Part shown: one piece after another, positions 1 through 64,000 of the stretch
Layout of the letters: the number at the start of each line of letters is the position of its first letter
Numbering within the stretch: position 1 is the first letter of the stretch
Assembly: GCA_964477275.1 (NCBI GenBank)
Contig: CAYZDV010000001.1
Span: forward strand, 1,002 to 65,001
DNA from: an uncultured Eubacteriales bacterium
Lineage (GTDB): Bacteria > Acidobacteriota > Aminicenantia > Aminicenantales > Aminicenantaceae
DNA length: 64,000 nucleotides
Reading direction: 5' to 3'
Notes under the pieces: model-generated
The model's database searches: none
What the model was told of the DNA's origin: nothing
Seen by the model: the letters and a program-made list of their open reading frames with translations, nothing else
Position numbers and translations under genes: made by a program

Positions 1-333
1 GTCCAGGGCGGCGGCGGCCTGGGCCTCGCGGACGAACCGCTCTTTCGCTTCGGGGAACTGCGAAAGTTCGAACGGCAGGAGCTTTAAGGCGACTGCGCGC
101 TTGAGCTTCGTGTCCTCGGCCTTGAACACCACCCCCATGCCGCCCCGGCCGATCTCGCCGCTGATCCTGTATTTATTCGCGAAGAGCTCCCCTTTTTTCA
201 ACGCGGGAACGGGTGAGTCGAGAGTTTTCGTCAAAGAGGGGAGGCCTTGTCCCTCCGGGCCGAGGGGGGCTGCGCAGTTGCTGCAAAACCGGGAGGTCTC
301 GGGATTATCGGAATGACACCGGGAGCACTTCAC
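1..333 (-). CDS. Ser/Thr protein kinase, N-terminal part (continues off the 5' edge); N-terminal CxxC...CxxC zinc ribbon followed by kinase subdomains I-II
   Basis: The reverse-strand translation reads VKCSRCHSDNPETSRFCSNC...GELFANKYRISGEIGRGGMGVVFKAEDTKLKRAVALKLL. This gives the Gly-rich loop GxGxxG and the AxK lysine. A GTG start at 331-333 is preceded by AAGGGAGAA. The ORF is absent from the supplied track because it has no ATG. Confidence 0.6.
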   Translation of the reverse strand, partial: MKCSRCHSDNPETSRFCSNCAAPLGPEGQGLPSLTKTLDSPVPALKKGELFANKYRISGEIGRGGMGVVFKAEDTKLKRAVALKLLPFELSQFPEAKERFVREAQAAAALD

Positions 334-515
334 CTCTTGTTCTCCCTTGTTGGATAAATAATAAAACAATGTATTCTAAAACACAACATCAATCTTCATT
401 CAAAAAAGGCACAAAACAACAGAAATGGCTTTGAAGAAGAAATTTTTTGCGATGGTAGGGGACATGATGAATTTCCTCCTTGAATAAATTTGTTTATCAA
501 TTCATTTAAACAATA

Positions 516-601
516 CGGTTCTCTTCCATTTTGTGCGGGTCCTTGAATGACGAAAATACTCTGAAATGGCGTCGCTCCCTTCGGATTTTTAACGCCATTC
601 C
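516..601 (+). repeat. Conserved leader element family A, copy 1 (about 86 bp) in a divergent intergenic region
   Basis: About 88% identical to 24348-24433. It contains ccattt/aaatgg and aatggcgt/acgccatt complementary segments. It lies about 35 bp downstream of a TTGAAT -35-like hexamer. Confidence 0.5.
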
Positions 602-1112
602 CTCACCGTCCATCTCCGCGCCTGAGGAACTCCGCACTCAAGACAGGTCACCTCGAACCGGATGTCCGTGTTCAGTCATTTTTTCACCAGACTGTTAAAA
701 TCTTATTTTCTTGCGGAGGAGAATTCAAGTTTTTTATCTTCCGGGCAGGCGTGCTTCAGCATTCTCCCCAATTTGTTGATAGAATGTCAATGCAGGCGAC
801 ATGTGAATAACCACTTTCTGATTTCTATCGGCAATTTTGGGCCTTCATATTAACATTGCAATTTTCAGGTAAAATGTCAAAAATGTGAGAGTGATCTCAT
901 TTCCATATCAAAGAGATATTTTCCAGGTAAAATTCAGAGAATTCCTTAATAATATTATGAACGCAATAAATAAAGTGACAGTGTATGCGCGGAGTTGAGG
1001 CCGCCCCTCAAGCCCCCGTAGCGGGGGGGTCCCGTTGGCTTTTCCGACGGGGGCTGGGGGCAGCCTCGGCGTTGCATATGTTTTGTCACATCTTCCATTG
1101 CAGTTGCATAGT

Positions 1113-1499
1113 ATGCGAGGGAGAACACAGATAAAAAGAGGCCTTCGGTTTTTTCTCAGCCTGACCTTCCTTCTGGGATTGTGTCTGGGCTCAAAAGCTC
1201 AGTTCACACCCAGGGAGTTGGCCGAAAGACACCGGTGGGAAGAATTCCTGAGGACGGCCAGGATCGTGTCCCAGCAACAGATGCATGGCCGGGAAGCGGT
1301 CACTGAGCCCTGGCGCCTGACCCTGATAAAAGATGGCATCCGGAGGGATGCGCTGTGGAAAAATGCGCAGGGCCGCCAGAAGGGTTTTCTGGAAAACTGG
1401 AAATGGGAAATCGAGGCCGTTTGTTTCCGCCGGGACCTCATCCTCTCCGAAATCGAAAGACTTATCCAGCTTTACGGGGAAGAAAACGTCCTGTATTGA
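1113..1499 (+). CDS. Small secreted hypothetical protein (signal peptide)
   Basis: ORF with an internal Met followed by RGRTQIKRGLRFFLSLTFLLGLCLGSKA, which looks like a signal peptide. No recognisable domain. There is no clear RBS, so the start is uncertain. Confidence 0.3.
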   Translation: MRGRTQIKRGLRFFLSLTFLLGLCLGSKAQFTPRELAERHRWEEFLRTARIVSQQQMHGREAVTEPWRLTLIKDGIRRDALWKNAQGRQKGFLENWKWEIEAVCFRRDLILSEIERLIQLYGEENVLY

Positions 1500-1727
1500 G
1501 AATATCAAGCAGGTATTCAGCATTTGTTTTTTTAAACCAGGAGGCAGCGGGGATTTCCTGCCCGTTGAAGCATTTCCAAAATCCGTGATGGCAGAATGGT
1601 CGAGTAAGAAATGCTCACCTGTCCGCATAAAATTTTGACAGAGCGGCGTCCATGTGAAATAATTCCCGGAAGCGCGGCGCGTACACTCTGTGGCGATGGC
1701 ATTCGTTACGCAGTAAGTTAGAGGGAC

Positions 1728-2990
1728 ATGTCAGGATCGAAGCCTGAAAAGGGAAAGCAGCTATTCATCAGGATGGGCACTGCGCTTGGCCGGTCGCTGT
1801 TTTCTTTCTTCATTCCCGGCGGCCTTATCCTCCTCATCGCTTTTCTGTTGACCCTGGGTCAGCTGGTGGAATCGTTGCCCGGCCTTATCCGCATCTTGCC
1901 CCTGGTTATCCTGGTGGCGGGTGTGCTTATCGGCTGGCGGTTTAACCGGAGCAATTTGATTTTCGTCCTGCTCTGGCTGGCAATCGCTGACCGCGCGCTG
2001 CTCCATTTTGCTCCGGGAGAAGCTTTTTCCCAGGGAGTGGGCCGCACCCTGTATAACTCCATCGCTTTCCTTCTTCCCGTGAACCTCGTTTTTTACTCCA
2101 TGGCCAAGGAAAGGGGGATACTGAACTGGCACGGCCTGCGCCGTTTGAGCCTGATTCCTGCCCAGGCTTTTGCTGTAGCCATCATATCCAGCTACCCCCA
2201 GCTGGGGTTTGCCGTCTATCTGGAACACTCGTTCCTGAACTGGCCGCTGTTTAACGAGACACCCATTTCTCAACCCGCGCTTTTGGCCTTCGGAGCGGCG
2301 GCCCTGCTGCTGATGGCGCGCTGCATCCAGTTTCGCGGAGTGAACGATTGTGCCTGTTTCTGGGCTCTTTTCTCGGGGTTTTTCTCTTTGAACGTCCAGA
2401 AGACCGGTCCTGTATGCACACTCTATTTGACCACGGCGGGCATCATTCTTCTTGTTTCGGTGATAGAGACATCCTTCGGCAGGGCCTTCCATGACGAGCT
2501 CACCGGCCTCCCGGCCAGACGGTCTCTGAATGAAACCCTCTTCACGCTCGGAAGCCGCTATACGGTGGCCATGGTCGATATCGACAACTTCAAGAACTTT
2601 AACGATAGCTACGGTCATGACACCGGGGACCAGGTTTTGCGGATGATCGCTTCAAAGCTGAGCCACGCTTCTGGAGGCGGCAAAGCTTACAGATATGGAG
2701 GCGAGGAGTTTGTCATCGTTTTTCCAGGAAAATCCGCGGAGGAGGCCATCCCTTACCTGGAAGCGTTGAGGAAAGCCGTCGAGAGCGCGGATTTTTTTAT
2801 CCGGGGCGGCGAACGGAGACAGAAAAAGGGAAGAATAACAGGAAAATCGCGAGGCAAAACCACGGTCACCATCAGCATTGGCGTGGCCGAGAGAAACGAC
2901 CGCAGCCTGAATCCTCACCAGGTCATCAGGCAGGCGGACAGGGCCCTCTATCGAGCCAAAAATAAAGGGCGCAACCAGGTCAGCAAATAG
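1728..2990 (+). CDS. Membrane-anchored diguanylate cyclase (GGDEF domain)
   Basis: About 250 aa of hydrophobic helices, then the DIDNFKNFND...YRYGGEEFVIVFPG...RALYRAKNKGRNQV GGDEF signature (GGEEF active site). Confidence 0.85.
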   Translation: MSGSKPEKGKQLFIRMGTALGRSLFSFFIPGGLILLIAFLLTLGQLVESLPGLIRILPLVILVAGVLIGWRFNRSNLIFVLLWLAIADRALLHFAPGEAFSQGVGRTLYNSIAFLLPVNLVFYSMAKERGILNWHGLRRLSLIPAQAFAVAIISSYPQLGFAVYLEHSFLNWPLFNETPISQPALLAFGAAALLLMARCIQFRGVNDCACFWALFSGFFSLNVQKTGPVCTLYLTTAGIILLVSVIETSFGRAFHDELTGLPARRSLNETLFTLGSRYTVAMVDIDNFKNFNDSYGHDTGDQVLRMIASKLSHASGGGKAYRYGGEEFVIVFPGKSAEEAIPYLEALRKAVESADFFIRGGERRQKKGRITGKSRGKTTVTISIGVAERNDRSLNPHQVIRQADRALYRAKNKGRNQVSK

Positions 2991-3040
2991 GATGAGGATT
3001 GAGAAAATGTCGCAAAAACCGCAAACAGAGGAGGTATGAG

Positions 3041-5080
3041 ATGAGAAAAACAGCCTCAATCTTGATTATGTTTTGTCTTCTCCTGTTATGGGGAGGAGCC
3101 GGGCCTTCGCTCAGCTGGGAAAAAAATTACAGGTTGCTCGAGAAAGAAACCTTTCTGGAGATGGAGTCCATCGACAGCCCCGGCATATCCCCTGATGGAA
3201 GGTATATTCTTTTTACCCGCAGCTGGGTGGACAGGATGGAAGACCGGAGGAGAACCAATCTGTGGATGGTGGACGCGGACGGCAGCCGGGTGCGGGAACT
3301 GACTCACGGGAACTGGAGGGATTTTTCTCCTGCCTGGTCGCCTGACGGCAAAAAAATTGCCTTCCTCTCCGACCGAGACGGAACCACCCAGATTCACGTG
3401 ATGTGGCTGGATACCCGGGAAGTTGCCCAATTGACCCATCTGGAACGGGCCCCGGCAGACCTGACCTGGTCGCCGGATGGAAAACATCTGGTCTTCACCC
3501 TGTTCATCCCTGACACCCGACCGATTCTCTCTGTCAAACTCCCCGAGAGACCCAAGGGCGCAAAATGGGCAGACCCGGCTTTGATCATCGACCGATTATC
3601 CTGGAGAAGAGATGGAAGAGGGGATATCCCCAAAGGTCATGACCATATCTTCGTGATCGATGCGGTGCTGGGCGGGACTCCCCGGCAGGTCACTTCCGGC
3701 GATTTTTCCCATAACGACCCTCAGTGGTCAGCGGATGCGAAAAAGATTTTTTTCAGCGCCATCCGAAAGCCTGATGCCGAATATCTGTGGGGAGATACAG
3801 AGATTTATTCGGTCCAGCTGGAAACCCTGGAGGTCAAAGCCCTGACCGACCGCAATGGACCTGACCGGTCTCCACGGGTTTCACCGGATGGAAAGTGGAT
3901 TGCCTACACCGGATACGATGATAAGAACTTCACCAGTCATCTCTCTGACCTCTATCTTATGGACGTGGAAGGCGGTCGCAAGAAGACGCTGGCTGCCAAC
4001 CTTCCCAATTCGCCTTCTCAGATTTGGTGGGCGCCGGATAATTCCGGAACTTATTATCTGATGGCGGAGAAAGGGGAGTCCAACCTCTATTTTGTCTCCC
4101 TGGATCGGAAAATCAGCAAAATCACCGAAGGCGTTCACTATCTTTCCAGGTTCTCCATTTCCACCAACGGACAGGCAGCGGCCACACTTTCCACTTTTTA
4201 CCGGCCCGACTGCCTGGTGACTTTCCCCTTGAGCAAACCGCGCCAGATGAGAGAGCTGGTGGATGTCAACGCGGACATTCTTGCCGATATCCGTCTCGGG
4301 CAGGTTGAAGAGTTGTGGTTCAAGTCGCCCGATGGGCTTGACCTTCAGGGCTGGCTGATCAAACCGGCTGAATTTGAAAAAGGGAAAAAATACCCGATGA
4401 TTCTCTACATCCATGGCGGTCCCTGGGCCATGTACTCAGTCCGCTTCAACTGGGCCTGGCAGAATTTCGCGGCCAACGGTTATGCCGTTCTCTACATGAA
4501 TCCCCGGGGAAGCACAGGCTATGGCCAGGATTTTGTCAACGGAATTCAGCATTCCTACCCGGGAAAAGATTATGATGACCTGATGGCCGGAGTGGATGCT
4601 GCCCTGGCCAGAGGATTCATCGATGAAAAAAACCTCTTCGTCTGCGGCGGAAGCGGTGGCGGAGTGCTCACGGCCTGGATTGTCGGCCACACCAACCGCT
4701 TCCGCGCAGCCATATCCATGAGGCCGGTGATCAACTGGCACTCCTTTGTGGGAACCACTGACGGGGCCAACTGGTACAGGCAGTTCAGGAAATATCCCTG
4801 GGAAGACCCGATAGAATACGCGCGCCGTTCGCCCCTCCATTATGTGGGGAATGTCTCCACTCCCACGATGATCATGACCGGAGAGGAGGACCTGCGGACT
4901 CCGATCGGGCAGAGCGAGGAGTATTACCGCGCGTTAAAGATGCTCAAGAAAGACACCCTCCTGGTCAGGATGCCCGGTGAATACCACGGCTGGAGACGGC
5001 CTTCCCACCAGCTGCTCCAGCAGCTGTATCTTGTGGCCTGGTTCGAGAAATACAGGGCAAAGCCTGAAGAAGGGAAATAA
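3041..5080 (+). CDS. S9 family serine peptidase (prolyl oligopeptidase/acylaminoacyl peptidase type) with an N-terminal TolB-like beta-propeller; secreted
   Basis: Signal peptide. WSPDGK/ISPDG propeller repeats. C-terminal alpha/beta hydrolase with the nucleophile motif CGGSGGG. RBS AGAGGAGG sits 6 nt before the ATG at 3041. Confidence 0.85.
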   Translation: MRKTASILIMFCLLLLWGGAGPSLSWEKNYRLLEKETFLEMESIDSPGISPDGRYILFTRSWVDRMEDRRRTNLWMVDADGSRVRELTHGNWRDFSPAWSPDGKKIAFLSDRDGTTQIHVMWLDTREVAQLTHLERAPADLTWSPDGKHLVFTLFIPDTRPILSVKLPERPKGAKWADPALIIDRLSWRRDGRGDIPKGHDHIFVIDAVLGGTPRQVTSGDFSHNDPQWSADAKKIFFSAIRKPDAEYLWGDTEIYSVQLETLEVKALTDRNGPDRSPRVSPDGKWIAYTGYDDKNFTSHLSDLYLMDVEGGRKKTLAANLPNSPSQIWWAPDNSGTYYLMAEKGESNLYFVSLDRKISKITEGVHYLSRFSISTNGQAAATLSTFYRPDCLVTFPLSKPRQMRELVDVNADILADIRLGQVEELWFKSPDGLDLQGWLIKPAEFEKGKKYPMILYIHGGPWAMYSVRFNWAWQNFAANGYAVLYMNPRGSTGYGQDFVNGIQHSYPGKDYDDLMAGVDAALARGFIDEKNLFVCGGSGGGVLTAWIVGHTNRFRAAISMRPVINWHSFVGTTDGANWYRQFRKYPWEDPIEYARRSPLHYVGNVSTPTMIMTGEEDLRTPIGQSEEYYRALKMLKKDTLLVRMPGEYHGWRRPSHQLLQQLYLVAWFEKYRAKPEEGK

Positions 5081-5089
5081 GAGCGAAAC

Positions 5090-5749
5090 TCAAATGGTGA
5101 AGATGAGCTGGCTTTTCTTTTTCTTCCGGATGTTCTCATAGTGCTCGAAGAAATTCAGCATGTCGAGCAGGCTTTTTTTCTCCTTCATCCTCCATACCAC
5201 TTTCTCCTCGATGCGCTGGATGTTTTCAGCGCTGGCTATAATTCCGCTGATTTCTTTTTCTTCCATGACCACAATGCCATCTTCATCCCCGAAAACGATG
5301 TCCCCAGGAGAAACAGGGACTCCGCCACAATTGACAGGAATTTGCGTTTTGAAAATCCTGGCGGATGTCCCGGCGAGGGGAGTGGTATATCTGGCATAGA
5401 CCGGGATATTTACCGCTCTCATCCCGACCACATCCCGGCATGCGCCATCGACCACAATTCCTCCCAGGCTTCTTGAGTGAGCCTCGAGGGCAAATAACTC
5501 TCCGACCAGAGCCATGCGGTCTCCCTCTGCGTCGATGACCAGCACTTCGTCTTCCGTGGCCTCATGGAGAGCTTTGATGACGGTCAGAAAGTCAGCCTTG
5601 CATTTGACCGTGTGGGCGAGCCCGATCATTTTCAAGCCCGGGTTGATGGGCCGGATTCCCGGGTCCATGACCCTCAGATTTCGGCTGACATCACAGATAC
5701 AGGCGGTGTCGAGCCTGGCCAGTCTGCTTTTCAACTCTTTAAAATCCAT
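5090..5749 (-). CDS. RraA family protein (RNase E inhibitor RraA / 4-hydroxy-4-methyl-2-oxoglutarate aldolase-like)
   Basis: MDFKELKSRLARLDTACICDV...GDIVFGDEDGIVV is a typical RraA/MenG-like fold signature. AAAGGAGG RBS precedes the ATG at 5749. Confidence 0.75.
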   Translation of the reverse strand: MDFKELKSRLARLDTACICDVSRNLRVMDPGIRPINPGLKMIGLAHTVKCKADFLTVIKALHEATEDEVLVIDAEGDRMALVGELFALEAHSRSLGGIVVDGACRDVVGMRAVNIPVYARYTTPLAGTSARIFKTQIPVNCGGVPVSPGDIVFGDEDGIVVMEEKEISGIIASAENIQRIEEKVVWRMKEKKSLLDMLNFFEHYENIRKKKKSQLIFTI

Positions 5750-5961
5750 GACGCCTCCTTTATCCATTCAGTGATTATGAAGCACAAAAAATATAAATCA
5801 TCACTGTGAAATTTACAATTTGTTCCCGAAAAAAAGAAGCAATCTTGACAATAAAAAATGATTCCTTCATCATTTTTGCGATAATGAAGAGGATTGAGGG
5901 TTAAAGAGCCCCGGAATCTTGCCATATTCTCTCTGGAAAACTACTGACAAAGGAGGACAGC

Positions 5962-8643
5962 ATGAGTCGGCCTTCTCATTGGAAAAAGTCCATTTGTTTC
6001 ATTTTTCTCCTGACTCTGATGCTGGTCACCAGCGATTGTCGGAGAAAGGAGAGAGACGAGAACCGGCTGCCTTTCAGGAATCCCAGTCTGGGAATGGATG
6101 CCCGGGTGGATGACCTGGTTTCCCGGATGACCCTCGAGGAGAAGGTTTCCCAGCTGGTCCACGATGCAGCAGCCATCGACCGCCTCGGCATTCCCAGTTA
6201 CAACTGGTGGAATGAATGCCTGCACGGAGTGGCCAGGGCAGGGCTGGCCACGATCTTCCCTCAGGCCATTGGCCTGGCTGCGACCTGGGACACAAGGCTT
6301 CTTTTTCGGGTGGCCACAGCGATCTCTGACGAGGCCCGGGCCAAACACCATGAATTTGTCAGAAGGGGCAAGAGAGGAATCTACCAGGGGCTCACCTTCT
6401 GGTCGCCCAACATCAACATCTTCCGCGATCCTCGGTGGGGCCGGGGCATGGAAACTTACGGGGAGGACCCTTATCTTACGGCAAGGATGGCCGTCGCTTT
6501 TGTCCATGGCCTCCAGGGAGACCATTCGCATTACTTAAAAGTCGTGTCCACGCCCAAACACTTTGCGGTGCACAGCGGCCCTGAACCCGACCGTCACGCC
6601 TTCGACGCCCGGGCAGACGAGCGGGACCTCTGGGAGACTTACCTGCCGCATTTCCAGGCATGCATTGAAGAAGCAAGGGCTTATTCTGTGATGTGCGCCT
6701 ATAACAGATATATGGGAGAGGCGTGCTGCGGAAGCTCCCGTCTCCTGACCGAAATCCTTCGCGGGGAATGGGGGTTTGAGGGTTATGTGGTTTCAGACTG
6801 CGGTGCGATCAGGGACATCACCAGAGGACACCGGATCGTCGAAACCTCTCCTGAGGCCGCTGCTCTGGCCGTCAAATCGGGCTGCGACCTCAACTGCGGC
6901 AGTGAGTATAAAAGCCTGCTCGAAGCCGTTCAAAAAGAGTTGGTCACCGAAGCCGAAATCGATGTCTCGGTGAAGCGACTCTTCATGGCCAGGTTCAAGC
7001 TGGGGATGTTCGACCCGCCCCACCTCGTTTCTTACACCAGGATTCCTTATGAAATTGTCGACTGCGAGCCACACAGGCGAATGGCCCTGGAAGCGGCGAG
7101 AAAATCGATTGTGCTTTTGAAGAACGAAGGAAACATCCTTCCCCTTCCCAGGAACCTCCGGGAAATCGCTGTCATCGGGCCCAACGCGGATGACGTGGAA
7201 GTCCTCCTCGGGAATTACAACGGAAATCCTTCAGATCCGGTTACGCTCCTGCGGGGAATCCGGGAAAAGGTGTCACCATCAACCAGAGTGACTTACGCTC
7301 CGGGCTGTGAGTGGGCAGAGAATCTTCCCCGTCTTGAACCGGTTCCATCATCGGTTCTTCATGTCTCGGAGGGAAAGAAACAGGAAAAAGGCCTGAGGGG
7401 GGAATATTTCGATAACCGGGAATTCAAGGGCAAGCCTGTTTTTACCCGAATCGATAAAGAGGTCGATTTCAACTGGTGGGATGGTGCGCCCCGGCATGAC
7501 TTTGACGACGATAATTTCGGGGTGCGCTGGACAGGCTTCCTGGTCCCGCCGTCCACAGGAAAATATGCACTGGGCGGCTGGGGCTTCAACGGGTTTCGAA
7601 TTTTTCTGGAAGACGAGCTGCTGGTCCAGTTTGATGGACGACACCACCCCAACAAAACCTATGGGTGGGTCGAACTTCAGAAGGGAAAGGCTTATAAAGT
7701 GAAGGTGGAGTTTTTCGAGCGTTCAGAGGACGCCCATATTCAGCTGTTATGGTCGGTGCCCGGAGTGGACCACGAGAGAGAAGCTCTGGAGCTGGCCGGG
7801 CGGGCAGATGTGGTCATCATGGTCATGGGGCTTTCCCCCCTTCTGGAAGGCGAGGAGATGAGAGTGGACGTCGAGGGGTTCAGGGGTGGAGACAGGCTGA
7901 CTCTGGGGCTCCCGGCCATTCAGGAACGGCTGATCAGTTCCATTCATGGCCTGGAAAAACCGGTCATTCTTGTCCTGCTCAACGGAAGCGCTCTGGCGGT
8001 GAATTGGGCCGACCAGAATATCCCGGCCATCGTGGAGGCCTGGTATCCTGGACAGGCAGCCGGCCGGGCTGTCGCCGATGTCCTCTTCGGGGATTATAAT
8101 CCGGCCGGACGCCTGCCGGTGACCTTTTACAAATCCGTCGACCAGCTTCCGACTTTCGAGGATTACAGCATGAAGGGTCGGACCTATCGCTATTTCGAAG
8201 GCGAGCCGCTCTATCCATTTGGCCATGGGCTCAGCTATACCAGGTTCAGCTATTCCAACCTTGTCGTTCCCAAAACCGTCCAGCAGCGCGAATACATTCC
8301 CATCTCGGTGGATGTGCAAAACGTGGGGGAAATGGCCGGGGAGGAAGTCGTCCAGCTTTATGTGTCTGATATCGAAGCTTCGGTTCCTGTCCCTCTTCGT
8401 TCCCTGCAGGGTTTCAAAAGGGTTTTTCTCAAACCGAAAGAGAAGCGAACGATCGAATTTCTGTTTGCTCCTCGACAGATCTCTCTGCTCGATCAGGAGT
8501 TCAAGCGGGTGGTCGAACCCGGGCTGTTTGAGGTGACTGTCGGAGGCAAACAGCCCGGATTCAAAGGCACAGCCGATGCCGCGAGCACCGAGGTCCTCAC
8601 TGCCCGGTTTGAAGTCCTGGGAGAGGTCACTCCCGTCCGCTGA
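5962..8643 (+). CDS. Glycoside hydrolase family 3 beta-glucosidase/beta-xylosidase with an inserted PA14 domain; lipoprotein/secreted
   Basis: [20 protein letters not shown] and YVVSDCGAI are GH3 motifs. A PA14 insert (GEYFDN...DNFGVRWTG) and a C-terminal fibronectin-like domain are present. N-terminal signal with Cys. Confidence 0.85.
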
Positions 8644-8723
8644 CATGATGGCTCCTTCAGGCAGTTTCCATTCCTGGCCTTCCTCCAGGAATAGAGTTAT
8701 AATAAACGCTAAAAAGGTGAGAA

Positions 8724-10073
8724 GTGAAGCTGCTGAAAATCGGAATATCCGGCGTCAGGGGCATTGTCGGAGAGACCATCATCCCGGAACTGGTCATGAA
8801 TTTTGCCTCCGCCTTCGGCACCTATCTCGGCCCGAGGAGGGTTCTGGTCGGCCGGGACACCCGGCGTTCAAGCCCGATGCTTCAGGAAGCCTGCCTCTCT
8901 TCGTTGATTTCCGCCGGATGTGATGTTCTGGACCTGGGAATTTGTCCGACTCCCATCCTTCAGTACATGGTCAAGCCGCTGAAGGCCGGCGGCGCGATAT
9001 CCATCACCGCGGGGCATAACGACGTCAAGTGGAATGCCCTGGTTTTCATCAGCCAGGAGGGAACGTGCCTGGATGTCTTCCAGGGGGAGCAGGTTCTGGA
9101 CATCTATCACCTGGGAAAATTTGCCAAAGCGACGGTCGATAAACTGGGGACGGTGTCGGCCGTTGATGATTATCCGGCCGCCTACTTTGAGCAGCTCCGC
9201 CATTTTCTGGAAGCCCGGGCTGTCAAGACGGCAAATCTGAAAGTTGTCATCGATCCCTGCAATGGAGCCGGGGCCAAGATGATTGACCTCTTCGGCGAGC
9301 ACCTGGGCTTTGAACTTGTGCCGGTGAATAACGACCAAACCGGCTATTTTCCTCATGATCCTGAGCCGAGACCGAGGAATGCCCAGGAAGTGGCCTCGAT
9401 TGTGAAGATTATCAGCGCCGATGTGGGTTTTTTGCTCAACAGCGATGTGAGCCGTGTCTCCATCGTCTCGGAAACCGGTGAGACTCTCTCCGAGGAATAC
9501 ACTCTTCCCCTCGTTGCCAGTCACTACCTGAAGAAGAACCCGGGTCCGGTCATCACCAATCATTCCACTTCCCGGATGATTGACGATGTGGCCAGGCAGC
9601 ATGACTGCGAACTGGTCAAAGTGAAAGTCGGACAGCCCCATTCCATTCAGGCCCTGCTCAATGAAGAGGGCGTTTTGGCCGGCGAAGGAAGCGGAAGCGT
9701 GGCCATCCCCCGCTTCCAGCCATCCTTTGACGGGTTTTTAGTCATGGGCGTCATCCTGGAGATGATCGCCGTGCGCAAAATGGGAATTTCCCGGCTCATC
9801 GAGGAGCTTCCCAAGTACCATATCGTCAAGGAGAAAATCTACTGTCCTCCAACCAGAGTTCACACCGTGGTCAACGAAGTCAAGAAACTTTTCTCTGATC
9901 AGAAAATCAGCACCGTGGATGGGATCAAAGTGGAAGATGAGACCGGCTGGGTTCATGTCCGGGCCTCGGCCACAGAGCCGATGATCCGGGTCATCGCCGA
10001 GGACATTTCCAGAGAGAAAGCCAGGGAGAAAACCGAAGAGGTCCTCAATTTTATTTCCGCCATGGTCAAATGA
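8724..10073 (+). CDS. Phosphohexomutase-family paralog with degenerate active site (predicted pseudoenzyme)
   Basis: Alpha-D-phosphohexomutase fold (ISGVRG...). The catalytic loop reads ITAGHND instead of TASHNP, so the phosphoserine is replaced by Gly. The metal loop reads NSDVSR instead of DxDxDR. GTG start. The 3' end overlaps the next gene by ATGA. Confidence 0.7.
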   Translation: MKLLKIGISGVRGIVGETIIPELVMNFASAFGTYLGPRRVLVGRDTRRSSPMLQEACLSSLISAGCDVLDLGICPTPILQYMVKPLKAGGAISITAGHNDVKWNALVFISQEGTCLDVFQGEQVLDIYHLGKFAKATVDKLGTVSAVDDYPAAYFEQLRHFLEARAVKTANLKVVIDPCNGAGAKMIDLFGEHLGFELVPVNNDQTGYFPHDPEPRPRNAQEVASIVKIISADVGFLLNSDVSRVSIVSETGETLSEEYTLPLVASHYLKKNPGPVITNHSTSRMIDDVARQHDCELVKVKVGQPHSIQALLNEEGVLAGEGSGSVAIPRFQPSFDGFLVMGVILEMIAVRKMGISRLIEELPKYHIVKEKIYCPPTRVHTVVNEVKKLFSDQKISTVDGIKVEDETGWVHVRASATEPMIRVIAEDISREKAREKTEEVLNFISAMVK

Positions 10074-11443
10074 ACAGAACCACGTCCTTGAAAATCAGCA
10101 TCTCCGGCGTCCGGGGAGTGGTGGGCGAAAGTCTCTCTCCCCAGCTTGTTGCCAGGTTCGCCCAGGCTTTCGGCACTTATTCAGGAAGGGGAGATGTCGT
10201 CGTCGGACAGGACTCGAGGACCTCGGGCCTGATGGTCAAAAAGGCCGTCATATCCGGACTTTTATCGGTCGGATGCCGCCCCGTGGATATCGGAATCTGC
10301 CCCATCCCTTCCATCCAGATTTTTGCCAAACAGGTCAAGGCCATTGGCGGAATCGCGGTCACGGCCAGCCACAACCCCAAAGAATGGAACGGGCTGAAGT
10401 TCATCGGCAGGGAAGGGCATTTTTTGAATCATCATCAGGTGGAGGAATTTCTGGACATCTATCACCAGGGCGAGTTTTCCTTCGTGACTGTCGACGAATA
10501 CAGAATGCCGGAGTTTGAACAAAGCGCGACCGAGACTCATCTCAGCCGCCTGCTTTCCTATTTTGATGCCAACCTGATCAGCGGCAGGAGAATCAAGGTC
10601 GTTATTGATTGCGGCAACGGCGCCGGCGCGGTCCTTGCTCCCCGGTTTTTGAATGCCCTGGGCTGCGATGCGGTACTGCTGAACTGCGTTCCTGACGGAA
10701 AATTCGCCCATCAACCCGAGCCTGTCCCGGAGAACATCGCCGAGCTCTGCCAGAAGGTGGCCGAGCATAAAGCCGACGTGGGCTTTGTTCAGGATACGGA
10801 TGCGGACCGGCTGGCCGTTGTCAGCGAAAAAGGAGAGCCCCTCGGCGAGGAATGGACGCTTCTCCTGGCTGTGAAATATGTCTTGAGCAAAAATCCGGGA
10901 CCGGTGGTGGTCAATCTCTCCACTTCGAGGGCGATGGAAGATATCGCCAGGGACTATAATGTCCCTGTGATCAGGACCAGGATCGGCGAAATCAACGTCG
11001 TCGAGCAGATTCTGGCCCTGGAGGGCAATGCGGCCATCGGAGGCGAAGGAAATGGAGGTGTCATCCTCCCTGAAATTCATCCCTGCCGGGACAGCTTTGC
11101 GGCCATGGGTTTGATTCTGGAATTCATGGCATCATCCTCGAAATCCATTTCAGAGCTCCAGGGAGAATTTCCTCCCTATCACATGATCAAGGAGAAAATG
11201 GAAGGGACACAGGAGCAGGCGTATCACCTCATCAGAAAATTGCGGAGGAAATATGCGGAAACATGCGAAATATCGTTCCTGGATGGGATAATGCTTCAAT
11301 TCGACGACCACTGGGTTCATCTCAGGCCTTCCAACACCGAACCGGTCGTCCGTCTGATCGTGGAAGCCAGAAGCAGGGAAAGGGCAGAAGAGGTCATGAA
11401 CCGCTGGAAAAAAGAAATCCGGGAGATGACAGGATGGAAGTGA
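10070..11443 (+). CDS. Phosphoglucosamine mutase / phosphomannomutase (intact phosphohexomutase)
   Basis: Canonical VTASHNPKEWNG phosphoserine loop and DTDADR Mg loop. Translationally coupled to both upstream and downstream genes. Confidence 0.8.
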   Translation: MNRTTSLKISISGVRGVVGESLSPQLVARFAQAFGTYSGRGDVVVGQDSRTSGLMVKKAVISGLLSVGCRPVDIGICPIPSIQIFAKQVKAIGGIAVTASHNPKEWNGLKFIGREGHFLNHHQVEEFLDIYHQGEFSFVTVDEYRMPEFEQSATETHLSRLLSYFDANLISGRRIKVVIDCGNGAGAVLAPRFLNALGCDAVLLNCVPDGKFAHQPEPVPENIAELCQKVAEHKADVGFVQDTDADRLAVVSEKGEPLGEEWTLLLAVKYVLSKNPGPVVVNLSTSRAMEDIARDYNVPVIRTRIGEINVVEQILALEGNAAIGGEGNGGVILPEIHPCRDSFAAMGLILEFMASSSKSISELQGEFPPYHMIKEKMEGTQEQAYHLIRKLRRKYAETCEISFLDGIMLQFDDHWVHLRPSNTEPVVRLIVEARSRERAEEVMNRWKKEIREMTGWK

Positions 11444-12222
11444 TCATCGTTTCCGGTTACAACGAGGCCTGTGAGGAGGTATCCGGGCTGATCAAACAGG
11501 AATGGCAAAAAAACAAGAGGCTTGTCCTCGGGCTTCCCACCGGAAGAACTCCTCTGGGCATTTATGGAAAGCTCATCGAAATGTTCAGTAAAGGCGAAAT
11601 CGACTTTTCAGAGTTCGTCACCTTTAACCTGGATGAATACCTGGGATTGGAGGCCGACCATCCCCGGAGTTTTGCCTTTTACATGCACGAAAATTTCTTC
11701 CGCCACATCAACATCAAAAAGGAAAACATCCACCGCCTGGATGGAAAGCCTGAAGACATCGATGCCCACTGCCAGGAATACGAGGAGAAAATCAGGCGTG
11801 CGGGAAGAATCGACGTTCAAATTCTGGGTATCGGCCGGAACGGTCACATCGGCTTCAACGAGCCGAGCTCCTCGCTGGCTTCCCGAACGAGGGTCAAAAC
11901 CCTGAGGCCGGAAACCATTGAGGATAACGCCCGTTTTTTCGAGGATGAGGAAGAGATCCCCAGGTTCTGCCTGACCATGGGCATTGGAACCGTGATGGAG
12001 GCCAGGATGATCATTCTCATCGCTTCGGGAAAGAGCAAACGTCAGGCGGTTCTCAACTGCGTGGAAGGACCGGTGACGGCTTCTGTCCCGGCCTCTGTGC
12101 TCCAGCTTCATCCGCAGGCCAAGATCGTCATCGACGAAGATGCTGCATCGCTTCTGAGCGGGAAAGATTACTACAAATGGATCTACAGGAATAAATACCG
12201 CGTCAAAGATTTCTTGAAGTAA
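11434..12222 (+). CDS. nagB: Glucosamine-6-phosphate deaminase
   Basis: MEVIIV...LGLPTGRTPLGIYGKL...ILGIGRNGHIGFNEP are NagB family motifs. The ATG at 11434 overlaps the upstream stop. Confidence 0.85.
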   Translation: MEVIIVSGYNEACEEVSGLIKQEWQKNKRLVLGLPTGRTPLGIYGKLIEMFSKGEIDFSEFVTFNLDEYLGLEADHPRSFAFYMHENFFRHINIKKENIHRLDGKPEDIDAHCQEYEEKIRRAGRIDVQILGIGRNGHIGFNEPSSSLASRTRVKTLRPETIEDNARFFEDEEEIPRFCLTMGIGTVMEARMIILIASGKSKRQAVLNCVEGPVTASVPASVLQLHPQAKIVIDEDAASLLSGKDYYKWIYRNKYRVKDFLK

Positions 12223-12223
12223 A

Positions 12224-13372
12224 ATGTCTGGCTATACTCTCCTCAAGAATTGCGACATTTACACTCCTTCGAGGTTCATCGAGAACGGATGCATCCTCAT
12301 CGCGGGAGAAAGAATCGTCAGGAACGGACTACTGGAAGAGCTTGAAGTTCCCAGAGGGACGAAGGTCTTCAATTTCAGAGACCACATCGCCGTTCCGGGC
12401 TTCATCGACATTCATCTCCACGGCGGAGGGGGCCGGGATTTCATGGGTGCGACGGCGGAAGAAATAGCAGAGGCCTTGAGAGTCCATCTCAGGAACGGGA
12501 CAACCTCAGTCCTGCCCACGCTGCTCACAGACTCGCATGAGCGAATGCTCTCCACGATCAAAACTCTCCTCGAAGTGCAGAAAAAAGCTGAGGACATCCC
12601 GGAAATTATCGGGTTGAACCTGGAAGGTCCTTATATTTCCAGAGAAAAAAGCGGTGCTCAGTTGACAAAATACATCCGCAGGCCGTCTCTTCCGGAGCTG
12701 AAAGAGTACATCGAGACTTCGGAGGGGAAGGTTAAAATTCTGACCGTTGCTCCGGAAATCGAGGGAGCTCCGGCTGTGATCCGCTTTCTGACCGAAAAAG
12801 GAGTCATTCCCTCAGCCGGACACACCAACGCCACCTTTGAGCAGATGGAAAAGGCCATCAAATCGGGCATCCGGCTGGGCGTTCATCTCTTCAATGCCAT
12901 GAGGGGCATCGCTCACCGCGAGCCCGGGGCTGCCGGCGCCTTGCTTTTGAACGATGAGGTCTATGTCGAAGTCGTGGCCGACGGAGTCCATCTCCATCCT
13001 TCCATCCTCAGGCTGATCACCAGGGTGAAGCCCGCAGGAAAAATCATTCTGGTCACCGACGCCACCAGGTTTTACGGGTTCAGGAAAGGCCCGACTTACA
13101 ACAGAGCCGGAAGGCTTTTTGGCAGCAACACGCCCCTCTGGTTTGCACTGAGCAACATGATTCAGTATACAGAGATGTCGTTCAGGCAGCTCGTGAAAAC
13201 CGTCACCTCCAACCCTGCCCGGCTTCTGGGGATCCAAGCCCGAAAGGGTTGCCTCAGAAGGAGAAGCGATGCCGACATCGTGCTCCTGGACAGAGAGCTG
13301 AAGGTGAAACACGTGTTTATCCGGGGGAAGAAAGTCCACCTCGCCCCGGGCAGCTCGCGGCCGCCGGCCTGA
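12224..13372 (+). CDS. nagA: N-acetylglucosamine-6-phosphate deacetylase
   Basis: PGFIDIHLHGGGG and GVHLFNAM motifs of the NagA amidohydrolase. Starts 1 nt after the nagB stop. Confidence 0.85.
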   Translation: MSGYTLLKNCDIYTPSRFIENGCILIAGERIVRNGLLEELEVPRGTKVFNFRDHIAVPGFIDIHLHGGGGRDFMGATAEEIAEALRVHLRNGTTSVLPTLLTDSHERMLSTIKTLLEVQKKAEDIPEIIGLNLEGPYISREKSGAQLTKYIRRPSLPELKEYIETSEGKVKILTVAPEIEGAPAVIRFLTEKGVIPSAGHTNATFEQMEKAIKSGIRLGVHLFNAMRGIAHREPGAAGALLLNDEVYVEVVADGVHLHPSILRLITRVKPAGKIILVTDATRFYGFRKGPTYNRAGRLFGSNTPLWFALSNMIQYTEMSFRQLVKTVTSNPARLLGIQARKGCLRRRSDADIVLLDRELKVKHVFIRGKKVHLAPGSSRPPA

Positions 13373-13476
13373 GCAGGCGAGGAATTCGCGACCTTTGTCT
13401 GGATTGCCGGGATTGTGGTCAACGAGGACAGCCAGATTCCCTGCCTTGTTAACTCCTTTTTTGAGAGGAGGAGAAG

Positions 13477-14340
13477 ATGAGAACAAGACCCTGCTTGTGG
13501 ACAGTGTTGATGGTTTTTCTTATGAATTTCTCTCTTGTGGCTCAGGAAAAAGCGCAAGAGCAGGATAAGTTCGGCTGGAAGAAGGACATGGTGGGTTCCC
13601 TCAACCTGACCCAGGCCAGCTTCAGCAACTGGGCTGCTGGAGGCGACAATGCCTTTGCCTGGCAGATCAATCTGAGCTTCGGGTTCCTCAATACCCGAAA
13701 AAAAACAATGTGGGCCAATTCCGGAAAGCTGGCCTATGGAGCGACCAAGATCGGAGGCCAGGATTTTCGCAAGTCCATCGATGAGCTCAAGCTGGAGAGT
13801 GTTCTTGTCTTCAAGATGGGAACATACATCAATCCGTTTGTCGCGGTGACGGGCGAGACGCAGTTCGGACCCGGATACAACTATGCCACAATACCCAGGA
13901 GCCAGATATCGGATTTCATGGACCCCGCATATTTCCGCGAGAGCATCGGAATCGGGTTTGAACCTGACAGAATCGTCCGGACGCGACTGGGATTTGCCCT
14001 GAAACAGACCATCACCCGCAATTTTCCCATTCCTTACGCCGACAATCCCGAAACAGTCGACAAAATCGAGAAATTCAGGAATGAAGCCGGCCTGGAATCG
14101 GTCACGGACATCAACTGGAAGCTGAGCAAGAAGACGTTGTTTACCTCAAAAATGGAGCTCTTCTATGGCTTCAATGCGATCAAGAGCACAGATGTCCGCT
14201 GGGATAATGTCCTGGTCTTCAAGTTCTCCGAGCACATCAACGTCAACTTCAATTTCAGGCTGGTCTACGACAGGGACATCTCCCCCAGACGTCAGATCCA
14301 GCAATCCATTGCTCTGGGCCTGACCTGGAGCTTTTTTTAG
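13477..14340 (+). CDS. Outer-membrane beta-barrel protein (DUF3078-like), signal peptide
   Basis: Signal peptide, alternating amphipathic beta-strand pattern, and a C-terminal ...LTWSFF aromatic end typical of outer-membrane barrels. Confidence 0.5.
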   Translation: MRTRPCLWTVLMVFLMNFSLVAQEKAQEQDKFGWKKDMVGSLNLTQASFSNWAAGGDNAFAWQINLSFGFLNTRKKTMWANSGKLAYGATKIGGQDFRKSIDELKLESVLVFKMGTYINPFVAVTGETQFGPGYNYATIPRSQISDFMDPAYFRESIGIGFEPDRIVRTRLGFALKQTITRNFPIPYADNPETVDKIEKFRNEAGLESVTDINWKLSKKTLFTSKMELFYGFNAIKSTDVRWDNVLVFKFSEHINVNFNFRLVYDRDISPRRQIQQSIALGLTWSFF

Positions 14341-14351
14341 AGGAAACTCAA

Positions 14352-15797
14352 ATGAATACGAAACATCTGAAAGGTTTGATGGGCCTTTGGGTTCCTGTTT
14401 TTTTCTTTTTGACTCTGGTCACTTGCTCGACGCAGAAGGATGAATCAGCCGGGGTTCGAAGCGGCAGAGAGAGAGTCGCTTCTGAATCAAAGGAGGAGAG
14501 GGACAGGCGGATGGCCTGGTGGAGAGAGGCGCGCTTTGGCCTGTTCATCCACTGGGGCCTTTATGCCCTGCCGGCCGGAGAATGGAAAGGAGAGACGCGC
14601 CATGGCGAATGGATCCTCCATACCGCGCAAATCCCGGTGGAGGAATACGAAAAATTTGCCACCCGGTTCAATCCTGTCCGGTTCAACGCCGCTCAGTGGG
14701 TGAGGCTGGCCAGGGAAGCGGGAATGAAATACATCGTCATCACCAGCAAGCACCACGACGGGTTCTGCCTCTTCGACTCGCGCCTTACCGAATACGATGT
14801 GAAGGATGCCACGCCCTTTAAGAGGGACATCCTGAAGGAGCTTGCCCGGGAATGCCATCAACAGGGAATCCAGATCTGCTGGTACTATTCCATCATGGAC
14901 TGGCATCATCCGGACTACCTTCCGCGCCGCAACTGGGAGACGCGGCCGGCGGAAAGTGCGGACTTCAATCGCTATATCGCTTATATGAAAGGACAGGTCA
15001 AGGAGTTACTCACAAACTATGGAGAAGTCGGCGTCCTCTGGTTCGACGGTGAATGGGAGGACACCTGGGACCATGAAAAGGGGGATGACCTCTACCGCTA
15101 TGTCCGTTCTCTTTCTCCCGGAATCATTATCAACAACCGGGTGGGCAAAGGAAGAGCGGGTATGGCCGGTACCTTCGACCCCGCCAAGGCAGCCGGAGAC
15201 TTCGGCACTCCCGAGCAGGAAATCCCGCTCACAGGCCTGGATTATGACTGGGAAACCTGCATGACCATGAATGACCACTGGGGATACAACGCGCATAATG
15301 CGAACTGGAAATCGACCGAAGACTTGATCCGCAAGCTGGTGGATATTGCCAGCAAGGGAGGAAATTTTCTTCTTAACGTTGGACCCACGGCTGAAGGATT
15401 GATTCCTGAACCGAGCGTGGAGAGGCTGGCCGCCATCGGCCGATGGATGAAGGTCAACGGAGAGAGCATTTACGGCACCACGGCAAGCCTGTTCTCTGAG
15501 CTGGGTTGGGGCCGCAGCACGACGAAGGGAAACAAGATATTCCTCCATGTTTTTGACTGGCCGGAGGAGAGAGAGCTGCATCTTCCGGGTCTTATCAGCA
15601 GGCCTGAGGCAGCCTTTTTCCTTGCCGACCCCGCACAAAAACTGAAGATGGATGAGAGGAACGGGGAGGCTTTCGTTCTCCTGCCGGAGAAAGCTCCGGA
15701 TCCGGCTGTTTCGGTCATCGCGCTCGAGTTTGGAGAAAGGCCGGAAGTGGCGAGATCGCCTTCAATCATCCCTCATGATGCTGGTGTTTGGCGGTGA
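14352..15797 (+). CDS. Alpha-L-fucosidase, glycoside hydrolase family 29, secreted
   Basis: WWREARFGLFIHWGLYA...ITSKHHDGFCLFDS...WYYSIMDWHHPDY are GH29 hallmarks. Confidence 0.85.
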   Translation: MNTKHLKGLMGLWVPVFFFLTLVTCSTQKDESAGVRSGRERVASESKEERDRRMAWWREARFGLFIHWGLYALPAGEWKGETRHGEWILHTAQIPVEEYEKFATRFNPVRFNAAQWVRLAREAGMKYIVITSKHHDGFCLFDSRLTEYDVKDATPFKRDILKELARECHQQGIQICWYYSIMDWHHPDYLPRRNWETRPAESADFNRYIAYMKGQVKELLTNYGEVGVLWFDGEWEDTWDHEKGDDLYRYVRSLSPGIIINNRVGKGRAGMAGTFDPAKAAGDFGTPEQEIPLTGLDYDWETCMTMNDHWGYNAHNANWKSTEDLIRKLVDIASKGGNFLLNVGPTAEGLIPEPSVERLAAIGRWMKVNGESIYGTTASLFSELGWGRSTTKGNKIFLHVFDWPEERELHLPGLISRPEAAFFLADPAQKLKMDERNGEAFVLLPEKAPDPAVSVIALEFGERPEVARSPSIIPHDAGVWR

Positions 15798-16026
15798 TGA
15801 TCACCTGCTTCATCCCAGCTTCCTGGCACACTCTGATCCACTGGCGAGCATCCAGGGCCGTGGGATTGAAAAGTGTCGGGCCTTCCTCTCCTGTCCCCCA
15901 TTCCCGGTCTGTAAAAGTGTTGATCCCGAAATGGAGAAAAGCACTGAACTCCATCTCCTGCCAGGATATCTGCCGGGAGAAGGGGACACCCCATGCCACC
16001 CATCCTCTTTCTCCATTACCCAACAA
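15766..16026 (-). pseudogene. Truncated GH29 alpha-L-fucosidase fragment (N-terminal catalytic-domain remnant)
   Basis: FSAFLHFGINTFTDREWGTGEE...ARQWIRVCQEAGMKQVIITAKHQHHEG matches the GH29 N-terminal region. It runs antisense into the 3' end of the intact GH29 gene, so it cannot be full length. Confidence 0.5.
15983..16006 (+). repeat. GC-rich repeat family B, copy 1 (GGGGACACCCCATGCCACCCATCC)
   Basis: The same 22-24 nt core recurs at 24167-24188 and 51707-51730. It contains the GGGGTGTCCCC mini-hairpin. Confidence 0.55.
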
Positions 16027-16064
16027 CTTCAGCCCAACGAGGATGGCAGGCGCAAAGGGCTCGG

Positions 16065-16110
16065 GATGGTTCGCTCAAACTCCCGCTCACTTTGCCCCGG
16101 CGAGGCAAGG
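16065..16110 (+). repeat. Repeat family C, copy 1 (hairpin CTTTGCC-CCGGCGA-GGCAAGG)
   Basis: About 80% identical over about 45 bp to 47176-47225. It has a 6-7 bp stem with a 7-nt loop. Confidence 0.45.
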
Positions 16111-16213
16111 CCTCCTCTGAGTCTTTCCTGTTGAACTTCATCTTCCGTTGGTATATTTTACGTAAAGAAGCCGATAGCAGAGCAAGGTGAAAAACCGAGT
16201 GAAGGAGTGGAAC

Positions 16214-16570
16214 ATGAATAATAGAACATTCTGTTTCCTTCTTTTTTTGCTCTGCGCCTCATCGGTTGCTTTTGCCGGTGAGGCAGCGGGAGAAAGCGCG
16301 GCTGGCGAGATCGAGATGCCGAGGCCAGAATATCCCCGGCCCCAGTTTGTCAGGCCGGAATGTGTGAATCCGGACGGGAAATGGACATTTGCCTTTGATT
16401 TGGGAAAATCCGGAAAAGAACGAGGCCTCAGCCGGAGCCGGCGAATTGAAAGAGAGATCCTCGTCCCCCTCTGTTATGAAGGCCAGCCCGATATCGTCGA
16501 TGAATACGGGGGGATCAAGTGGATCTTCAGCAAGCTGCAGATAACAAAACGGGGAGAAGAGGGGGGATGA
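16214..16570 (+). pseudogene. Short secreted ORF resembling the N-terminus of a glycoside hydrolase (possible truncated remnant)
   Basis: Signal peptide, then PEYPRPQFVRPE...W.F.FD, a pattern typical of GH2-like N-terminal sugar-binding domains. It ends after 118 aa, and its stop overlaps the start of the next gene. AAGGAG RBS before the ATG at 16214. Confidence 0.3.
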
Positions 16571-17601
16571 AAATGGGCATCGGATGGAAGCCGCCGGATG
16601 ACTGGAGAGTAATCACCACCATTGACGCCCATGCGGCCGGCGAGCCGCTGAGAGTGGTGACCGGAGGTCTGGAGGAAATCCCAGGAAAAACCATCCTGGA
16701 AAAAAGACGCTACGCCATGGAGCATCTGGATGATATTCGCACAGGGCTATTGTGGGAGCCCAGGGGCCATGCGGACATGTACGGCGCAATCATCACCGAA
16801 CCGGTCACTGCAGATGGTGACCTGGGCGTGCTGTTCATGCACAACGAGGGATTCAGCACTATGTGCGGTCACGGAGTCATCGCTTTGACCAAGGTCGCTC
16901 TGGATACAGGGCTGATTATCAAGCGGGGCGGTGAGCCGGTTTTGAACCTGGATACGCCGGCCGGAAGGGTCACGGTTAGGGCACACAGGGAAAAAAGCGA
17001 GGTCGAGGAGGTGTCCTTCCAGAACGTTCCTTCCTTTGTTTACAAGCGGAATCAGATGATCGAACTCGCAGAATTCGGGACGGTCCAGTACGACGTCGCT
17101 TTCGGAGGAGCATTCTATGCCTTCTGCCAGGCAGAAGAGCTTCAGCTCGGCCTTGAGCCCGGAGATTTCCAGAGCCTGCGCCATGCCGGACAGCGGATCA
17201 AGCAAGCGGTGATGGAGAGCCTGGACATCGAACATCCATACGAGAGAGACCTCGGGTTTCTTTATGGAACCATCTTTGTTGGGCCGGCCAGAGACCCATC
17301 CCACCACAGTCGCAATGTATGTGTTTTCGCCGATGGGGAGGTGGACCGGTCTCCCACCGGAACCGGGGTCAGCGCCCGCGCCGCCATCCACCATGACCAG
17401 GGAGAGCTGGACATCGGAAAGTCCATCACCATCGAGAGCATTCTGGACACCTGTTTTGAGGTGAAGATCGTCAAAGCCGTTGACTTTGGAGTCTACAGGG
17501 CAGTGATTCCAGAGGTCACAGGAAGCGCTCACATCACGGGCCAGAGCATCTTCTGCTTTGATCCCGCCGATCCCTTGAAAAAAGGCTTTATTTTCCGGTA
17601 G
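16567..17601 (+). CDS. Proline racemase family enzyme, predicted trans-3-hydroxy-L-proline dehydratase (Cys/Thr catalytic pair)
   Basis: HAAGEPLRVVTGG...FSTMCGHG keeps the first catalytic Cys. The second catalytic position reads DRSPTGTGVSA, with Thr instead of Cys, which is the signature of the dehydratase subfamily. Confidence 0.7.
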   Translation: MKMGIGWKPPDDWRVITTIDAHAAGEPLRVVTGGLEEIPGKTILEKRRYAMEHLDDIRTGLLWEPRGHADMYGAIITEPVTADGDLGVLFMHNEGFSTMCGHGVIALTKVALDTGLIIKRGGEPVLNLDTPAGRVTVRAHREKSEVEEVSFQNVPSFVYKRNQMIELAEFGTVQYDVAFGGAFYAFCQAEELQLGLEPGDFQSLRHAGQRIKQAVMESLDIEHPYERDLGFLYGTIFVGPARDPSHHSRNVCVFADGEVDRSPTGTGVSARAAIHHDQGELDIGKSITIESILDTCFEVKIVKAVDFGVYRAVIPEVTGSAHITGQSIFCFDPADPLKKGFIFR

Positions 17602-17631
17602 GCTCTGGATGATTGCCGTGGAACGGAAAAC

Positions 17632-22168
<4,537 letters not shown>

Positions 22169-22196
22169 AGGACGATCGAGAATGCCGCCAGCCCTG

Positions 22197-23231
22197 TCAT
22201 TCCCCTCGACGCATTATCAGCCGGAAAACCAGGGACGGTGGAGCGAAATCTCCGAGAGAACCAGACCTCTTTTCTCCTGAAAGGTTCTCTGGGGAGTTTT
22301 CCTCAACAGGATGAAAAGGATAGTTCTTTCCAGCCAGGAAAATTTTTCCTCCGGCATCGACGATAATCGCGCCGTAGTCCGGATATTTTTCCAGGATTTT
22401 TTCCGGCTGTTCACAGACAAAAAGGGCTGTGGAGAGGGCATCAGAGAGCAGAGTTTCAGGACCGCAGACCGTGACACTCTGCTTGCCCTGGGCAGGATAT
22501 CCTGTCCTGGGGTCAAAGACATGGTGATAGCGAAGGCCGTCTTTGATGAAGTACCGCTGGTAATCGCCCGTGGTCGCAGCTCCCAGCCCGGAGATGGAGA
22601 GGATTCCCAGGTAGCCATTCTGGCGGGGATGTTTGATGCCCACCTTCCAGGGCTCAGCGTTCGGGTTTGTCCCCCAGCAGTAAAGGTCGCCGCCGGCGTT
22701 AATAAACCCTCTGGAGATTCCCATCTCAAGGAGAGCCCGGGAGGCCAGGTCGACGGCAAAACCTTTGGCGATGCCCCCCCAGTCGAGAGCCATTCCCGGT
22801 TGAAGGCGAAGGAGATCGTTTTCCTCCTTGATTTTTTCCATGCCCACCTTTCCGAGAAGCGACTGAATCCGTTGAGGAGAAGGGATGCAGTCAGACTTGG
22901 TGAGGAAACCCCATTCCCTGGTCAACGGAGCCACCGTGATATCGAAACAGCCCTCTGAATTGCGGTGGACCATCAGAGCTTTTCGGTAGAGGGTGATCAC
23001 CATCGGAGATGAGAGATCCTCGCTTCCAGGGGAGAAGCGGGATTCAATTTCCGAGAAAATGCTCTGGATTTTTTCCAGAGCGAGTTTAAAAGTCGAAGGT
23101 GAGCAGAAAACGCTGACCTCACAGAGCGTATCGAAAACGGCCAGGGTGGAGGTCTGCCACCTGTCTTTCAGCCGGCACTGGATATTCAAGAAAAGAAAAG
23201 CGAAAAACAGAAGGGAAAACTTTTTAGCCAA
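22197..23231 (-). CDS. apbE: FAD:protein FMN transferase (ApbE family), lipoprotein
   Basis: ...GGIAKGFAVD...ISGLGAATTGDYQRYF...HHVFDPRTGYPA are ApbE motifs. The start is inferred as TTG at 23231, giving a lipoprotein signal (...LFLNIQC). The start is uncertain. Confidence 0.7.
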   Translation of the reverse strand: MAKKFSLLFFAFLFLNIQCRLKDRWQTSTLAVFDTLCEVSVFCSPSTFKLALEKIQSIFSEIESRFSPGSEDLSSPMVITLYRKALMVHRNSEGCFDITVAPLTREWGFLTKSDCIPSPQRIQSLLGKVGMEKIKEENDLLRLQPGMALDWGGIAKGFAVDLASRALLEMGISRGFINAGGDLYCWGTNPNAEPWKVGIKHPRQNGYLGILSISGLGAATTGDYQRYFIKDGLRYHHVFDPRTGYPAQGKQSVTVCGPETLLSDALSTALFVCEQPEKILEKYPDYGAIIVDAGGKIFLAGKNYPFHPVEENSPENLSGEKRSGSLGDFAPPSLVFRLIMRRGE

Positions 23232-23957
23232 TGGATGTATCGACAGCAGGAGAGCCCTCAATTTGCAGCAGAAGGCGGTTGGGAGCGCAGATGATGCGCT
23301 CCCCGGCCAGAGAGGCAGGAGAGGAATAGCAGCAGACTTGATTCCGGCAGGAAGATTCCACAATCCAGGCTTTTCCGTCTTTCACCCTGAGCGTTACAGG
23401 CCCTCTCCGGGCAGCATAGGTGTGCGTGATGTTTTCTGCGAGGGGAATCCGGTCGACTCTCTGTCCATTCTTATACACAGAGAGATATTTTCCGCCCAGA
23501 TGACTTCTTTGTCTTTTTTTCAGGGAAGCAACCGTCAACCAGGCTGAGACCGCATGATTTTCGGTCATTTCTTTCCAGAGCGGGAGAAGTTTCGACGACC
23601 GGATATCCAGAATTTGACCATTCCTGACCAGAGTGAAGGAAGGACGTGCGCGGCCGCGCAGGGAAGAGGAGGAGATGGTCAGCGCTGCCCGAGAGGGCTC
23701 AGCTGCTGGCTTCCAGGCCTTTCGGACAAGGCTTCGCTTGACAGCTTCTTCCCTGGGATGCCTGTTGACAAAAGCGAAAGTCGTCTCCGGCAACGCCTGG
23801 TATTTCTGGATCCCTTCCAGAAGCTGTCCGATGAAAAGGTGTGGCTCGTCTCCCACGAGAAAGAGCTCGATATCGCTTGCGGATGTTCTTGAAGCCAGAA
23901 GGAGGGGAGTCAGCAGCGGCGTGGTCAGAACGGTCTTGAAAAAATGTCGTCTGTCCA
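23224..23957 (-). CDS. TAT-exported hypothetical protein (MDRRHFFKT twin-arginine signal), Cys-containing C-terminus
   Basis: RRHFFK TAT motif plus hydrophobic stretch. GGGAGG RBS 5 nt upstream of the ATG at 23957. No recognisable catalytic motif. Stop overlaps the apbE start. Confidence 0.4.
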
Positions 23958-24078
23958 TGGTCACCTCCCGGAATCTACGGATTCATCGACCCAAATTTTT
24001 ATTCAATCCGCAAAAAAAGTCAAATCAATTAAGGCATGTGTAAGCATCTTTTTTTCCGTGAAGGCTAATATTTTTTTT

Positions 24079-24188
24079 GGATGGGTCCTGTCATGGGGTG
24101 TCCCCCGTCCGTCCTCGCTCCACCCATCCCCCCGTGGGGAACCCCTTCCGCTGCGGGCGTTGCGGAGGACACCCCATGCCACCCATCC
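24079..24188 (+). repeat. GC-rich repeat family B, copy 2 (long form with 17/19 inverted arms and internal duplication of CCACCCATCC)
   Basis: Left arm TGTCATGGGGTGTCCCCCG. Right arm CGGAGGACACCCCATGCCA is its near-perfect reverse complement, about 45 nt away. Confidence 0.55.
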
Positions 24189-24347
24189 TATTTTAAAAGG
24201 AAATGGCCTTTACCCCAGAAAAAAAGATGCTTCCAAGGCATGTTTCCCATTTATCACGCCAAATCATTTTCCGCAAGAGAGGACCGAATCGGGCGGGTTT
24301 GCCCTTTTTGGTGTTGACATGGTTTTTTATATATTGTAAACCTGATT

Positions 24348-24433
24348 GGGTCTCTTCCATTTTGTGTGGGTCATTTAATGACGAAAATACACGCAAATGG
24401 CATCGCTCCCTTCAGGTTTTTAACGCCATTCCC
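24348..24433 (+). repeat. Conserved leader element family A, copy 2
   Basis: About 88% identical to 516-601. It lies about 30 bp downstream of TTGACA, and 200 bp upstream of the DoxX gene. Confidence 0.5.
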
Positions 24434-24634
24434 GTGTATTTACCCCCCACTATATGGAAAGGAATCATCTGATTTTTCAGGTCCGTTTCTCATGAGAGTC
24501 TGGAGCTGCGCACAGACGAACATCGAGCATGCAGCCTCATCGCCGCTTGTTTTCGTCTTTTTCCAAGCCCGCCGCATCATATATTGAGCATGGCGTATTT
24601 CTATTTACGGCTCGAATGATGCCGGGCATCTCAT

Positions 24635-25165
24635 TTGAAAGGTAGGGAAAAAATGCTGCAAAAAACAACAATGAATCTCGGTTATCCGATCGGAAACACG
24701 ACCGTTCAACTGACCGCACTTGTTGTCCTCAGGGTTCTCATCGGCTGGCATTTCCTCTATGAGGGCATTGTCAAAGTGATCAATCCCTACTGGTCTTCTG
24801 CCGGATATCTTCTGGAGACTAAGGGAATATTTTCTGGGATGGCCACATCGATTGTGGCCAATCCCGGCCTTCTCGGGGCTGTTGATTTCCTGAACAAGTG
24901 GGGGCTGGTCCTCATCGGTCTGGGGTTGATCGCCGGATTTTTGACGCGGACAGCCACCGTTGCCGGGATGGTTCTCCTCTTCCTTTACTATATCTTCCAC
25001 CCCCCGTTGCTCGGCTATACCTATGAGACTCCTGTGGAGGGCAGCTATCTCATCGTCAACAAAAATTTGATCGAGATGTGCGCCCTCTTCGTTTTGATTG
25101 TTTTTCCGACAGGCCGAATCATCGGCCTGGACAGGCTGATGGTCTTTGCCCGGAGGAAACCGTGA
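24635..25165 (+). CDS. DoxX family membrane protein
   Basis: Four predicted TM helices with the DoxX-like LRVLIGWHFLYEGIVK pattern. Confidence 0.65.
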   Translation: MKGREKMLQKTTMNLGYPIGNTTVQLTALVVLRVLIGWHFLYEGIVKVINPYWSSAGYLLETKGIFSGMATSIVANPGLLGAVDFLNKWGLVLIGLGLIAGFLTRTATVAGMVLLFLYYIFHPPLLGYTYETPVEGSYLIVNKNLIEMCALFVLIVFPTGRIIGLDRLMVFARRKP

Positions 25166-25199
25166 AAATCATGAAAATCTCTCGGAGGGAGGATATAAA

Positions 25200-26807
25200 A
25201 TGAGCCAGGAAAACCAAAAACATGACCCTGAACAGACGCCGGCTCAGATGGAGAGGACAGAAGGCTTTCAGCGCCGGGATATTCTCAAGGCGTTAGCCAC
25301 GCTTCCCGTGCTCGGACCCTTTTTCTACTTTCTGTTCAGGAAGAAGTGGCTGGATGACATGAGACGGAAAGAAATACTCGCCGAGCTGGGCATCAGCGGT
25401 AAGGCGCCGGAGGTGCTGCCCAGAACCACCCTGAAAAAAGCCGGAGAGCTCATCCGGCTGGGCATCATCGGTTTTGGCAGTCGGGGCGAAGCCCTGGCTC
25501 ATGCCGCTGGTTTTGCCCATCCGGACTGGATTGAAAGGAAGAAGAAAGACGCCAGGGAGAATAAGCTTGACAGGGAGCTCGAAACTTTTCTTGATCAGGA
25601 GGATTTGAATGTCGTCCTCACCGGCATCTGTGATGTCTTCGATGTCCGGGCAGAGCGGGGGATTGCCGCTTCCAAGAATGACATCAGGCCCGGTGGAGGC
25701 TCCGGATTGTTGAGCGGAGCCAGGCGCTACCGCCATTACCGGGAAATGCTGGAGAGCGGGGATGTCGATGCGGTGATCATCGCCACTCCCGACCACTGGC
25801 ATGCCCGGATGACCGTTGATGCGGCGATCTCCGGAAAACACGTCTACTGCGAGAAATGCATGACAAGAACGATCGAGGAGACCTTAGAAATGGTCGATGC
25901 CGTGAAGAACAGAGGAATTGTCTTCCAGCTGGGACATCAGGGCCGTCAGCAGGAAAGCTACATCAAAGCTCAACAGATAGTGGAGAAAAACATTCTGGGG
26001 AAAATTTCCCTGGTCGAAACGACCACCAATCGCAATTCACCCAACGGCGCCTGGGTCTATGATATCCATCCCGAAGGAAATCCCCAGACCATCGACTGGG
26101 GGCAGTTCCAGGGACCCGCGCCGCATCGGGTGCCATTCAGCCTGGAAAGATTTTTCCGCTGGCGATGCTGGTTTGACTACGGAACCGGGCTTTCCGGCGA
26201 CCTGCTCTCCCATGAGTATGACGCGGCCAATCAGATTCTGGAACTCGGGATTCCCAAATCCGCAGTCGCCTCGGGCGGAATCTATTTTTTCCAGGACGGC
26301 CGGGATGTGCCCGACGTCTTCCAGGCCGTGCTCGAGTATCCTGACCGGGACCTGACCCTGGTCTACAGTGCCACTCTGGCCAACGGCAGAGGCCGGGGAA
26401 AGGTGTTCATGGGACACGATGCCTCCATGGAAGTTGGCTACAGCCTGACGGTTACTGCGGACTGGGAGTCAACCCGTTACAGAGAGAAAATCCTGAACAA
26501 CATCATCAACACCGAGCTGCCGTTGTTCACCTACCGGCCGGGCCTGAAGGGGATTGACACCGTCACTTCTGCGACCGAAAGGTACTTTGCCACCAGAGGC
26601 CTGATGTATACCGAAAGGGGCGGACGGCCGGTCAACACCACCCATCTCCACGTCAAGGAATGGCTGGACTGCATCCGGAACGGCGGGCAACCGAGCTGCA
26701 ACATCGACCGCGGCTTCGAAGAGGCCATCACCTGCCACATGGCAACGCTTTCTTATTTAGAAGGCCGCAGGGTGGAATGGGACCCGGTGCGTAGAAAAGT
26801 GGTTTGA
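25200..26807 (+). CDS. Gfo/Idh/MocA family oxidoreductase, TAT-exported (glycoside 3-dehydrogenase-like)
   Basis: RRDILKALATLPVLG TAT signal. Rossmann motif LGIIGFGSRG. AIIIATPDHWHA and EKCM motifs. GGAGG RBS before the ATG at 25200. Confidence 0.8.
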   Translation: MSQENQKHDPEQTPAQMERTEGFQRRDILKALATLPVLGPFFYFLFRKKWLDDMRRKEILAELGISGKAPEVLPRTTLKKAGELIRLGIIGFGSRGEALAHAAGFAHPDWIERKKKDARENKLDRELETFLDQEDLNVVLTGICDVFDVRAERGIAASKNDIRPGGGSGLLSGARRYRHYREMLESGDVDAVIIATPDHWHARMTVDAAISGKHVYCEKCMTRTIEETLEMVDAVKNRGIVFQLGHQGRQQESYIKAQQIVEKNILGKISLVETTTNRNSPNGAWVYDIHPEGNPQTIDWGQFQGPAPHRVPFSLERFFRWRCWFDYGTGLSGDLLSHEYDAANQILELGIPKSAVASGGIYFFQDGRDVPDVFQAVLEYPDRDLTLVYSATLANGRGRGKVFMGHDASMEVGYSLTVTADWESTRYREKILNNIINTELPLFTYRPGLKGIDTVTSATERYFATRGLMYTERGGRPVNTTHLHVKEWLDCIRNGGQPSCNIDRGFEEAITCHMATLSYLEGRRVEWDPVRRKVV

Positions 26808-26875
26808 TTCAATGAAAACTCATCCCTTCATCGCGCAAGAAAAAAATCGGGTCATGGAGTCGTGAACAAAAAGAG

Positions 26876-28096
26876 GTGAACATGAATGTCAAATTCCGTC
26901 TCGGCCTGATGATGTTTTTGCAGTATGCTATCTGGGGGGCCTGGGCGCCCGTCCTGTCCGATTATCTGATCAACACCCTTGGCTTTTCTGGCTATCAGGT
27001 CGGTATCATCTACTTCCTGCTCCCGCTGGCGACGGTCATCGCGCCGTTCATTGGCGGACAGGTGGCTGACCGCTACTTTTCCTCCCAGAAGGTGGTGGGC
27101 TTCCTCCAGTTGAGCGGCGGAGCACTGCTCATCCTGATTTCCAATATCAGCGAATACCGAACCATGATGTGGCTGATGCTCCTTTACTGTTTACTTTATG
27201 CGCCGACACTGGCCCTGACCAATTCCATCGCTTTCATCAACCTCAAAAAGCCGGACAAGGAATTTGGCCTCATCAGGGTCTGGGGAACGATCGGATGGAT
27301 TGTGGCCGGCTATGCGCTAACGGCCTGGAGGGTGACCTCAAAGTCAATGCCGGCGATTGTCTTTCAGGGTGACACCCTGCTCCTGGCTGGCCTCTTCTCC
27401 ATCATCATGGGGATACAGGCGTTTGGCCTGCCTCACACGCCACCCAGAAAAGCAGCCGAGAAGCCCTGGGCTTTCCTGGAGGCGATCAGGATGATGAAAG
27501 ATAAGAATTTCGCCGTGTTCATCGTCATCGCCTTTGTGGTGGCCACGGAATTGATGTTCTATTACGTCCTGACCGCACCGTTTTTGACATCGGAGAAAAT
27601 CGGCGTTTCCAATACCATCCTGCCCTGGGTGATGACTATCGCCCAGGTGGCGGAGATTTTCGTCATGTGGTTTCTCCTGCCCTATTTCATCACCAAAATC
27701 GGCATCAGGAATATCCTGGTCATCGGTGTGCTGGCCTGGCCGGCCCGGTACATTATTTTCGCCATCGGCAAGCCAGTCTGGCTGGTTATTTCCTCCCTGT
27801 CGCTCCACGGCTTCTGTTTTGTGTTTTTCTTCGCCGCGGCTTTCATCTACGTGGACATGGTGGCACCGAGGGATATCCGGCATTCCGCCCAGAGCCTGAT
27901 CACCCTGGTCACCTACGGGGTGGGAAACGCCATCGGCAGCCTTTTTGCGGGCTGGGTTCATGATTATTTCACCACAGAAGCCGGAACAAACTGGACGGGC
28001 GTTTTCCTGGTGCCCTGCGTGTTGACCATTCTCTGCGCCTTCGCTTTTCTGCTGTTTTTCAGGCCGGAGAGAGCGTCTGTTCAAAGCCAGGAATAA
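26876..28096 (+). CDS. MFS transporter, nucleoside:H+ symporter (NupG/XapB) family
   Basis: 12 TM helices. N-terminus MMFLQYAIWGAWAPVLSDYL...GGQVADRYFSSQK aligns with NupG. Confidence 0.7.
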   Translation: MNMNVKFRLGLMMFLQYAIWGAWAPVLSDYLINTLGFSGYQVGIIYFLLPLATVIAPFIGGQVADRYFSSQKVVGFLQLSGGALLILISNISEYRTMMWLMLLYCLLYAPTLALTNSIAFINLKKPDKEFGLIRVWGTIGWIVAGYALTAWRVTSKSMPAIVFQGDTLLLAGLFSIIMGIQAFGLPHTPPRKAAEKPWAFLEAIRMMKDKNFAVFIVIAFVVATELMFYYVLTAPFLTSEKIGVSNTILPWVMTIAQVAEIFVMWFLLPYFITKIGIRNILVIGVLAWPARYIIFAIGKPVWLVISSLSLHGFCFVFFFAAAFIYVDMVAPRDIRHSAQSLITLVTYGVGNAIGSLFAGWVHDYFTTEAGTNWTGVFLVPCVLTILCAFAFLLFFRPERASVQSQE

Positions 28097-28164
28097 AAAT
28101 CGGTCAAACCCGGGAAAATAACCGGGCCGGACAGAATCGAAAAGGCTCAAAAAGGAGAGTTCGA

Positions 28165-29415
28165 ATGATAAAAAAGAGGCTGGGTGTGGGGATCATCGGC
28201 GCGGGATTTATCAGCAGGTTCCATATCCGTTCCTGGGTCGGCGTCCGTGATGCGGATATCCTGGGTGTCTATTCCCGGACAGAGGAGAGAGCCAGAGAGG
28301 CGGCAGCCCTGGCCAGGGAGTTGCAGGTCGGCGAGGCCAGGGTCTATAAATCCGTCACCGACATGGTGGCCGACCCGTCCATCGATGCCCTGTGGCTCTG
28401 TGCGCCGAATTTCTGCCGGATTGAAAATATGGAGGAGATCGTCGATGCTCTCGAGGCCGGAAAGGGAGAACTCATCGGAATAACCTGTGAGAAGCCCCTC
28501 GGCCGGAATGTCCGGGAAGCGCGGAAAATGCTGGAGCTGGCCCGGAAAGCAAAGCTGCTCGACGGTTACCTGGAGAACCAGGTTTTTGCGCCGGCCGTAG
28601 TCAGAGGCAAGGAGATTGTCTGGGCCCGGGGAGCGGCGATCTCCGGAAGGCCCTACCTGGCCCGGGCGGCCGAGGAACACAGCGGGCCGCACATGCCCTG
28701 GTTCTGGGAAGGGGAGCTCCAGGGAGGAGGTGTGCTCAACGACATGATGTGCCATTCGGTGGAGGAGGCCCGGTTCATGCTCACTCCTCCCGGCGCGGCA
28801 AGGGAAACCCTCACTCCTCTCAACATCACGGCTTATGCCTCCTGCTTGAAATGGCAGGACCCTCATTACGCCAGGATTCTCGCCGAAAACTCCGGAGGCC
28901 GGACAGACTACCTCCGAAGGCCGGCTGAAGATTTTGCCCGCTCCCTGGTCGAATACAGGGATGAGAAAGGAAACATCCTGGTGGTGGAGACCACCACATC
29001 CTGGTGCTACGTGGGAGCCGGGCTGCGCCTGACCATGGAGCTGCTCGGCCCGGAATACTCGCTGGCCATCAACACGCTGGATTCCGGACTCAAGGTTTTC
29101 TTCAGCCGGAATGTGAAGGGCAAAGCCGGAGAGGACCTGGTGGAAAAGCAGAATGCGGAGATGGGTCTGATGCCCGTGGTCAGCGATGAAAGCCATGAAT
29201 ACGGGTATATCGCCGAAAACCGCCACATGGTTCAATCCTTCCTGGCCGGAAAGCGGCCCGAGGAAAACTTCAGCGATGGCTTGAACGTGACCGAGCTTCT
29301 CATGACGGCCTACATGAGCGCTGAGCAGGAGCGAACAGTGGAATTCCCGCCCGCTGGCCTGGAATCCTATGTGCCGGCAGTGGCCCGCGGGGAGTGGAAC
29401 CCGAGGAAAAAATAA
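28165..29415 (+). CDS. Gfo/Idh/MocA family oxidoreductase (cytoplasmic)
   Basis: GVGIIGAGFISRFH Rossmann motif, EKPLG, and a C-terminal Gfo/Idh/MocA alpha/beta domain. Confidence 0.8.
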   Translation: MIKKRLGVGIIGAGFISRFHIRSWVGVRDADILGVYSRTEERAREAAALARELQVGEARVYKSVTDMVADPSIDALWLCAPNFCRIENMEEIVDALEAGKGELIGITCEKPLGRNVREARKMLELARKAKLLDGYLENQVFAPAVVRGKEIVWARGAAISGRPYLARAAEEHSGPHMPWFWEGELQGGGVLNDMMCHSVEEARFMLTPPGAARETLTPLNITAYASCLKWQDPHYARILAENSGGRTDYLRRPAEDFARSLVEYRDEKGNILVVETTTSWCYVGAGLRLTMELLGPEYSLAINTLDSGLKVFFSRNVKGKAGEDLVEKQNAEMGLMPVVSDESHEYGYIAENRHMVQSFLAGKRPEENFSDGLNVTELLMTAYMSAEQERTVEFPPAGLESYVPAVARGEWNPRKK

Positions 29416-29433
29416 TGAAAATGGAATTCGGGA

Positions 29434-30915
29434 GTGACCATGAAAAACCTGATTTTTTTGTTTCTGGCCTGTTCGCCTTTTGTCTGGATGTCCTGCGGGA
29501 GGCAAGTCCAGACTGAAAGCGCTGAACCCAAGACTCTGGAATCGGTGAAGGATGAGGTAGCCCGCACCGATTACGAAGAGGTGAGGATCAAAAAGATTCC
29601 CATCGCCCTCCAGTGCTGGACGTTCCGGAAATTCTCCTTCTATGAAACCCTGGAGAAAGCCGGGGAACTCGGCATCCATTATCTCCAGCCCTATCCCGGT
29701 CAGGTCCTCAGCAAGGAAAATCCTGACCTGAAGTTCGACCACAACCTCGGCGATGATATTCTTCAGGAGGTGAGAGGAAAGCTCGAGGAGTCCGGCCTTT
29801 CGCTGGTCAGCTACGGAGTGGTCGGTTTTGAAAACAGTGAAGAAAGCATGCGAAAGGTTTTCGATTTCGCCCGAAAAATGGGCATCAGGACCATTATCAC
29901 CGAACCCCAGTTCGACGATTTTTCGCTCATTGAACAGATGGTCAAGGAGTACAGCATCGCCATCGCCATCCACAACCATCCCCAGCCTTCCAAGTATTAC
30001 CATCCGGAGACCGTCCTGCGCTATGTTGAAGGAAAAGACGGGCGGATCGGAGCCTGTGCGGACAACGGTCACTGGATGCGCGCCGGAATCAAACCTGTGG
30101 AAGGCTTGCGGCTGCTCGAAGGCCGCATCAGAGATGTCCATCTCAAGGACCGGAACCAGTTCGGGACAGAGGGCGCTTATGACGTACCTTTCGGGCAGGG
30201 AGCGGCCAGCATCCATGCCATTCTGGCCGAGCTGACCCTCCAGGATTACAGGGGATATCTTGCCATCGAGCATGAAAACCCCGATGACGCCGACAACCCT
30301 TCAGCGCCAGTCAAAAAGGGAATCGAATACATCCAGAGCATTACTTATTATGAGGGTTACGAGGAGATATTGAAGTGGAGCCACGGCCGATACATCAAAC
30401 ATGGTTGGAATCACTACGGCCCTGGCTATTTCGAGCTGGATGAGAAGACGGGTGTCCTGAAGGGACAGGGAGGCATGGGCCTTCTCTGGTACAGCGCAAG
30501 AAAGTTCAGGGATTTCATTCTGAAGCTGGACTTCCGGTGTGCTGATGAACACACCAACTCCGGAATTTTTCTCCGGGTTCCCGACGTCCCCACAAGCGAC
30601 GACTATATCTACCATTCCTTCGAGATTCAGATCAACGACAGCGGAGAGGGCATCCACGGGACAGGCGCCGTCTACGATGCGGAGGGGCCGGCCATAAACG
30701 CCTCGAAAAAACCGGGCGAGTGGAACCATTTCAAAATCACCTTCAAAGGGAAGCGCATCACCGTGGAGTTGAATGACCAGGTCGTGGTCGACTGGGAGGC
30801 TGAACCCCGGGGCAAGGTCAGGGATTTTCCCAGGGAAGGATATATCGGTCTTCAAAACCATGACAGCCGTTCTCCGATTTACTTCCGGAACATTTTCGTG
30901 AAAGAGCTGAAATAG
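29434..30915 (+). CDS. Lipoprotein fusion: sugar-phosphate isomerase/epimerase (xylose-isomerase-like TIM barrel) + DUF1080 (3-keto-glycoside hydrolase/lyase-like) domain
   Basis: N-terminal lipoprotein signal. The TIM barrel has IAIHNH and HLKD metal-site motifs. The C-terminal 190 aa carry the DUF1080 jelly-roll pattern (FRDFILKLDFR...NSGIFLR...FEIQI...GYIGLQNH). Confidence 0.7.
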   Translation: MTMKNLIFLFLACSPFVWMSCGRQVQTESAEPKTLESVKDEVARTDYEEVRIKKIPIALQCWTFRKFSFYETLEKAGELGIHYLQPYPGQVLSKENPDLKFDHNLGDDILQEVRGKLEESGLSLVSYGVVGFENSEESMRKVFDFARKMGIRTIITEPQFDDFSLIEQMVKEYSIAIAIHNHPQPSKYYHPETVLRYVEGKDGRIGACADNGHWMRAGIKPVEGLRLLEGRIRDVHLKDRNQFGTEGAYDVPFGQGAASIHAILAELTLQDYRGYLAIEHENPDDADNPSAPVKKGIEYIQSITYYEGYEEILKWSHGRYIKHGWNHYGPGYFELDEKTGVLKGQGGMGLLWYSARKFRDFILKLDFRCADEHTNSGIFLRVPDVPTSDDYIYHSFEIQINDSGEGIHGTGAVYDAEGPAINASKKPGEWNHFKITFKGKRITVELNDQVVVDWEAEPRGKVRDFPREGYIGLQNHDSRSPIYFRNIFVKELK

Positions 30916-30938
30916 AAAAAAGCAATAAAGCCCCGGCC

Positions 30939-31895
30939 TTGAAGACTCAAGTAGAGAGCTTCTCCCTGAAAATAACAAGGCGTGAGTTTTTTTCCCGGAT
31001 TGCATGCAGTGGGGTGTCCGGCTGCCTCCTCGGTTCAGGCTGTTTTGATTATTATCTCAGTCAAGGCAAGAGGGAGCTCACGCTGGATAAGGAATCGCAG
31101 ACGCGCCGGATTTTTTCGAAGATCATGGCCAGGGCGAAGAGGGAGGCGTGGCCCGGCCTGCCGATCGGTGAATGCATGGGAAAAATTGCCATTTCTCTAC
31201 TCGGGACCAGGTACGTCGCCGGAACCTTAGAGGGAGAAGGGCCGGAGGTGTGCCGCGTGGACCTTTCCGGCATGGATTGCGTCACCTTTTATGAGAATGT
31301 GCTCTGTCTGGCCCGAATTTTAAAGAAAGGACAGACTGCTTTTGACGATTTCATCGCTGAGCTGACCTTTGTCCGCTACCGGGGAGGCTGCCTCATGGAC
31401 TACACTTCCCGCCTCCATTACACCGCGGATTGGATTTTCGATAATGAAAAAAAGAGGGTAGTGGAGAACATCACCCCCCATAGCGGCGGAGAGAGATTTC
31501 CTGTCCGGGTCTTTTTCATGTCCAATAATTCCCGTCTCTATCCCGCCTTGAGGAGCAACCCTCAGTTCATCCCTGTCATAGCCAGGCAGGAAGAGGACAT
31601 CAGCAAGCGCAGTCACTGGATCATTCCTCGAGAGAACATTGAAAAGGTTCAGACGTATTTGCAGACCGGAGACATCGTGGCCTTCGCCGCGAGCCGTCAG
31701 GGCCTGGATTATGGCCATGCCGGACTGGTCTATCGCGGCCAGAGAGGAAAAGTCGGGCTGCTCCACGCCTCTTCAAAGAAGATGAGGGTTATTCTCGACG
31801 GAGAACTTGTCCGATGGATCCAGTCGGTGGAAACATGCCCCGGCGTGACGGTTGCCAGACCGGTTGAGGTCAGGACGGTGAGGGAATGGCGTTAA
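30939..31895 (+). CDS. Hypothetical exported protein, possible Cys/His hydrolase (DUF1460-like)
   Basis: N-terminal TRREFFSRIACSGVSGC signal. Conserved C (DCVTFYENV) and H (DYGHAGLV) residues. Assignment is tentative. Confidence 0.3.
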   Translation: MKTQVESFSLKITRREFFSRIACSGVSGCLLGSGCFDYYLSQGKRELTLDKESQTRRIFSKIMARAKREAWPGLPIGECMGKIAISLLGTRYVAGTLEGEGPEVCRVDLSGMDCVTFYENVLCLARILKKGQTAFDDFIAELTFVRYRGGCLMDYTSRLHYTADWIFDNEKKRVVENITPHSGGERFPVRVFFMSNNSRLYPALRSNPQFIPVIARQEEDISKRSHWIIPRENIEKVQTYLQTGDIVAFAASRQGLDYGHAGLVYRGQRGKVGLLHASSKKMRVILDGELVRWIQSVETCPGVTVARPVEVRTVREWR

Positions 31896-32092
31896 AAATC
31901 TGAAGGGAGCGCCGCACATCCGTTGTCACTTTATTTGTTGCGTTCATAATAAGTTCATAAAACAAAGAACCGCATGTCAAATATCAAAGTGGTTTTGACT
32001 TCAGGGAAGAGCTGTGCTATAGGTTTTTTTCAAGAACAAAGGATGAGTAAGGAGAGGGAGGCAGGGCAGGGGAGAGGCTCCTCCAGTCCTGG

Positions 32093-32722
32093 ATGAAAAT
32101 GGAGAAAATCAGGAATAATGAGACGAATCAAATGAAAAAATATCACCGTCGAGTGTTGATTGCCTTCGGCTTCACTCTCTTTGTATTTCTCTTGCAGGCC
32201 GGCATTTCTCCTGCAGGAGAAACGTATGATCCGGTGGCTGACCCAGGGTCCGTGGTGGTCTGCGGGCAGGCCCGTTTCACGGTGCTTTTCCCGCAACTCA
32301 TCCGGATGGAGTGGGCCAGCGACAGCCGATTCGAAGACAATGCTTCTCTTGTTTTCATCAACCGAAAGCTGCCCGTCCCCGAGTATGAAAAGAAACTCAC
32401 AAATGGCTGGCTGATCGATTTCCCGGCCTCCCCCGTGCAGGCCTCTGCGCTGCTCAATGGATTTCCCGGAAAGCTGGCCCGCTTGAAGCGGATTATTCCA
32501 TTCTGCAACAGCCTCTGGCCCCGGGAATGGTCGCCGGAGGGTCTGCTGAAGGCTGTTCAGACCGGAAACCGCATCGGGCTCTTCCCGAAGACGGCGCAGG
32601 AAGAGCTGAAGGCTTTCGAGCAAATTCTGCCTGATGTCGTCCGTCAGGTGACAGCTTTGAAGGAGGTGAACGAGGAAGTCATCGGCCGCGTCCTTGCCCA
32701 TCTGACAGGCATGAAACCTTGA
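32093..32722 (+). CDS. Hypothetical secreted protein, possibly a truncated N-terminal fragment of a larger glycoside hydrolase
   Basis: Signal peptide, then GSVVVCGQARFTVLFPQLIRMEW, which resembles glycoside-hydrolase N-terminal beta-sandwich starts. The C-terminal half is low complexity. An overlapping antisense ORF exists, so coding status is uncertain. Confidence 0.25.
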   Translation: MKMEKIRNNETNQMKKYHRRVLIAFGFTLFVFLLQAGISPAGETYDPVADPGSVVVCGQARFTVLFPQLIRMEWASDSRFEDNASLVFINRKLPVPEYEKKLTNGWLIDFPASPVQASALLNGFPGKLARLKRIIPFCNSLWPREWSPEGLLKAVQTGNRIGLFPKTAQEELKAFEQILPDVVRQVTALKEVNEEVIGRVLAHLTGMKP

Positions 32723-32764
32723 GAACAGATTGGTGTTAGACATGATTGTCAAGTAACGGAAAAA

Positions 32765-33544
32765 ATGGCCAGAGAAACAGAAGTCAAGCCCATTTCATCC
32801 ATTCTTGGGGCTCTGGAAGCCTACGACGGCTGCGAGGTCGACGTGCGGCTCACCAGGGATAGAGTTCCGGTTCTTCATCATGATTCCCGGAATGCCGGCA
32901 GGAGATTGATGGAGACAGATTTTGCAAGCCTGAGGAATGTCCCCACTCTCAGGGAGCTCGTTTCGCATCCTCAGATGGTCCGTCTCGTCAACGAGAAAGG
33001 CAAGACTCTCTGGATAGAAGCCAAGGAAGATACCACATTCCGGTGGAGAAAGGATCCCGGTCTGTGCAAGGAGATGGCTCAGAGACTCATCGAACTACTC
33101 GGAGAATCAGAGATTCGCATGGAGAATCTGCGCATCATATCCTTCTGCGCGGAGATTTTGAAACACATCCAGGGGATTCGGACCCTGCGGATCGTCCCTT
33201 ATCTTTTCAGCCCTGCTGATGACTTCGTCCCTCATTATAATCACCGGACATTCCTGGACCTGGTGCTTCCCCTCCAGCGCCACATCCTGAAGGCCAGGGC
33301 CATGGGAATCAGAGGGCTTCTTTTCTCCAAGCTCTATCTGCGGGGGTTTTTCTCGTTCTTTCAGCCCTCCTGGGAAAAGATCAAATCCTGGGCCAGAGAT
33401 GATTTCATCCTGGGCACAGAGGCCCAGACTTTTGAGGAGGAAAAGGCGTTCAAGGATTTCGTTGTGATCACGGATTACCGGGGAGAACGGAAAGGAGGCA
33501 GGGGAGAGGGAGACGGTCCTTTGATCTGCCACAGGGGGCTCTGA
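32765..33544 (+). CDS. Glycerophosphodiester phosphodiesterase-like (GDPD superfamily) protein
   Basis: EVDVRLTRDRVPVLHHD is the GDPD E-x-D...HD motif. Confidence 0.55.
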   Translation: MARETEVKPISSILGALEAYDGCEVDVRLTRDRVPVLHHDSRNAGRRLMETDFASLRNVPTLRELVSHPQMVRLVNEKGKTLWIEAKEDTTFRWRKDPGLCKEMAQRLIELLGESEIRMENLRIISFCAEILKHIQGIRTLRIVPYLFSPADDFVPHYNHRTFLDLVLPLQRHILKARAMGIRGLLFSKLYLRGFFSFFQPSWEKIKSWARDDFILGTEAQTFEEEKAFKDFVVITDYRGERKGGRGEGDGPLICHRGL

Positions 33545-33617
33545 CTTCTATCGCTTCCCTTGAAAAAAGGGGTCTTGAAAGAAGATTATAGTCGACATGT
33601 TGAGCTGCGGCGGTGTC

Positions 33618-34154
33618 ATGGCTGAACCAAAACCTTTCCGTCCGGTCAAGCTCATCTGCGGCATCATCTCCTCTGAAGAACAATGGTTTTCCCGGGCCGA
33701 GGAACACCTGGCACGCCTCTACGGCCCCGTGGACAGAAAAAGCCGCCTCTTTGCTTTCACCTTCACGGATTATTACGAAAATCAGATGGGGAAAAATTTG
33801 AAGAGAAGCTTTCTCAGCTTCGCTCCTCTCATTGCTCCGGAGAGGTTGAGTGAAATCAAGCTTCAGACAAATGAACTCGAAAAAAAGCTGCAGAAAGACT
33901 CGGGTTCCGCCCTGAGAGTGGTGAACCTTGATCCCGGTTATCTGACCTCATCGGCTCTGGTCATGGCCACGGCCAAGGATTTTGCCCACCGTATTCCTCT
34001 TCAGCACGGGATTTATGCCCATCTGGAACTGCTGTTCGGCAAAAATGAAGTGAGGATGTTGGGATGGACCTACCCCGATTACAGGACTGAGGGCGGCCAG
34101 AAATTCTTCCTCGAAGTCCGGAGACTCTATCTTTCCCAGATTATGGTTCGTTAA
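33618..34154 (+). CDS. Conserved hypothetical protein (DUF4416-like)
   Basis: VKLICGII and NLDPGYL motifs. No catalytic assignment. Start ambiguous (33597 or 33618). Confidence 0.3.
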   Translation: MAEPKPFRPVKLICGIISSEEQWFSRAEEHLARLYGPVDRKSRLFAFTFTDYYENQMGKNLKRSFLSFAPLIAPERLSEIKLQTNELEKKLQKDSGSALRVVNLDPGYLTSSALVMATAKDFAHRIPLQHGIYAHLELLFGKNEVRMLGWTYPDYRTEGGQKFFLEVRRLYLSQIMVR

Positions 34155-34161
34155 ACCGGGA

Positions 34162-35319
34162 TCAGTCCTCGTCCACTTCCAGCGCAGAGATTTCCCGCAG
34201 TCTCTCGACGATCTCGGGCAGCTCTTTGAGGACCGTCTGGATATCTTCCTCGGTGTTGAAGCGTCCCAGGGACATGCGGATGCAGGAGCGCGCGACTTCG
34301 GGTTTGAGGCCGATGGCACTGAGCACGTGGGAGACATCCTCTGCTCCTTCGCTGCAGGCCGATCCGGTGGAGACATAGATTTCTTTTGTGGCCAGTGCCA
34401 GAAGGATGGCCTCAGCCTCAAGCCCCAGGAAGGCAACGTTCAGAGTGCCCTGGATTCTGTTCCGGGGATGGCCGTTGAATTTCACCCTGGCAATTTTCTC
34501 CTCGATTCCTTTCCTGAGCTTCTCTGCGAGGGATTCGATCCGCTTCTTCTCTTTATCTCCTCTCTCTCTCATAACCCGGACTGCCTCCCCGAACCCGACG
34601 ATACCGATGGTGTTTTCCGTGCCTGCTCTCAGTTCCCGCTCCTGATGGCCTCCGTAGATGAGGGGGGAAATTTTCGTGCCCTTGCGGATATACAGTGCGC
34701 CGACTCCCTTGGGCCCGTAAATCTTGTGGCTGGAAACAGAGAGAAGGTCCACTCCGAGTGTCTTCACCTCGACTCCGGACTTGCCAAAGGACTGGACGGC
34801 GTCGGTATGGAGCAGGACGCCTTTTTCCCTGGCCAACTGGCTGATGGTCTCGATGGGCTGAATGGTTCCGATCTCATTGTTGGCATGCATGACGGAGATG
34901 ATGGCTGTTCGGGGAGTGATGGCATCCCGGATGAAGTCCACATCCACAGTTCCGTATTCGTCCACCGGCACATAGCTCACTTTTATCCCTTTTCGCTCCA
35001 GGTGATGCGCTGTTTCCAGCACGGCCGGGTGTTCGATGGAAGAGATGATGATCTCATTCTTATCCGGGAAAGCATCCAGGACGCCCCGCATGGCGAAATT
35101 GTCGGATTCGGTTCCTGAACCGGTGAACACAATTTCTGTCCGGCTGGCTCCCAGGGCCGCGGCGATGATGTGCCGGGCTTCGCTGATCATCTCTTTGACT
35201 TCCCTTCCGATGGGATAAAGGGAAGAGGGATTCCCGAAGTGCTGCCTGAGAAACTGGCACATTTTTTCCGCCACCGCAGGGTCCAAAGGGGTTGTGGCGT
35301 TGTTGTCAATGTAAATCAT
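34162..35319 (-). CDS. nifS: Cysteine desulfurase (NifS/IscS, class V aminotransferase fold)
   Basis: MIYIDNNATTP...SSHKIYGPKGVGALY (PLP-lysine) ...GSACSEG (catalytic Cys loop). Confidence 0.85.
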   Translation of the reverse strand: MIYIDNNATTPLDPAVAEKMCQFLRQHFGNPSSLYPIGREVKEMISEARHIIAAALGASRTEIVFTGSGTESDNFAMRGVLDAFPDKNEIIISSIEHPAVLETAHHLERKGIKVSYVPVDEYGTVDVDFIRDAITPRTAIISVMHANNEIGTIQPIETISQLAREKGVLLHTDAVQSFGKSGVEVKTLGVDLLSVSSHKIYGPKGVGALYIRKGTKISPLIYGGHQERELRAGTENTIGIVGFGEAVRVMRERGDKEKKRIESLAEKLRKGIEEKIARVKFNGHPRNRIQGTLNVAFLGLEAEAILLALATKEIYVSTGSACSEGAEDVSHVLSAIGLKPEVARSCIRMSLGRFNTEEDIQTVLKELPEIVERLREISALEVDED

Positions 35320-35338
35320 CAGCTCATCTCATTGCGGC

Positions 35339-36697
35339 CTATTCGTTGAGCGGATTCATGACCAGTCCCGACTTGAGTTTGGGAAAAAAGTCCGTGGATT
35401 TGTGGGGCATGAGCTCCCCCTTCTCAACCACCTCCCGGATATGGCGAAGGCCGACCGGTTTGAGGAGAAAGATCATCTGAAATTCATTCTGGATGACCAT
35501 GTCTATCCCTTCCTCAAGATTCCGGATGTAGCTCACGCTGTCTTCCTGCGAAAACGGTCCGGAAGAGAGTTCCTGCAGCCTGTCGATGATCAAGGAATGG
35601 AGGATGGCCACATCCAGGCTTTTCCATTCTCTGGATTTTTTTCCGGATATCTCTCTATCCAGAATCTCCTCGTACTTGAGCTGGAGGATGACGAATTTCC
35701 TCCATTGGGCAACAAAGGCCGCAAAGATGTGGGTTCCGTTGAGCACTCTCTGCTGGGCTTTTTCCAGAGCCGATTTACTGGATGTGTCCGTCCACTCAAA
35801 TTCAGAGATGATGAAGTTCGCACGGAAAAGATTCTTGAAGGCCTCCTCGGAGAGCCTGTCCAATCCTTTGACCACCCGGTAGGTGGGGAGGATGACAAGG
35901 CCCGGGTCGTCGAGCTGGAATAGGGTCATCATCACGTAGTTGAATGGTTCAGTACCTTTGATGCTCTTTAGCTTTCTGGCCATTTCCTTCTGGTAGTTGA
36001 GGGATGTCTCATAGCGGTGGTGGCCGTCGGCGATGATCAGCACTTTGTCGGCCATTGTCTCCTCAATGTCCCGGATGGATTCCTTATCCTTGACGGCCCA
36101 CAGCCGATGGCGGCAGCCGTCCTCATCCTGGACGTCAGCCACCATCTCAGTCATGGCCAGAGCTTTTTTGATCGCCTGAGAAACCATATGGTCATCATCC
36201 TTGTAGAGCAGGAAGATCTGTTCGGTGTTGGTATTGGTAGCCCGGAGAAGGTTCAGGCGGTCGGCCTTGGGCCTGGAGAATGTTTTCTCATGGGGAAGAA
36301 CCTTTTTCGAGGCGAAACCCTCTAATTTGACTCTGGCGATAAGGCCTGTCCTCTTTTTCTGCTCATTCCTCACCCTGAATTCCTGTTCATAGAGATAGAG
36401 GGCTTCTCTGTCTTCCCGCACCAGAATCCCTTCCTTCTCCCATTGGTCAAGATAGGTCCGGGCTCTCTTGTATTTGTTCTTTTCCGGATGTTGAGAATCA
36501 TGGTCTTTGCCCAGGATGATCCGGACCACGTTGTAAGGATTTCTGCGGTAATACTCCTCCTGAAGGGCAGGAGCTATGCGGTCGTAGGGTTCGGTGATGA
36601 CCTCCTCGAGTTTGATTTTCCGGCTGTTGTAGCGCAGTCCTCTGAACGGCTGGATTTCTGCCATTTTTTCTCCGTAAAATCCCGGGCTAAAAAGCAA
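35339..36697 (-). CDS. DUF1015 domain-containing protein
   Basis: N-terminus MAEIQPFRGLRYN...EPYDRIAP is the characteristic DUF1015 start. About 450 aa. Confidence 0.75.
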   Translation of the reverse strand: MLFSPGFYGEKMAEIQPFRGLRYNSRKIKLEEVITEPYDRIAPALQEEYYRRNPYNVVRIILGKDHDSQHPEKNKYKRARTYLDQWEKEGILVREDREALYLYEQEFRVRNEQKKRTGLIARVKLEGFASKKVLPHEKTFSRPKADRLNLLRATNTNTEQIFLLYKDDDHMVSQAIKKALAMTEMVADVQDEDGCRHRLWAVKDKESIRDIEETMADKVLIIADGHHRYETSLNYQKEMARKLKSIKGTEPFNYVMMTLFQLDDPGLVILPTYRVVKGLDRLSEEAFKNLFRANFIISEFEWTDTSSKSALEKAQQRVLNGTHIFAAFVAQWRKFVILQLKYEEILDREISGKKSREWKSLDVAILHSLIIDRLQELSSGPFSQEDSVSYIRNLEEGIDMVIQNEFQMIFLLKPVGLRHIREVVEKGELMPHKSTDFFPKLKSGLVMNPLNE

Positions 36698-36700
36698 ATC

Positions 36701-37606
36701 TCATCCGAGTTTCTCTTTCAAAATCGAGACCACCTCAAGGCCGGCTCTTTTCTGCCCTTCCCTGGCGGCAGCTCCGATGTGGGGTGTGGCCATCGCACAG
36801 GGATGGTCGATCAGGGAGAAGTCTTCTGGCGGCTCTTTTTCAAAGACATCCAGAGCAGCGGCCCTGACTTTTCCGGATTCCAGAGCTCTGAGCAGGGCCT
36901 TCTCGTCCACGATTCCTCCTCTGGAGGCGTTGATGAGAACCACTCCTTCTTTCATCTTTTCGAATTCCCTGTCGCTCATCATGTGCCTGGTCTTGTCTGT
37001 GAGGGGCAGATGGAGGGTGATGATATCCGACTGAGAGAGGAGTTCGTCCAGAGAGACCTGGCGGGCATCGAGCTCTGTCTGCCACTGGATGATGTCGGTG
37101 AAAATGACGCTCATGCCGAAGGCGATGGCCCGTTTGGCAACCTCCTGGCCGATCCGGCCGAAACCGATGATGCCCAGGGTCTTGCCGAAGACCTCTGTTC
37201 CGGAGAGAGCCTTTTTTTCCCACTTGTGCTCTTTCATGGAAAGGTTGGCTTTGCCGTGGTTCCGGACTGCGGCCAGCATCAGCCCGAAAGCGTGTTCGGC
37301 CACCGAGATAGAGGTGGCGGCGGGCGTGTTGGCCACGGCGACGCCCTTTTCCCTTGTAGCCTGGACATCGATGTTGTCCAGCCCGATTCCTGCACGGACA
37401 ATCAGTTCCAGGCTTCCGGCGGCCTCGATGACTCTTCGGGTAACCTTGGTCGCACTCCTGACCACAACCGCATGGAATTCAGGGATGGTCTTGACCAGTT
37501 CGTCTTCGCTCATGCCTGTTTTCAGGGTTACCTCAAAACCAGGAATGGCCTGGAGCTTTTCCATTGCTTCCTGGTCCAGTGCATCGGCAACGAGTATTTT
37601 TTTCAT
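36701..37606 (-). CDS. serA: D-3-phosphoglycerate dehydrogenase / D-isomer-specific 2-hydroxyacid dehydrogenase (short form without ACT domain)
   Basis: GIIGFGRIGQEVA NAD motif and ...RGG...PHIG catalytic region. AAGGAG RBS before the ATG at 37606. Overlaps the upstream gene by 4 nt. Confidence 0.75.
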   Translation of the reverse strand: MKKILVADALDQEAMEKLQAIPGFEVTLKTGMSEDELVKTIPEFHAVVVRSATKVTRRVIEAAGSLELIVRAGIGLDNIDVQATREKGVAVANTPAATSISVAEHAFGLMLAAVRNHGKANLSMKEHKWEKKALSGTEVFGKTLGIIGFGRIGQEVAKRAIAFGMSVIFTDIIQWQTELDARQVSLDELLSQSDIITLHLPLTDKTRHMMSDREFEKMKEGVVLINASRGGIVDEKALLRALESGKVRAAALDVFEKEPPEDFSLIDHPCAMATPHIGAAAREGQKRAGLEVVSILKEKLG

Positions 37607-38748
37607 TCCCAATTCTCCTTCAAAACGGCCTCGGCGGCCGCAATCGAACTGCCTCCTCGAAAATCAAACCCCAGCTCGGAGAGGGTCATTTCCAGGGCAG
37701 CGAGGGCGGTGATGATGTCAAAGCCTCCCATGTATCCTAAATGGGCGATACGGAAGATTTTTCCTTTGTAGGGTTCCTGACCGCCGGCAATGTAGGCCAT
37801 GTATTTTCCCTGCATGGTTTTGACCAGCTTCACGCCGTCGACTCCGGCCGGAACCTTGATCGCGGTGAGAATGTTGCCGGGGTTTTTGGAAAGGAGCTCA
37901 AGGCCGAGGGCCTCGGCGCCAGCTCTGGTTGCATCACCCAGGATGCGATGGTGTTCAAAGAGCTTTTCCAGACCGAAAGACTGGATGATGTCCAGGGACT
38001 TTTTCTGCTGGATGATGAGGGAGACTGCTGGAGTCCAGGGGGTGGTCTGCTTTTCCAGGTTTTTCTTGCAGGCTCTGGCGTCAAAATAGAATTTGGGCAG
38101 CGTCGATTTCTCCACGAACTTCCAGGCTTTTGGACTGAAGGCAATGTAGGCCAGGCCGGGGGGAATCATGAAGGATTTCTGCGAGCCAGCCACCATGACA
38201 TCCACTTTCCACTCATCCATGGGACATGGAGTGGCACCCAGCCCGGAGATGCCATCGACGACAAGGATAGCCTCGGAACGGGCCACCACTTCTCCATAAC
38301 CCTGGATGTCATAGACAGTTCCCGAAGATGTTTCAGAGAGGGTGGCGAAAACGGCCTTTGTTCCGGGATTGGCTTTCAGCTCTTCGACAAGTTGCTCTTT
38401 GGTGAAGGGCTCACCCCATTCCAGTTCGAATTCCCGGACCTGGACACCGTAGGCCCGGCAGATTTTCCCCCATCTTTCGCCGAATTTCCCTCCGTTGATG
38501 GTGATCGCCTTGTCTCCAGGGCTGAGGGTGTTGACCGCTGCCGCCTCCATCGCTCCTGTGCCAGAGGAAGTCAGGATGAAGACGTCCTGCTCGGTCTGGA
38601 AGATGTATTTCAGTCCTTCTGAGACTTCCATGAATATCTTCGAGAATTCCGGGGTCCGATGGTGAATGATGGGCTCCGCAGCCGCGGAGAGAACGGTTTC
38701 TGGGACTGGAGTGGGCCCCGGGGAGAGAAGATAGTATTTTTTAATCAT
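37603..38748 (-). CDS. Class V aminotransferase (serine-pyruvate/alanine-glyoxylate type; likely phosphoserine aminotransferase role)
   Basis: MIKKYYLLSPGPTPVPE...VAGSQKSFMIPPGLA (PLP Lys in SQK) typical of AGXT/SerC-like class V enzymes. Coupled to the PGDH gene. Confidence 0.75.
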   Translation of the reverse strand: MIKKYYLLSPGPTPVPETVLSAAAEPIIHHRTPEFSKIFMEVSEGLKYIFQTEQDVFILTSSGTGAMEAAAVNTLSPGDKAITINGGKFGERWGKICRAYGVQVREFELEWGEPFTKEQLVEELKANPGTKAVFATLSETSSGTVYDIQGYGEVVARSEAILVVDGISGLGATPCPMDEWKVDVMVAGSQKSFMIPPGLAYIAFSPKAWKFVEKSTLPKFYFDARACKKNLEKQTTPWTPAVSLIIQQKKSLDIIQSFGLEKLFEHHRILGDATRAGAEALGLELLSKNPGNILTAIKVPAGVDGVKLVKTMQGKYMAYIAGGQEPYKGKIFRIAHLGYMGGFDIITALAALEMTLSELGFDFRGGSSIAAAEAVLKENWE

Positions 38749-38879
38749 AATGAGTCCTCCTGTTGAGTTTGATGGATGATGGAGTGTTTATGTCCATATG
38801 ATCTTAGCCACTACTAATGAACGAAGGGAATTGATACAAATCGAAAGTTTAAGTTATCAGAAATCCGAACATCAGTCAA

Positions 38880-40010
38880 TCAGAGCTGAATCAATATTTC
38901 CGTCAGCAAAGCTGTCCGTTCGATCAACGATGGGAGAAGCAGGTGTTCATTCTCGGCATGGATCCCATCTCCGTCCGGACCCAGGCCGTCCAGAGTGGGA
39001 ACGCCCAGGCTGGAGGCGATGGAGGCGTCTGACCCCCCTCCGGTTTTTCCGGTTCCGAGTTTCATGTTCAGAAAGGCGGCGATTTTTTTTACCTCAGAGA
39101 AAAGGGCCAGAGAAGCTTCTGTCTTCTCCATGGGGGGAGTCAGGCTTTCCACCGAAACATGAATTCTGGCTCCCCGCTTGACCGGCTTGAGCGCCTTGAT
39201 GGACTGGAGGAGCGCGTCCTTCTGGCTGTTCTGCCAGAAGCGGATATCCAGAATGGCCCAGGCTTCGGCGGCTACGATATTTGGCTTTTCGCCGCCCTGG
39301 ATCAGGCCGATGTTGATGGATGTCTCCTTTCTTGCCAGCTTGTTGACCAGGCGGAGCTGATGGATGAGCTCATCGATGGCATTTGTTCCTTTCTCCGGAT
39401 GCCCTGCGTGAGCCGCTTTACCCCTGGCCATTAACCGGACGACAAGACGGCCTTTCCTCTGGGTTTTCAGGGCCCCACCAGGGAGCGAGGGCTCGAGGCA
39501 AAGGACAGAGTCTGACTTTCTGGTCAGGCTTTTGATGACCTCGTAGGAGGCTTCACTCCCGATCTCTTCGGCAGAGTTGATGAAAACAGCAATCTTTTTT
39601 TTGGGCTGGATGTTCAGCTCGAAGAGGGCTTTCAGGGAGAAAAGAAGCATAACCAGGCTGGCTTTCATGTCCAGCACGCCAGGACCAAAAACCTTGTCAC
39701 CGGAGACGTAAAAAGGCATTGTCTGGATTTTCCCCACGGGCCAGACCGTGTCGGCATGGGTGAGGATGAGCAACTGCTCCTTTTTATCCCTGATAGCTGA
39801 AGCGGGATATTCGGCAAGATAAAGGTGCCCGATCTCCTTTTGCGGAAGCCGGGTGATCCTGGCCCCGATTTTCTTCAGCTCTTCGACGACGAAGGCCGAG
39901 CAGTTATCCACGGCATTTTTATCATGGGAAGGGGATTCTCGACTGACGATTTCCTTGAGAAGATTGATCATCCTGCCTTTGCGCCCTTTGTAATATGAAT
40001 GGAAATCCAT
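38880..40010 (-). CDS. M20 family metallopeptidase (ArgE/DapE/CPG2-like)
   Basis: HADTVWP, GPGVLDMKAS and NSAEEIGS are M20 motifs. Confidence 0.7.
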   Translation of the reverse strand: MDFHSYYKGRKGRMINLLKEIVSRESPSHDKNAVDNCSAFVVEELKKIGARITRLPQKEIGHLYLAEYPASAIRDKKEQLLILTHADTVWPVGKIQTMPFYVSGDKVFGPGVLDMKASLVMLLFSLKALFELNIQPKKKIAVFINSAEEIGSEASYEVIKSLTRKSDSVLCLEPSLPGGALKTQRKGRLVVRLMARGKAAHAGHPEKGTNAIDELIHQLRLVNKLARKETSINIGLIQGGEKPNIVAAEAWAILDIRFWQNSQKDALLQSIKALKPVKRGARIHVSVESLTPPMEKTEASLALFSEVKKIAAFLNMKLGTGKTGGGSDASIASSLGVPTLDGLGPDGDGIHAENEHLLLPSLIERTALLTEILIQL

Positions 40011-40055
40011 CTTTCTTCCCGGTGGCTGGTGTTTATAACTTTATCACATCAGTTA

Positions 40056-40076
40056 TGGAAATTCACCATATTTCCA
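40056..40076. promoter_or_regulatory. Palindrome TGGAAAT-N7-ATTTCCA upstream of the 40156 gene; TTGACA-N17-TAATTT promoter-like pair follows at about 40110-40145
   Basis: Perfect 7-bp inverted arms read directly from the sequence. Confidence 0.35.
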
Positions 40077-40155
40077 AAAAATCCCGTCGGGGTCAGCTCG
40101 CAAGGGGTGAAATTCCGGGTTGACAAGGCATGAGGTTTTGGCTAATTTTTAGGCA

Positions 40156-41505
40156 GTGAGCCGCTGGGTCCTCCTGGGCGAAGTTGCATTCATCATTTCA
40201 TTCCTCTTTTTCCTGATATTTTCCGTCTACAATCTCATCGAAAAAGAGAGGAAAGCCTTCTGGAGGAGCGGGCTGTTTGTCTTTTTTTTCCCCCTCCTCA
40301 ACCTTGTGTTCTTCATCGTCACTCCATCATTGCGGATATCCCTTTTCAGGAGTTTTTTTTACATCTTCGCTCTGGCCGTGTTGCTGGTTATGGCTCTTCC
40401 TATGAAAAAAAGAGCAACGGAAATCCTCGGCGAGCAGAAGAGAGTGGATGAACGGGACGTCGTTTTCGCCCGTCTCGAATACCAGAAAGGCACCAGCCGT
40501 TTTGAAGAATATTACGCGCGCAAACCCAATTTCAGGGAAATCGACGATGACATCCGCCGCTTCCCTGACCTCTTTTCACCCCTTCATGTCCAAAAAGATC
40601 CGTTCCTCTTCTCCCTCGCCCAGGCTGAATTCAATTTTCTCAAGCAGCAGCTCCGCCTGGTGAGCGGCGAGCATCTCCCGCCCAAAGGCCATTTTTCTCC
40701 CCTGATCAACACCCGGATAATCCGAAACACGCTCCAATACCTGGGAGTCAAGGTCTGGGGAGTCTGTGAAGTTGACCAGGCTTATGTCTATTCCCACGTG
40801 GGAAGAGGACCGGAACCCTATGGTCAGGAGGTTCGCTTCGACCACAAGTTCGGAATCGTGTTTGCGCTGGAGATGGAGCTGGACATGGTGGCTGCTGCGC
40901 CAAGGGCCCCGGTCATCGTGGAGACGGGAAAGAAATATGTGGAGGCAGCCAAGATCTCCATCATCCTTGCCGATTTTATCCGGCTCATGGGATATCCGGC
41001 CCGTGCCCACATCGCAGGAAGCAACTACCAGGCAATTCTTCCTCCGCTCGGCTGGCTGGCCGGGTTGGGAGAGCTGGGAAGGCTGGGCTTCCTCATCACC
41101 GAAGAGTTTGGTCCCCGGGCAAGGCTGGGGCTGGTCACCACCTCCCTTCCGCTCATTCCCGATAAACCCAGAAAACTGGGAATCCAGAATTTCTGCCGGA
41201 AATGCAAGAAGTGTGCCTTGAACTGTCCCGCTGAAGCCATCCCCAGCGGAAAGCAGACCGTGGAAAACGGGGTGATGAAATGGGTTCTCAAGCGGGAGGA
41301 ATGCTACCGATGGTGGAGGGTGACCGGGACCGACTGCGCAATCTGCATGTATGTCTGTCCCTTCAGCAAGCCCGACAATGCGTTCCATAATTCCGTCAGA
41401 AAACTCGTCCGCTATTCCTTTCCTGCCCAATATGCATCGCTGTGGGGAGACGAATTCTTCTACGGTCGGTACTTGCGGCGAATGAAGCCCCTGCTCAAGA
41501 AGTAG
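40156..41505 (+). CDS. Membrane-anchored 4Fe-4S protein of the reductive dehalogenase / epoxyqueuosine reductase (QueG) superfamily
   Basis: N-terminal TM helices. LAGLGELGRLGFLITEEFGPRARLG core. Two ferredoxin-type motifs CRKCKKCALNCP and CAICMYVCP. Confidence 0.55.
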   Translation: MSRWVLLGEVAFIISFLFFLIFSVYNLIEKERKAFWRSGLFVFFFPLLNLVFFIVTPSLRISLFRSFFYIFALAVLLVMALPMKKRATEILGEQKRVDERDVVFARLEYQKGTSRFEEYYARKPNFREIDDDIRRFPDLFSPLHVQKDPFLFSLAQAEFNFLKQQLRLVSGEHLPPKGHFSPLINTRIIRNTLQYLGVKVWGVCEVDQAYVYSHVGRGPEPYGQEVRFDHKFGIVFALEMELDMVAAAPRAPVIVETGKKYVEAAKISIILADFIRLMGYPARAHIAGSNYQAILPPLGWLAGLGELGRLGFLITEEFGPRARLGLVTTSLPLIPDKPRKLGIQNFCRKCKKCALNCPAEAIPSGKQTVENGVMKWVLKREECYRWWRVTGTDCAICMYVCPFSKPDNAFHNSVRKLVRYSFPAQYASLWGDEFFYGRYLRRMKPLLKK

Positions 41506-41527
41506 AGTCAGAAGGCACTCTTCCTTT

Positions 41528-43162
41528 CTATTTTACCGGCGTGTTGTATTTCTTCTTCCCCCAGGGCGACCAGAGGCCATAACTCTCTTCGTGGATGCGG
41601 CAGGGGCCTTCGGATGTCCAGTGGAATCCGTAATTGTAGCCGAACCAGAGATACCTGTCTCCCCCTCCATTTTCCGTAGTGATGATGTAGCGGGCATCCA
41701 CATTCCCGATGCCCAGAACTTTCTCTCCCGGCAGAGTCCCTTCTCCCCTGTCCCCTTTGTTGGCGTCAAAAGGAATCCAGCCGTAGGGAGGGAGATAGAC
41801 CTCGGTCCAGCGGTGGAAGACATCATCGAAGCTGGCGTCGTCGCCGCGTCGGCTCACTGCGCCCACATAACGGATGGGAACACCGAGAGCACGGCAGAGA
41901 GCGATCATCGAGTAAGAATACTCCGAGCAGGATGCCGTGCCTCTCCTGAGAACAGTCGGAGCCGGGTTCCAGCCGCCGAGAGGCTTCAGGTTATAGCTGA
42001 GATGCTCTCCCAGGAATTCGAAGATGCGGCGGGCAATCCAGTACGGATTTTTTTCGTTCCCGGCGATTTTGCGGGCGAGTTCCTGGATGAAGGTATCCTG
42101 GATACAGTATTTGTCTCCGTCCTCTGTGTATTTTTTCCGGATGTCCTCAGGAATGTCCTCCAGGCTTCCCACATTGTCGGGGTAAATGAAGTATTCGACG
42201 GCATAAATCCTGGCCTTGACTGTCCATCCCGGTTTGACCACGGCATATGGCTTGAGGTCCTTGAAATGAAAATGGGCGATCTTCTGTCCCCACCTGTCCA
42301 TGATCATCTCCTGGGGCTCCTGGTTAAACTGGATGGGCTCGACCAGGGCCTGGTTGTCGCGGGCTTCCGGGACGGGAAGATAGATGTCGAGAGTCTTGAC
42401 TGTGCCGGGTCCGTAGTTTCTGAATTCTTTGATGAAACGGAGGGACATCTGGCGTTCATCCCACTTGGATAGAATGTCGCTGCAGAAGACTTTGATCTTG
42501 TAGATCTCATTGTTTTCGTAGTCCACGTTCCAGAGAGCGTCGCCTGCCCAGGCCAGACCGTAGGGGAACGGTCCGTAAGAGCGGAAGGAGGAGAGACAGA
42601 GCCCGTCGGACGGGTTGACCAGGTAAATCCGGTCTTCCGCCCGGTCAGTGACCCAAAGGTACTTTCCGTCGAATGCCAGGCCTGCCGGTTCGCGTGCAGG
42701 AGCGGGATAGTTTTCCTCCATCATTCCGTCCACCGGAGAGACTTTGATCAGGATATCGCTCCTGTGGTCGATAATCCAGATGCTGGTCCCATCCCAGGCC
42801 AGGTCTCTGGGGTGAGAGCTGTTGGATTCCAGGATTAAAACAGCTGTTCCTGTTTCCGGGTTCAGGCGGTACAGGGATTTTTCTCCGGAGTCGATATGCC
42901 AGAGGTGGCTTCCGTCCCAGGCCAGGCCTTCAGGATGATGACCAGGCGAGTCGAAGATTTTGAGCACCTTTCCGCTCTCCGGGTCAATCTTGTAAATCTT
43001 ATTTGTGTAATGATCGGCAACCCAGAGGTTCTGTCCGTCAAAAGTGAGGCCGGTGGGGCATGGGCCGGGCGTTTTGATGACTTTGAGGATGTCGCCAACT
43101 TTTGTCCAGGCAAAAGGGGAAAGAAAAAGGATGAGCAAAACGATTGCTCCTGTTTTTCTCAT
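41528..43162 (-). CDS. Secreted fusion protein: glutamine cyclotransferase-like beta-propeller + transglutaminase-like cysteine protease domain
   Basis: Signal peptide. N-terminus GLTFDGQNLWVAD...GLAWDGSHLW repeats (Glu_cyclase_2-like). C-terminus GTASCSEYSYSMIALCRALGVPIRYVGA (transglutaminase-core Cys). GAGGAGG RBS 7 nt before the ATG at 43162. Confidence 0.65.
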   Translation of the reverse strand: MRKTGAIVLLILFLSPFAWTKVGDILKVIKTPGPCPTGLTFDGQNLWVADHYTNKIYKIDPESGKVLKIFDSPGHHPEGLAWDGSHLWHIDSGEKSLYRLNPETGTAVLILESNSSHPRDLAWDGTSIWIIDHRSDILIKVSPVDGMMEENYPAPAREPAGLAFDGKYLWVTDRAEDRIYLVNPSDGLCLSSFRSYGPFPYGLAWAGDALWNVDYENNEIYKIKVFCSDILSKWDERQMSLRFIKEFRNYGPGTVKTLDIYLPVPEARDNQALVEPIQFNQEPQEMIMDRWGQKIAHFHFKDLKPYAVVKPGWTVKARIYAVEYFIYPDNVGSLEDIPEDIRKKYTEDGDKYCIQDTFIQELARKIAGNEKNPYWIARRIFEFLGEHLSYNLKPLGGWNPAPTVLRRGTASCSEYSYSMIALCRALGVPIRYVGAVSRRGDDASFDDVFHRWTEVYLPPYGWIPFDANKGDRGEGTLPGEKVLGIGNVDARYIITTENGGGDRYLWFGYNYGFHWTSEGPCRIHEESYGLWSPWGKKKYNTPVK

Positions 43163-43269
43163 CGGAACCTCCTCTCCATTCTTTTGATTATCCACATTAT
43201 AAAAAAAAGAGAGCGGACAGGCTACTTTTTTCTTGGGTTTGACACGTTGCCGGAAAATAAGATATGGTG

Positions 43270-43320
43270 GTTTTCTTCCATTCCCATGTAATTGACCCCA
43301 CTATCTGGAAGAGAATCGAT
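43270..43320 (+). repeat. Leader element family A, partial copy 3
   Basis: Shares TCTTCCATT and CCCCACTATMTGGAARRGAATC with copy 2. It lies 30 bp downstream of TTGACA, and 40 bp upstream of the 43360 gene. Confidence 0.4.
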
Positions 43321-43359
43321 ATGGTTAACTGAAATCTCAAATTTTGAAAGGAGCCTCGC

Positions 43360-44685
43360 ATGGGCACAAGTCGAAGGGAATTCCTCAAGAGCATCGGCCT
43401 CGGCGTGGGGAGTCTCAGTCTTATCGGACTTTCTGGCCAGGAAGCTCAGGCCAACATCGAGCAGAAGATTAAATCGCTCAAGAATCTCTCTGCTGCCGAG
43501 GTTGCCCGGGACGAGGATTTCTGGTTCCACGTCCAGCAAGCGTTCAACATCGACCGCAGCATCATCAACCTCAACAACGGCGGCGTCCATCCTGCTCCCC
43601 AGATCGTCATGGATGCTGTCCACCGCTACATGGATTTTGCCAACGGAGCACCGGTCTACAATTCCTGGAATGTGCTGCGGCCCAGAAAAGAGTTGATCAG
43701 AAAGAAGCTGGCCGATACCTTTGGCTGCTCTCCTGAAGAGATTGCCATCACCCGGAATGTGACCGAATCCATGCACATTCCCCTTATGGGCATAGACCTT
43801 GAGCCGGGCGATGAACTTCTGACCACCACCCACGATTATCCCTCGATGAAAAACGCCCTTCTTCAGAGAGAGATGAGAGAAGGGCTCAAAGTCAGGATGT
43901 TTCCTTTTCGGTATCCGCCGAAGAGCATTGAGGAGCTGGCCGATGCCTTTCAAAAGAATATCACTCCCAGGACAAAAATAATCGAAGTCTGCCATATCAC
44001 CAACCTGACAGGCCAGATCTTTCCCATCAAGGACATCTGCCAGATGGCCCGGGACCGCGGCATCGAGGTGGCGGTCGACGGGGCTCATGCCTTCGGCCAT
44101 TTCGACTTCAAACAGAAGGACCTGGACTGCGACATCTACGGAGCCAACCTTCACAAGTGGATGATGGCACCCATCGGAACCGGGTTTCTGTACGTGAAGA
44201 AGGAAAAAATCAAAAAAATATGGCCTCTTTTCCCAGCCCCTGACCCTCTGAGCGACGATATCAGGAAGTTCGAGCACATCGGGACTCATCCGGACTGGCT
44301 GGAGCTGGCGGTGGGCGACGCTCTGGAGTTTCATCATGGAGTCGGCGCCAAACGGAAGGAAGAAAGGCTCCGCTTTCTGAGGAATTACTGGGCTAGAGAA
44401 TTAGAGAAGCTCCCTGGAGTGAGGATGTTAACTTCTTATGATCCTGAACAGTCCTGCGGCATCGGAACGTTCACCGTGCAGGATATGGATATGGATAAGC
44501 TGAGTCAGGTTCTGTTTAACAAACACAAGATTTATACCATTACGGTCGGGGTTCCTGCGCCTGAGCTGGACGCTCCGGACTCAACGGCCATGCGGGTCAC
44601 TCCCAGCATTTACACCACGCTCCGGGACCTGAATATGTTCATTGAGGCGGTCTCCCATTATGTGAAGAACGGGTTGCCCGGCTGA
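43360..44685 (+). CDS. TAT-exported class V aminotransferase-fold PLP enzyme
   Basis: SRREFLKSIGLGVGS...AQA TAT signal. HKWMMAPIGTGFLYV (PLP Lys). Confidence 0.7.
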   Translation: MGTSRREFLKSIGLGVGSLSLIGLSGQEAQANIEQKIKSLKNLSAAEVARDEDFWFHVQQAFNIDRSIINLNNGGVHPAPQIVMDAVHRYMDFANGAPVYNSWNVLRPRKELIRKKLADTFGCSPEEIAITRNVTESMHIPLMGIDLEPGDELLTTTHDYPSMKNALLQREMREGLKVRMFPFRYPPKSIEELADAFQKNITPRTKIIEVCHITNLTGQIFPIKDICQMARDRGIEVAVDGAHAFGHFDFKQKDLDCDIYGANLHKWMMAPIGTGFLYVKKEKIKKIWPLFPAPDPLSDDIRKFEHIGTHPDWLELAVGDALEFHHGVGAKRKEERLRFLRNYWARELEKLPGVRMLTSYDPEQSCGIGTFTVQDMDMDKLSQVLFNKHKIYTITVGVPAPELDAPDSTAMRVTPSIYTTLRDLNMFIEAVSHYVKNGLPG

Positions 44686-44724
44686 GCTCAGGGCGAAACA
44701 AAAGTTTGATGAGGAGGCCGGTGA

Positions 44725-45957
44725 ATGTCAGAAATCAGCTTTGATTTAGAAAAAGACCTGGAATCCATCCGCAAGGAATTCCCCATTCTGGCCCGCTGTG
44801 TGTACCTCATCAGCAATTCACTGGGAGCAGTCCCCCGGAAAGCCGGGCAAGACCTTCATCGCTTCTATCGGATGTGGGCTGAGGAGGGGGTGAGCGCCTG
44901 GGAGAAAGAATGGTGGGACAAACCCCGGCGGGTGGGAAACCAGGTGGCTTCTCTCCTTGGTGCTGGCGAGGATGAGGTGAGCATGATGCCCAGCGCCACC
45001 CTCTGTCACTGGGTCGCGCTTTCCACCCTGTTCCTCCATCAGAACACCAGAAGAAACAAGGTTGTCGTCACTGACCATGATTTCCCGTCGATCCTCTATG
45101 CAGTCTCGAAGATTGCCGGGTTCATGAACTGGAGGGTGGAAGTTTTATCGAGCGGCGGACGGCCGGGGATAGATGGAGAGGCCTTACTGGAGAAGGTGGA
45201 CGAGGAGACGCTTTTCGTGGCCACCTCTCATGTCTATTTCAAATCCGGATACGTCCAGGATATCGGCCGAATTGCTTCCCGGGCCCGGGAGACCGGTGCA
45301 CTGACTCTAATCGATGGCTACCATGCCGCCGGCGTCATCCCTGTTGACGTCAAGGCGCTCGATGTGGATTTTTACGTGGGGGGATGCCTGAAGTGGCTCT
45401 GCGGAGGCCCAGGAAACGCCTTTCTCTACGTCAGGCCCGGGCTCGCTGAGCAGCTCCAGCCCCAGCTCACAGGATGGTTTGCCCACCAGGAGCCATTTTC
45501 TTTCAGCAAGGAAATGGTCTACAGCAGAAATTCTTACCGCTTCATGTCGGGAACGCCTCCCATCCCTTCTCTCTACGCTGCGCAGGCCGGCCTGGAGTTT
45601 ATCGGAAAAATAGGAATTCAGCAGATCAGGGAAAAATCATTGAGCCTGACCGGCCTGGTCATCGAAAACGCCAGAGCGAATGGATTTTCTCTTTTCACTC
45701 CAGAGAACCAGAGAGAGAGAGGAGGTGCGGTTTCCATCAGCATTCCCCATGCCTATTCGCTCAAACAGGCGCTGCAGAAAAGAGGGGTGAAAGTCGATTT
45801 CCGCAAAGGCGACAGCAGAGAGCCTGATGTCATAAGAGTGGGACCCCATTTTTACACAACGAGCGAGGAAATCACCATCCTCTTCGAAACAATCAATGCC
45901 ATTTATGAATCCGGAGAATACAGGAAGTTCCCCGAGAAGATCGATCGCGTGACCTGA
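44725..45957 (+). CDS. Kynureninase-like / class V PLP-dependent enzyme
   Basis: GCLKWLCGGPGNAFLYV (PLP Lys) and GWFAHQEPF segments resemble the kynureninase family. Confidence 0.65.
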   Translation: MSEISFDLEKDLESIRKEFPILARCVYLISNSLGAVPRKAGQDLHRFYRMWAEEGVSAWEKEWWDKPRRVGNQVASLLGAGEDEVSMMPSATLCHWVALSTLFLHQNTRRNKVVVTDHDFPSILYAVSKIAGFMNWRVEVLSSGGRPGIDGEALLEKVDEETLFVATSHVYFKSGYVQDIGRIASRARETGALTLIDGYHAAGVIPVDVKALDVDFYVGGCLKWLCGGPGNAFLYVRPGLAEQLQPQLTGWFAHQEPFSFSKEMVYSRNSYRFMSGTPPIPSLYAAQAGLEFIGKIGIQQIREKSLSLTGLVIENARANGFSLFTPENQRERGGAVSISIPHAYSLKQALQKRGVKVDFRKGDSREPDVIRVGPHFYTTSEEITILFETINAIYESGEYRKFPEKIDRVT

Positions 45958-46115
45958 CCATCGAAACCTCATTGCGCCAATTTGCAGGCGTGCGAATCAT
46001 CCCCAGCTTCATGAAACAGCACCAATCCTCATCTCTTGACGGAAATTCGGGGAAGAGCTCTGGTTGCAGGAAAATGGAGTTTCATGTATAGTATAAAAGG
46101 AGAAGGGGCCGTCGG

Positions 46116-47150
46116 ATGAGAAAGATATCGCGGAGAGATTTCCTGAGCGATTCCCTGGTGTTGATGAGTTCCACTCTATTCCTCCCCGCCGATTCTCTGT
46201 CCCGAGGAACGTTCCTTTTCCAGGAGAGCCAGGAATCCCTGAAAGATTATCCCTCTTACCTCGGACTTGAGGAAAAAGGGGAGCTGTCGCGTCGCGTGGA
46301 GAAGCTGTATGAGATGTATGAAGACTGCACGCTCTGCCCCAGGGATTGTCGGGTCAACCGGACTAAAGGTCAGGTCGGAAAGTGTCAGGGGACAAACCGG
46401 GTGAAAGTCTCCAGCGCCAATCCGCATTTTGGTGAGGAGCCGCCGCTGGTTGGCCAGAAAGGCTCGGGCACGATTTTCTTTTCCAACTGTGGTCTGAGGT
46501 GCGTCTACTGTCAGAATTATCAGATCAGCCTGGAGGGGCAGGGAGTTGAAATTTCAGACCAGCGTCTGGCTGAGGCAATGATCAACCTCCAGAAGATGGG
46601 CTGCCACAACATCAACCTCGTCACCCCCACCCATTATCTCCCCAGCATCGTCAGCGCCGTCCAGAAGGCCGTTCCCATGGGACTCCGCATTCCGCTGGTC
46701 TACAACACTGGTGGCTATGAGAAACCGGAGGTCCTCCAGCTTATGGACGGTATCGTGGATTTCTACCTTCCGGATTGCAAATACATGGACCCTGCGCACG
46801 CAGCCCGATATTCCTCCGAAGCCTACAGTTATCCTCATTATATCCGGCTTTCACTCAAAGAGATGCACCGGCAGGTGGGAGACCTGAGGGTGGACAGGAA
46901 AGGAGTCGCCATCAGGGGTTTGATCATTCGCCATCTGGTCCTTCCCAACAGAATTTCCGGAACAGAGAAATTCTGTCAGTTCGTTGCCGAAAATCTGTCC
47001 AAGACCACATGTCTCAACATCATGAGGCAGTACAGACCGGAGTACAAGGCGTTCGATTATCCTGAGATTGCCCGCCGCATCACCAGGAGCGAGTACGCTG
47101 AGGCCATCGCCTGGGCAAAAAAATATGGCCTTACGTCTTTCGTCACTTAG
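46116..47150 (+). CDS. Radical SAM enzyme (PflA-like / AmmeMemoRadiSam-like)
   Basis: GTIFFSNCGLRCVYCQNYQIS is the CxxxCxxC cluster motif. N-terminal RRDFLS motif is odd for a radical SAM enzyme (see findings). Confidence 0.7.
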   Translation: MRKISRRDFLSDSLVLMSSTLFLPADSLSRGTFLFQESQESLKDYPSYLGLEEKGELSRRVEKLYEMYEDCTLCPRDCRVNRTKGQVGKCQGTNRVKVSSANPHFGEEPPLVGQKGSGTIFFSNCGLRCVYCQNYQISLEGQGVEISDQRLAEAMINLQKMGCHNINLVTPTHYLPSIVSAVQKAVPMGLRIPLVYNTGGYEKPEVLQLMDGIVDFYLPDCKYMDPAHAARYSSEAYSYPHYIRLSLKEMHRQVGDLRVDRKGVAIRGLIIRHLVLPNRISGTEKFCQFVAENLSKTTCLNIMRQYRPEYKAFDYPEIARRITRSEYAEAIAWAKKYGLTSFVT

Positions 47151-47175
47151 AAAAAAATATCCGCAGCCGAGGGGT

Positions 47176-47225
47176 CGGCACGATTCGATCAAGGTCACGC
47201 TGACTTTGCCCCGGCGAGGCAAAGC
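47176..47225 (+). repeat. Repeat family C, copy 2 (hairpin CTTTGCC-CCGGCGA-GGCAAAG)
   Basis: See 16065-16110. Perfect 7-bp stem here. Confidence 0.45.
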
Positions 47226-47408
47226 CGCTCGGTTCAATCTTGCGGGGGTCAGACTGTGTTTCTCCGGCGAGTCTCCAGATGCCGCTTTCCAGAACGCAGT
47301 TCGATCCTGAGGGTGGAGCGCAAAGAGAAGTCGATAAGACTGTTGATTTGATTCCGGTTTTCGCTTAAATTACTCAGTAGAAATGGTTCGATATCAGGGA
47401 GTGTTCAG

Positions 47409-49766
47409 GTGAGGTTCAATCGGCACTGGCTCTGTTTGCTTCTTCTGCTCGGCCTCTCTCTTTACAGTCTTCATGGTGAAATTTTTTATCCCTGGAAAGA
47501 CGTGTACATCGGAGCTCTGGACGCCCGAGCCTGGAACGGGGTCGTTTTTGCCCTCCAGGGAGAGAGCGTGTTTGCCTTCCGCGTCAAGGTGGAAAAAGAG
47601 GGAGAAATCGCCGACGGAGAGGACATCGTCTATCTTGTTTCTGAGGTGGGTCCCCACTCTCCTGATGGAACATACGCAAGGCTTAATCTGGATTTGAGCC
47701 TTCCCTTCAAAATGGCCGAGAATACCCCGCTTCTCATCAAGCCTCCATCAAGGTCGGATACGCTGACTCTGGAGTGGGCCCGCCTGGACGAGAGGACACT
47801 CATCGGGCGAATCAGAGCGCCTGAGGGCATCCGGGTTCACCTCGTTCATTATTTTCCCTGGGATACGAACGGAATCTACGCTGTCATGGATGACGGTCAG
47901 GTTAAAGGAGAAAGCTTTGACTCCCGCTTTCATCGCTATCTGCTCTGGACAGATCCCAGAGGAAGCAGCGTCAGTCAGGGAGAAAAGGAGCTGGAACTTT
48001 CCTTTACCGTGGGCAAAGACAGGAGCCTCTATTTTGTGGCCGGAGTCGCGGATGATGAGAAGACGGTGAGCAGCCAGATTAACCGCTACAAAAACAGAAA
48101 GTTGATCGATTCTCTGCTGAGAGAGGAAGAAAGCCGCTACCAAAAAAAGAGAGTGAGTGTGGAGGGACTGTACCAGGGTGTGGCCGAAGCCGTCACCAAT
48201 AATCTTTTCTGGATGACGCTCTATCAGCCCGGCCACAGCCGCATCTATCTGCCTGCAGCCCGAAGCCGGATCTTATCCACGCCTGAAGGAAGGCCCGGCC
48301 ACTGGACGATATTCGGATGGAATTCTTTTTTCAACGCTCTGTCTGCTTCTGTGGAGAGTTCAAAACATGCCGAAGAGATGATCAGAGCTGTCCTGGAAAC
48401 CCAGTATCCAAACGGGAACATCCCTCACTGGCGGGGCCGCTTCGGCGGAACTCCGGACCATTCGCAGCCTCCCATCGGCTCATATGTGGTTCTCAAAATT
48501 TTCCAGAAGTTCGGAAACCTGGAGCTGTTGAGGTATGCCTATCCGTACCTTGTCAAGTGGCATGCCTACTGGAAGGCCGAGAGCTCCAGCGGTCAAGCCC
48601 GCCGGGATGGGAACGGGGATGGTCTTCTCGAATGGGGAACAGATCCCGAGTATCTCACCAAGACGGTCCCGCCCTGGGAAGAAAATGTCGAGGGAAGAAG
48701 ACGAGCCCTCTGGGAGTCGGGGGAGGATGGGCTGCCGAACTGGGATGAGGCGGCCTTTAACCAGGAGACCGGAACTTTGACCATGAACTGTTTGAGCCTG
48801 AACAGCCTCTATGCCCTTGATGCCTGGTGTTTGGCTCAGATTGCCGATGTTCTTGACCGCAGAGCGGACTACGAAATTTACCTCGCCGAATACCAACAAA
48901 TGAAGGAGTTGATTAACAGGCATCTATGGGATGAAAAAGAAGGTTTCTACTTTGACCGGCACTGGGATGGGAGATTTTCCTCCAGAAAGGCGGCTTCGAA
49001 CTTTTATCCGCTGCTGGCCGGGATTCCGGACAAAACCATGGCTTTGCGGATGATCAGACGCCTTCTCAACCCGGAGGAGTTCTGGGGAGACTTCGTCGTT
49101 CCCACCATTTCGCGGGACGACCCGGCCTTCAACAGCCAGAAACAGTGGAGAGGGACGATTATGCCTCCTGTCAATTACCTGGTCTTTCAGGGATTGAAGG
49201 CCTACCGCTTCGATGCCGTGGCCGGCGAGCTGGCCAGGCGGAGCTCTGAACTCTTTCTGCGCACCTTCGAAAACTATCAGATCTGCCCTGAAAATTTCGA
49301 CTCCCTGACCGGGGAGGCGGGCGGGCTGAGATATCAGAGCTGGGGCCCTCTTTTCGCCCTGATCGCCCTTGAAGAATATCTGGATTTCACTCCCTGGGAG
49401 GGATTCAGGTTCGGGATGATCAATCCCGAAAAAAAGGGCAAGCTTTCCATGTTATTCATCCAGGGCCGCCATTACGAGGTGGAAATTTCCTCTTCCCGAA
49501 TCAGGCTGAAGGAGGAAGGGAAAGAGATCCTCAGAACCAACGGAAGCGCTGTGTTCCGCCGTTTCCTCTATTCAGAAAACGAAATCTCCTTTGAAGTGAA
49601 ATGTTTTGAGAAAAGAGATATCGGAATTCAGTTCCTGGTCGAGGGAAAATACCAGATTCTGGTCGACGGCGTGGTCCGCGCCGTGGTCAAAGGTAAGTCC
49701 TGCAAAATCAGAGTTCCGGAGGACGAGCATTCAGTCATGATCCAGCTGCTGGAAAGATTGGAATAA
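47409..49766 (+). CDS. (alpha/alpha)6-barrel glycoside hydrolase (GH63 / trehalase / glycogen-debranching-like), secreted
   Basis: Signal peptide. C-terminal half has the Trp-rich GH63/MGH1-like pattern (TIFGWNSFFNA...YPNGNIPHW...). GTG start. Confidence 0.55.
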   Translation: MRFNRHWLCLLLLLGLSLYSLHGEIFYPWKDVYIGALDARAWNGVVFALQGESVFAFRVKVEKEGEIADGEDIVYLVSEVGPHSPDGTYARLNLDLSLPFKMAENTPLLIKPPSRSDTLTLEWARLDERTLIGRIRAPEGIRVHLVHYFPWDTNGIYAVMDDGQVKGESFDSRFHRYLLWTDPRGSSVSQGEKELELSFTVGKDRSLYFVAGVADDEKTVSSQINRYKNRKLIDSLLREEESRYQKKRVSVEGLYQGVAEAVTNNLFWMTLYQPGHSRIYLPAARSRILSTPEGRPGHWTIFGWNSFFNALSASVESSKHAEEMIRAVLETQYPNGNIPHWRGRFGGTPDHSQPPIGSYVVLKIFQKFGNLELLRYAYPYLVKWHAYWKAESSSGQARRDGNGDGLLEWGTDPEYLTKTVPPWEENVEGRRRALWESGEDGLPNWDEAAFNQETGTLTMNCLSLNSLYALDAWCLAQIADVLDRRADYEIYLAEYQQMKELINRHLWDEKEGFYFDRHWDGRFSSRKAASNFYPLLAGIPDKTMALRMIRRLLNPEEFWGDFVVPTISRDDPAFNSQKQWRGTIMPPVNYLVFQGLKAYRFDAVAGELARRSSELFLRTFENYQICPENFDSLTGEAGGLRYQSWGPLFALIALEEYLDFTPWEGFRFGMINPEKKGKLSMLFIQGRHYEVEISSSRIRLKEEGKEILRTNGSAVFRRFLYSENEISFEVKCFEKRDIGIQFLVEGKYQILVDGVVRAVVKGKSCKIRVPEDEHSVMIQLLERLE

Positions 49767-49779
49767 CAGCCTGGCCTCA

Positions 49780-50589
49780 TCAACCCTTCCACTCTTTTCT
49801 CTCCTGATAAGCTTTTTTCAGCGTGTCTCCCCTGATCCCCTGACGCAGTGCCTCCAGGGCCAGGACTTCCTCGGGAGGGATGTTGCCCAGGTTGACATTG
49901 AGCCCCTGGCGGAGAATCAGGAACTGCTGCTGGCTTTTCAGGGGCGCTTCCCATATCAACGAGTCGGGGTCTTCAATCCCGGCCAGGATGTGGTCGATTT
50001 CCTCTTCCTTGATATTCCCCTCGGAATCATAAATCCCCACCCCTTTCCCCGCCTCGCGGGCCTCCATGATGACCTTGAACGCTCCGTTTTCCAGGTCTTC
50101 ACGGACGAGATTATGGATCAGAGAGATGGGGACCACCTCTCTGGGGTCCTTTTTTCCCACCTCGCTGATGACCTTGAAGCCCATCCCCACAGAACGTTTG
50201 ATGGCGGCAGCTCTTGTCTTTCTGTCCATCTCGATCGTTCCGTCCGAGACCTCAACCGCTGAAAAGCCCAGCTCTCTGGCTTTGTCCAGGTATTTCTCGA
50301 GGACTCCCTGCCACACCGCCACTTCCAGGAAGGTTCCGCCGGGCATGACATCGACATGGGCCCGGCTGAGCATTTCGGTTTTTTTCTTCAAAAGTTCTTT
50401 CTCGTAGAAAGCCGAGGTGCCGAAGGTGAGCTTGATGACATCGATGTACTCGCCGCAAACCTTGATCAGGTCACCCACGTGGACCGGACCTATTCCCTTA
50501 TCGATAACCATGGTCAGTCCTGCTTTTCTGGGCTTGGCCGTCCGCCCTCCTGATGGCATCTTGATGATTTCTTCCCAGGCTTTGCTCAT
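49780..50589 (-). CDS. comA: (2R)-phospho-3-sulfolactate synthase (ComA family)
   Basis: KPRKAGLTMVIDKG...DVIKLTFGTSAF...GFSAVEVSDGTIEM matches the ComA/PF02679 TIM-barrel family over its full length. Confidence 0.7.
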   Translation of the reverse strand: MSKAWEEIIKMPSGGRTAKPRKAGLTMVIDKGIGPVHVGDLIKVCGEYIDVIKLTFGTSAFYEKELLKKKTEMLSRAHVDVMPGGTFLEVAVWQGVLEKYLDKARELGFSAVEVSDGTIEMDRKTRAAAIKRSVGMGFKVISEVGKKDPREVVPISLIHNLVREDLENGAFKVIMEAREAGKGVGIYDSEGNIKEEEIDHILAGIEDPDSLIWEAPLKSQQQFLILRQGLNVNLGNIPPEEVLALEALRQGIRGDTLKKAYQERKEWKG

Positions 50590-50604
50590 TTTATTCTCCT
50601 TTTT

Positions 50605-51660
50605 TCATTCCAGGATGTCTCCCCAGCATTCCATGGGATTGGAGAGGACAGAGGCCGTGAGCTTTACCGTCCCATGCTCGAGGAGCGCGTTGACCTGATT
50701 GAGCCGCCGGCCGGCCATCTCTTTCTCGTCAAGTCCCGGGATAGGAATCCGGTCATAGAGAACCACGGTCTCCGCAATTTTCTGGGAGATGTTATCAAAC
50801 AGGGCTCTGGCCGCTTTCCTCCGGTCATGGATGGGATTGATGAGGAAGCCCTGGCGGCCTTCCTCGATCCGGGGGAAGAGAATGGTTACGGCTTCAGGAT
50901 CAGAAATCTCCTCAAAACTGGTTCTGTGGGATGAGAAGTCGAGAGCCGCTTTCTTCTGCCATTCATCGGTTCCTTCCTGAGTTTCCATCAGGGATAAATA
51001 CTGGGGGAAGTGGTGGGTCAGAGTGCCCAGCCTCACGTTATCCACCAGGGATCCCATGAACCAGGTAATGGCGCCGTTTTCCTTCCTGAAGTGAACGGTT
51101 TCCGTTGAAAAAAGCTGGAGTCCCCTGGCCAGTCCGCTGAGGAGATAGACCGTTTTCCCGCTGCCGGCCCCGCCGGTCACCACGTACATGTGATTTCTCT
51201 TTTCATGGTAAAGAGCACACGCATGAAGATTATAAATGGAGTGCTTCTTCTCCAGCAGATAAAGAGTATACCGGTAAAGGAATCCCTGGTTTCCCCAGAG
51301 ACTGAACCTCAAATCAGATGCCTCTTCCGACAACCGGAGGAAAGGGCCACTGAAGCGGGCTTTTTCTCCAGAAAAGGCAAAGCAAGGCTCTTCTCGTGTC
51401 TCCTCCACTGAAATGTAGCCATCGAGGTCAGTGGAGTAGAGAATCCTTTCCACGTCCTTGAAATCGGTAAGGAGCGACTTCACTTCAACGGAGGGAGGAA
51501 GGACAGGAAGGAGGTTTTCATTGTTGGATTCCAGGCCGATTCTCGCCTTGAGGATTTCAACGGCTGTCTTGAACACGCACAACTCCTCACCTCTCTTCAG
51601 GGCATATATGATACATGATACGAATCCGCTCCTCAACCATTCATGGGAACTTGAAAGCAT
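50605..51660 (-). CDS. HPr kinase/phosphorylase C-terminal-domain-like P-loop protein (hypothetical kinase)
   Basis: HMYVVTGGAGSGKTVYLLSGLARGLQLFSTETVHF has the P-loop, followed by the HprK-like helix pattern. Start chosen at the internal ATG downstream of the family-B repeat. Confidence 0.45.
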   Translation of the reverse strand: MLSSSHEWLRSGFVSCIIYALKRGEELCVFKTAVEILKARIGLESNNENLLPVLPPSVEVKSLLTDFKDVERILYSTDLDGYISVEETREEPCFAFSGEKARFSGPFLRLSEEASDLRFSLWGNQGFLYRYTLYLLEKKHSIYNLHACALYHEKRNHMYVVTGGAGSGKTVYLLSGLARGLQLFSTETVHFRKENGAITWFMGSLVDNVRLGTLTHHFPQYLSLMETQEGTDEWQKKAALDFSSHRTSFEEISDPEAVTILFPRIEEGRQGFLINPIHDRRKAARALFDNISQKIAETVVLYDRIPIPGLDEKEMAGRRLNQVNALLEHGTVKLTASVLSNPMECWGDILE

Positions 51661-51691
51661 CTTTTCTCGTGATGGTTTTTTTAAGGTGAGA

Positions 51692-51730
51692 ATGGGTCCT
51701 GTCGCGGGGTGTCCCCATGCCACCCATCCG
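51692..51730 (+). repeat. GC-rich repeat family B, copy 3 (short form)
   Basis: AATGGGTCCTGTCGCGGGGTGTCCCCATGCCACCCATCC. This is identical to the copy-2 ends but lacks its central 70 bp. Confidence 0.55.
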
Positions 51731-51811
51731 TCTTTCATAGAAAAGGTCATCACGAGGAAGGGTAATTCGTGCAACTGGAAAAAGAGGAAAGAAATCTTTA
51801 TTCGCTGAGGG

Positions 51812-53737
51812 TCAGTTGTGGAGCTGACTGGTTATTTGTTCTTTGAATTTGTAGGCCGCATTTTTTCCGTTGATGGCAGCCTGCAGGTTGGGGTCAAAGG
51901 CAAGGGCGGTGTTGAAATAGTCAATGGCCCGCTGGAAGTCTTTGTCGCTCTTTGTTTTGACGTATTCAAAGAGGTAGAGAGAGCCCATGTTGCTCCAGGC
52001 GAGGGCAAAATTGTTGTCGAACTCGATGGCGCGCTTGTAGTTTTCGAGGGCGAGCGGAAAGTTGCCGCTTTTCTGGTGGGCGACACCCAGGTAATTGAAG
52101 TACTCGGGGTTCCGGTCGTCCATTTTTATGCACTTCTGCAGGATATCGATGGCTTCCTCTTGCCTGTTGGCCACCACCAGCATGATTCCCAGCTTGGACA
52201 TGAGCCCCAGGTTTTTGGGATTGTTCCTCATTCCCTTCCGGAGGATTTCCACCGTGCTTTCGTGCTGGCCCATCACATAATAAATGCTGGCCAGATGATT
52301 GTACGCCAGGACGAAGTCCGGCCGTTTCTCGATGACTTCGATCAAATCGTTGATGGCTTCTCTGATTTTCCCTTCCCTGTATTTGAGCACCGCTTCGTAC
52401 ATCGTGTTCTGCAGCGGTTTGAGGGTTTTCAGGTCGTTCTCGACTGAGAAGGCCACTTTTTTGGGAGTCTTCCCGTCAGAAATGTAGCCCAGGCTCCGCA
52501 GCCTGTTCATTTCCCCCACGTCGATCGTTGAAAACCTCTCGGCCTTTTCCTTTCCCCGGAGTTTCTGGATGAGTTTTTCCAGGTCTTTTTCCAGCTCTTT
52601 GGTGTTCGTGCTTCCTGCCAGGTTGTTGTCCTCGAAAATATCGGCCCTGATGTCATAGACTTCCCTGATGGGCTGGTCGATGTATTTCAGGGATTCTCTG
52701 ATGAATCCCGTCAACGGTGCCCAGCCCCGGTTCAGATACGGAGTGAGGGATTCAAAGTAGATTTCCCTGTTTTTTCTTTTTTGGCCTTTGACGATGGGGA
52801 GCAGAGATTCGCCCTGGAGATGGGCAGGAATCTTATCGCCGAGCACCTCGCAGAGGGTGGGGAAGATGTCGATGTGGCAGACATTCTCTTCAATGGTTTC
52901 CGCTTTCATTCCGGGGATCCTGATGATGAGAGGAATGCGGATGGTGTTGTTATAGGCAAAATAGGAATGGGTCCTCTCTCCTTTTTCTCCCAGGGCTTCG
53001 CCGTGATCGGAAGTCAGCACGATCACCGTGTTCTCCATCATGCCTTTCTCCTGGAGAAAATCGAAGAGACGGCCGAGCTGAGCATCCACATAGGCGACTT
53101 CACCCGAGTAAGGGTCATGCCTGTATTCCTGGTCAAAGGGAGGAGGGGGGATGTAAGGCTCGTGGGGGTCAAAAAGATGAATCCAGGCAAACCACTTCTG
53201 GCTCTGGCCGGAGATCCATTCCATGGCAGGGGCGATGACTTTCTCGGCGGGTCTTTCGATAAAGTAGATTTCCAGCAGGTTCTGGCTTCCGTAGTGATCG
53301 TCGTAGATGTCAAACCCCTGGTCGAGGCCGAACCGCGAGTCGAGGGGAAAGGACCCTATAAACGCCCCCGTTGCGTATTTCCTTTCTTTCAAGTACTCAG
53401 CCAGGGTGAGAAACCTCTGGTCCAGGACAAATCCCGGGTTATCGCTGATTCCGTGGTAAATCGGCGTTGTTCCCGTGAGGATGTTGACATGGGAGGGGAG
53501 AGTGACCGGGTTATGAGCAAAAGCCCACTGAAACACCCAGGCATCAGCGGCGATTTGGTCCATGTTGGGAGTTTTGACGTATTTATCCGAATACACGCTC
53601 ACCCGGTCGTACCTGAGGGTGTCGATGGTGACCAGGAGGATGTTGATGTCTTTTTTCGGCAGGGAAGAGGAGTAGGCCAGGGATATTCCCGCCAGAAGAA
53701 CGAGCAGAGTCCTGAAGAATTTCATGAAACCTTTCAT
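51812..53737 (-). CDS. Sulfatase-like hydrolase/transferase (alkaline phosphatase superfamily, Thr-type nucleophile) with C-terminal TPR repeats; secreted
   Basis: NILLVTIDTLRYDR. The motif NPVTLPSH replaces the C/S-x-P-x-R formylglycine motif. C-terminal about 200 aa are TPR-like. Confidence 0.65.
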   Translation of the reverse strand: MKGFMKFFRTLLVLLAGISLAYSSSLPKKDINILLVTIDTLRYDRVSVYSDKYVKTPNMDQIAADAWVFQWAFAHNPVTLPSHVNILTGTTPIYHGISDNPGFVLDQRFLTLAEYLKERKYATGAFIGSFPLDSRFGLDQGFDIYDDHYGSQNLLEIYFIERPAEKVIAPAMEWISGQSQKWFAWIHLFDPHEPYIPPPPFDQEYRHDPYSGEVAYVDAQLGRLFDFLQEKGMMENTVIVLTSDHGEALGEKGERTHSYFAYNNTIRIPLIIRIPGMKAETIEENVCHIDIFPTLCEVLGDKIPAHLQGESLLPIVKGQKRKNREIYFESLTPYLNRGWAPLTGFIRESLKYIDQPIREVYDIRADIFEDNNLAGSTNTKELEKDLEKLIQKLRGKEKAERFSTIDVGEMNRLRSLGYISDGKTPKKVAFSVENDLKTLKPLQNTMYEAVLKYREGKIREAINDLIEVIEKRPDFVLAYNHLASIYYVMGQHESTVEILRKGMRNNPKNLGLMSKLGIMLVVANRQEEAIDILQKCIKMDDRNPEYFNYLGVAHQKSGNFPLALENYKRAIEFDNNFALAWSNMGSLYLFEYVKTKSDKDFQRAIDYFNTALAFDPNLQAAINGKNAAYKFKEQITSQLHN

Positions 53738-53904
53738 TTGGATTTTTAGACGAAAGAGAAAGAAAATTCTTCCCTGGCCTTAGAATTGGCGGTTCTGTTT
53801 CTGAATGGGCAAAGGCGAGAGGATGCCATCTTGAGATCAGGCAATGATTGACGGTCAGGCTCCCTGTCAAGTGGCTTAAAAATCTAACCCTGGTCCTTTA
53901 CTTG

Positions 53905-53960
53905 TCCTGAAAAACAAGATGGTATTTAGAAGCAAATACCTCCAGATGTTTTTCAGGACA
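53905..53960. other. Perfect 13-bp inverted repeat (GTCCTGAAAAACA...TGTTTTTCAGGAC) with a nested 7-bp inverted repeat in its 30-nt loop, followed by a T-rich run on the + strand
   Basis: Read directly from the sequence. Lies in the intergenic region between the sulfatase-like start and the ubiE end. Confidence 0.5.
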
Positions 53961-54006
53961 GGAGGGCATTTTTTCTTTTCGCATGCCAAGGCCGAATTCC
54001 AGGATT

Positions 54007-54753
54007 CTATTTCCAGGCGGTGTGAATGGCGGCAATTCCCGCAAAGAGCCTTCGGCACAAAACCCGGGAAAACCCGGCCTCGCGGATAATGGCTGAGAAT
54101 TCATCCGGGCCGTAGAAGCGCGGGATGGTGGCTGAAAGATACCGGTATCCGGATCGGGAGCCGGAGAGGAAAACTCCCACCGGCCGGACGGCGGTCCGGA
54201 CGTAGAAATGAAAAAGCCTCCTCGTGAGCTTCGATGAAGGCTGGCTGGTCTCCAGGTTGACAAAGCGGCCCCCGGGTCTGAGAACACGCCAGAATTCCAG
54301 GAGATGGCTGATCAGAATTCGTTTGTTGATGTTGATGTTCCGGGTGGCAAAGGAGATGGTGATGAGGTCAACCGTCTCATCCGGAAAAGGCAGGGATTCC
54401 GCTTCAGCCATGACCGGGAAAAGGGAGACCCTCCCCTTTTTTTTCAGTAGCCTGGCCAGCATGGGCAGACAGAAATCGACCGCGACAACTCTCACATTAT
54501 TTTTTGCCAGGCGGGAGAGGTTGAGGGCCATCTCGCCGGTGCCGCTGCAGGCGTCCAGCCAGAGAAGGCCATCGGCCCTGGCTGCTTCCCGCGCAGCCTT
54601 TTTCCGCCACAGGATGTCCAGGCCCAGGGTTAATACATGATTGACCAGCTCATAGGTGCCGGCGACTTCAGAAAAGATTCTCCGGATTCCTTTTCTCATT
54701 TCCTGACGGGAATTCGGGGGGAAAGCGCCTGTTTCAAATTGAGTAGACCGCAT
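54007..54753 (-). CDS. ubiE: Demethylmenaquinone/ubiquinone C-methyltransferase (UbiE/MenG family, class I SAM-dependent methyltransferase)
   Basis: FSEVAGTYELVNHVLTLGLDILWRK...LDACSGTG...LRPGGRFVNLE match the UbiE/MenG family. Confidence 0.8.
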   Translation of the reverse strand: MRSTQFETGAFPPNSRQEMRKGIRRIFSEVAGTYELVNHVLTLGLDILWRKKAAREAARADGLLWLDACSGTGEMALNLSRLAKNNVRVVAVDFCLPMLARLLKKKGRVSLFPVMAEAESLPFPDETVDLITISFATRNININKRILISHLLEFWRVLRPGGRFVNLETSQPSSKLTRRLFHFYVRTAVRPVGVFLSGSRSGYRYLSATIPRFYGPDEFSAIIREAGFSRVLCRRLFAGIAAIHTAWK

Positions 54754-54839
54754 ATCTTTTTTTTGCTAAACTTCATTTTCCTCATTTAACCTGGATTATT
54801 AAAGGGATGTCAAACATTATCATCAAGGAAAGGAGGAAC

Positions 54840-56468
54840 ATGAAGCCGAAAGCCGCATTTCTGGTTATTCTGTTGGGGGCATGTGTTCTGCTCTTTTCTG
54901 CCTCCGGTCCTGCCCGAGTCGGGCCGACCTACGCCATTGTCGGCTGCACGGTCGTCCCGGTCTCCGCCCCCCCTTTGGAGAACGGTGTCATCATTGTCCG
55001 CAGCGGGCTGATTGAATCCCTGGGTCCTGCCGAAAAGGTGGCTGTTCCCGAGGATGCCGAGGTCATCGAGGCCAAGGGACTCTTCGCGTATCCCGGCCTG
55101 ATCGATGCTCTCTCCAGTCATTTTCTTGAAGTGCCCAAGGAGGAGAGGCCGGCTGAGAGAATCCAGAGGGCAGCAATGGCAGAACCCGTGGAAAAGGACT
55201 GGGCAGAGCAGGTAGCCATCATGGCCTTCAAGCTGTTAAAGCCCAAGAAAGCGGACGTGGAAAACCTGCACAGGGCCGGGATCACCACGGTGCTGGTGGC
55301 GCCGGAGAGGAGCATCTACGCCGGTCAGAGCGTGCTGTTGAACGTCAACGGCGAAGAGATAAGGCCCATGGTCATCCGCAATCCCGTGGCCCTCCATGTC
55401 CATTTCGCCACGGAACGGAGAATCTACCCCTCCAGCCTGATGGGAACCATGGCCTTTCTCAGGCAGTCTTTTATGGATGCCGAACACTACTCGCTCCACA
55501 AAACGCAGTTTTTAAGGTCTTCTTTGGGCGTCAAAAGGCCCGAATACGACCCTTACCTGGAGGCCCTCCTGCCGTATGTGGTGGAGAAAAAACCGGTGTT
55601 TTTCCATTGTGCCAACCAGGAAGACATCAAACGCGCCATCCGGCTCATCAAGGAGTTCCGTCTCACCGCCGTTCTCAGCGGGGCAAATGAAGCCTGGAGG
55701 GTCGCTTCCCTGGTCAAGGAAGCGAATGTCCCTCTCCTCATCACCCTGGATTTCAGACCGCCCTCGACCAGCATTTATGCCCGCCAGGATGAAGAAACGA
55801 AAAAGAAAGCCGAAGAAGAGGTCTATCCGGCCAATGCTGCCCGTCTCCACCAGGAGGGAATCTCCTTCGGGCTGGTCTCCCTGGGCCTCCGAAACGCATC
55901 AGCCATTCCGTCCGGCATCCAGAAGGCCTTGAAAGCCGGGCTGCCCGGGGAACAAGCCCTGAAGGCAATGACAATCATCCCTGCTCGCCTGTTAGGAGTG
56001 AGCGGGTTTCTGGGGAGCCTTGAGCCGGGAAAAGCGGCCAACATCGTTCTGACCGATGGCGAGATTTTCGCAGAGAAGACAAAGGTCAAAAGAGTGTTTG
56101 TTGACGGGCTCTCATTCGACGTCAAAGAACCTCCCAGGGGGACTGAAGCGGCCACGGTGAATGTCTCCGGAAAATGGAAAGCGACGGTTTCAGGGCCGAT
56201 GGGCGAGATGGAAATGACCGTCGATCTGGTGCAGGAGGGGAATGCCGTCAGCGGATTGATTTTTTCTGATTTCGGCCGATGGGAAATCAGCGACGGGATG
56301 CTGAGCGGCAAATCTCTCTCTTTCCTGCTCTCTGTGGTCATCATGGGAGAAACAATGGAGATGTCATTTATCGGGACAGCGGAAAAGGATACCCTGGAAG
56401 GAACAATCTCGTTTGAAGGCGGGTCGGCCCGGCTGAGGGCCACCCGGATCCCTGATCAAGAACTGTGA
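54840..56468 (+). CDS. Amidohydrolase-superfamily protein with degenerate metal site (no HxH), extra C-terminal beta-rich domain; secreted
   Basis: Signal peptide. YPGLIDALSSHF replaces PGxIDxHxH. Confidence 0.65.
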   Translation: MKPKAAFLVILLGACVLLFSASGPARVGPTYAIVGCTVVPVSAPPLENGVIIVRSGLIESLGPAEKVAVPEDAEVIEAKGLFAYPGLIDALSSHFLEVPKEERPAERIQRAAMAEPVEKDWAEQVAIMAFKLLKPKKADVENLHRAGITTVLVAPERSIYAGQSVLLNVNGEEIRPMVIRNPVALHVHFATERRIYPSSLMGTMAFLRQSFMDAEHYSLHKTQFLRSSLGVKRPEYDPYLEALLPYVVEKKPVFFHCANQEDIKRAIRLIKEFRLTAVLSGANEAWRVASLVKEANVPLLITLDFRPPSTSIYARQDEETKKKAEEEVYPANAARLHQEGISFGLVSLGLRNASAIPSGIQKALKAGLPGEQALKAMTIIPARLLGVSGFLGSLEPGKAANIVLTDGEIFAEKTKVKRVFVDGLSFDVKEPPRGTEAATVNVSGKWKATVSGPMGEMEMTVDLVQEGNAVSGLIFSDFGRWEISDGMLSGKSLSFLLSVVIMGETMEMSFIGTAEKDTLEGTISFEGGSARLRATRIPDQEL

Positions 56469-56478
56469 AGGAGGCGTG

Positions 56479-57798
56479 ATGATGAAAAGAACAAAGATCA
56501 GACTCACACTCGGCGTATGCCTTCTTTTGATTTTCTCCGGCTTCTCTTCCGGGCAGGACCTTTTGATCAAAAACGGAACAGTGCTGACCGTGACCGGGGG
56601 AACGATGGAAAGCGGGGATATCCTGATCAGGGGAGGAGTTATCCAGAAAATCGGAAAAAACCTCCCGGTCCCGGCGGGAATAAAAGTCATCGATGCAAGC
56701 GGAAAATACGTCATGCCGGGAATCATCGATTCCCATACCCACATCGCGCTCACCGGCACCAACGAGAGCTCGGAGGCGATCACCCCCGAGGTCAGGATGC
56801 GGGATGTGGTGGATGCCGAAGACCCGTCCATCTACACGGCTCTCTCCGGCGGTGTGACCATGGTCCACACCATGCACGGCAGCGGGAACCCGATCGGAGG
56901 CGAGAATATCGTCCTCAAGATGAAATGGGGAAAAACCGCTGAGGAAATGCTCGTTCCAGAGGCTTACAGGACACTCAAGTTCGCCCTGGGTGAAAATCCC
57001 AAACAGGCGAATGTCTTCGCACTCGGAACACCCCGTTATCCCCAGACCCGGATGGGCGTCAACGCCATCATCCGCCGGGAATTTTTAAAGGCTAAAAATT
57101 ACATGGAGCAGTGGGAGAGGCATGAAAAGCTGATAAAATCCAAAAAGGCACCGAGGAACCTCATCCCGCCCCGCAGGGACCTCCGCATGGAGCAGCTGGC
57201 GGACATGCTCAGAGGAAAAATGCTGGCCCGCTGTCATACCTACCGGGCCGACGAGACTCTGGAGTTCATCAAGCTTTCCAAAGAGCTCGGGTTCAAAATC
57301 GCCTGTTTCGAGCACGCCTCAGAAGCCTTCAAGATCACCAGGGAGCTGGCTGAAGAAGGCATCGGCATCTCCATCTTTCTCGACAACTGGGCGTATAAAG
57401 TGGAAGCCTCCGAAGGGATTGCCTATAACGCGGCATACTGCACACAGAAGGGCGTGCTGGTCTCCATCAACTCCGACAGCGGGGAAAGGATCAGGCGCCT
57501 GTTCAACGACGCGGGCAAAGCCATAAAGTACGGCGGCCTCTCTGAGGAAGATTGCCTGAAGCTCATCACCATCAACCCGGCCATCCAGCTCGGGGTGGAG
57601 AAGATCGCCGGAAGCCTGGAAGAGGGAAAGCACGGCGATATCGCCATCTTCAGTGAACACCCGCTCTCCGCCTACACTCTCTGTGAGATGACCATCATCG
57701 AGGGCAACGTTTATTTTGACCGGACCCAACACCTGAAAGAACGCGAGGAAATGGAGAAGAAAAAAACCGAAAAAGAGAAAAAGGGAGGGATAAAATGA
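56479..57798 (+). CDS. Amidohydrolase (canonical HxH metal site), secreted
   Basis: MPGIIDSHTHIALTG, CHTY, FEHAS and SINSDSG give a complete binuclear metal ligand set. AAGGAGG RBS. Confidence 0.8.
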   Translation: MMKRTKIRLTLGVCLLLIFSGFSSGQDLLIKNGTVLTVTGGTMESGDILIRGGVIQKIGKNLPVPAGIKVIDASGKYVMPGIIDSHTHIALTGTNESSEAITPEVRMRDVVDAEDPSIYTALSGGVTMVHTMHGSGNPIGGENIVLKMKWGKTAEEMLVPEAYRTLKFALGENPKQANVFALGTPRYPQTRMGVNAIIRREFLKAKNYMEQWERHEKLIKSKKAPRNLIPPRRDLRMEQLADMLRGKMLARCHTYRADETLEFIKLSKELGFKIACFEHASEAFKITRELAEEGIGISIFLDNWAYKVEASEGIAYNAAYCTQKGVLVSINSDSGERIRRLFNDAGKAIKYGGLSEEDCLKLITINPAIQLGVEKIAGSLEEGKHGDIAIFSEHPLSAYTLCEMTIIEGNVYFDRTQHLKEREEMEKKKTEKEKKGGIK

Positions 57799-59069
57799 CC
57801 AGGAAAATCCTGACTCTCGTCCTGGCTCTCATGTTCTGCGCTGCCTTTAGCTGGGCAGCTGAGAAGGCACCACGGATGATTGCCATAAAAGGCGCAACCA
57901 TCATCCCTGTCGTCGGAGAGGATATTCCCTCTGGAACAATCCTCGTCAAAAACGGAAAAATTGAAGCTGTGGGAAAGGATATTCCCATTCCTCCTGAGGC
58001 AGAGGTCATCGATGGCAGGGGCCTTTTCGCTTATCCCGGCCTGATCGACAGCTCCTGTTATCTGGGCCTTTCTGAAATCGGGGCAGTGCGGGCCACAGTC
58101 GACTCCAGCGAGACAGGCTCCTTCAACCCCCAGGTCAGAGCCGTGGAGGCGCTCCGGCCGGACTCCATGCACATCCCCATAGCCAGATCAAATGGCATCA
58201 CGGCGGCCGTCGTTACGCCTTCCGGCGGGGTCATTTCCGGACAGGCCGGCCTGATCAAGCTCTCTGGCTGGACACCCGGGGAAATGGTGGTGAAGAATCC
58301 TGTGGCCATGCTCATTCAATTCCCCTCGCTGCCGCGATTCAGAAGAGGGGAGGCCCAGGCTCCGGAAGATATTTCCAAACGAATCAGCGAGCTGAAGCAG
58401 ATGCTGAACGAGGCCCGCTATTATCAAAAGCGGAAACAGACGGCGCAGAAAAACCTTCTCCTCCCGCTCCCGGGATTCGATGAACGGCTGGAGTTCCTTC
58501 TTCCCGTGGTCAACGGCCAGCTCCCGGTGATGATTGCCGTCCATACGGACGGGGATATCAGGGCGGCCATCCGGTTTGTCGAGGAGGAAGAACTCAAGGC
58601 CGTCTTCTTCGGAGTCAGCGACGGATGGAAGGTGGCCGAGGAGATCAAAAAATCCGGAATCCCCGTTGTTTTTGGCTCTCTGAATGCCATGCCTACCCGG
58701 TGGGAGGATGGCTATGATGCCATCTACAGGAATCCCTCGGTCCTGGCCAGGGCAGGGGTCAAGTTCGCTTTTTCTTCCCAGAGTGCAAGCCTGGCCAAGG
58801 ACCTGCCCTACCATGCGGCAAAAGCAGCCGCCTTCGGACTGGACCGGAGAGAGGCTCTCAAGGGAGTGACCATCTATCCGGCCGAGATATTCGGATTGGC
58901 GGACATGATGGGAAGCCTGGAGAAGGGCAAAACCGCCAACATCGTCCTGGCCGACGGCGACATTCTCGAGCTTCGGACCCGTATCGAGAAGGTCTTTATC
59001 GACGGAGAGGAAATCGACCTTTCCAACAGGTACACCGAACTCCTCGAGAAACACAAGAAGAGGGATTAA
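57795..59069 (+). CDS. Amidohydrolase-superfamily protein with degenerate metal site (no HxH), secreted
   Basis: YPGLIDSSCYLGLSE replaces HxH. Same subfamily as 54840-56468. ATGA overlap with the upstream gene. Confidence 0.65.
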   Translation: MTRKILTLVLALMFCAAFSWAAEKAPRMIAIKGATIIPVVGEDIPSGTILVKNGKIEAVGKDIPIPPEAEVIDGRGLFAYPGLIDSSCYLGLSEIGAVRATVDSSETGSFNPQVRAVEALRPDSMHIPIARSNGITAAVVTPSGGVISGQAGLIKLSGWTPGEMVVKNPVAMLIQFPSLPRFRRGEAQAPEDISKRISELKQMLNEARYYQKRKQTAQKNLLLPLPGFDERLEFLLPVVNGQLPVMIAVHTDGDIRAAIRFVEEEELKAVFFGVSDGWKVAEEIKKSGIPVVFGSLNAMPTRWEDGYDAIYRNPSVLARAGVKFAFSSQSASLAKDLPYHAAKAAAFGLDRREALKGVTIYPAEIFGLADMMGSLEKGKTANIVLADGDILELRTRIEKVFIDGEEIDLSNRYTELLEKHKKRD

Positions 59070-59125
59070 GCCAGGGGAACATCTCTCCTGGAATGTCCCT
59101 TTTTCAGAATAGAAAAGGAGGCGCC

Positions 59126-60952
59126 ATGAGAAGAACGGCTGTGTATTTTCGCATTTTTTTGATCACGGCTATCGTCTTTTTCTCCGGGGTCCACAGCGCG
59201 GGTCAACCAGGAGAGGAAACTCTTTATGATGTTCTGATCAAAAACGCCAGAGTGTTTGACGGTTCTCTTGAACCTGCTTTTAAAGCCGACGTGGCGGTCA
59301 GGGAGGGAGTTATCGTCAAAGTAGAAAAATCGATTACCGGCCCGGCAAAAAAGGTGATCAACGCCAAGGGGCTCTATGTCATTCCTGGATTCATCGACCT
59401 CCACACCCATGTCGACGGCGGGATGTATTTCCCCGAGAACAGAGCCTGCCTGAACTACCTCAGGCAGGGAGTGACCACGGTCGTTGTCGGCCAGTGCGGC
59501 TCGAGTGCCTGGCCGATCTTCGAGAAGGCCGAAGACCTGATGAAGCGCTGGTCAGAGGAGGGGGTCGGCCCGAATGCCGCCCTCCTGGTCGGGCATGGAA
59601 CGGTCAGAGAAATTGTCCTGGGCATGGAAGACCGGGAACCGACGCCCGAAGAGCTGGAGGAAATGAAGTCTCTGGTCCGGGAGGCCATGGAGCAGGGAGC
59701 CCACGGGCTTTCCACCGGCCTCGTCTATCTTCCTGGAAGCTTCGCCAGGACGGATGAGGTCGTGGAACTGGCCGGGGTTATTGCGCCTTACGGCGGGATC
59801 TACCATACCCATATCCGGGATGAGAGGAACCGGCTGGTCGAGGCCATCAAGGAGGCGATTGAAATCTCCGAACGTTCGGCCGCGCCGGTCCATATCTCCC
59901 ACTTCAAGGTCATGGAAAAGCCGAACTGGGGGCTGGTGAAAGAAGCCTGCGCGGTTATCGAGGACGCCCGGGCAAGAGGCCTGAAAGTCACCGCCGACCA
60001 GTATCCCTACCAGTTCTCCAGCGGCTATCCCTACATGAGCCTGATTCCCCGCTCGGCATGGGCGGGAAGAGAGGAGAGCAACAGTGAGCGGCTCTCTTCG
60101 GCGGACATCGAGGAGATTTTTGACCATCTCCGGGATGAGCACCTGCTGAGTCTTTACAAAAAAGTCACGCCCCATATTCCGCTCTCCGAGCATCATCTCC
60201 AGTTCCTGGAGGCATTGCCCAGAAAAAGTCTGGTCCGGCTCGTCGGTCAGAGTTTGATCCACATGAGCAATTTCCGCGGCCCGGGGAACGCGAGGGAAAG
60301 GATGCTCTTTTTGGAACGGATGAAAAACCCGCAGGAGGCCGAGAAAATCCGAGTTCAGGTCCGTTCTTTCGTCGTGGACAGAGTCGGCCCGGAAAACTTC
60401 ATGGTGGCCATCAGTGCGGAAAAAAACCTGGAGGGCAAGTCCCTGCTGCAGGCGGCAGCCATAAAGAGGAAATCCGTCGAGGACACCGCCATTGAGCTGG
60501 AACTCCAGGGAGCGAGATGCATTCCCTTCCGGATGTCCGAACAGGACATCGAATACATCATGAACAAGGATTATGTGGGCACAGGAAGCGATGGCACAGC
60601 GCCTTTTTACGGCATCGGCCTGACCCACATCCGATCCTATTCGACCTTCCTCCATAAAATCAAGAAGTACGCCCTGGAGAGGAAAGCGGTCTCCCTTCCC
60701 CATGTCATCCGTTCCCAGACCTCCCTCGCTGCTCAAATCATGAACTGGGAAGATAGAGGCTGGATCAGGGAGGGCTGCAAAGCGGACATCGGTGTTCTGG
60801 ACCTGAATAACATCAAAACCGAAACCTCTATTTCTAATCCTCATGTGTACAGCCAGGGAGTGGAATATCTGCTGGTCAACGGCGAGATTGTGCTGGACAA
60901 GGGAGAATGGACGGGAAAGCTTCCCGGCCAGGTGATCAGGCTGAAAAAATGA
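59126..60952 (+). CDS. N-acyl-D-amino-acid deacylase (D-aminoacylase) family amidohydrolase, secreted
   Basis: DVLIKNARVFDG...IPGFIDLHTHVDGG...GGIYHTHIRDE match the D-aminoacylase family. AAGGAGG RBS before the ATG at 59126. Confidence 0.75.
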   Translation: MRRTAVYFRIFLITAIVFFSGVHSAGQPGEETLYDVLIKNARVFDGSLEPAFKADVAVREGVIVKVEKSITGPAKKVINAKGLYVIPGFIDLHTHVDGGMYFPENRACLNYLRQGVTTVVVGQCGSSAWPIFEKAEDLMKRWSEEGVGPNAALLVGHGTVREIVLGMEDREPTPEELEEMKSLVREAMEQGAHGLSTGLVYLPGSFARTDEVVELAGVIAPYGGIYHTHIRDERNRLVEAIKEAIEISERSAAPVHISHFKVMEKPNWGLVKEACAVIEDARARGLKVTADQYPYQFSSGYPYMSLIPRSAWAGREESNSERLSSADIEEIFDHLRDEHLLSLYKKVTPHIPLSEHHLQFLEALPRKSLVRLVGQSLIHMSNFRGPGNARERMLFLERMKNPQEAEKIRVQVRSFVVDRVGPENFMVAISAEKNLEGKSLLQAAAIKRKSVEDTAIELELQGARCIPFRMSEQDIEYIMNKDYVGTGSDGTAPFYGIGLTHIRSYSTFLHKIKKYALERKAVSLPHVIRSQTSLAAQIMNWEDRGWIREGCKADIGVLDLNNIKTETSISNPHVYSQGVEYLLVNGEIVLDKGEWTGKLPGQVIRLKK

Positions 60953-60969
60953 CGTTTCTTTGAGGCTGG

Positions 60970-62148
60970 CTATCCAGCGAAGAGGAAGCTCTTTTCCTTC
61001 TGCAGCGGGTTTTTCAGCAGGTAAAAGAGAGCGATCAAGGTGCCCACTCCTCCCAGAAAAAGAAAAGGCGAATGGATTCCGAACCGGTCCGAAAGAACGC
61101 CGGCGATGATGACCACCGAGGCGCCGGAGAGCATCTGGACGTTGGCGGCCAGGCTGAAGGCCTGCGCCTGGGCCGGGGCTGGAACATTGTCCCCGACAAA
61201 AGACTGAAATCCGGGATAGATGAGAAAAAGGAAAGTCCCGAAGAGAATCAGGCTGACCACCGCCAGCTTGACGAATGGAGCCAGGCCCAGCAGGTAACTG
61301 AACGCAGTTGCGCCCACAAAAGCCACCAGGGAGACTTTCGAGCGGCCGAACCTGCGGCTCAAGAACCCGAACAGATAGGTGATGACCGTTCCGATGCCGA
61401 TCCAGAGGGCCAGATAAAGCCCCGTCTGCCCCAGAGGGACCTGAAACCGGTGATTGAGCAGGGAGGGAGCGAAGAAAATGGTGATTCCCCAGCAGGCTCC
61501 GCCAAAGGCAAAGCCGGGAATATAGCGGCGGATACGCTTCAGGGTTTTTATCCAGGAATGGAAGTCCGGAATGTAGGGCTCTTTGACCGCGGAGGAGATT
61601 TTTCTGACGGTCAAAAAGCTCACCGTCCCCAGAAAAAACCCCGCCAGCGCCCAGACATATAGAGGTGTTTTCCAGTCCATGGTCTGGGCCAGGTAGCCGG
61701 AAGAGATGAAGGCTGCCAGAACTCCCAGGTTTCCCGAACCGCTCTGGATTCCCATGGAGCGGTCGAGACCCTGGCTGGCATGAGTTTTCGAAACCCACGC
61801 GACACCCAATGTGTGGTAGAAGCTGTTGAATACTCTCATTACAAGATAGACAATAAGGAAAGAGGCAAAAGCCGACGTCAGGGTCATCGAAAAAAGAGCG
61901 AGACAGATGCCCACATAGCTGACAAAGAGGATCGTTTTGTATTCAAAGCGGTGGGAGGCATTGGCGATAATGATCTGAAAGAGGAAGGTGACGAGCAACC
62001 CCAGGTTGGAGAGGAGGCCGATGTGGAAGTACTTTTTGATGATGAGCTGCTGGCTGTAGAGAAGGGGGAAAACCATGGGAACGGTCACCGTGGCCGCGTC
62101 GTTGAGAGCATGGAAAAGCGAGGCAGAAAAGAGGATTTTCTTTCTCAT
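60970..62148 (-). CDS. MFS transporter
   Basis: 12 predicted TM helices and MFS-like loop motifs. Convergent with the D-aminoacylase gene. Confidence 0.7.
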   Translation of the reverse strand: MRKKILFSASLFHALNDAATVTVPMVFPLLYSQQLIIKKYFHIGLLSNLGLLVTFLFQIIIANASHRFEYKTILFVSYVGICLALFSMTLTSAFASFLIVYLVMRVFNSFYHTLGVAWVSKTHASQGLDRSMGIQSGSGNLGVLAAFISSGYLAQTMDWKTPLYVWALAGFFLGTVSFLTVRKISSAVKEPYIPDFHSWIKTLKRIRRYIPGFAFGGACWGITIFFAPSLLNHRFQVPLGQTGLYLALWIGIGTVITYLFGFLSRRFGRSKVSLVAFVGATAFSYLLGLAPFVKLAVVSLILFGTFLFLIYPGFQSFVGDNVPAPAQAQAFSLAANVQMLSGASVVIIAGVLSDRFGIHSPFLFLGGVGTLIALFYLLKNPLQKEKSFLFAG

Positions 62149-62277
62149 TCTTAAGGGAAAAGGGATTTATAACCCACGACCTCTGAATTGTCAATTGCCA
62201 GGCCTGCTGGAAAAGGAGTTGCGTCTCCGATGCAAATTCTGTAAGTTATAAAAAAGCTGCAATGGCAAGGAGGCAGG

Positions 62278-63330
62278 ATGAAAGACAAGTTCTCAAGAAG
62301 AGATTTTCTCAAAGCCGGAATCGGAGCCGGAGCGGCCGCTGTATTGAGCGGAGGGAAGAACTTTATCGAAGGAGCCCAGGAACAGGGGAGAGTGGTGGTA
62401 GTGGCCAGCAGCAACGGGCTGAGAGCCACGGCAAAAGCCATGGAGCTTCTCCGCCAGGGAAAGGACCCCCTGGATGCGGTCATCACGGGAGTCAACATCG
62501 TCGAAGACGACCCCAATGACAGGTCCGTGGGATACGGAGGCCTCCCCAACGAGGAGGGGGTTGTGGAGCTGGATGCCTCGGTCATGCACGGTCCGACCCA
62601 TAATGCCGGGGCGGTGGCCTGCCTGAGAAACATCAAGAATCCCTCCAGGGTGGCCAGACTGGTCATGGAAAGGACCGACCATTGCCTTCTCGTCGGAGAA
62701 GGAGCCCTGAAGTTTGCCAGAGCTCACGGGTTCAAGGAGGAAGACCTGCTGACAGAGCGAGCCAGGGAAATATGGCTTCGCCGCAAAGAAACTCTCTCGG
62801 AGAGAGATTTCTGGTTTTCTCCCCGCAAGGAAGTGGCGGGAGAATTCGCCCCTTTTTTCGAGAACAACGGGACGATCAACTGCTGCGCCATCGATGCCCG
62901 GGGCAACCTTGTCGGAGCGACCACCACAAGCGGATTCTTCTTCAAGATTCCTGGCCGGGTGGGAGACTCACCGATCATCGGGGCTGGCCTTTATGTGGAT
63001 AACGAGGTCGGTGCCGCGGGGTCAACCGGAAGGGGCGAAGCCAACATTCTCAACTGCGGGAGCTATTCTGTGGTCCATTTTATGAGCGCCGGCCTGTCGC
63101 CTGAGGAGGCCTGCCTCAGGAGCCTAAAAAAAATCGCCCATAAATCCAAACACTTTCCGCACCTTGTGGATGAAGAGGGACGGCCCAGCTTCGGCCTGAA
63201 TTTTTACGCCATCAATAAAAAAGGGGAATACGGGGCAGCCTCGATGTGGAGCGGTGCCCGTTTCGCCGTCCATGATGGAAAAGAGAATACGTTAAAACCC
63301 TGTGCGTATCTTTTTCAAAGGAAAAGGTAA
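62278..63330 (+). CDS. N4-(beta-N-acetylglucosaminyl)-L-asparaginase / isoaspartyl peptidase (Ntn-hydrolase asparaginase family), TAT signal
   Basis: RRDFLKAGIGAGAAAV. The autoproteolytic site is NNGTINCCAID (Thr nucleophile), followed by GAGLYVDNEVGAAGSTGRGE. Confidence 0.75.
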   Translation: MKDKFSRRDFLKAGIGAGAAAVLSGGKNFIEGAQEQGRVVVVASSNGLRATAKAMELLRQGKDPLDAVITGVNIVEDDPNDRSVGYGGLPNEEGVVELDASVMHGPTHNAGAVACLRNIKNPSRVARLVMERTDHCLLVGEGALKFARAHGFKEEDLLTERAREIWLRRKETLSERDFWFSPRKEVAGEFAPFFENNGTINCCAIDARGNLVGATTTSGFFFKIPGRVGDSPIIGAGLYVDNEVGAAGSTGRGEANILNCGSYSVVHFMSAGLSPEEACLRSLKKIAHKSKHFPHLVDEEGRPSFGLNFYAINKKGEYGAASMWSGARFAVHDGKENTLKPCAYLFQRKR

Positions 63331-63349
63331 AAAAACCAGGCTGCCAGGT

Positions 63350-64000
63350 TCATCCTTCCAGGTCTTCCAGGGCCTGGGCGGAATAGCCTTTTTTCCTGAG
63401 TTTCTCTGCGAGATTTTGAGCGGCCTCCATGCTGCGGACGCTGATTTTCACCCGGTAAAACGTTTGAGCCGGTGTCTTGACCTTTGAGATATAGACATTG
63501 TTGTATCGTCTCAGCAGTTGATTCCGGAGCTTCAGAGCGTTTGTTCTGACTTCAAAGGCAGCGACTTGAACCGAGAATTTCTGAGAGGATTTTTTCGGCG
63601 AAAATTTCTTCAGAACCCGGATTTCGACCGGTGCGACCCCCATTTCAGCCACTCCCAGCCGCCTGGCTGCCGCGTAGGAGAGGTCGATGATTCTGTCCTT
63701 GATGAAGGGCCCGCGGTCGTTGATGCGGACGATCACGGATTTGCCGCTGTTGAGGTTGATCACCCGGACGTACGTCCCGAAGGGAAGTGTTTTGTGAGCG
63801 GCGGTCATGGCGTGCATGTCGTAAACCTCTCTGTTCGAGGTGAGCCTCCCGTGGAATTCGTCTCCGTACCAGGAAGCAAGCCCTCTCTGCACGTTTCCTT
63901 TTGGAAAATATGTCTTTGTGGCACAGGAGGTCAGGAGGAGGGAGAAAAGGATGGCCAGGAGGGCGGCCTGCTTTGGGAAGTGAGGAGAGAAAAAACAGAC
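63350..64000 (-). CDS. rlpA: Septal ring lytic transglycosylase RlpA family protein (DPBB domain + C-terminal SPOR), lipoprotein; N-terminus beyond window edge
   Basis: ASWYGDEFHGRLTSNREVYDMHAMTAAHKTLPFGTYVRVINLNSGKSVIVRINDRGPF is the RlpA DPBB domain. C-terminal SPOR-like repeat. The reading frame continues upstream through ...LLLTSCATK to the 3' edge. Confidence 0.75.
   Translation of the reverse strand, partial: VCFFSPHFPKQAALLAILFSLLLTSCATKTYFPKGNVQRGLASWYGDEFHGRLTSNREVYDMHAMTAAHKTLPFGTYVRVINLNSGKSVIVRINDRGPFIKDRIIDLSYAAARRLGVAEMGVAPVEIRVLKKFSPKKSSQKFSVQVAAFEVRTNALKLRNQLLRRYNNVYISKVKTPAQTFYRVKISVRSMEAAQNLAEKLRKKGYSAQALEDLEG

Follow-up and report, generated by a model that had tools for sequence, protein, structure and literature searches.

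Organization of the Locus

Two adjacent phosphohexomutase genes, here called A (upstream) and B (downstream), were located directly ahead of nagB and nagA in the analyzed window, i.e., the whole 64-kb stretch of DNA (Table 1). Their products share 42% identity and are both four-domain phosphohexomutases of the archaeal-type GlmM/PGM family, with Pfam domains PGM_PMM_I, II, III, and IV all above their cutoffs in each protein. When the window was searched by tblastn with A and B, only these two genes were returned.

An ATGA overlap of the two genes, and a further overlap of the second gene with nagB, had been described in the original prediction, and both were observed. The end of B (stop codon 11441–11443) overlaps the start of nagB by 10 nt with ATG 11434 as the start codon and by 4 nt with GTG 11440. 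A single nucleotide separates the nagB stop from the nagA start.

The AAGGTGA element preceding A would act as its ribosome-binding site. The N-terminus of A, MKLLKIGISG, is kept in orthologues, some of which have an ATG start. A scan for promoters and terminators gave counts near chance, with no convincing candidate in the stretch from the GH3 gene to A, and neither Rfam families nor tRNAs were found in the window.

Table 1. Positions of genes, overlaps, and active-site loops in the window.
Feature	Position	Strand	Description
GH3 + PA14 glycosidase	5962..8643	+	Pfam matches; 80 nt upstream of A; operon membership uncertain
Putative Shine-Dalgarno AAGGTGA	8714..8720	+	3 nt ahead of the GTG of A; from sequence
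Gene A, ORF 449 aa	8724..10073	+	GTG start; catalytically degenerate archaeal-type GlmM/PGM paralogue, four PGM_PMM domains
A loop 1, TAGHND	9006..9023	+	Gly97 (GGG, 9012–9014) in place of the phosphoserine; His98 and Asn99 retained
A residue 107, Val	9042..9044	+	Lys of NG[ILF]K in intact relatives
A loop 2, NSDVSR	9438..9455	+	First and third metal-binding Asp gone; middle Asp and Arg retained
A loop 3, GEGSGS, sugar-binding	9681..9698	+	Retained; 97% conservation of Glu321; clade-invariant Ser for Asn at position 323
A loop 4, RASATEP, phosphate-binding	9960..9980	+	Retained; R413, S415, T417, E418, P419 invariant
ATGA overlap, A stop/B start	10070..10073	+	Read from sequence; translational coupling
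Gene B, ORF 457 aa	10070..11443	+	Intact archaeal-type phosphoglucosamine/hexose mutase
B loop 1, TASHNP	10361..10378	+	Catalytic Ser; from sequence
B loop 2, DTDADR	10793..10810	+	Metal-binding; from sequence
nagB, glucosamine-6-phosphate deaminase	11434..12222	+	NF001684 335 bits (cutoff 326); TIGR00502 305.6 bits
nagA, GlcNAc-6-phosphate deacetylase	12224..13372	+	TIGR00221 292.6 bits, above the 225.65 cutoff

Active-Site Residues of the Two Copies

Protein B scored 502.6 bits against TIGR03990, over the cutoff of 439, and is a full member of this family of archaeal-type PGM-PMM enzymes. All of its loops were canonical (TASHNP, NGLKF, DTDADR, GEGNGG, and RPSNTEP), in agreement with the TASHNP and DTDADR motifs originally reported for the downstream copy. 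The most likely role of B, given its equivalog score and its setting among nagB/nagA or envelope genes, is that of the mutase interconverting GlcN-6-P and GlcN-1-P.

Protein A was likewise found to be intact and full-length, as had been claimed, and its AF2 model (pLDDT 90.2) superposed on PGM/PMM structures, with a TM of 0.90 to 9du5. The solved archaeal-type enzymes (1wqa from P. horikoshii, 9du5 from T. kodakarensis, TK1108, and 2f7l from S. tokodaii) share the four-domain fold with A at TM values of 0.87–0.90 and 28–34% identity, as well as the sugar- and phosphate-binding loops. In contrast to these enzymes, A has neither the phosphoserine nor a conserved Lys and is short of two Mg ligands, and its TIGR03990 score of 422.7 bits falls under the curated 439-bit equivalog cutoff.

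The original prediction had read A as devoid of both the phosphorylatable Ser and the Mg-binding aspartates. The first part held, as Gly97 of A aligned with the catalytic Ser of the P. horikoshii and T. kodakarensis enzymes (1wqa, 9du5) and NSDVSR with their DGDADR. The second part held for two of the three aspartates: D239 is changed to N and D243 to S in the A clade, whereas the middle residue, D241, is invariant, together with R244. The Lys of the NG[ILF]K motif, a K in 120 of the 122 intact representatives, is occupied by T, A, S, or V across the A clade; the Val found in A is a loss additional to those first noted.

Among the features of the superfamily, A lacks two, namely the phosphoserine loop 1 and the D-x-D-x-D-R metal loop, while the sugar-binding G-E-x-x-G and phosphate-binding R-x-S-x-T-E-P features are present in both proteins. 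At the 61 positions conserved to at least 90% in the 122 intact relatives, 45 residues are retained in the A clade and 16 are altered. The altered positions include S97G, K107T/V, D239N, D243S, P100D, E304Q, and R335F, and the invariant ones include R12, H98, N99, D241, R244, R413, S415, T417, and E418.

Without the Ser nucleophile, the conserved Lys, and two of its three Mg ligands, A is presumably incapable of the phosphoserine ping-pong reaction. For the same reason, a switched specificity, which had been offered as one possible explanation of the divergent loops, is unlikely for the Aminicenantes form as far as a classical mutase is concerned. The retained sugar- and phosphate-binding loops make it probable that A binds a phosphate or bisphosphate of a hexose or hexosamine.

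Conservation of A and Selection Acting on It

Gly was found at the Ser position in 115 of 115 full-length close homologues of A, and GGC, GGG, and GGA codons all occurred there among the orthologues. As the codon in A is GGG, at least two base changes would be required to obtain Ser. For all locus ORFs, the loop residues were taken from alignment columns.

In the least-saturated pairs, dN/dS reached 0.09–0.11 for A and 0.10–0.14 for B, and the mean dN over 300 pairs was 0.278 and 0.287, respectively. The mean protein distance of A (0.376) was not above that of B (0.400) and was far under that of NagA (0.682). A is a real protein under strong purifying selection, and is neither an error nor a decaying gene. 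It thus combines homology to an active family, the absence of key catalytic residues, and purifying selection across species, as would be expected of a pseudoenzyme.

Pairing and Distribution of the Two Copies

An intact copy was found downstream of the Ser-less copy on the same strand in 66 of 77 GTDB-species loci, and 8 of the 11 exceptions were explained by contig ends. The genes overlapped in 27 of the 66 paired loci, and the gap was at most 60 nt in 46. In a metagenome sample anchored on B, the Ser-less copy was present upstream at 54 of 58 loci, and at 23 of 23 of the Aminicenantes-like B loci. Occurrence of the same pair in other genomes was thereby established. Absence or decay of the upstream copy in relatives would have spoken against the original prediction, and neither was observed. 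Roughly 130 paired loci were gathered in total, and complete genomes such as OY969111.1 are among the carriers.

At Aminicenantes-type loci with both copies, the genes overlapped in 22 of 28 cases (12 of them by 4 nt), and in five more they were no further than 21 nt apart. The 4-nt overlap was also observed at three Armatimonadota/Acidobacteriota loci (L034, L057, and L067). The expected picture of a conserved paralogue devoid of the nucleophile, translationally coupled to an intact sibling and with its binding loops preserved, was borne out. At some loci (L081 of Victivallis vadensis, as well as L040 and L079), no intact copy was found within approximately 6–7 kb of the Ser-less copy, so an A-type protein can be retained without tight linkage.

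Upstream copies make up one old lineage and downstream copies another, and the tandem pair is ancient and co-inherited. The split between 31 upstream and 29 downstream copies was recovered in 99 of 100 NJ bootstraps. According to the phylum labels in the records, the pair occurs in Acidobacteriota (including Aminicenantes), Armatimonadota, Omnitrophota, and Kiritimatiellia, and Victivallis carries a single Ser-less copy.

The downstream copy was canonical in 71 of 71 cases, and degeneration was graded and confined to the upstream lineage. Both copies are intact in Omnitrophota. In most Chthonomonadales-type (Armatimonadota) upstream copies, D to N was the only change, and those of Acidobacteriota other than Aminicenantes showed S to G together with D to E. 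Upstream copies from Aminicenantes and from Kiritimatiellia/Lentisphaerota records carried S to G plus the loss of the Asp loop.

The original prediction had placed the pair in an aminosugar catabolic operon. Linkage to nagB/nagA was indeed observed, but at Aminicenantes-type loci only, and the pair is not specific to such an operon. In Kiritimatiellia, its neighbors were tatA/tatC, glycosyltransferase, and epimerase genes. In other Acidobacteriota, the pair adjoined GH20, GH3, and HGSNAT-like genes, at times with a gene inserted between the copies, and in Pyrinomonadaceae loci GH3 genes flanked or split it. The pairing of A with B is far older and wider than its linkage to nagB/nagA.

Comparison with Known Systems

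The characterised archaeal-type PGM-PMM enzymes are homo-oligomers encoded by a single gene. An inactive member of the alpha-D-phosphohexomutase superfamily with intact substrate binding is known from vertebrates as PGM5, or aciculin (PMC7761743). PGM5 and A share the phosphohexomutase fold; however, PGM5 retains the phosphoserine and the metal site, whereas A has lost the nucleophile. PGM5 is also eukaryotic and cytoskeleton-associated, and is neither adjacent to an active paralogue nor a known partner of one, whereas A is bacterial.

In the literature searched, no relevant description was found of a Ser-less or inactive bacterial phosphohexomutase, of GlmM in Aminicenantes or Acidobacteria, or of links to the nag operon. 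A non-catalytic bacterial member of the superfamily thus appears without earlier description.

The glgC and glgD genes are neighbors, and the arrangement of A and B is similar: the intact and the degenerate paralogue are adjacent, co-oriented, and co-inherited. In Firmicutes, the GlgC/GlgD ADP-glucose pyrophosphorylase is a heterotetramer of an inactive and an active paralogue, in which the inactive subunit modulates the catalytic efficiency, regulation, and substrate selectivity of the active one (PMC9093745). This enzyme, like the small and large subunits of plant AGPase, provides a functional model for A and B, although its fold and reaction are unrelated, and the GlgC/GlgD complex is experimentally proven, whereas that of A and B is putative.

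Proposed Role of A and Alternative Explanations

The conservation of A upstream of an intact copy across several labelled phyla indicates that it probably functions without catalysis, as a partner or sensor, and is not being lost. A more specific reading, to which we would assign roughly an even chance, is that of a ligand-binding pseudo-mutase acting with B in a mixed oligomer and tuning it. According to this model, A would stem from an old duplication of the archaeal-type phosphoglucosamine/phosphohexose mutase, would have retained an enzyme-like fold, and would probably still bind a sugar phosphate or bisphosphate of the kind named above. Co-produced with intact B from overlapping frames, it would join B as a non-catalytic subunit and could adjust its activity, stability, activation state, or substrate preference.

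In the Aminicenantes-type operon, the pair would be placed at the GlcN-6-P branch point, at which NagA would supply GlcN-6-P, NagB would direct it to glycolysis, and B would direct it to UDP-GlcNAc.

The closest solved structure, the T. kodakarensis PGM/PMM, is a stable D2 homotetramer (PMC11940775). When its interface residues, taken from the supplement of that paper, were mapped, the upstream copies were found to keep the E22/K135 salt-bridge pair and the downstream copies to lose the acidic half, an asymmetric but ambiguous pattern that fits homo- and hetero-oligomers alike. The mirror-tree correlation between A and B (r = 0.94) was not above the values of A or B against NagA/NagB (0.93–0.96), and so gave no specific co-evolution signal.

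Two other functional readings were considered, each of which we regard as improbable. A could be a stand-alone sugar-phosphate sensor or regulator of a target other than B (NagB, a transporter, a signalling enzyme, or transcription), using the mutase fold only as a ligand- and protein-binding module. Invariant binding loops without catalytic residues would suit such a role, as would the Ser-less copies without a nearby intact copy in Victivallis vadensis and a few Acidobacteriota loci, and complexes of B. subtilis GlmM with the c-di-AMP cyclase CdaA (7olh, 7ojs, and 9g69) were among the fold matches of A. GlmM regulates CdaA by binding to it; however, the GlmM of that complex belongs to the bacterial type (TIGR01455) and is an intact enzyme, unlike A, and no diadenylate cyclase gene lay beside A at the loci with annotated neighbors. 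Against a target other than B stands the fact that B is the sole partner gene conserved across phyla, while nagB/nagA, GH3, SGL, and tat genes vary with lineage, and that the start/stop overlap with B is the commonest Aminicenantes arrangement. Similarly doubtful is the idea, corresponding to the switched specificity of the original prediction, that A remains an enzyme, either a mutase using another nucleophile or direct transfer, or a protein with a new activity on the same ligands, e.g., sugar-bisphosphate hydrolysis in which water fills the space left by the Ser to Gly change. Constraint on A equals that on real enzymes, and the S108A variant of P. aeruginosa PMM/PGM reportedly retained a few percent of activity in work by Naught et al. 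in 2003; a literature search on the activity of this variant yielded a structure legend only. In the Acidobacteriota form, moreover, only the Ser is missing, and the Lys, His, and Arg are still present along with a D-D-E metal loop; with the Lys and this loop in place, residual or different chemistry is possible there. However, in the clade represented in the window the conserved Lys is lost too, as are two metal ligands, and no candidate new nucleophile was found among the positions conserved in intact relatives and altered in the A clade. Different catalytic residues have been lost in different lineages while the protein stayed conserved, which fits dispensable catalysis better than one new chemistry.

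The probability that A is an artefact of sequencing or assembly, or a duplicate inactivated recently and heading for loss, is negligible. A few copies appear damaged, with a truncation in L020 and apparent frameshifts in P0122 and L097, but a Gly codon at least two changes from Ser, its uniformity in 115 of 115 homologues through three different codons, and a dN/dS of about 0.1 rule this reading out, and the upstream lineage stands apart from the downstream one in 99 of 100 bootstraps across several labelled phyla.

Returning to the partnership of A with B, a broader version can be put forward tentatively, with less confidence than the mixed oligomer itself. The upstream lineage may represent an unrecognised, phylum-spanning family of bacterial pseudo-phosphohexomutases in obligate hetero-oligomers with a GlmM-type mutase. 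Its dead ligand-binding site would then either act in allosteric sensing or hold the bisphosphate activator in reserve, gating GlcN-6-P between NagB catabolism and cell-envelope synthesis. If this is true, the series from intact (Omnitrophota) to dead (Aminicenantes and Kiritimatiellia) records an enzyme subunit becoming a regulatory subunit.

In public records, proteins of the A clade are labelled as phosphoglucosamine mutase or phosphomannomutase, so metabolic reconstructions of Aminicenantes, other Acidobacteriota, Armatimonadota, and Kiritimatiellia may count a non-working enzyme. If A serves a GlmM-type mutase as a subunit or sensor, an essential step would be under an additional layer of control, since peptidoglycan and lipopolysaccharide synthesis is supplied from the GlcN-6-P branch point. 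Within one lineage, catalytic residues have been lost by degrees next to an intact partner, a natural experiment on the stages by which a paralogue can become a pseudoenzyme. Both proteins are expected to be easy to express, and Victivallis vadensis is a cultured carrier of the Ser-less copy.

Active site and fold of the two paralogues

The original prediction described an overlapping tandem of a Ser-less but intact upstream copy (A) and a canonical downstream mutase (B), and the window sequence together with the homologues bears this out and extends it. The positions of the two genes and their junctions are listed in the table below.

Features of the A and B genes in the window
Feature	Position	Strand	Remark
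ORF A	8724..10073	+	GTG start, 449 aa
ORF B	10070..11443	+	457 aa
ATGA shared by A stop and B start	10070-10073	+	sequence read
B stop TGA	11441-11443	+	overlaps nagB start, ATG 11434
AAGGTGA	3 nt ahead of the GTG of A	+	sequence read

All four PGM_PMM Pfam domains are present in both proteins, which are 42% identical. The archaeal-type phosphoglucosamine mutase model TIGR03990 (cutoff 439) was the best NCBIfam model for each, with B scoring above the cutoff (502.6 bits) and A below it (422.7 bits). The AF2 model of A (pLDDT 90.2, pTM 0.91) was superposed on archaeal PGM/PMM structures with TM values of 0.87-0.90. Low confidence in this model was limited to the N-terminal ~20 residues (window 8724-8783), where mean pLDDT was 34 over the first ten residues and 59 over residues 11-20; this stretch contains the conserved GISGVRG loop.

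In the alignment to the solved structures 1wqa (P. horikoshii) and 9du5 (T. kodakarensis), TAGHND of A falls on ITASHNP and NSDVSR on DGDADR. Gly97 thus occupies the place of the catalytic Ser, as had been proposed, and the loops of B are canonical (TASHNP, NGLKF, DTDADR, GEGNGG, RPSNTEP). The predicted loss of the Mg-binding aspartates holds for two of them (D239N, D243S), but the middle one, D241, survives. A change that had been overlooked is the loss of the Lys of the NG[ILF]K motif, a residue shared by 120/122 intact relatives.

For the A clade, these 122 intact relatives served as the comparison set. Of the 61 positions conserved in at least 90% of the intact enzymes, 45 are kept and 16 changed. 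The changes are concentrated on the phosphoryl-transfer machinery (S97G, P100D, K107T, with V in the window, D239N and D243S); E304Q, N323S and R335F were also found. R12, H98, N99, D241, R244, R413, S415, T417 and E418 are invariant, and E321 is conserved at 97%. A has an enzyme-like fold in which the residues holding sugar and phosphate are kept and those moving the phosphoryl group are lost. Since two catalytic features of the superfamily fail and the score lies below the TIGR03990 cutoff, A is not to be filed as a phosphoglucosamine mutase; judged by its sequence, B should be.

Selective constraint on A

The Gly97 codon of A is GGG, so any Ser codon is at least two substitutions away, and Gly is present in 115/115 full-length close homologues (about 60-78% identity; Aminicenantes where the source names them), encoded among the orthologues by GGC, GGG or GGA. 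In the least-saturated orthologue pairs (dS 0.44-0.55), dN/dS by the Nei-Gojobori method was 0.09-0.11 for A and 0.10-0.14 for B. Mean dN across 300 pairs was 0.278 and 0.287, respectively. The mean protein distance of A (0.376) was not above that of B (0.400) and far under that of NagA (0.682). The evolution of A is as slow as that of the active copy next to it. The reading of A as an artefact or as a gene in decay, whether through a sequencing error hiding a Ser or through decay in related genomes, is refuted by the codon, the invariant Gly, dN/dS and the protein distances, and its probability is considered negligible.

Damaged-looking A-clade copies, truncated or frameshifted, were seen at L020 (4557-5678, with a 248-nt gap ahead of B), at L097 (2574-4001) and in protein P0122 (with an out-of-frame stretch). 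They may reflect occasional decay or assembly errors and are rare compared with intact copies.

Conservation of the gene pair

One genome per GTDB species was scanned with the A-clade alignment as query. Loop states were taken by alignment-based extraction, and a copy was called intact when Ser, D-D-D and Lys were all present. The scan returned 79 loci, 77 of them with a degenerate copy, and an intact copy followed downstream on the same strand at 66/77. Intact copies were identical at the Ser, D-D-D and Lys sites (71/71). The two genes overlapped in 27 cases, lay at most 60 nt apart in 46 and were separated by more than 200 nt in 16.

No partner was detected at 11 loci, five of which end less than 500 nt from the degenerate copy. 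At L041 the contig edge cuts into a B-like gene whose start follows a GH3 gene, at L058 the contig ends within a GH3 gene, and at L070 the partner deviates at Lys only. No intact copy was found within ~6 kb at L031, L040 and L079.

A B-anchored search of metagenome contigs was used to offset the bias of the A query. At 58 loci the contig extended 1400 nt or more upstream of B; a Ser-less copy preceded B at 54 of these, including 23/23 with an Aminicenantes-like B; the upstream copy is thus neither absent nor decayed in relatives. At two further loci the contig stops inside an A-like fragment, which leaves L115 and L117 as the only ones with no A-like copy within 4 kb.

At L061 (7344-10010) the B orthologue continues into an 889-aa ORF, in which the mutase is followed by ~430 additional C-terminal residues of unrelated sequence that resemble none of A, B, NagA and NagB. 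This could have arisen by gene fusion, by loss of the stop codon or through misassembly. Taxon labels conflicted with similarity for P0039, P0116, L003, L005, L006, L016, L019, L027 and L035. A-clade proteins 61-72% identical to A of the window are named 'Candidatus Heimdallarchaeota archaeon', 'Armatimonadetes bacterium' or 'uncultured Eubacteriales bacterium', probably through binning or naming errors.

Age of the pair and graded loss of catalytic residues

Upstream and downstream copies were placed together with representatives in one NJ tree, where all 31 upstream copies were split from all 29 downstream copies in 99/100 bootstraps. Because of this split, the duplication is taken to be old and the pair to have been inherited or transferred as a unit; repeated recent tandem duplications are ruled out as its origin. 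Ser may have been lost once or several times, as internal support of the upstream lineage was low (35/100 for the extended set).

Catalytic motifs in the upstream lineage (taxon names as in the source records)
Taxon	Loop 1	Loop 2	Lys
Omnitrophota	TASHND (intact)	DADVDR (intact)	kept
Armatimonadota/Chthonomonadales	TGSHND or TGGHND	NxDGDR	kept
Pyrinomonadaceae, Terriglobia, Vicinamibacterales, other Acidobacteriota	TAGHNP	DADGER	kept
Aminicenantes	xAGHNx	[NS]SDx[SG]R	lost
Kiritimatiellia	ISGGHNQ	SSDMGR	
Victivallis vadensis	ITGGHQS	NRDLSR	

In two Omnitrophota MAGs (L029, 6001-8725; L030, 2873-5597), the catalytic residues are intact in both tandem copies, the downstream one reading TASHNP/DADADR. 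Such a pair may represent the state before the catalytic residues of the upstream lineage were lost. In Victivallis vadensis (L081, 7001-8374; GCA_944389825.1), a lone Ser-less copy annotated 'hypothetical protein' adjoins enolase, and the 7 kb around it contain no intact mutase. As V. vadensis is cultured, this contig offers a possible experimental system.

Proposed role of A

With its slow evolution and its position nearly always directly upstream of an intact copy, A is very probably a functional, selected protein and no classical mutase; that it is also the partner of B makes a fuller statement to which we give about an even chance. A would still bind a sugar phosphate or bisphosphate and would act jointly with B, in the simplest form within a mixed oligomer to which A contributes a subunit without catalytic function. 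The original interpretation is supported in part: its descriptive content stands, and the heteromer is inferred. Among solved structures the nearest homologue, T. kodakarensis PGM/PMM, is a stable D2 homotetramer whose principal dimer interface (N15, E16, E21) lies just past the Arg-bearing GVRG loop (PMC11940775). The Arg of this loop is generally held to be catalytic, a proposal cited for PGM1 (PMC7761743). Such a layout may give one subunit a route by which to act on the active site of the other. The low-pLDDT residues 1-20 of A correspond to the segment contributing to this interface.

Lone Ser-less copies and the GlmM-CdaA structures would suit a sensing or regulatory role of A towards a target other than B, but no partner gene except B is conserved from lineage to lineage, and such a role is considered rather unlikely. 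A new enzyme activity, or mutase catalysis by another mechanism, is easiest to envisage for the Acidobacteriota form, where Ser alone is missing, and least plausible for the form in the window; for A it is judged improbable.

For A as partner of B, a close functional precedent for the putative complex is the GlgC/GlgD heterotetramer, in which the inactive paralogue makes catalysis more efficient and alters substrate selectivity (PMC9093745). Unlike A, the inactive member PGM5 keeps the phosphoserine and the metal site, and it is eukaryotic and unpaired with an active paralogue, whereas A is paired with B (PMC7761743). A full-text literature search of incomplete coverage turned up no account of a bacterial paralogue lacking Ser, nor any of an A/B-type gene pair. 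A pseudoenzyme paralogue beside its active sibling is of a known kind and would be new for this superfamily in bacteria.

Genomic context

In the window, nagA starts 1 nt past the nagB stop, and with the overlaps this makes A-B-nagB-nagA a single tightly packed same-strand block; nagB and nagA pass curated NCBIfam cutoffs. The pair had been assigned to an aminosugar catabolic operon, which agrees with this linkage but is one of several contexts across lineages. Linkage to nagB/nagA was seen only at Aminicenantes-type loci (A-B-nagB-nagA, A-B-nagB or A-B-nagA), and the Aminicenantes locus L001 has the pair without either gene. In Kiritimatiellia, tatA/tatC precede the pair, and a GT2 glycosyltransferase and an epimerase follow. 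On a complete Acidobacteriota chromosome (L062), a divergent GH20 hexosaminidase lies upstream of the pair and an HGSNAT-like acetyltransferase downstream, with an SMP-30/gluconolactonase-like (SGL) gene (7414-8349) between the degenerate and intact copies.

Many Pyrinomonadaceae and other Acidobacteriota loci have a gene inserted between the copies, and in other Pyrinomonadaceae a GH3 gene lies between or beside them. The inserted gene is a GH3 glycosidase in L041 and L077; ~1.0-1.2 kb separates the copies in L051, L053, L060, L063-L065, L068, L069, L076, L078 and L080. The theme common to these contexts is hexosamine and cell-envelope sugar metabolism, which fits B as a putative GlcN-6-P/GlcN-1-P mutase.

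By Pfam, a GH3+PA14 glycosidase lies upstream of A in the window across an 80-nt gap, and a DUF3078 outer-membrane protein and a GH29 fucosidase are encoded 3' of the block. Downstream of these sugar genes (16519-22168), a proline racemase-like gene, a radical SAM/SPASM protein and a large GH2 beta-galactosidase were found; taken together with the nag, GH3 and GH29 genes, they give the region the look of a neighbourhood for glycan utilisation. Just downstream of the fucosidase gene, an 86-aa minus-strand ORF (15766-16026) is 33% identical over 87 aa to the fucosidase start; another fucosidase gene, in inverted orientation, may have left this ORF as a remnant or fragment.

Follow-up and report, generated by a model that had tools for sequence, protein, structure and literature searches.

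The stretch of DNA analysed here, the window, spans 64,000 nucleotides and has the look of an ordinary chromosomal region of a polysaccharide-degrading bacterium. Between two divergent genes, one for a NusG_II-domain protein bearing an RRHFFK twin-arginine motif (23224-23958, minus strand) and the other a DoxX gene (24635 onward, plus strand), lies a GC-rich hairpin at 24079-24188. The 22-mer at its right end, GGACACCCCATGCCACCCATCC, recurs exactly at 15984-16005 and, with three mismatches, at 51708-51729; three occurrences in the window compare with 0.01 expected, and this count was reached in none of 100 shuffles. A sequence-only reading of this DNA had proposed three copies of one structured repeat family, which we number here in window order, and the copies are real. 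All three carry the mini-hairpin GGGG(TGT/ACA)CCCC that had been described as common to them, and each is located 5′ of a minus-strand reading frame, in one shared orientation. Two of these frames are as they had been described, a GH29 fragment at copy 1 and, at copy 2, a TAT protein, which is the NusG_II-domain protein; the third, which had been called HprK-like, encodes a P-loop protein without a family match.

The boundaries first drawn around copy 2 enclose the core only. The homology between copies 2 and 3 runs outward past the hairpin to terminal inverted repeats (TIRs), and the complete element at copy 2 is 195 bp in length (24040-24234), with the GC-rich hairpin as its centre. The left TIR (24040-24057, plus strand) reads GTAAGCATCTTTTTTTCC and the right TIR (24217-24234, minus strand) has the reverse complement GGAAGCATCTTTTTTTCT; the two are 18 nt long and 94% complementary, the paired intervals being called at 24039-24056 and 24218-24235. 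Immediately outside them, the identical 9-mer AAGGCATGT stands at 24031-24039 and at 24235-24243. Progressing inward, a left AT-rich spacer (24058-24078, GTGAAGGCTAATATTTTTTTT), which aligns with the relatives described below, pairs in the foldback with a right AT-rich spacer (24189-24216, TATTTTAAAAGGAAATGGCCTTTACCCC), within which AAAGGAAAT is kept in all full copies. The left arm of the hairpin (24079-24103), with which the feature as first delimited begins, pairs with the right arm (24167-24188), and the sequence-conserved centre between them (24104-24166) holds an internal CCACCCATCC and the apex CCCCCCGTGGGG.

Within this hairpin, two 19-nt arms (24089-24107 and 24163-24181) are complementary at 17 of 19 positions, as had been reported; their separation had been put at about 45 nt and measures 55 nt. 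The internal duplication noted earlier is likewise present, CCACCCATCC occurring at 24120-24129 and again at 24179-24188, and the hairpin region bears the terminal 8-mers GGATGGGT/ACCCATCC. RNA folding of a 141-nt region of copy 2 gave −64 kcal/mol for the plus strand (z −5.4 against shuffles) and −69 kcal/mol for the minus strand (z −6.0). With DNA parameters, the entire 24040-24234 interval forms a single foldback (−47.9 kcal/mol, z −7.8).

Copy 3 (51653-51769, plus strand) is an internally deleted form of the same element, in which the left TIR reads GAAAGCATCTTTTCTCG, the hairpin is reduced to a short form at 51692-51729 and the right end has decayed. It corresponds to copy 2 minus exactly 70 nt (24104-24173), the hairpin tip, and an nhmmer search with the family profile matches it at profile positions 2-66 and 134-176. 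The loss of the central 70 nt had been recognised from the outset and attributed to deletion between the internal direct repeats. Deletion between the two CCACCCATCC repeats was rejected as the origin of copy 3; an event of that kind would take out 59 nt and create another junction sequence. The observed junction joins ...GGGGTGTCC to CCATGCC... across a C-run microhomology of 2-4 nt, located at the tip of the hairpin. The outer inverted repeat of copy 3 (51663-51681 and 51741-51759) is 79% complementary, the right TIR is decayed (10/16), and its flanks show no clear target duplication (3/9). A sulfatase-TPR gene (51812-53737, minus strand) ends on one side of the copy, and the reading frame of the P-loop protein starts on the other. 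These features are consistent with an older copy whose 70-nt tip would have been lost by a palindrome-type deletion, a course that fits slippage across the base of the palindrome tip.

Copy 1 (15976-16010, plus strand) is a right-arm remnant in which the left half and both TIRs are absent, with only profile positions 117-155 matched by nhmmer. It abuts an N-terminal pseudogene fragment of a GH29 alpha-L-fucosidase (15766-15970, minus strand, within an open reading frame at 15766-16026; Pfam PF01120, E 4.2e-7, profile positions 87-120 of 345), to which it is joined at about codon 25; the fragment is devoid of a signal peptide and of the C-terminal three quarters. Copy 1 may be the half element left after a deletion that ran from mid-element into a neighbouring GH29 paralogue and truncated it. 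An intact GH29 fucosidase is encoded nearby on the plus strand (14352-15797). In all, the 64 kb contain one full copy and two remnants.

Relatives of the element were reached through a protein-database search with concatenated six-frame translations of 24079-24188, after which the contigs of the matches were fetched. The protein matches are spurious open reading frames that read through related elements in several frames. Related copies were present at eight other independent metagenome loci and in one Aminicenantes MAG (L006, with two remnants in 15.8 kb), in unrelated gene contexts: between iPGM and an S9 peptidase (L007), beside a cupin gene (L008/L009), between an M28 peptidase and PTS-EIIA (L010), between GT9 and an MFS transporter (L011/L030), beside PfkB (L012), at a further related locus of the same layout (L013), and as hairpin-only copies (L027/L028 and L029). 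The intergenic regions occupied are divergent, tandem and convergent. The terminus seen at copy 2 is shared by L004, L006, L007, L008, L009, L010, L011, L012 and L013, and in alignments the similarity between loci ceases at the TIR ends. A complete copy amounts to one long, imperfect palindrome. From the outside in, the family layout comprises TIRs of 17-18 bp with the consensus G[T/G]AAGCATCTTTTTTTCC, an AT-rich spacer of ~20-28 bp on each side, and a GC-rich central hairpin of 110 nt.

The family also varies in length and state of decay. Tip deletions occur in window copy 3 and at 10080-10180 of L006; one-arm remnants occur in window copy 1 and at 13535-13560 of L030, a locus with one full copy and one remnant in 20 kb. 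L027 and L029 retain the hairpin without recognisable TIRs, the latter bounded by a 12-bp direct repeat. Long forms of 331-340 bp (L010, L011, L013 and L030) carry near the apex an extra GC-rich module of ~150 nt, termed M, which L012 carries in the mirror position and orientation. The hairpins of M have the same shape and wholly different sequence. M also stands alone in open reading frames of other metagenomes and is absent from the window.

The flanks of the full copies furnish evidence for transposition. The 9-mers that border the element are identical at window copy 2 (9/9) and at L008 (CTTAAAACA, 9/9), and match at 8/9 positions at L007 (TCAAAAAAC / TTAAAAAAC); at L010 (CATTATTTA / TATTATTTA) the match of 8/9 was read by eye after setting the left end to 8840, the computed score of 3/9 having been obtained with the left boundary 1 nt off, while the scores for the other loci are computed. 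Four of seven full copies thus have duplications of 8-9/9, each of a different sequence, and the remaining three have no convincing duplication (6/9 each at L011 and L012, 1/9 at L013). The chance of at least four of seven loci reaching at least 8/9 is ~1e-10. Around copy 2, none of the 740 9-mers in 740 nt reaches an 8/9 match to the duplication.

Taken together, these observations make it likely, at a probability we put roughly at 0.72, that the GC-rich repeat family is the centre of a non-autonomous foldback MITE of ~195 bp. The element is small (195 bp) and non-coding, it is delimited by TIRs, and it is bordered by a duplication of fixed length whose sequence varies by insertion. A MITE-like element was one of two readings offered initially, with target-site duplications among its proposed checks; the perfect 9-bp duplication at copy 2, the relatives at eight other loci and the copies in the Aminicenantes MAG support it. 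Confinement of the motif to three window sites without duplications, which had been named as counting against it, is not what was found, with relatives elsewhere and a duplication flanking copy 2. A transposase encoded elsewhere would bind both ends, cut the target with a 9-bp stagger and insert the element; no transposase is present among the window open reading frames scanned or among the genes annotated at the fetched loci, and an autonomous parent element with these ends was not found. Copy 2 is probably the youngest in the window and a fairly recent insertion, because it is intact and has a perfect duplication. On this reading, the three unusual GC-rich hairpins of the contig and its truncated GH29 gene would all be relics of a single family of transposons.

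The element can be compared with several known systems. Correia/NEMIS, ERIC and RUP are bacterial MITEs, of which Correia, ERIC and RUP duplicate TA; ERIC elements also have internal insertion variants and compensatory hairpin changes. With bacterial MITEs in general, the present family shares its small non-coding size, TIRs, fixed-length target duplication, intergenic location and folding into a long hairpin, as well as internally deleted and internally enlarged variants. It differs from the known ones in its very GC-rich, conserved centre set inside AT-rich outer parts, and in its host lineage of uncultured Aminicenantes-like bacteria. The duplication here is 9 bp in length, as compared to 4 bp for MITEPsy1 of Pseudomonas syringae (PMC3189936). 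We take the element to be a new member of a well-known type of selfish DNA that has a few unexplained features.

The element ends bear some resemblance to those of IS66. Terminal repeats of IS66 begin GTAAGCG (PMC11946415) or GTAAGCGTCCGGCG... (PMC12888890), and many element ends read GTAAGCATC..., a likeness restricted to the first 6 nt. About half of the ends read GTAAGCA, which agrees with GTAAGCG at 6/7 nt; the rest begin GGAAGC, AGAAGC or ATAAGC. IS66 duplications are 8 bp (PMC11946415), whereas both perfect cases here are 9 bp, and the window and fetched loci contain no IS66-type transposase; an IS66 assignment was not made.

REP/BIME sequences, too, are GC-rich, imperfectly palindromic and repeated between genes, at times in nested or mosaic form, and the hairpin could in principle belong to a REP/BIME family moved by a RAYT (Y1) transposase, or to a family of intrinsic terminators. 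In favour of this, the GC-rich imperfect palindrome is intergenic, TATTTT follows next on the plus strand, and the L027 hairpin lies between convergent genes with A-rich and T-rich flanks. REPs, however, are 20-40-nt units that are associated with RAYT and have neither TIRs nor target duplications, while the element here is bounded by TIRs of 18 nt and duplications of 9 bp; the window shows no RAYT gene. A terminator scan called none at window copies 2 and 3 or at L007, copy 2 sits between divergent gene starts where there is no transcript to end, and the run that comes after the hairpin on the minus strand consists of A and not of T. We consider an origin of either kind very improbable. Integron attC sites offer a further likeness, in that they are imperfect hairpins of ~60-140 nt whose stem structure is conserved above sequence. 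They differ in that the present element shows by inspection no GTTRRRY core sites, has no integrase or cassette array nearby, and is flanked by TIRs and duplications.

The other initial reading was that of a conserved regulatory leader, by which the hairpin would control the downstream minus-strand genes in cis from their 5′ leaders, in the manner of an attenuator or riboswitch. The uniform orientation of the three window copies accords with this, as do the ~8 of 10 copies overall that have a same-direction gene within 16-400 nt, and two ACCCATCC segments are potential pairing partners for the left arm. Pairing with the internal ACCCATCC was examined and set aside; in L027 and L029 this internal segment does not covary with the changed arms. 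The downstream genes, moreover, are unrelated from locus to locus (the NusG_II/TAT protein, the P-loop protein, iPGM, PTS-EIIA, an MFS transporter and others), and flanking duplications and TIRs are foreign to leaders. Nor does Rfam 15 contain a match: the window gave no hit at the gathering score, the copy 2 region nothing credible at E ≤ 10, and six related loci nothing credible at E ≤ 1.

The placement of predicted promoters likewise speaks against a leader. A sigma70-like promoter for the NusG_II/TAT gene (23995-24023, minus strand, TTGACT-17-AAAAAT) lies between copy 2 and the gene, with its −35 hexamer starting 16 bp beyond the element end, and a second (51608-51636, minus strand, TTGAGG-17-TATCAT) is situated between copy 3 and its gene, 16 bp beyond the left end. 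These are consensus matches only. Because the predicted promoters fall between element and gene, the hairpin would be upstream of the transcription start and not in the mRNA, and we regard a leader as highly improbable. The element itself has no coding content and is most likely without a dedicated function; its copies could nonetheless influence neighbouring genes, because they lie just upstream of promoters.

The spacing itself recurs beyond the window. At L007, the promoter-like TTGACA-17-TATAGT (11/12) also starts 16 bp beyond the element end, and TTGACA at L008 and TATAAT at L006 are at matching offsets, the L006 element end being upstream of an orthologue of the window's NusG_II gene. 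Start codons are 65-109 nt from the gene-facing element ends. The probability of the 16-bp coincidence ranges from ~1e-5 to 1e-2 depending on the null model, for an offset that was noticed post hoc among ~17 element ends. Such an offset could reflect the choice of target, the survival of insertions that spare promoters, or a role for the TIR at about −62.

The hairpin itself shows further regularity. Across nine independent copies, the pairing of the stem is kept by two-sided changes at eight pairs (12 cells), a result reached in none of 500 shuffles and contrasting with 0-2 in slid controls; CATGGGG/CCCCATG alternates with CACGGGG/CCCCGTG, for instance, and GGATGGG/CCCATCC with GACGGG/CCCGTC. 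The 60-nt centre differs by 8% between pairs of copies versus 21% for the arms. L027 has 0/61 differences in the centre versus 15/50 in the arms, and L029 has 5/61 versus 17/50. Templated repair between the arms of a palindrome could explain the covarying stem without selection. No strand preference was apparent: both strands fold equally well, and wobble-compatible mismatches number 2 versus 4. The conserved centre together with the covarying stem nevertheless exceeds the needs of a passive MITE.

Two related proposals would account for this excess. In one, the element would be a functional mobile cassette, a structured RNA or ssDNA or a protein-binding site, with the centre as its working part. 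The cassette would be inserted or retained at a constant distance upstream of promoters, where it might bind a regulator at about −62 or serve as an insulator. The stem covariation, the low divergence of the centre, the promoter offset shared by copies 2 and 3 and L007 with the L008 and L006 hexamers in register, the start codon distances of 65-109 nt, and the nested M hairpins that keep their shape despite differing sequence all favour it. The sample, on the other hand, comprises nine sequences and ~17 element ends with an offset spotted afterwards, templated arm repair can yield compensatory changes, and a strand preference and an Rfam match are both lacking. In L011, L012 and L027, copies also occupy convergent intergenic regions or sites downstream of genes, and the degenerate window copies 1 and 3 show no maintenance. 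On balance, we judge a functional cassette unlikely. The more specific proposal, that the element is a mobile promoter-upstream cassette and not inert selfish DNA, one that lands or survives where exactly 16 bp separate its end from the −35 hexamer downstream and that has a constrained centre and a covarying stem, is in our estimation unlikely as well. Were it true, the TIR would span about −72 to −52, a typical position for an upstream activator; many unrelated promoters in Aminicenantes-like bacteria would be wired to one DNA- or RNA-binding factor; and the M module would represent a second, independently mobile structured unit. The promoter distance, the constrained centre and the nested module are at present a lead only, which, if upheld with more copies, would provide a tractable MITE that spreads a cis-acting site.

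The element is more conserved than its host. The nearest relatives of the NusG_II protein are 45-54% identical, and the named ones among them come from Candidatus Aminicenantes MAGs, a lineage that to our knowledge is represented only by MAGs and single-cell genomes. The element is ~85-90% identical in nucleotide sequence between hosts, as compared to only 45-54% for the orthologous NusG_II host protein. A search for orthologous loci by way of the NusG_II protein returned only relatives at 45% identity (L005 and L006), a distance too great for empty sites to be compared. The only other assemblies of this organism, Logan contigs that match the window at 99.98-100% identity, end inside the left outer part of the element and display no polymorphism. 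The proposed MITE offers an initial view of non-autonomous mobile DNA among Aminicenantes-like bacteria.

Searches with short patterns contributed no further copies. An exact scan of GTDB representative genomes with GGWSWCCCCATGCCACCCATCC had 0 matches, the pattern being too strict for relatives that carry CCCCGTG and not CCCCATG. The same pattern had two matches in JGI metagenomes, both judged to be chance occurrences at the start of an unrelated open reading frame with no other part of the element. Among viral contigs, the TIR pattern had 0 matches, and the 13 matches of a 17-mer arm pattern were all chance occurrences inside unrelated sequence; plasmid and phage BLAST searches gave no match. 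A second six-frame protein query, from L008, retrieved one match only, P0143.

The protein matches carry a warning for annotation, as the small open reading frames that public metagenomes list where such elements occur (P0121-P0143) are spurious. P0143 (L027) belongs to a real TilS gene, the C-terminus of which reads into a copy of the element.

At five independent loci, exactly 16 bp separates the end of the family B foldback element from the start of either a sigma70-like promoter or a perfect single hexamer. Predicted sigma70-like promoters occupy this position on the minus strand beside the complete copy 2 (23995-24023) and the tip-deleted copy 3 (51608-51636) of the window, and beside the related copy at the metagenome locus L007 (2047-2075); perfect single hexamers at matching offsets are found at L008 (TTGACA, 2754-2759) and in the Aminicenantes MAG locus L006 (TATAAT, 6747-6775). 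Given this offset to the predicted promoter, the terminal repeat of the element would cover positions of about -72 to -52.

The long forms of the element (331-340 bp) harbor a GC-rich module of ~150 nt nested close to the hairpin apex. In the metagenome sequences that carry it (L011, 4995-5150; L013, 805-965; L010, 8935-9095, minus strand; L012, 1620-1775, minus strand; and L030, 10120-10277), the module assumes two mirror positions and orientations within the element. Conserved stretches, GGTCGCAGG, CCGAGAAGGGGAGGCAGSGAGC and CGTTGGAAGGGGGAA, alternate with hairpins, the sequences of which are wholly different between loci with pairing retained. The module is also found on its own in other metagenome ORFs (P0131-P0142). 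The window has no copy of it, and an Rfam search of the related loci left it unmatched.

Two diverged hairpin copies were also recovered. One (L027, 4670-4785; also present in L028) separates a TilS gene from an asparagine synthase gene that converges on it; because the TilS protein as called (P0143) reads through this hairpin copy, the final ~30 residues of the database protein probably derive from the element. The other copy, at L029 (1563-1730), possesses very short outer parts, and a direct repeat of 12 bp, TTCTTTATTGGC, marks its two boundaries, whereas copies bearing terminal inverted repeats are flanked by 9-bp duplications.

Two further short-read assemblies, obtained independently for the same organism, L003 (Logan SRR8652707; window 18847-24048) and L004 (Logan SRR8652706; window 19583-24069), are 99.98-100% identical to the window, and both end within the outer portion of copy 2 on its left side, at A/T runs just ahead of the GC-rich hairpin. 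These ends are anecdotally consistent with a repeat or a hairpin that breaks assemblies.

A third small repeat family, with two copies of 57 nt that are 82% alike (16056-16112 and 47170-47226), lies 3′ of plus-strand genes in both instances, and the hairpin CTTTGCCCCGGCGAGGCAAAG closes the end of its unit. One of these copies is separated by 50 nt from the family B remnant, copy 1; the two families are unrelated. Nearby, a GH29 fucosidase pseudogene fragment of ~65 codons (15766-15970, minus strand) is devoid of a signal peptide and of the catalytic part, and its truncated end overlaps the final ~30 nt of an intact GH29 gene (14352-15797, plus strand).

The family A repeat, a second repeat family with the core AATGGCGTCGCTCCCTTCRGRTTTTTAACGCCATTCCC, is present in the window in three copies of 88-97% identity (517-611 and 24348-24433, plus strand; 31873-31951, minus strand). 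A same-direction gene follows each copy, and TTGACA is directly 5′ in two of the three. Its translation, MTKIH.N..APFRFLTPFP / ..QVFNA.P, recurs in the metagenome ORFs P0133 and P0137; family A is thus conserved outside the source genome. No Rfam family matched at these copies in a scan of the window.

Separately, tandem paralogues are present at 8724-11443 (two phosphoglucomutase/phosphomannomutase genes) and at 54807-60952, where amidohydrolase-family genes with a repeated motif in common form a run. Both sets represent ordinary gene duplication.

Follow-up and report, generated by a model that had tools for sequence, protein, structure and literature searches.

A conserved gene cluster of Aminicenantes and other environmental phyla with a putative route for non-hydrolytic glycoside cleavage across the inner membrane

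The 64,000-nucleotide stretch of DNA analysed here (the window) contains five head-to-tail genes that we read, with modest confidence, as one catabolic module for non-hydrolytic glycoside cleavage, in which oxidation, elimination, hydration and reduction would be distributed across the inner membrane. On the periplasmic face, a Tat-exported Gfo/Idh/MocA dehydrogenase (the Tat enzyme), acting with a DoxX-family membrane protein, would oxidize a ring hydroxyl of the glycoside's non-reducing sugar, by analogy the C3-OH. An exported protein that fuses a TIM barrel to a DUF1080 domain would then eliminate the aglycone and hydrate the ensuing 2-hydroxy-3-keto-glycal to a free 3-keto sugar, with the TIM barrel as the putative lyase and the DUF1080 domain as the putative lyase/hydratase. 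A permease of the NupG family may import this keto sugar, which a cytoplasmic Gfo/Idh/MocA enzyme would reduce, yielding an ordinary sugar that can enter central metabolism. The natural substrates are probably oligosaccharides or small glycosides.

Results

Gene order and its conservation

The five components that the earlier note had listed, running in order from DoxX through the Tat enzyme, the NupG-like MFS permease and the cytoplasmic Gfo/Idh/MocA enzyme to the TIM-DUF1080 fusion, are all present where it had placed them, on the plus strand at 24635-30915, and each has Pfam support (Table 1). Intergenic gaps are 23-74 bp; we found no convincing terminator between the genes and no regulator in the module, and none of its components reaches the equivalog score of a curated family. 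The start codons of the Tat enzyme, the permease and the fusion were corrected from identical database proteins; for DoxX, an ATG at position 24653 or 24671 is the probable true start. Beside the module, the genes for ApbE and a NusG_II-domain protein form an accessory pair, of which the latter is found again near rnf genes in further Aminicenantes loci.

Table 1 Features of the module and its flanks (window positions)
Feature	Position	Strand	Evidence and remarks
ApbE flavin transferase	22197..23363	-	Pfam ApbE, 221 bits; divergent from module; ORF start uncertain
Tat-signal NusG_II-domain protein	23224..23964	-	Pfam NusG_II, 62.6 bits; RRHFFK motif; upstream of ApbE
DoxX-family small integral membrane protein	24635..25165	+	Pfam DoxX
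Tat-signal Gfo/Idh/MocA dehydrogenase, 535 aa	25200..26807	+	Pfam GFO_IDH_MocA; ORF 25146-26807, corrected start ATG at 25200
Twin-arginine motif R-R-D-I-L-K (F-Q-R-R-D-I-L-K)	25272..25289	+	From translation; kept in all orthologues
D-T-V-T-S-A-T loop	26556..26576	+	In Tat enzyme; resembles ApbE flavinylation motif
NupG/YegT-family (NHS) MFS permease, 404 aa	26882..28096	+	Pfam Nuc_H_symport; ORF 26876-28096, corrected start 26882
Cytoplasmic Gfo/Idh/MocA oxidoreductase, 416 aa	28165..29415	+	Pfam GFO_IDH_MocA
Exported TIM-barrel+DUF1080 fusion, 491 aa	29440..30915	+	Pfam AP_endonuc_2 and 3keto-disac_hyd; ORF 29434-30915, corrected start 29440
TIM barrel of fusion	~29602-30339	+	
DUF1080 domain of fusion	~30403-30903	+	
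AmiA-like/DUF1460 gene	30939..31895	+	Pfam AmiA-like, 132.6 bits; 23 bp downstream of module

The same gene order recurs at 55-85% identity in about 80 genome loci from several, mostly uncultured phyla, including Aminicenantes, Gemmatimonadota, KSB1, Latescibacterota, Neomarinimicrobiota and others. In these loci, which were collected using the permease and are counted where enough sequence is available, the gene for the cytoplasmic Gfo sits after the permease in 60/68, a (TIM-)DUF1080 gene comes next in 49/55, and DoxX and the Tat enzyme lie upstream of the permease in 28/61. The linkage of permease, cytoplasmic Gfo and exported (TIM-)DUF1080 protein spans at least five phylum-level lineages, an arrangement far beyond chance. 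In six loci the fusion gene directly follows the permease gene, which ties the transporter to the product of the exported enzyme. The Tat dehydrogenase is not nearby in about half of the loci, so that the oxidizing step there would be encoded elsewhere or otherwise supplied. Two features had been singled out as unusual in the earlier note, the domain fusion and the pairing with a NupG-type permease; both are real, but neither is peculiar to this genome, as homologues of the fusion number more than 1,393 (both domains being present in all of the best 120 listed) and the pairing is kept across phyla.

A membrane-anchored dehydrogenase and its DoxX partner

We propose that the Tat enzyme is a putative glycoside 3-dehydrogenase. 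NCBIfam ranks the BT_2158_fam glycoside 3-dehydrogenase family first for it (E = 7e-37; 127 bits, cut-off 750) and IolG lower; its best PDB match is the Alistipes glucoside-3-dehydrogenase AL3 (8tdf/8tdh), in an alignment restricted to residues 191-379. All of its neighbours by fold are dehydrogenases of sugar rings, namely DgpA, AL3, RgNanOx and levoglucosan dehydrogenase, and its orthologues keep the GxGxxG motif as well as the catalytic motifs EK and DxxxH. Downstream of the twin-arginine motif come a hydrophobic helix and a cluster of basic residues, where no A-x-A cleavage site is obvious, and the AlphaFold (AF2) model places a continuous helix at residues 25-63, so the Tat signal may be an uncleaved membrane anchor; the enzyme is probably membrane-anchored and faces the periplasm. 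DoxX, whose Pfam match is marginal (24.5 bits; cut-off, 23.6) and which has a conserved LR..IGWH..YEG..K motif, is the immediate upstream neighbour, in the same orientation, in 23/23 close Tat-Gfo metagenome loci, compared with 0/40 for distant homologues. The two form an obligate pair.

This pairing and the D-T-V-T-S-A-T loop suggest that the Tat enzyme may be a quinone-linked, FMN-bearing periplasmic dehydrogenase. The pathway would be the same, with its oxidizing half respiratory: DoxX and the Tat enzyme would constitute a membrane-bound, quinone-reducing sugar dehydrogenase, ApbE would place FMN covalently on the DxxTSAT threonine, and electrons would pass from tightly bound NAD(H) to FMN and on to a quinone site in DoxX. 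We put this forward tentatively, as a possibility that falls well short of an even chance. The ApbE flavinylation motif, D-x-x-[S/T]-G-A-[S/T], is functional in surface loops, and a G-to-A change in it still gives about 50% flavinylation (PMC12052999). The loop fits this motif at every position except that Gly is Ser, is the single match in the 37,253 aa of window ORFs and forms a low-confidence coil in the AF2 model. A DxxTSAT-type loop is conserved in 117/120 homologues of the Tat enzyme, and the strict form occurs in 20/26 close metagenome orthologues vs 0/47 distant ones. The ApbE of the window, whose N-terminal hydrophobic segment ends in Cys, has adjacent counterparts in 16/22 five-gene genome loci and in 6/29 vs 1/51 metagenome loci (p = 0.008); in Gemmatimonadota the gene is co-directional, just upstream of DoxX, and its product is ~33% identical to the window's ApbE. 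A respiratory electron exit would spare the Tat enzyme the cofactor recycling by keto-sugar reduction that has been proposed for AL3/BT2158. How periplasmic NAD is re-oxidized in vivo was left open by Nasseri et al. (10.1101/2024.03.25.586180), and an external electron acceptor would be required if the keto sugar is imported.

Several observations weigh against such a flavinylated enzyme. Besides the Ser in place of the motif's Gly, some orthologues carry T-T-P-T or S-P-T, in which the Ala is lost, yet have ApbE beside them all the same; a substrate lid or a dimer contact is an alternative role for the loop. In 11 three-gene loci without the Tat enzyme, ApbE is a neighbour too, and there it probably serves a nearby Rnf complex. 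To our knowledge, a quinone-reductase role of DoxX has been demonstrated only in the DoxD/DoxA system, and we know of no ApbE targets among Gfo/Idh/MocA proteins. Such targets are likewise absent from Meheust et al. 2021 (PMC8238504) and from a 2024 follow-up paper.

The exported fusion

The fusion is proposed, on the basis of its residues and model, to be a 3-keto-glycoside lyase/hydratase. Its Pfam domains cover residues 75-302 (AP_endonuc_2, a xylose-isomerase-like TIM barrel) and 324-490 (3keto-disac_hyd/DUF1080). An N-terminal signal peptide carries Cys at positions 11 and 19; since the signal-peptide Cys is not conserved in homologues, export is a trait of the family and lipidation specific to this genome. 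Foldseek neighbours of the AF2 model (pLDDT 86.9, pTM 0.84) include 3p6l, 4kw2, AtHYD, AL2, BT2 and the eliminase/hydratase 8rr2, and both domains have structural neighbours among proven 3-keto-glycoside eliminases/hydratases (AtHYD being a 2-hydroxy-3-keto-glucal hydratase). The DUF1080 domain aligns to AL2, and the AL2/BT2 signature (NSG, E-x-Q, Y-D and Q-x-H) is invariant across the family. In the TIM domain, the invariant residues H178-x-H180, D208, W212, H234 and E277 have AL1 counterparts (H178, H180, D211, W214, H237 and E272) that run in identical order at similar distances, a correspondence of order and spacing only. With E about 0.07 against 8tcs/8tcd, this domain falls outside the AL1/BT1 subfamily; its close relatives are 3p6l and 4kw2, which come from structural genomics and have no assigned function. 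The kept DUF1080 signature, the fold neighbours of both domains and the placement of the Tat enzyme nearest BT_2158_fam and AL3 bear out the earlier note's suggestion of a toolkit for glycoside 3-oxidation and 3-keto-glycoside cleavage.

The permease and the cytoplasmic enzyme

By sequence, the permease is a divergent subfamily of the NHS family, with a strong match to Nuc_H_symport (341 bits) and with YegT (207 bits) and NupG (169 bits) as its nearest solved structures. The NupG ribose-contact residues R136, T140 and E264, together with Q261, are invariant as R134, T138, E260 and Q257. These likenesses are consistent with import of a nucleoside or nucleoside-like ribofuranoside, a substrate class raised in the earlier note; oxidation of a ring hydroxyl and elimination of the base or aglycone would then amount to oxidative N-deglycosylation, and 3'-keto formation followed by C1' elimination is plausible in principle. 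We consider this substrate unlikely, and the earlier suggestion is not supported: the TIGR00889 nucleoside-permease score is 281 against a cut-off of 446, the base-contact residues of NupG are replaced (Q225 by M/E/Q, N228 by Y, Y318 by H), and the proton-site Asp of the TM10 GxxxD motif, described as conserved in the NHS family, is an invariant Val. Moreover, an exported lyase/hydratase cannot act on a compound oxidized in the cytoplasm, and no nucleoside phosphorylase, hydrolase, deaminase or kinase is recurrent in about 80 neighbourhoods.

Export of the cleaving enzymes would place the permease downstream of cleavage, not upstream, and we propose that this permease imports the 3-keto sugar product. 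It keeps the full ribose-binding triad, and 3-keto-glucose reportedly occurs largely as a furanose. The cytoplasmic Gfo/Idh/MocA enzyme, which has no signal peptide, is a candidate keto-sugar reductase. Its EKP and DxxxH motifs are invariant, its identity across phyla is 63-83%, and its family is tight, with only 187 representatives below 1e-30; the best PDB match is 6jw6 (81 bits).

Catabolism of a cyclitol (inositol-type) or an anhydro-sugar (levoglucosan), by the Gfo/Idh/MocA enzymes and an IolE/IolI/LgdB-like TIM barrel, seems to us quite improbable. IolI, IolE and levoglucosan dehydrogenase do appear among the Foldseek neighbours, and there are weak NCBIfam matches to IolG (77 and 63 bits), levoglucosan dehydrogenase (58-59) and IolE (39), but the curated cut-offs (355, 650 and 290) exceed these scores 5- to 10-fold, and neither the surrounding 10 kb or so nor the conserved neighbourhoods contain iolB, iolC, iolD or iolJ-type genes. 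The known pathways for inositol and levoglucosan run in the cytoplasm; here, by contrast, the TIM/DUF1080 protein and one dehydrogenase are exported, and we know of no part played by a DUF1080 domain in either. The inositol assignment that the earlier note had set against its own proposal thus leaves the glycoside reading unrefuted. Cell-wall (muropeptide or amino-sugar) recycling with the co-directional AmiA-like gene, which is in apparent operon position, is scarcely credible, as this gene borders the module only where contigs encode identical proteins (L001, L003), lies 5-7 kb off in L007, L009 and L019, is absent elsewhere and so stands outside the conserved module, and no MurQ, NagZ, AnmK or AmpG-type genes are recurrent near module loci.

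Discussion

The closest precedent for the proposed glycoside-cleaving module is the 3-keto-glycoside pathway of BT2156-BT2159 (Bacteroides thetaiotaomicron) and AL1-AL4 (Alistipes), in which the TIM barrel is exported, the DUF1080 protein is a lipoprotein, and one Gfo carries a Tat signal while a second is cytosolic (Liu et al. 2021, PMC8121099; Nasseri et al. 2024, bioRxiv 10.1101/2024.03.25.586180). The same four superfamilies occupy the same compartments here. In contrast to that system, the module has its TIM and DUF1080 domains in one polypeptide, with a TIM domain of the 3p6l/4kw2 type, and its Tat enzyme forms a subfamily of its own, marked by an anchor that is probably not cleaved, an obligate DoxX and the DxxTSAT loop. 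A dedicated NHS-family permease sits mid-cluster, the SusR-like/DUF6377 regulator (BT2160/AL5) has no counterpart, and the hosts belong to Aminicenantes, Gemmatimonadota, KSB1 and further environmental phyla, not to gut Bacteroidales. Since the cytosolic AL/BT enzyme is dispensable in vitro and a transporter is not described there, we can only infer the roles of the permease and the cytoplasmic Gfo.

The Agrobacterium/Caulobacter routes, with the FAD-type glycoside 3-dehydrogenases LacABC and ThuAB, an O-glycoside beta-eliminase, AtHYD and a DUF1080 eliminase/hydratase (PMC10628242; PMC9007349; PDB 8ro4, 8rr2), likewise couple periplasmic oxidation to elimination and hydration, link the oxidase to the respiratory chain and contain fold neighbours of both fusion domains; a transporter and a reductase have been proposed for the 3-keto-hexose product, 3-keto-galactose in Caulobacter. 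There, however, the oxidase is a flavoprotein/cytochrome c system and not a Gfo/Idh/MocA protein, the enzymes are separate and no NHS-type permease is reported. With E. coli NupG, XapB and YegT (PDB 7DL9, 8ZOJ), the permease shares the 12-TM MFS fold and the family profile as well as the ribose contacts, but it is encoded beside sugar oxidoreductases instead of nucleoside enzymes.

Zymomonas mobilis glucose-fructose oxidoreductase, a distant relative (41 bits), is also a Tat-exported Gfo/Idh/MocA protein, presumably pre-folded around a tightly bound nicotinamide cofactor; unlike the Tat enzyme, it is soluble, its signal is cleaved, its cofactor is recycled with a second sugar substrate and it has no DoxX partner. 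The ApbE-flavinylated extracytosolic electron-transfer proteins (NqrC/B, RnfG/D, NosR, PplA, DUF2271 and DUF3570; Meheust et al. 2021, PMC8238504) resemble the Tat enzyme in location, in the 7-residue D-x-x-[S/T]-x-A-[S/T] motif and in an ApbE gene that is often nearby, whereas the candidate carrier here would be a Gfo/Idh/MocA protein with Ser for Gly in the motif rather than an FMN_bind-type domain.

Gene order and conservation of the module

The gene order described in the earlier note at 24635-30915 is borne out by Pfam domain assignment. Five co-directional forward-strand genes, separated by gaps of 23-74 bp, encode a DoxX protein, a Tat-exported Gfo/Idh/MocA oxidoreductase (Tat-Gfo; in the window, the Tat enzyme), a permease, a second, cytoplasmic Gfo/Idh/MocA protein (cytoplasmic Gfo) and a fusion of a TIM barrel to a DUF1080 domain. 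A promoter and terminator scan for operon signals gave nothing usable, and the window as a whole returned no matches to Rfam or in a tRNA scan.

Positions of the module genes, sequence elements and neighbouring features in the window
Feature	Position	Strand	Remarks
LacZ-type GH2 beta-galactosidase, 1130 aa	18776-22168	+	Just upstream of the ApbE pair
ApbE	22197-23363	-	3' of the Tat-signal NusG_II gene, divergent from DoxX
Tat-signal NusG_II-domain protein	23224-23964	-	Two-gene unit with ApbE, NusG_II first
I1 inverted repeat	arms 24089-24107 and 24163-24181		Intergenic, 5' of DoxX
I2 inverted repeat	arms 24385-24401 and 24425-24441		Intergenic, 5' of DoxX
DoxX	first module gene	+	Pfam DoxX, 24.5 bits, marginally above the cut-off of 23.6
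Tat enzyme, 535 aa	true start 25200	+	Pfam GFO_IDH_MocA; start from identical database protein
D-T-V-T-S-A-T loop of the Tat enzyme	26556-26576	+	6/7 ApbE-motif positions, Ser for Gly
Permease, 404 aa	true start 26882	+	Nuc_H_symport (PF03825), 341.5 bits, full-length match; start from identical database protein
Cytoplasmic Gfo, 416 aa	fourth module gene	+	Pfam GFO_IDH_MocA
Fusion, 491 aa	true start 29440	+	AP_endonuc_2 TIM barrel, then 3keto-disac_hyd/DUF1080; start from identical protein
AmiA-like/DUF1460 amidase-like gene	30939-31895	+	Apparent operon position in the window genome only

Scanning with the permease alignment, with one genome per species, recovered 80 loci (handles of the type L012), which were then probed by tblastn with the window proteins, the counts being restricted to loci with enough sequence. 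Their lineage labels comprise Aminicenantes, Gemmatimonadota, KSB1, Latescibacterota, Neomarinimicrobiota, Caldithrix and others. The cytoplasmic Gfo gene lies directly after the permease gene in 60 of 68 loci, with a DUF1080 gene coming afterwards in 49 of 55 loci, fused to the TIM barrel in 36 and on its own in 13. The DUF1080-only loci are mostly from Gemmatimonadota, and eight of them have a gene of its own for a Tat/lipobox TIM barrel, in most cases upstream. DoxX and Tat-Gfo stand ahead of the permease in 28/61 loci. Identity across phyla is 63-81% for the permease, 63-82% for the cytoplasmic Gfo, 58-86% for Tat-Gfo and 53-74% for DoxX, and in the closed Aminicenantes genome CP070825.1 all five genes recur, flanked by unrelated ones. 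The arrangement is neither due to chance nor peculiar to the window genome. Its conservation across the loci and in CP070825.1 indicates that the module behaves as a two-part unit, with a core trio (permease, cytoplasmic Gfo and exported lyase/hydratase) and an add-on pair (DoxX and Tat-Gfo). The tightest linkage of the permease is to the exported fusion, and its linkage to the cytoplasmic Gfo is tight as well; permease and fusion genes adjoin directly, with no cytoplasmic Gfo between them, in L012, L013, L015, L016, L029 and L040.

Several local variants were seen. DoxX lies directly 5' of the permease, without Tat-Gfo, in L021 and L044. In a Gemmatimonadota variant (e.g., L038, L045, L054, L055 and L073), the genes for ApbE (FAD:protein FMN transferase), DoxX, Tat-Gfo, permease and cytoplasmic Gfo follow one another on one strand, with a stand-alone DUF1080 gene coming next in most; a separate Tat/lipobox TIM barrel is encoded just upstream of ApbE in L045, L054, L055 and L073. 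In nine Aminicenantes loci (among them L025-L027, L033 and L052), a convergent gene for an FGGY-family sugar kinase, which might phosphorylate the sugar product, lies immediately 3' of the fusion gene, about 4 kb downstream of the permease. These loci have dnaA-dnaN-ApbE on one side and an rnf operon on the other, which places the module near dnaA-dnaN there and possibly close to the replication origin. No regulator, SusR-like/DUF6377 or other, was found inside the module or among its recurrent neighbours.

Exported Gfo/Idh/MocA enzyme and putative lyase/hydratase

The N-terminus of the Tat enzyme reads F-Q-R-R-D-I-L-K, after which come a run of hydrophobic residues and a cluster of basic ones; RRDILK is kept in all orthologues. 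Residues 25-63 form one long helix in the AlphaFold model, and the Tat signal may stay on as a membrane anchor. The top NCBIfam family is the glycoside 3-dehydrogenase BT_2158_fam (NF058561; 127 bits, E = 7e-37, only residues 191-379 aligned), although the score falls far short of the 750-bit BT2158 equivalog cut-off; the IolG profile ranks behind it at 77 bits. The nearest PDB sequences are 8tdh and 8tdf, named by the fold search as the Alistipes glucoside-3-dehydrogenase AL3, and the fold neighbours of the model are all sugar-ring dehydrogenases (DgpA, levoglucosan dehydrogenase, AL3 and RgNanOx), among which the fold search does not discriminate, all scoring about 1e-18.

The fusion protein has more than 1,393 homologues, of which the best 120 listed are all two-domain proteins at 62-74% identity, and its AlphaFold model is confident (pLDDT 86.9, pTM 0.84). 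It carries a signal peptide whose Cys fits a lipobox in the window genome and is not kept in homologues, which makes export a family trait and lipidation local to the window genome. The DUF1080 domain (Pfam 3keto-disac_hyd, 133.7 bits) aligns to AL2 (8v31), BT2 (8tda), BT2157 (3osd) and a 3-keto-glycoside eliminase/hydratase (8rr2/9fbe). Compared with AL2, it retains NSG, E-x-Q, Y-D and Q-x-H, which are invariant in 30 homologues and match the metal and active-site residues listed by Nasseri et al. 2024 (bioRxiv 10.1101/2024.03.25.586180). The closest relatives of the TIM domain are two uncharacterised structural-genomics proteins of Parabacteroides distasonis, 3p6l (BDI_1903) and 4kw2 (BDI_1873), to which it is about 30-35% identical by Foldseek; its match to the AL1/BT1 lyases (8tcs/8tcd) is marginal (E ~0.07). 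Its invariant residues H178-x-H180, D208, W212, H234 and E277 share order and spacing with H178, H180, D211, W214, H237 and E272 of AL1 and, judging from that order, may correspond to them.

Cytoplasmic Gfo

The second oxidoreductase has no N-terminal signal, its Rossmann motif beginning at residue 7. It belongs to a tight family (187 representatives at 50% identity below 1e-30, of 1.8 billion searched) in which the EKP and DxxxH motifs are invariant among orthologues, and it matched no curated equivalog in the NCBIfam search. An argument for an NADPH reductase was dropped, since the beta2-loop residue is Ser in 28/55 orthologues and Asp in 14/55. PDB entries 6jw6 and 6nor, which we take to be the aminoglycoside 3''-dehydrogenases KanD2 and GenD2, were not used as evidence.

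The permease departs from the nucleoside transporters

The permease is well conserved (74-84% identity among its top 120 homologues), and the earlier note had assigned it to the NupG family. By family profile and by its nearest solved structures, YegT (207 bits) and NupG (169 bits), this assignment stands; the protein reaches only 281.4 bits, however, against the 446-bit cut-off of the nucleoside-permease model TIGR00889, and base contacts and an aspartate in TM10 are replaced. We mapped the NupG contact residues of Wang et al. through a HMMER alignment and then over 69 orthologues. The ribose contacts R136, T140 and E264, together with Q261, correspond to R134, T138, E260 and Q257 and are invariant or nearly so in the 69 sequences. 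The base contacts, in contrast, are replaced: Q225 by M/E/Q227, N228 by Y230 and Y318 by H311. The aspartate of the TM10 GxxxD motif (D323 in NupG, D315 in YegT), described as a protonation switch that is highly conserved across the family of nucleoside:H+ symporters (NHS), is also missing from the permease, which has G312-F-C-F/Y-V316 with the Val invariant in all 69 sequences. The score and the residue mapping thus place the permease in the NHS superfamily by fold, minus the features of nucleoside recognition and proton coupling.

These replacements, the missed TIGR00889 cut-off and the export of the cleaving enzymes mean that the nucleoside-like substrate raised in the earlier note is probably wrong. 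That the permease or the module serves nucleosides is to our mind quite improbable, even with the ribose contacts retained, and the label "nucleoside permease" is probably wrong for this subfamily. More speculatively, the retained furanose-binding site would suit a keto sugar in its furanose form.

A proposed route for glycoside cleavage, import and reduction

The best point of comparison is the 3-keto-glycoside pathway of Bacteroides thetaiotaomicron (BT2156-59) and Alistipes (AL1-4), described by Liu et al. 2021 (PMC8121099) and Nasseri et al. 2024. There, a Tat-exported Gfo with tightly bound NAD oxidises the C3-OH of the glycoside; the aglycone is eliminated by a periplasmic TIM barrel for beta anomers or by a DUF1080 protein for alpha anomers; and DUF1080 adds water to the glycal, yielding 3-keto-glucose, largely a furanose. 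A fourth enzyme, a cytosolic Gfo, is needed in vivo and not in vitro. The window module draws on these same families and places them in matching compartments, including a second, signal-less Gfo in the cluster. The broad interpretation of the earlier note, an oxidative glycoside-cleavage toolkit, was right. Unlike the reference system, the module fuses the two lyase/hydratase proteins, draws its TIM barrel from a different subfamily (3p6l/4kw2 type) and has no adjoining SusR-like/DUF6377 regulator.

As the lyase/hydratase enzymes are extracytoplasmic, cleavage must precede the step served by the permease. From the matching families and compartments, and from the linkage of the permease to the fusion and the cytoplasmic Gfo, we propose a four-step sequence. 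A glycoside, the presumed substrate, would be oxidised in the periplasm, putatively at C3; elimination and then hydration would follow, still in the periplasm; the keto sugar, as the likely cargo, would be brought in by the permease; and the cytoplasmic Gfo, presumably working in the reductive direction, would reduce it. We favour this model by a modest margin of confidence. A similar "transporter plus reductase" was put forward by Price et al. for 3-keto-galactose in Caulobacter.

Catabolism of myo-inositol or levoglucosan, which also draws on Gfo/Idh/MocA enzymes, is not supported. The NCBIfam scores lie 5- to 10-fold under the cut-offs (IolG, 77.5 and 63.2 against 355; IolE, 39 against 290; levoglucosan dehydrogenase equivalog, 57.8 and 58.8 bits against 650), and half of the module enzymes are exported, which counts against such a pathway. 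The earlier note had named an IolE/IolI match with inositol genes nearby as what would overturn its interpretation; beside the low IolE score, the module flanks hold no iol genes (iolBCDJ), and encode instead the GH2 beta-galactosidase, radical SAM/SPASM protein, proline racemase, aminotransferases, DUF1015, 2-hydroxyacid dehydrogenase and M20 peptidase. Cell-wall recycling, suggested by the AmiA-like gene 23 bp 3' of the fusion gene, is very unlikely, since that adjacency is not conserved across loci, and for the same reason we rejected the gene as a module member.

DoxX paired with Tat-Gfo, and a loop resembling a flavinylation motif

The re-oxidation of the bound NAD in vivo was explicitly left open by Nasseri et al. 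2024. In the neighbour clustering of the 80 loci, ApbE was the most recurrent extra gene. In the window, it forms a unit with the NusG_II gene; in other Aminicenantes loci, a NusG_II gene stands at the end of an rnf operon. The Tat enzyme contains a loop close to the ApbE motif D-x-x-[S/T]-G-A-[S/T], of which seven residues are enough, which is functional in surface loops and which retains about 50% flavinylation upon G-to-A substitution (PMC12052999). A DTVTSAT-type loop occurs in 117/120 Tat-enzyme homologues, with a few orthologues lacking the motif Ala, and sits in a conserved coil of low confidence in the AlphaFold model. The pattern D..[ST][GS]A[ST] has a single match in the 37,253 residues of the window ORFs, namely this loop.

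Metagenomes were then scanned with the Tat enzyme as anchor, and close orthologues (at least 44% identity) were compared with distant Tat-Gfo homologues. DoxX lay immediately 5' of Tat-Gfo in 23/23 close and 0/40 distant cases, the strict motif was present in 20/26 against 0/47, and ApbE was found in the locus in 6/29 against 1/51 (Fisher p = 0.008). Among the genome loci, ApbE lies within 6.5 kb in 16 of the 22 that carry all five genes; in Gemmatimonadota, it is co-directional just 5' of DoxX and only about 33% identical to the window ApbE. The DoxX/Tat-Gfo pair is also found without the permease trio. ApbE likewise adjoins 11 Aminicenantes loci that have the three-gene core without the Tat enzyme; there, ApbE more likely serves the nearby rnf genes, which tempers ApbE adjacency as a simple proof of flavinylation.

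The Tat enzyme resembles ApbE-flavinylated extracytosolic proteins in its location outside the cytosol, as predicted from the Tat motif, and in the ApbE gene in its neighbourhood. It has none of the known ApbE-target domains (FMN_bind, NqrB/RnfD, DUF2271 and DUF3570), Pfam assigning Gfo/Idh/MocA domains only, and flavinylation surveys, including that of Meheust et al. 2021 (PMC8238504), mention neither Gfo/Idh/MocA nor DoxX. For its part, the DoxX gene scores 17.9 against the cut-off of 300 for DoxD, the large subunit of TQO.

We tentatively suggest, as a reading we still consider rather unlikely, that DoxX and the anchored Tat-Gfo form an unrecognised periplasmic respiratory sugar dehydrogenase with a covalent FMN relay to quinone. 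The prosthetic nicotinamide would pass its hydride to an FMN bound by ApbE to the threonine of DxxTSAT, and from there electrons would reach the quinone pool via DoxX. Import of the keto sugar in place of its reduction in the periplasm would make such a relay to DoxX and quinone necessary. If this respiratory reading is true, it would explain the in vivo re-oxidation of Tat-exported glycoside 3-dehydrogenases, add Gfo/Idh/MocA to the ApbE targets, give DoxX a defined role and make the NHS-type permease, which lacks the proton-site Asp, the first dedicated importer of a keto sugar.

Novelty and distribution

The chemistry proposed for the module is already known, although the oxidise-eliminate-hydrate route was elucidated as late as 2021-2024, from gut Bacteroidales and Agrobacterium; the module is a variant with a new architecture. 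New in it are the fused lyase/hydratase domains, the uncharacterised TIM subfamily, a dedicated NHS-type permease that lacks the proton-site Asp, a probably membrane-anchored Tat dehydrogenase that has DoxX as its obligate partner and carries an ApbE-type loop, and the lack of a regulator. The distribution, in environmental and mostly uncultured phyla, is also new. Within the paper collection searched, none joins DoxX with Gfo, or nucleosides with Gfo, DUF1080 and a TIM barrel.

A distinct and highly conserved version of the route (55-85% identity across phyla) is thus widespread in uncultured lineages of sediment, soil and the subsurface. As carbohydrate use in these lineages is normally read from glycoside-hydrolase counts alone, surveys would miss it. 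The module supplies candidates for two steps left open by published work: the NHS-type permease and the cytoplasmic Gfo for keto-sugar entry and reduction, and DoxX, possibly via covalent FMN, for re-oxidation of the bound cofactor. Of all that is new here, the lead on DoxX and ApbE has the greatest value.

Neighbouring genes and repeats

A beta-galactoside link was rejected as a general feature, a GH2 gene beside the module recurring in L019 and L030 only; the L030 copy comes directly after the permease and cytoplasmic Gfo genes and appears frameshifted. Nothing supports as a gene the 708-aa minus-strand ORF at 28147-30273, which lies opposite the genes for the cytoplasmic Gfo and the fusion. 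Unrelated neighbours of the module occupy 16519-18819 and 32765-34154, both on the forward strand, and comprise a proline racemase-family gene, a radical SAM/SPASM maturase-like gene, a weak GDPD-like ORF and DUF4416. The 688-bp intergenic stretch 5' of DoxX (23965-24652) holds the two hairpin-type inverted repeats I1 and I2, which look REP/MITE-like; homologues occur at intergenic sites of L046 (two copies), L007, L009, L018, L024 and L027, and one half-site is also present in the window at 15984-15995.
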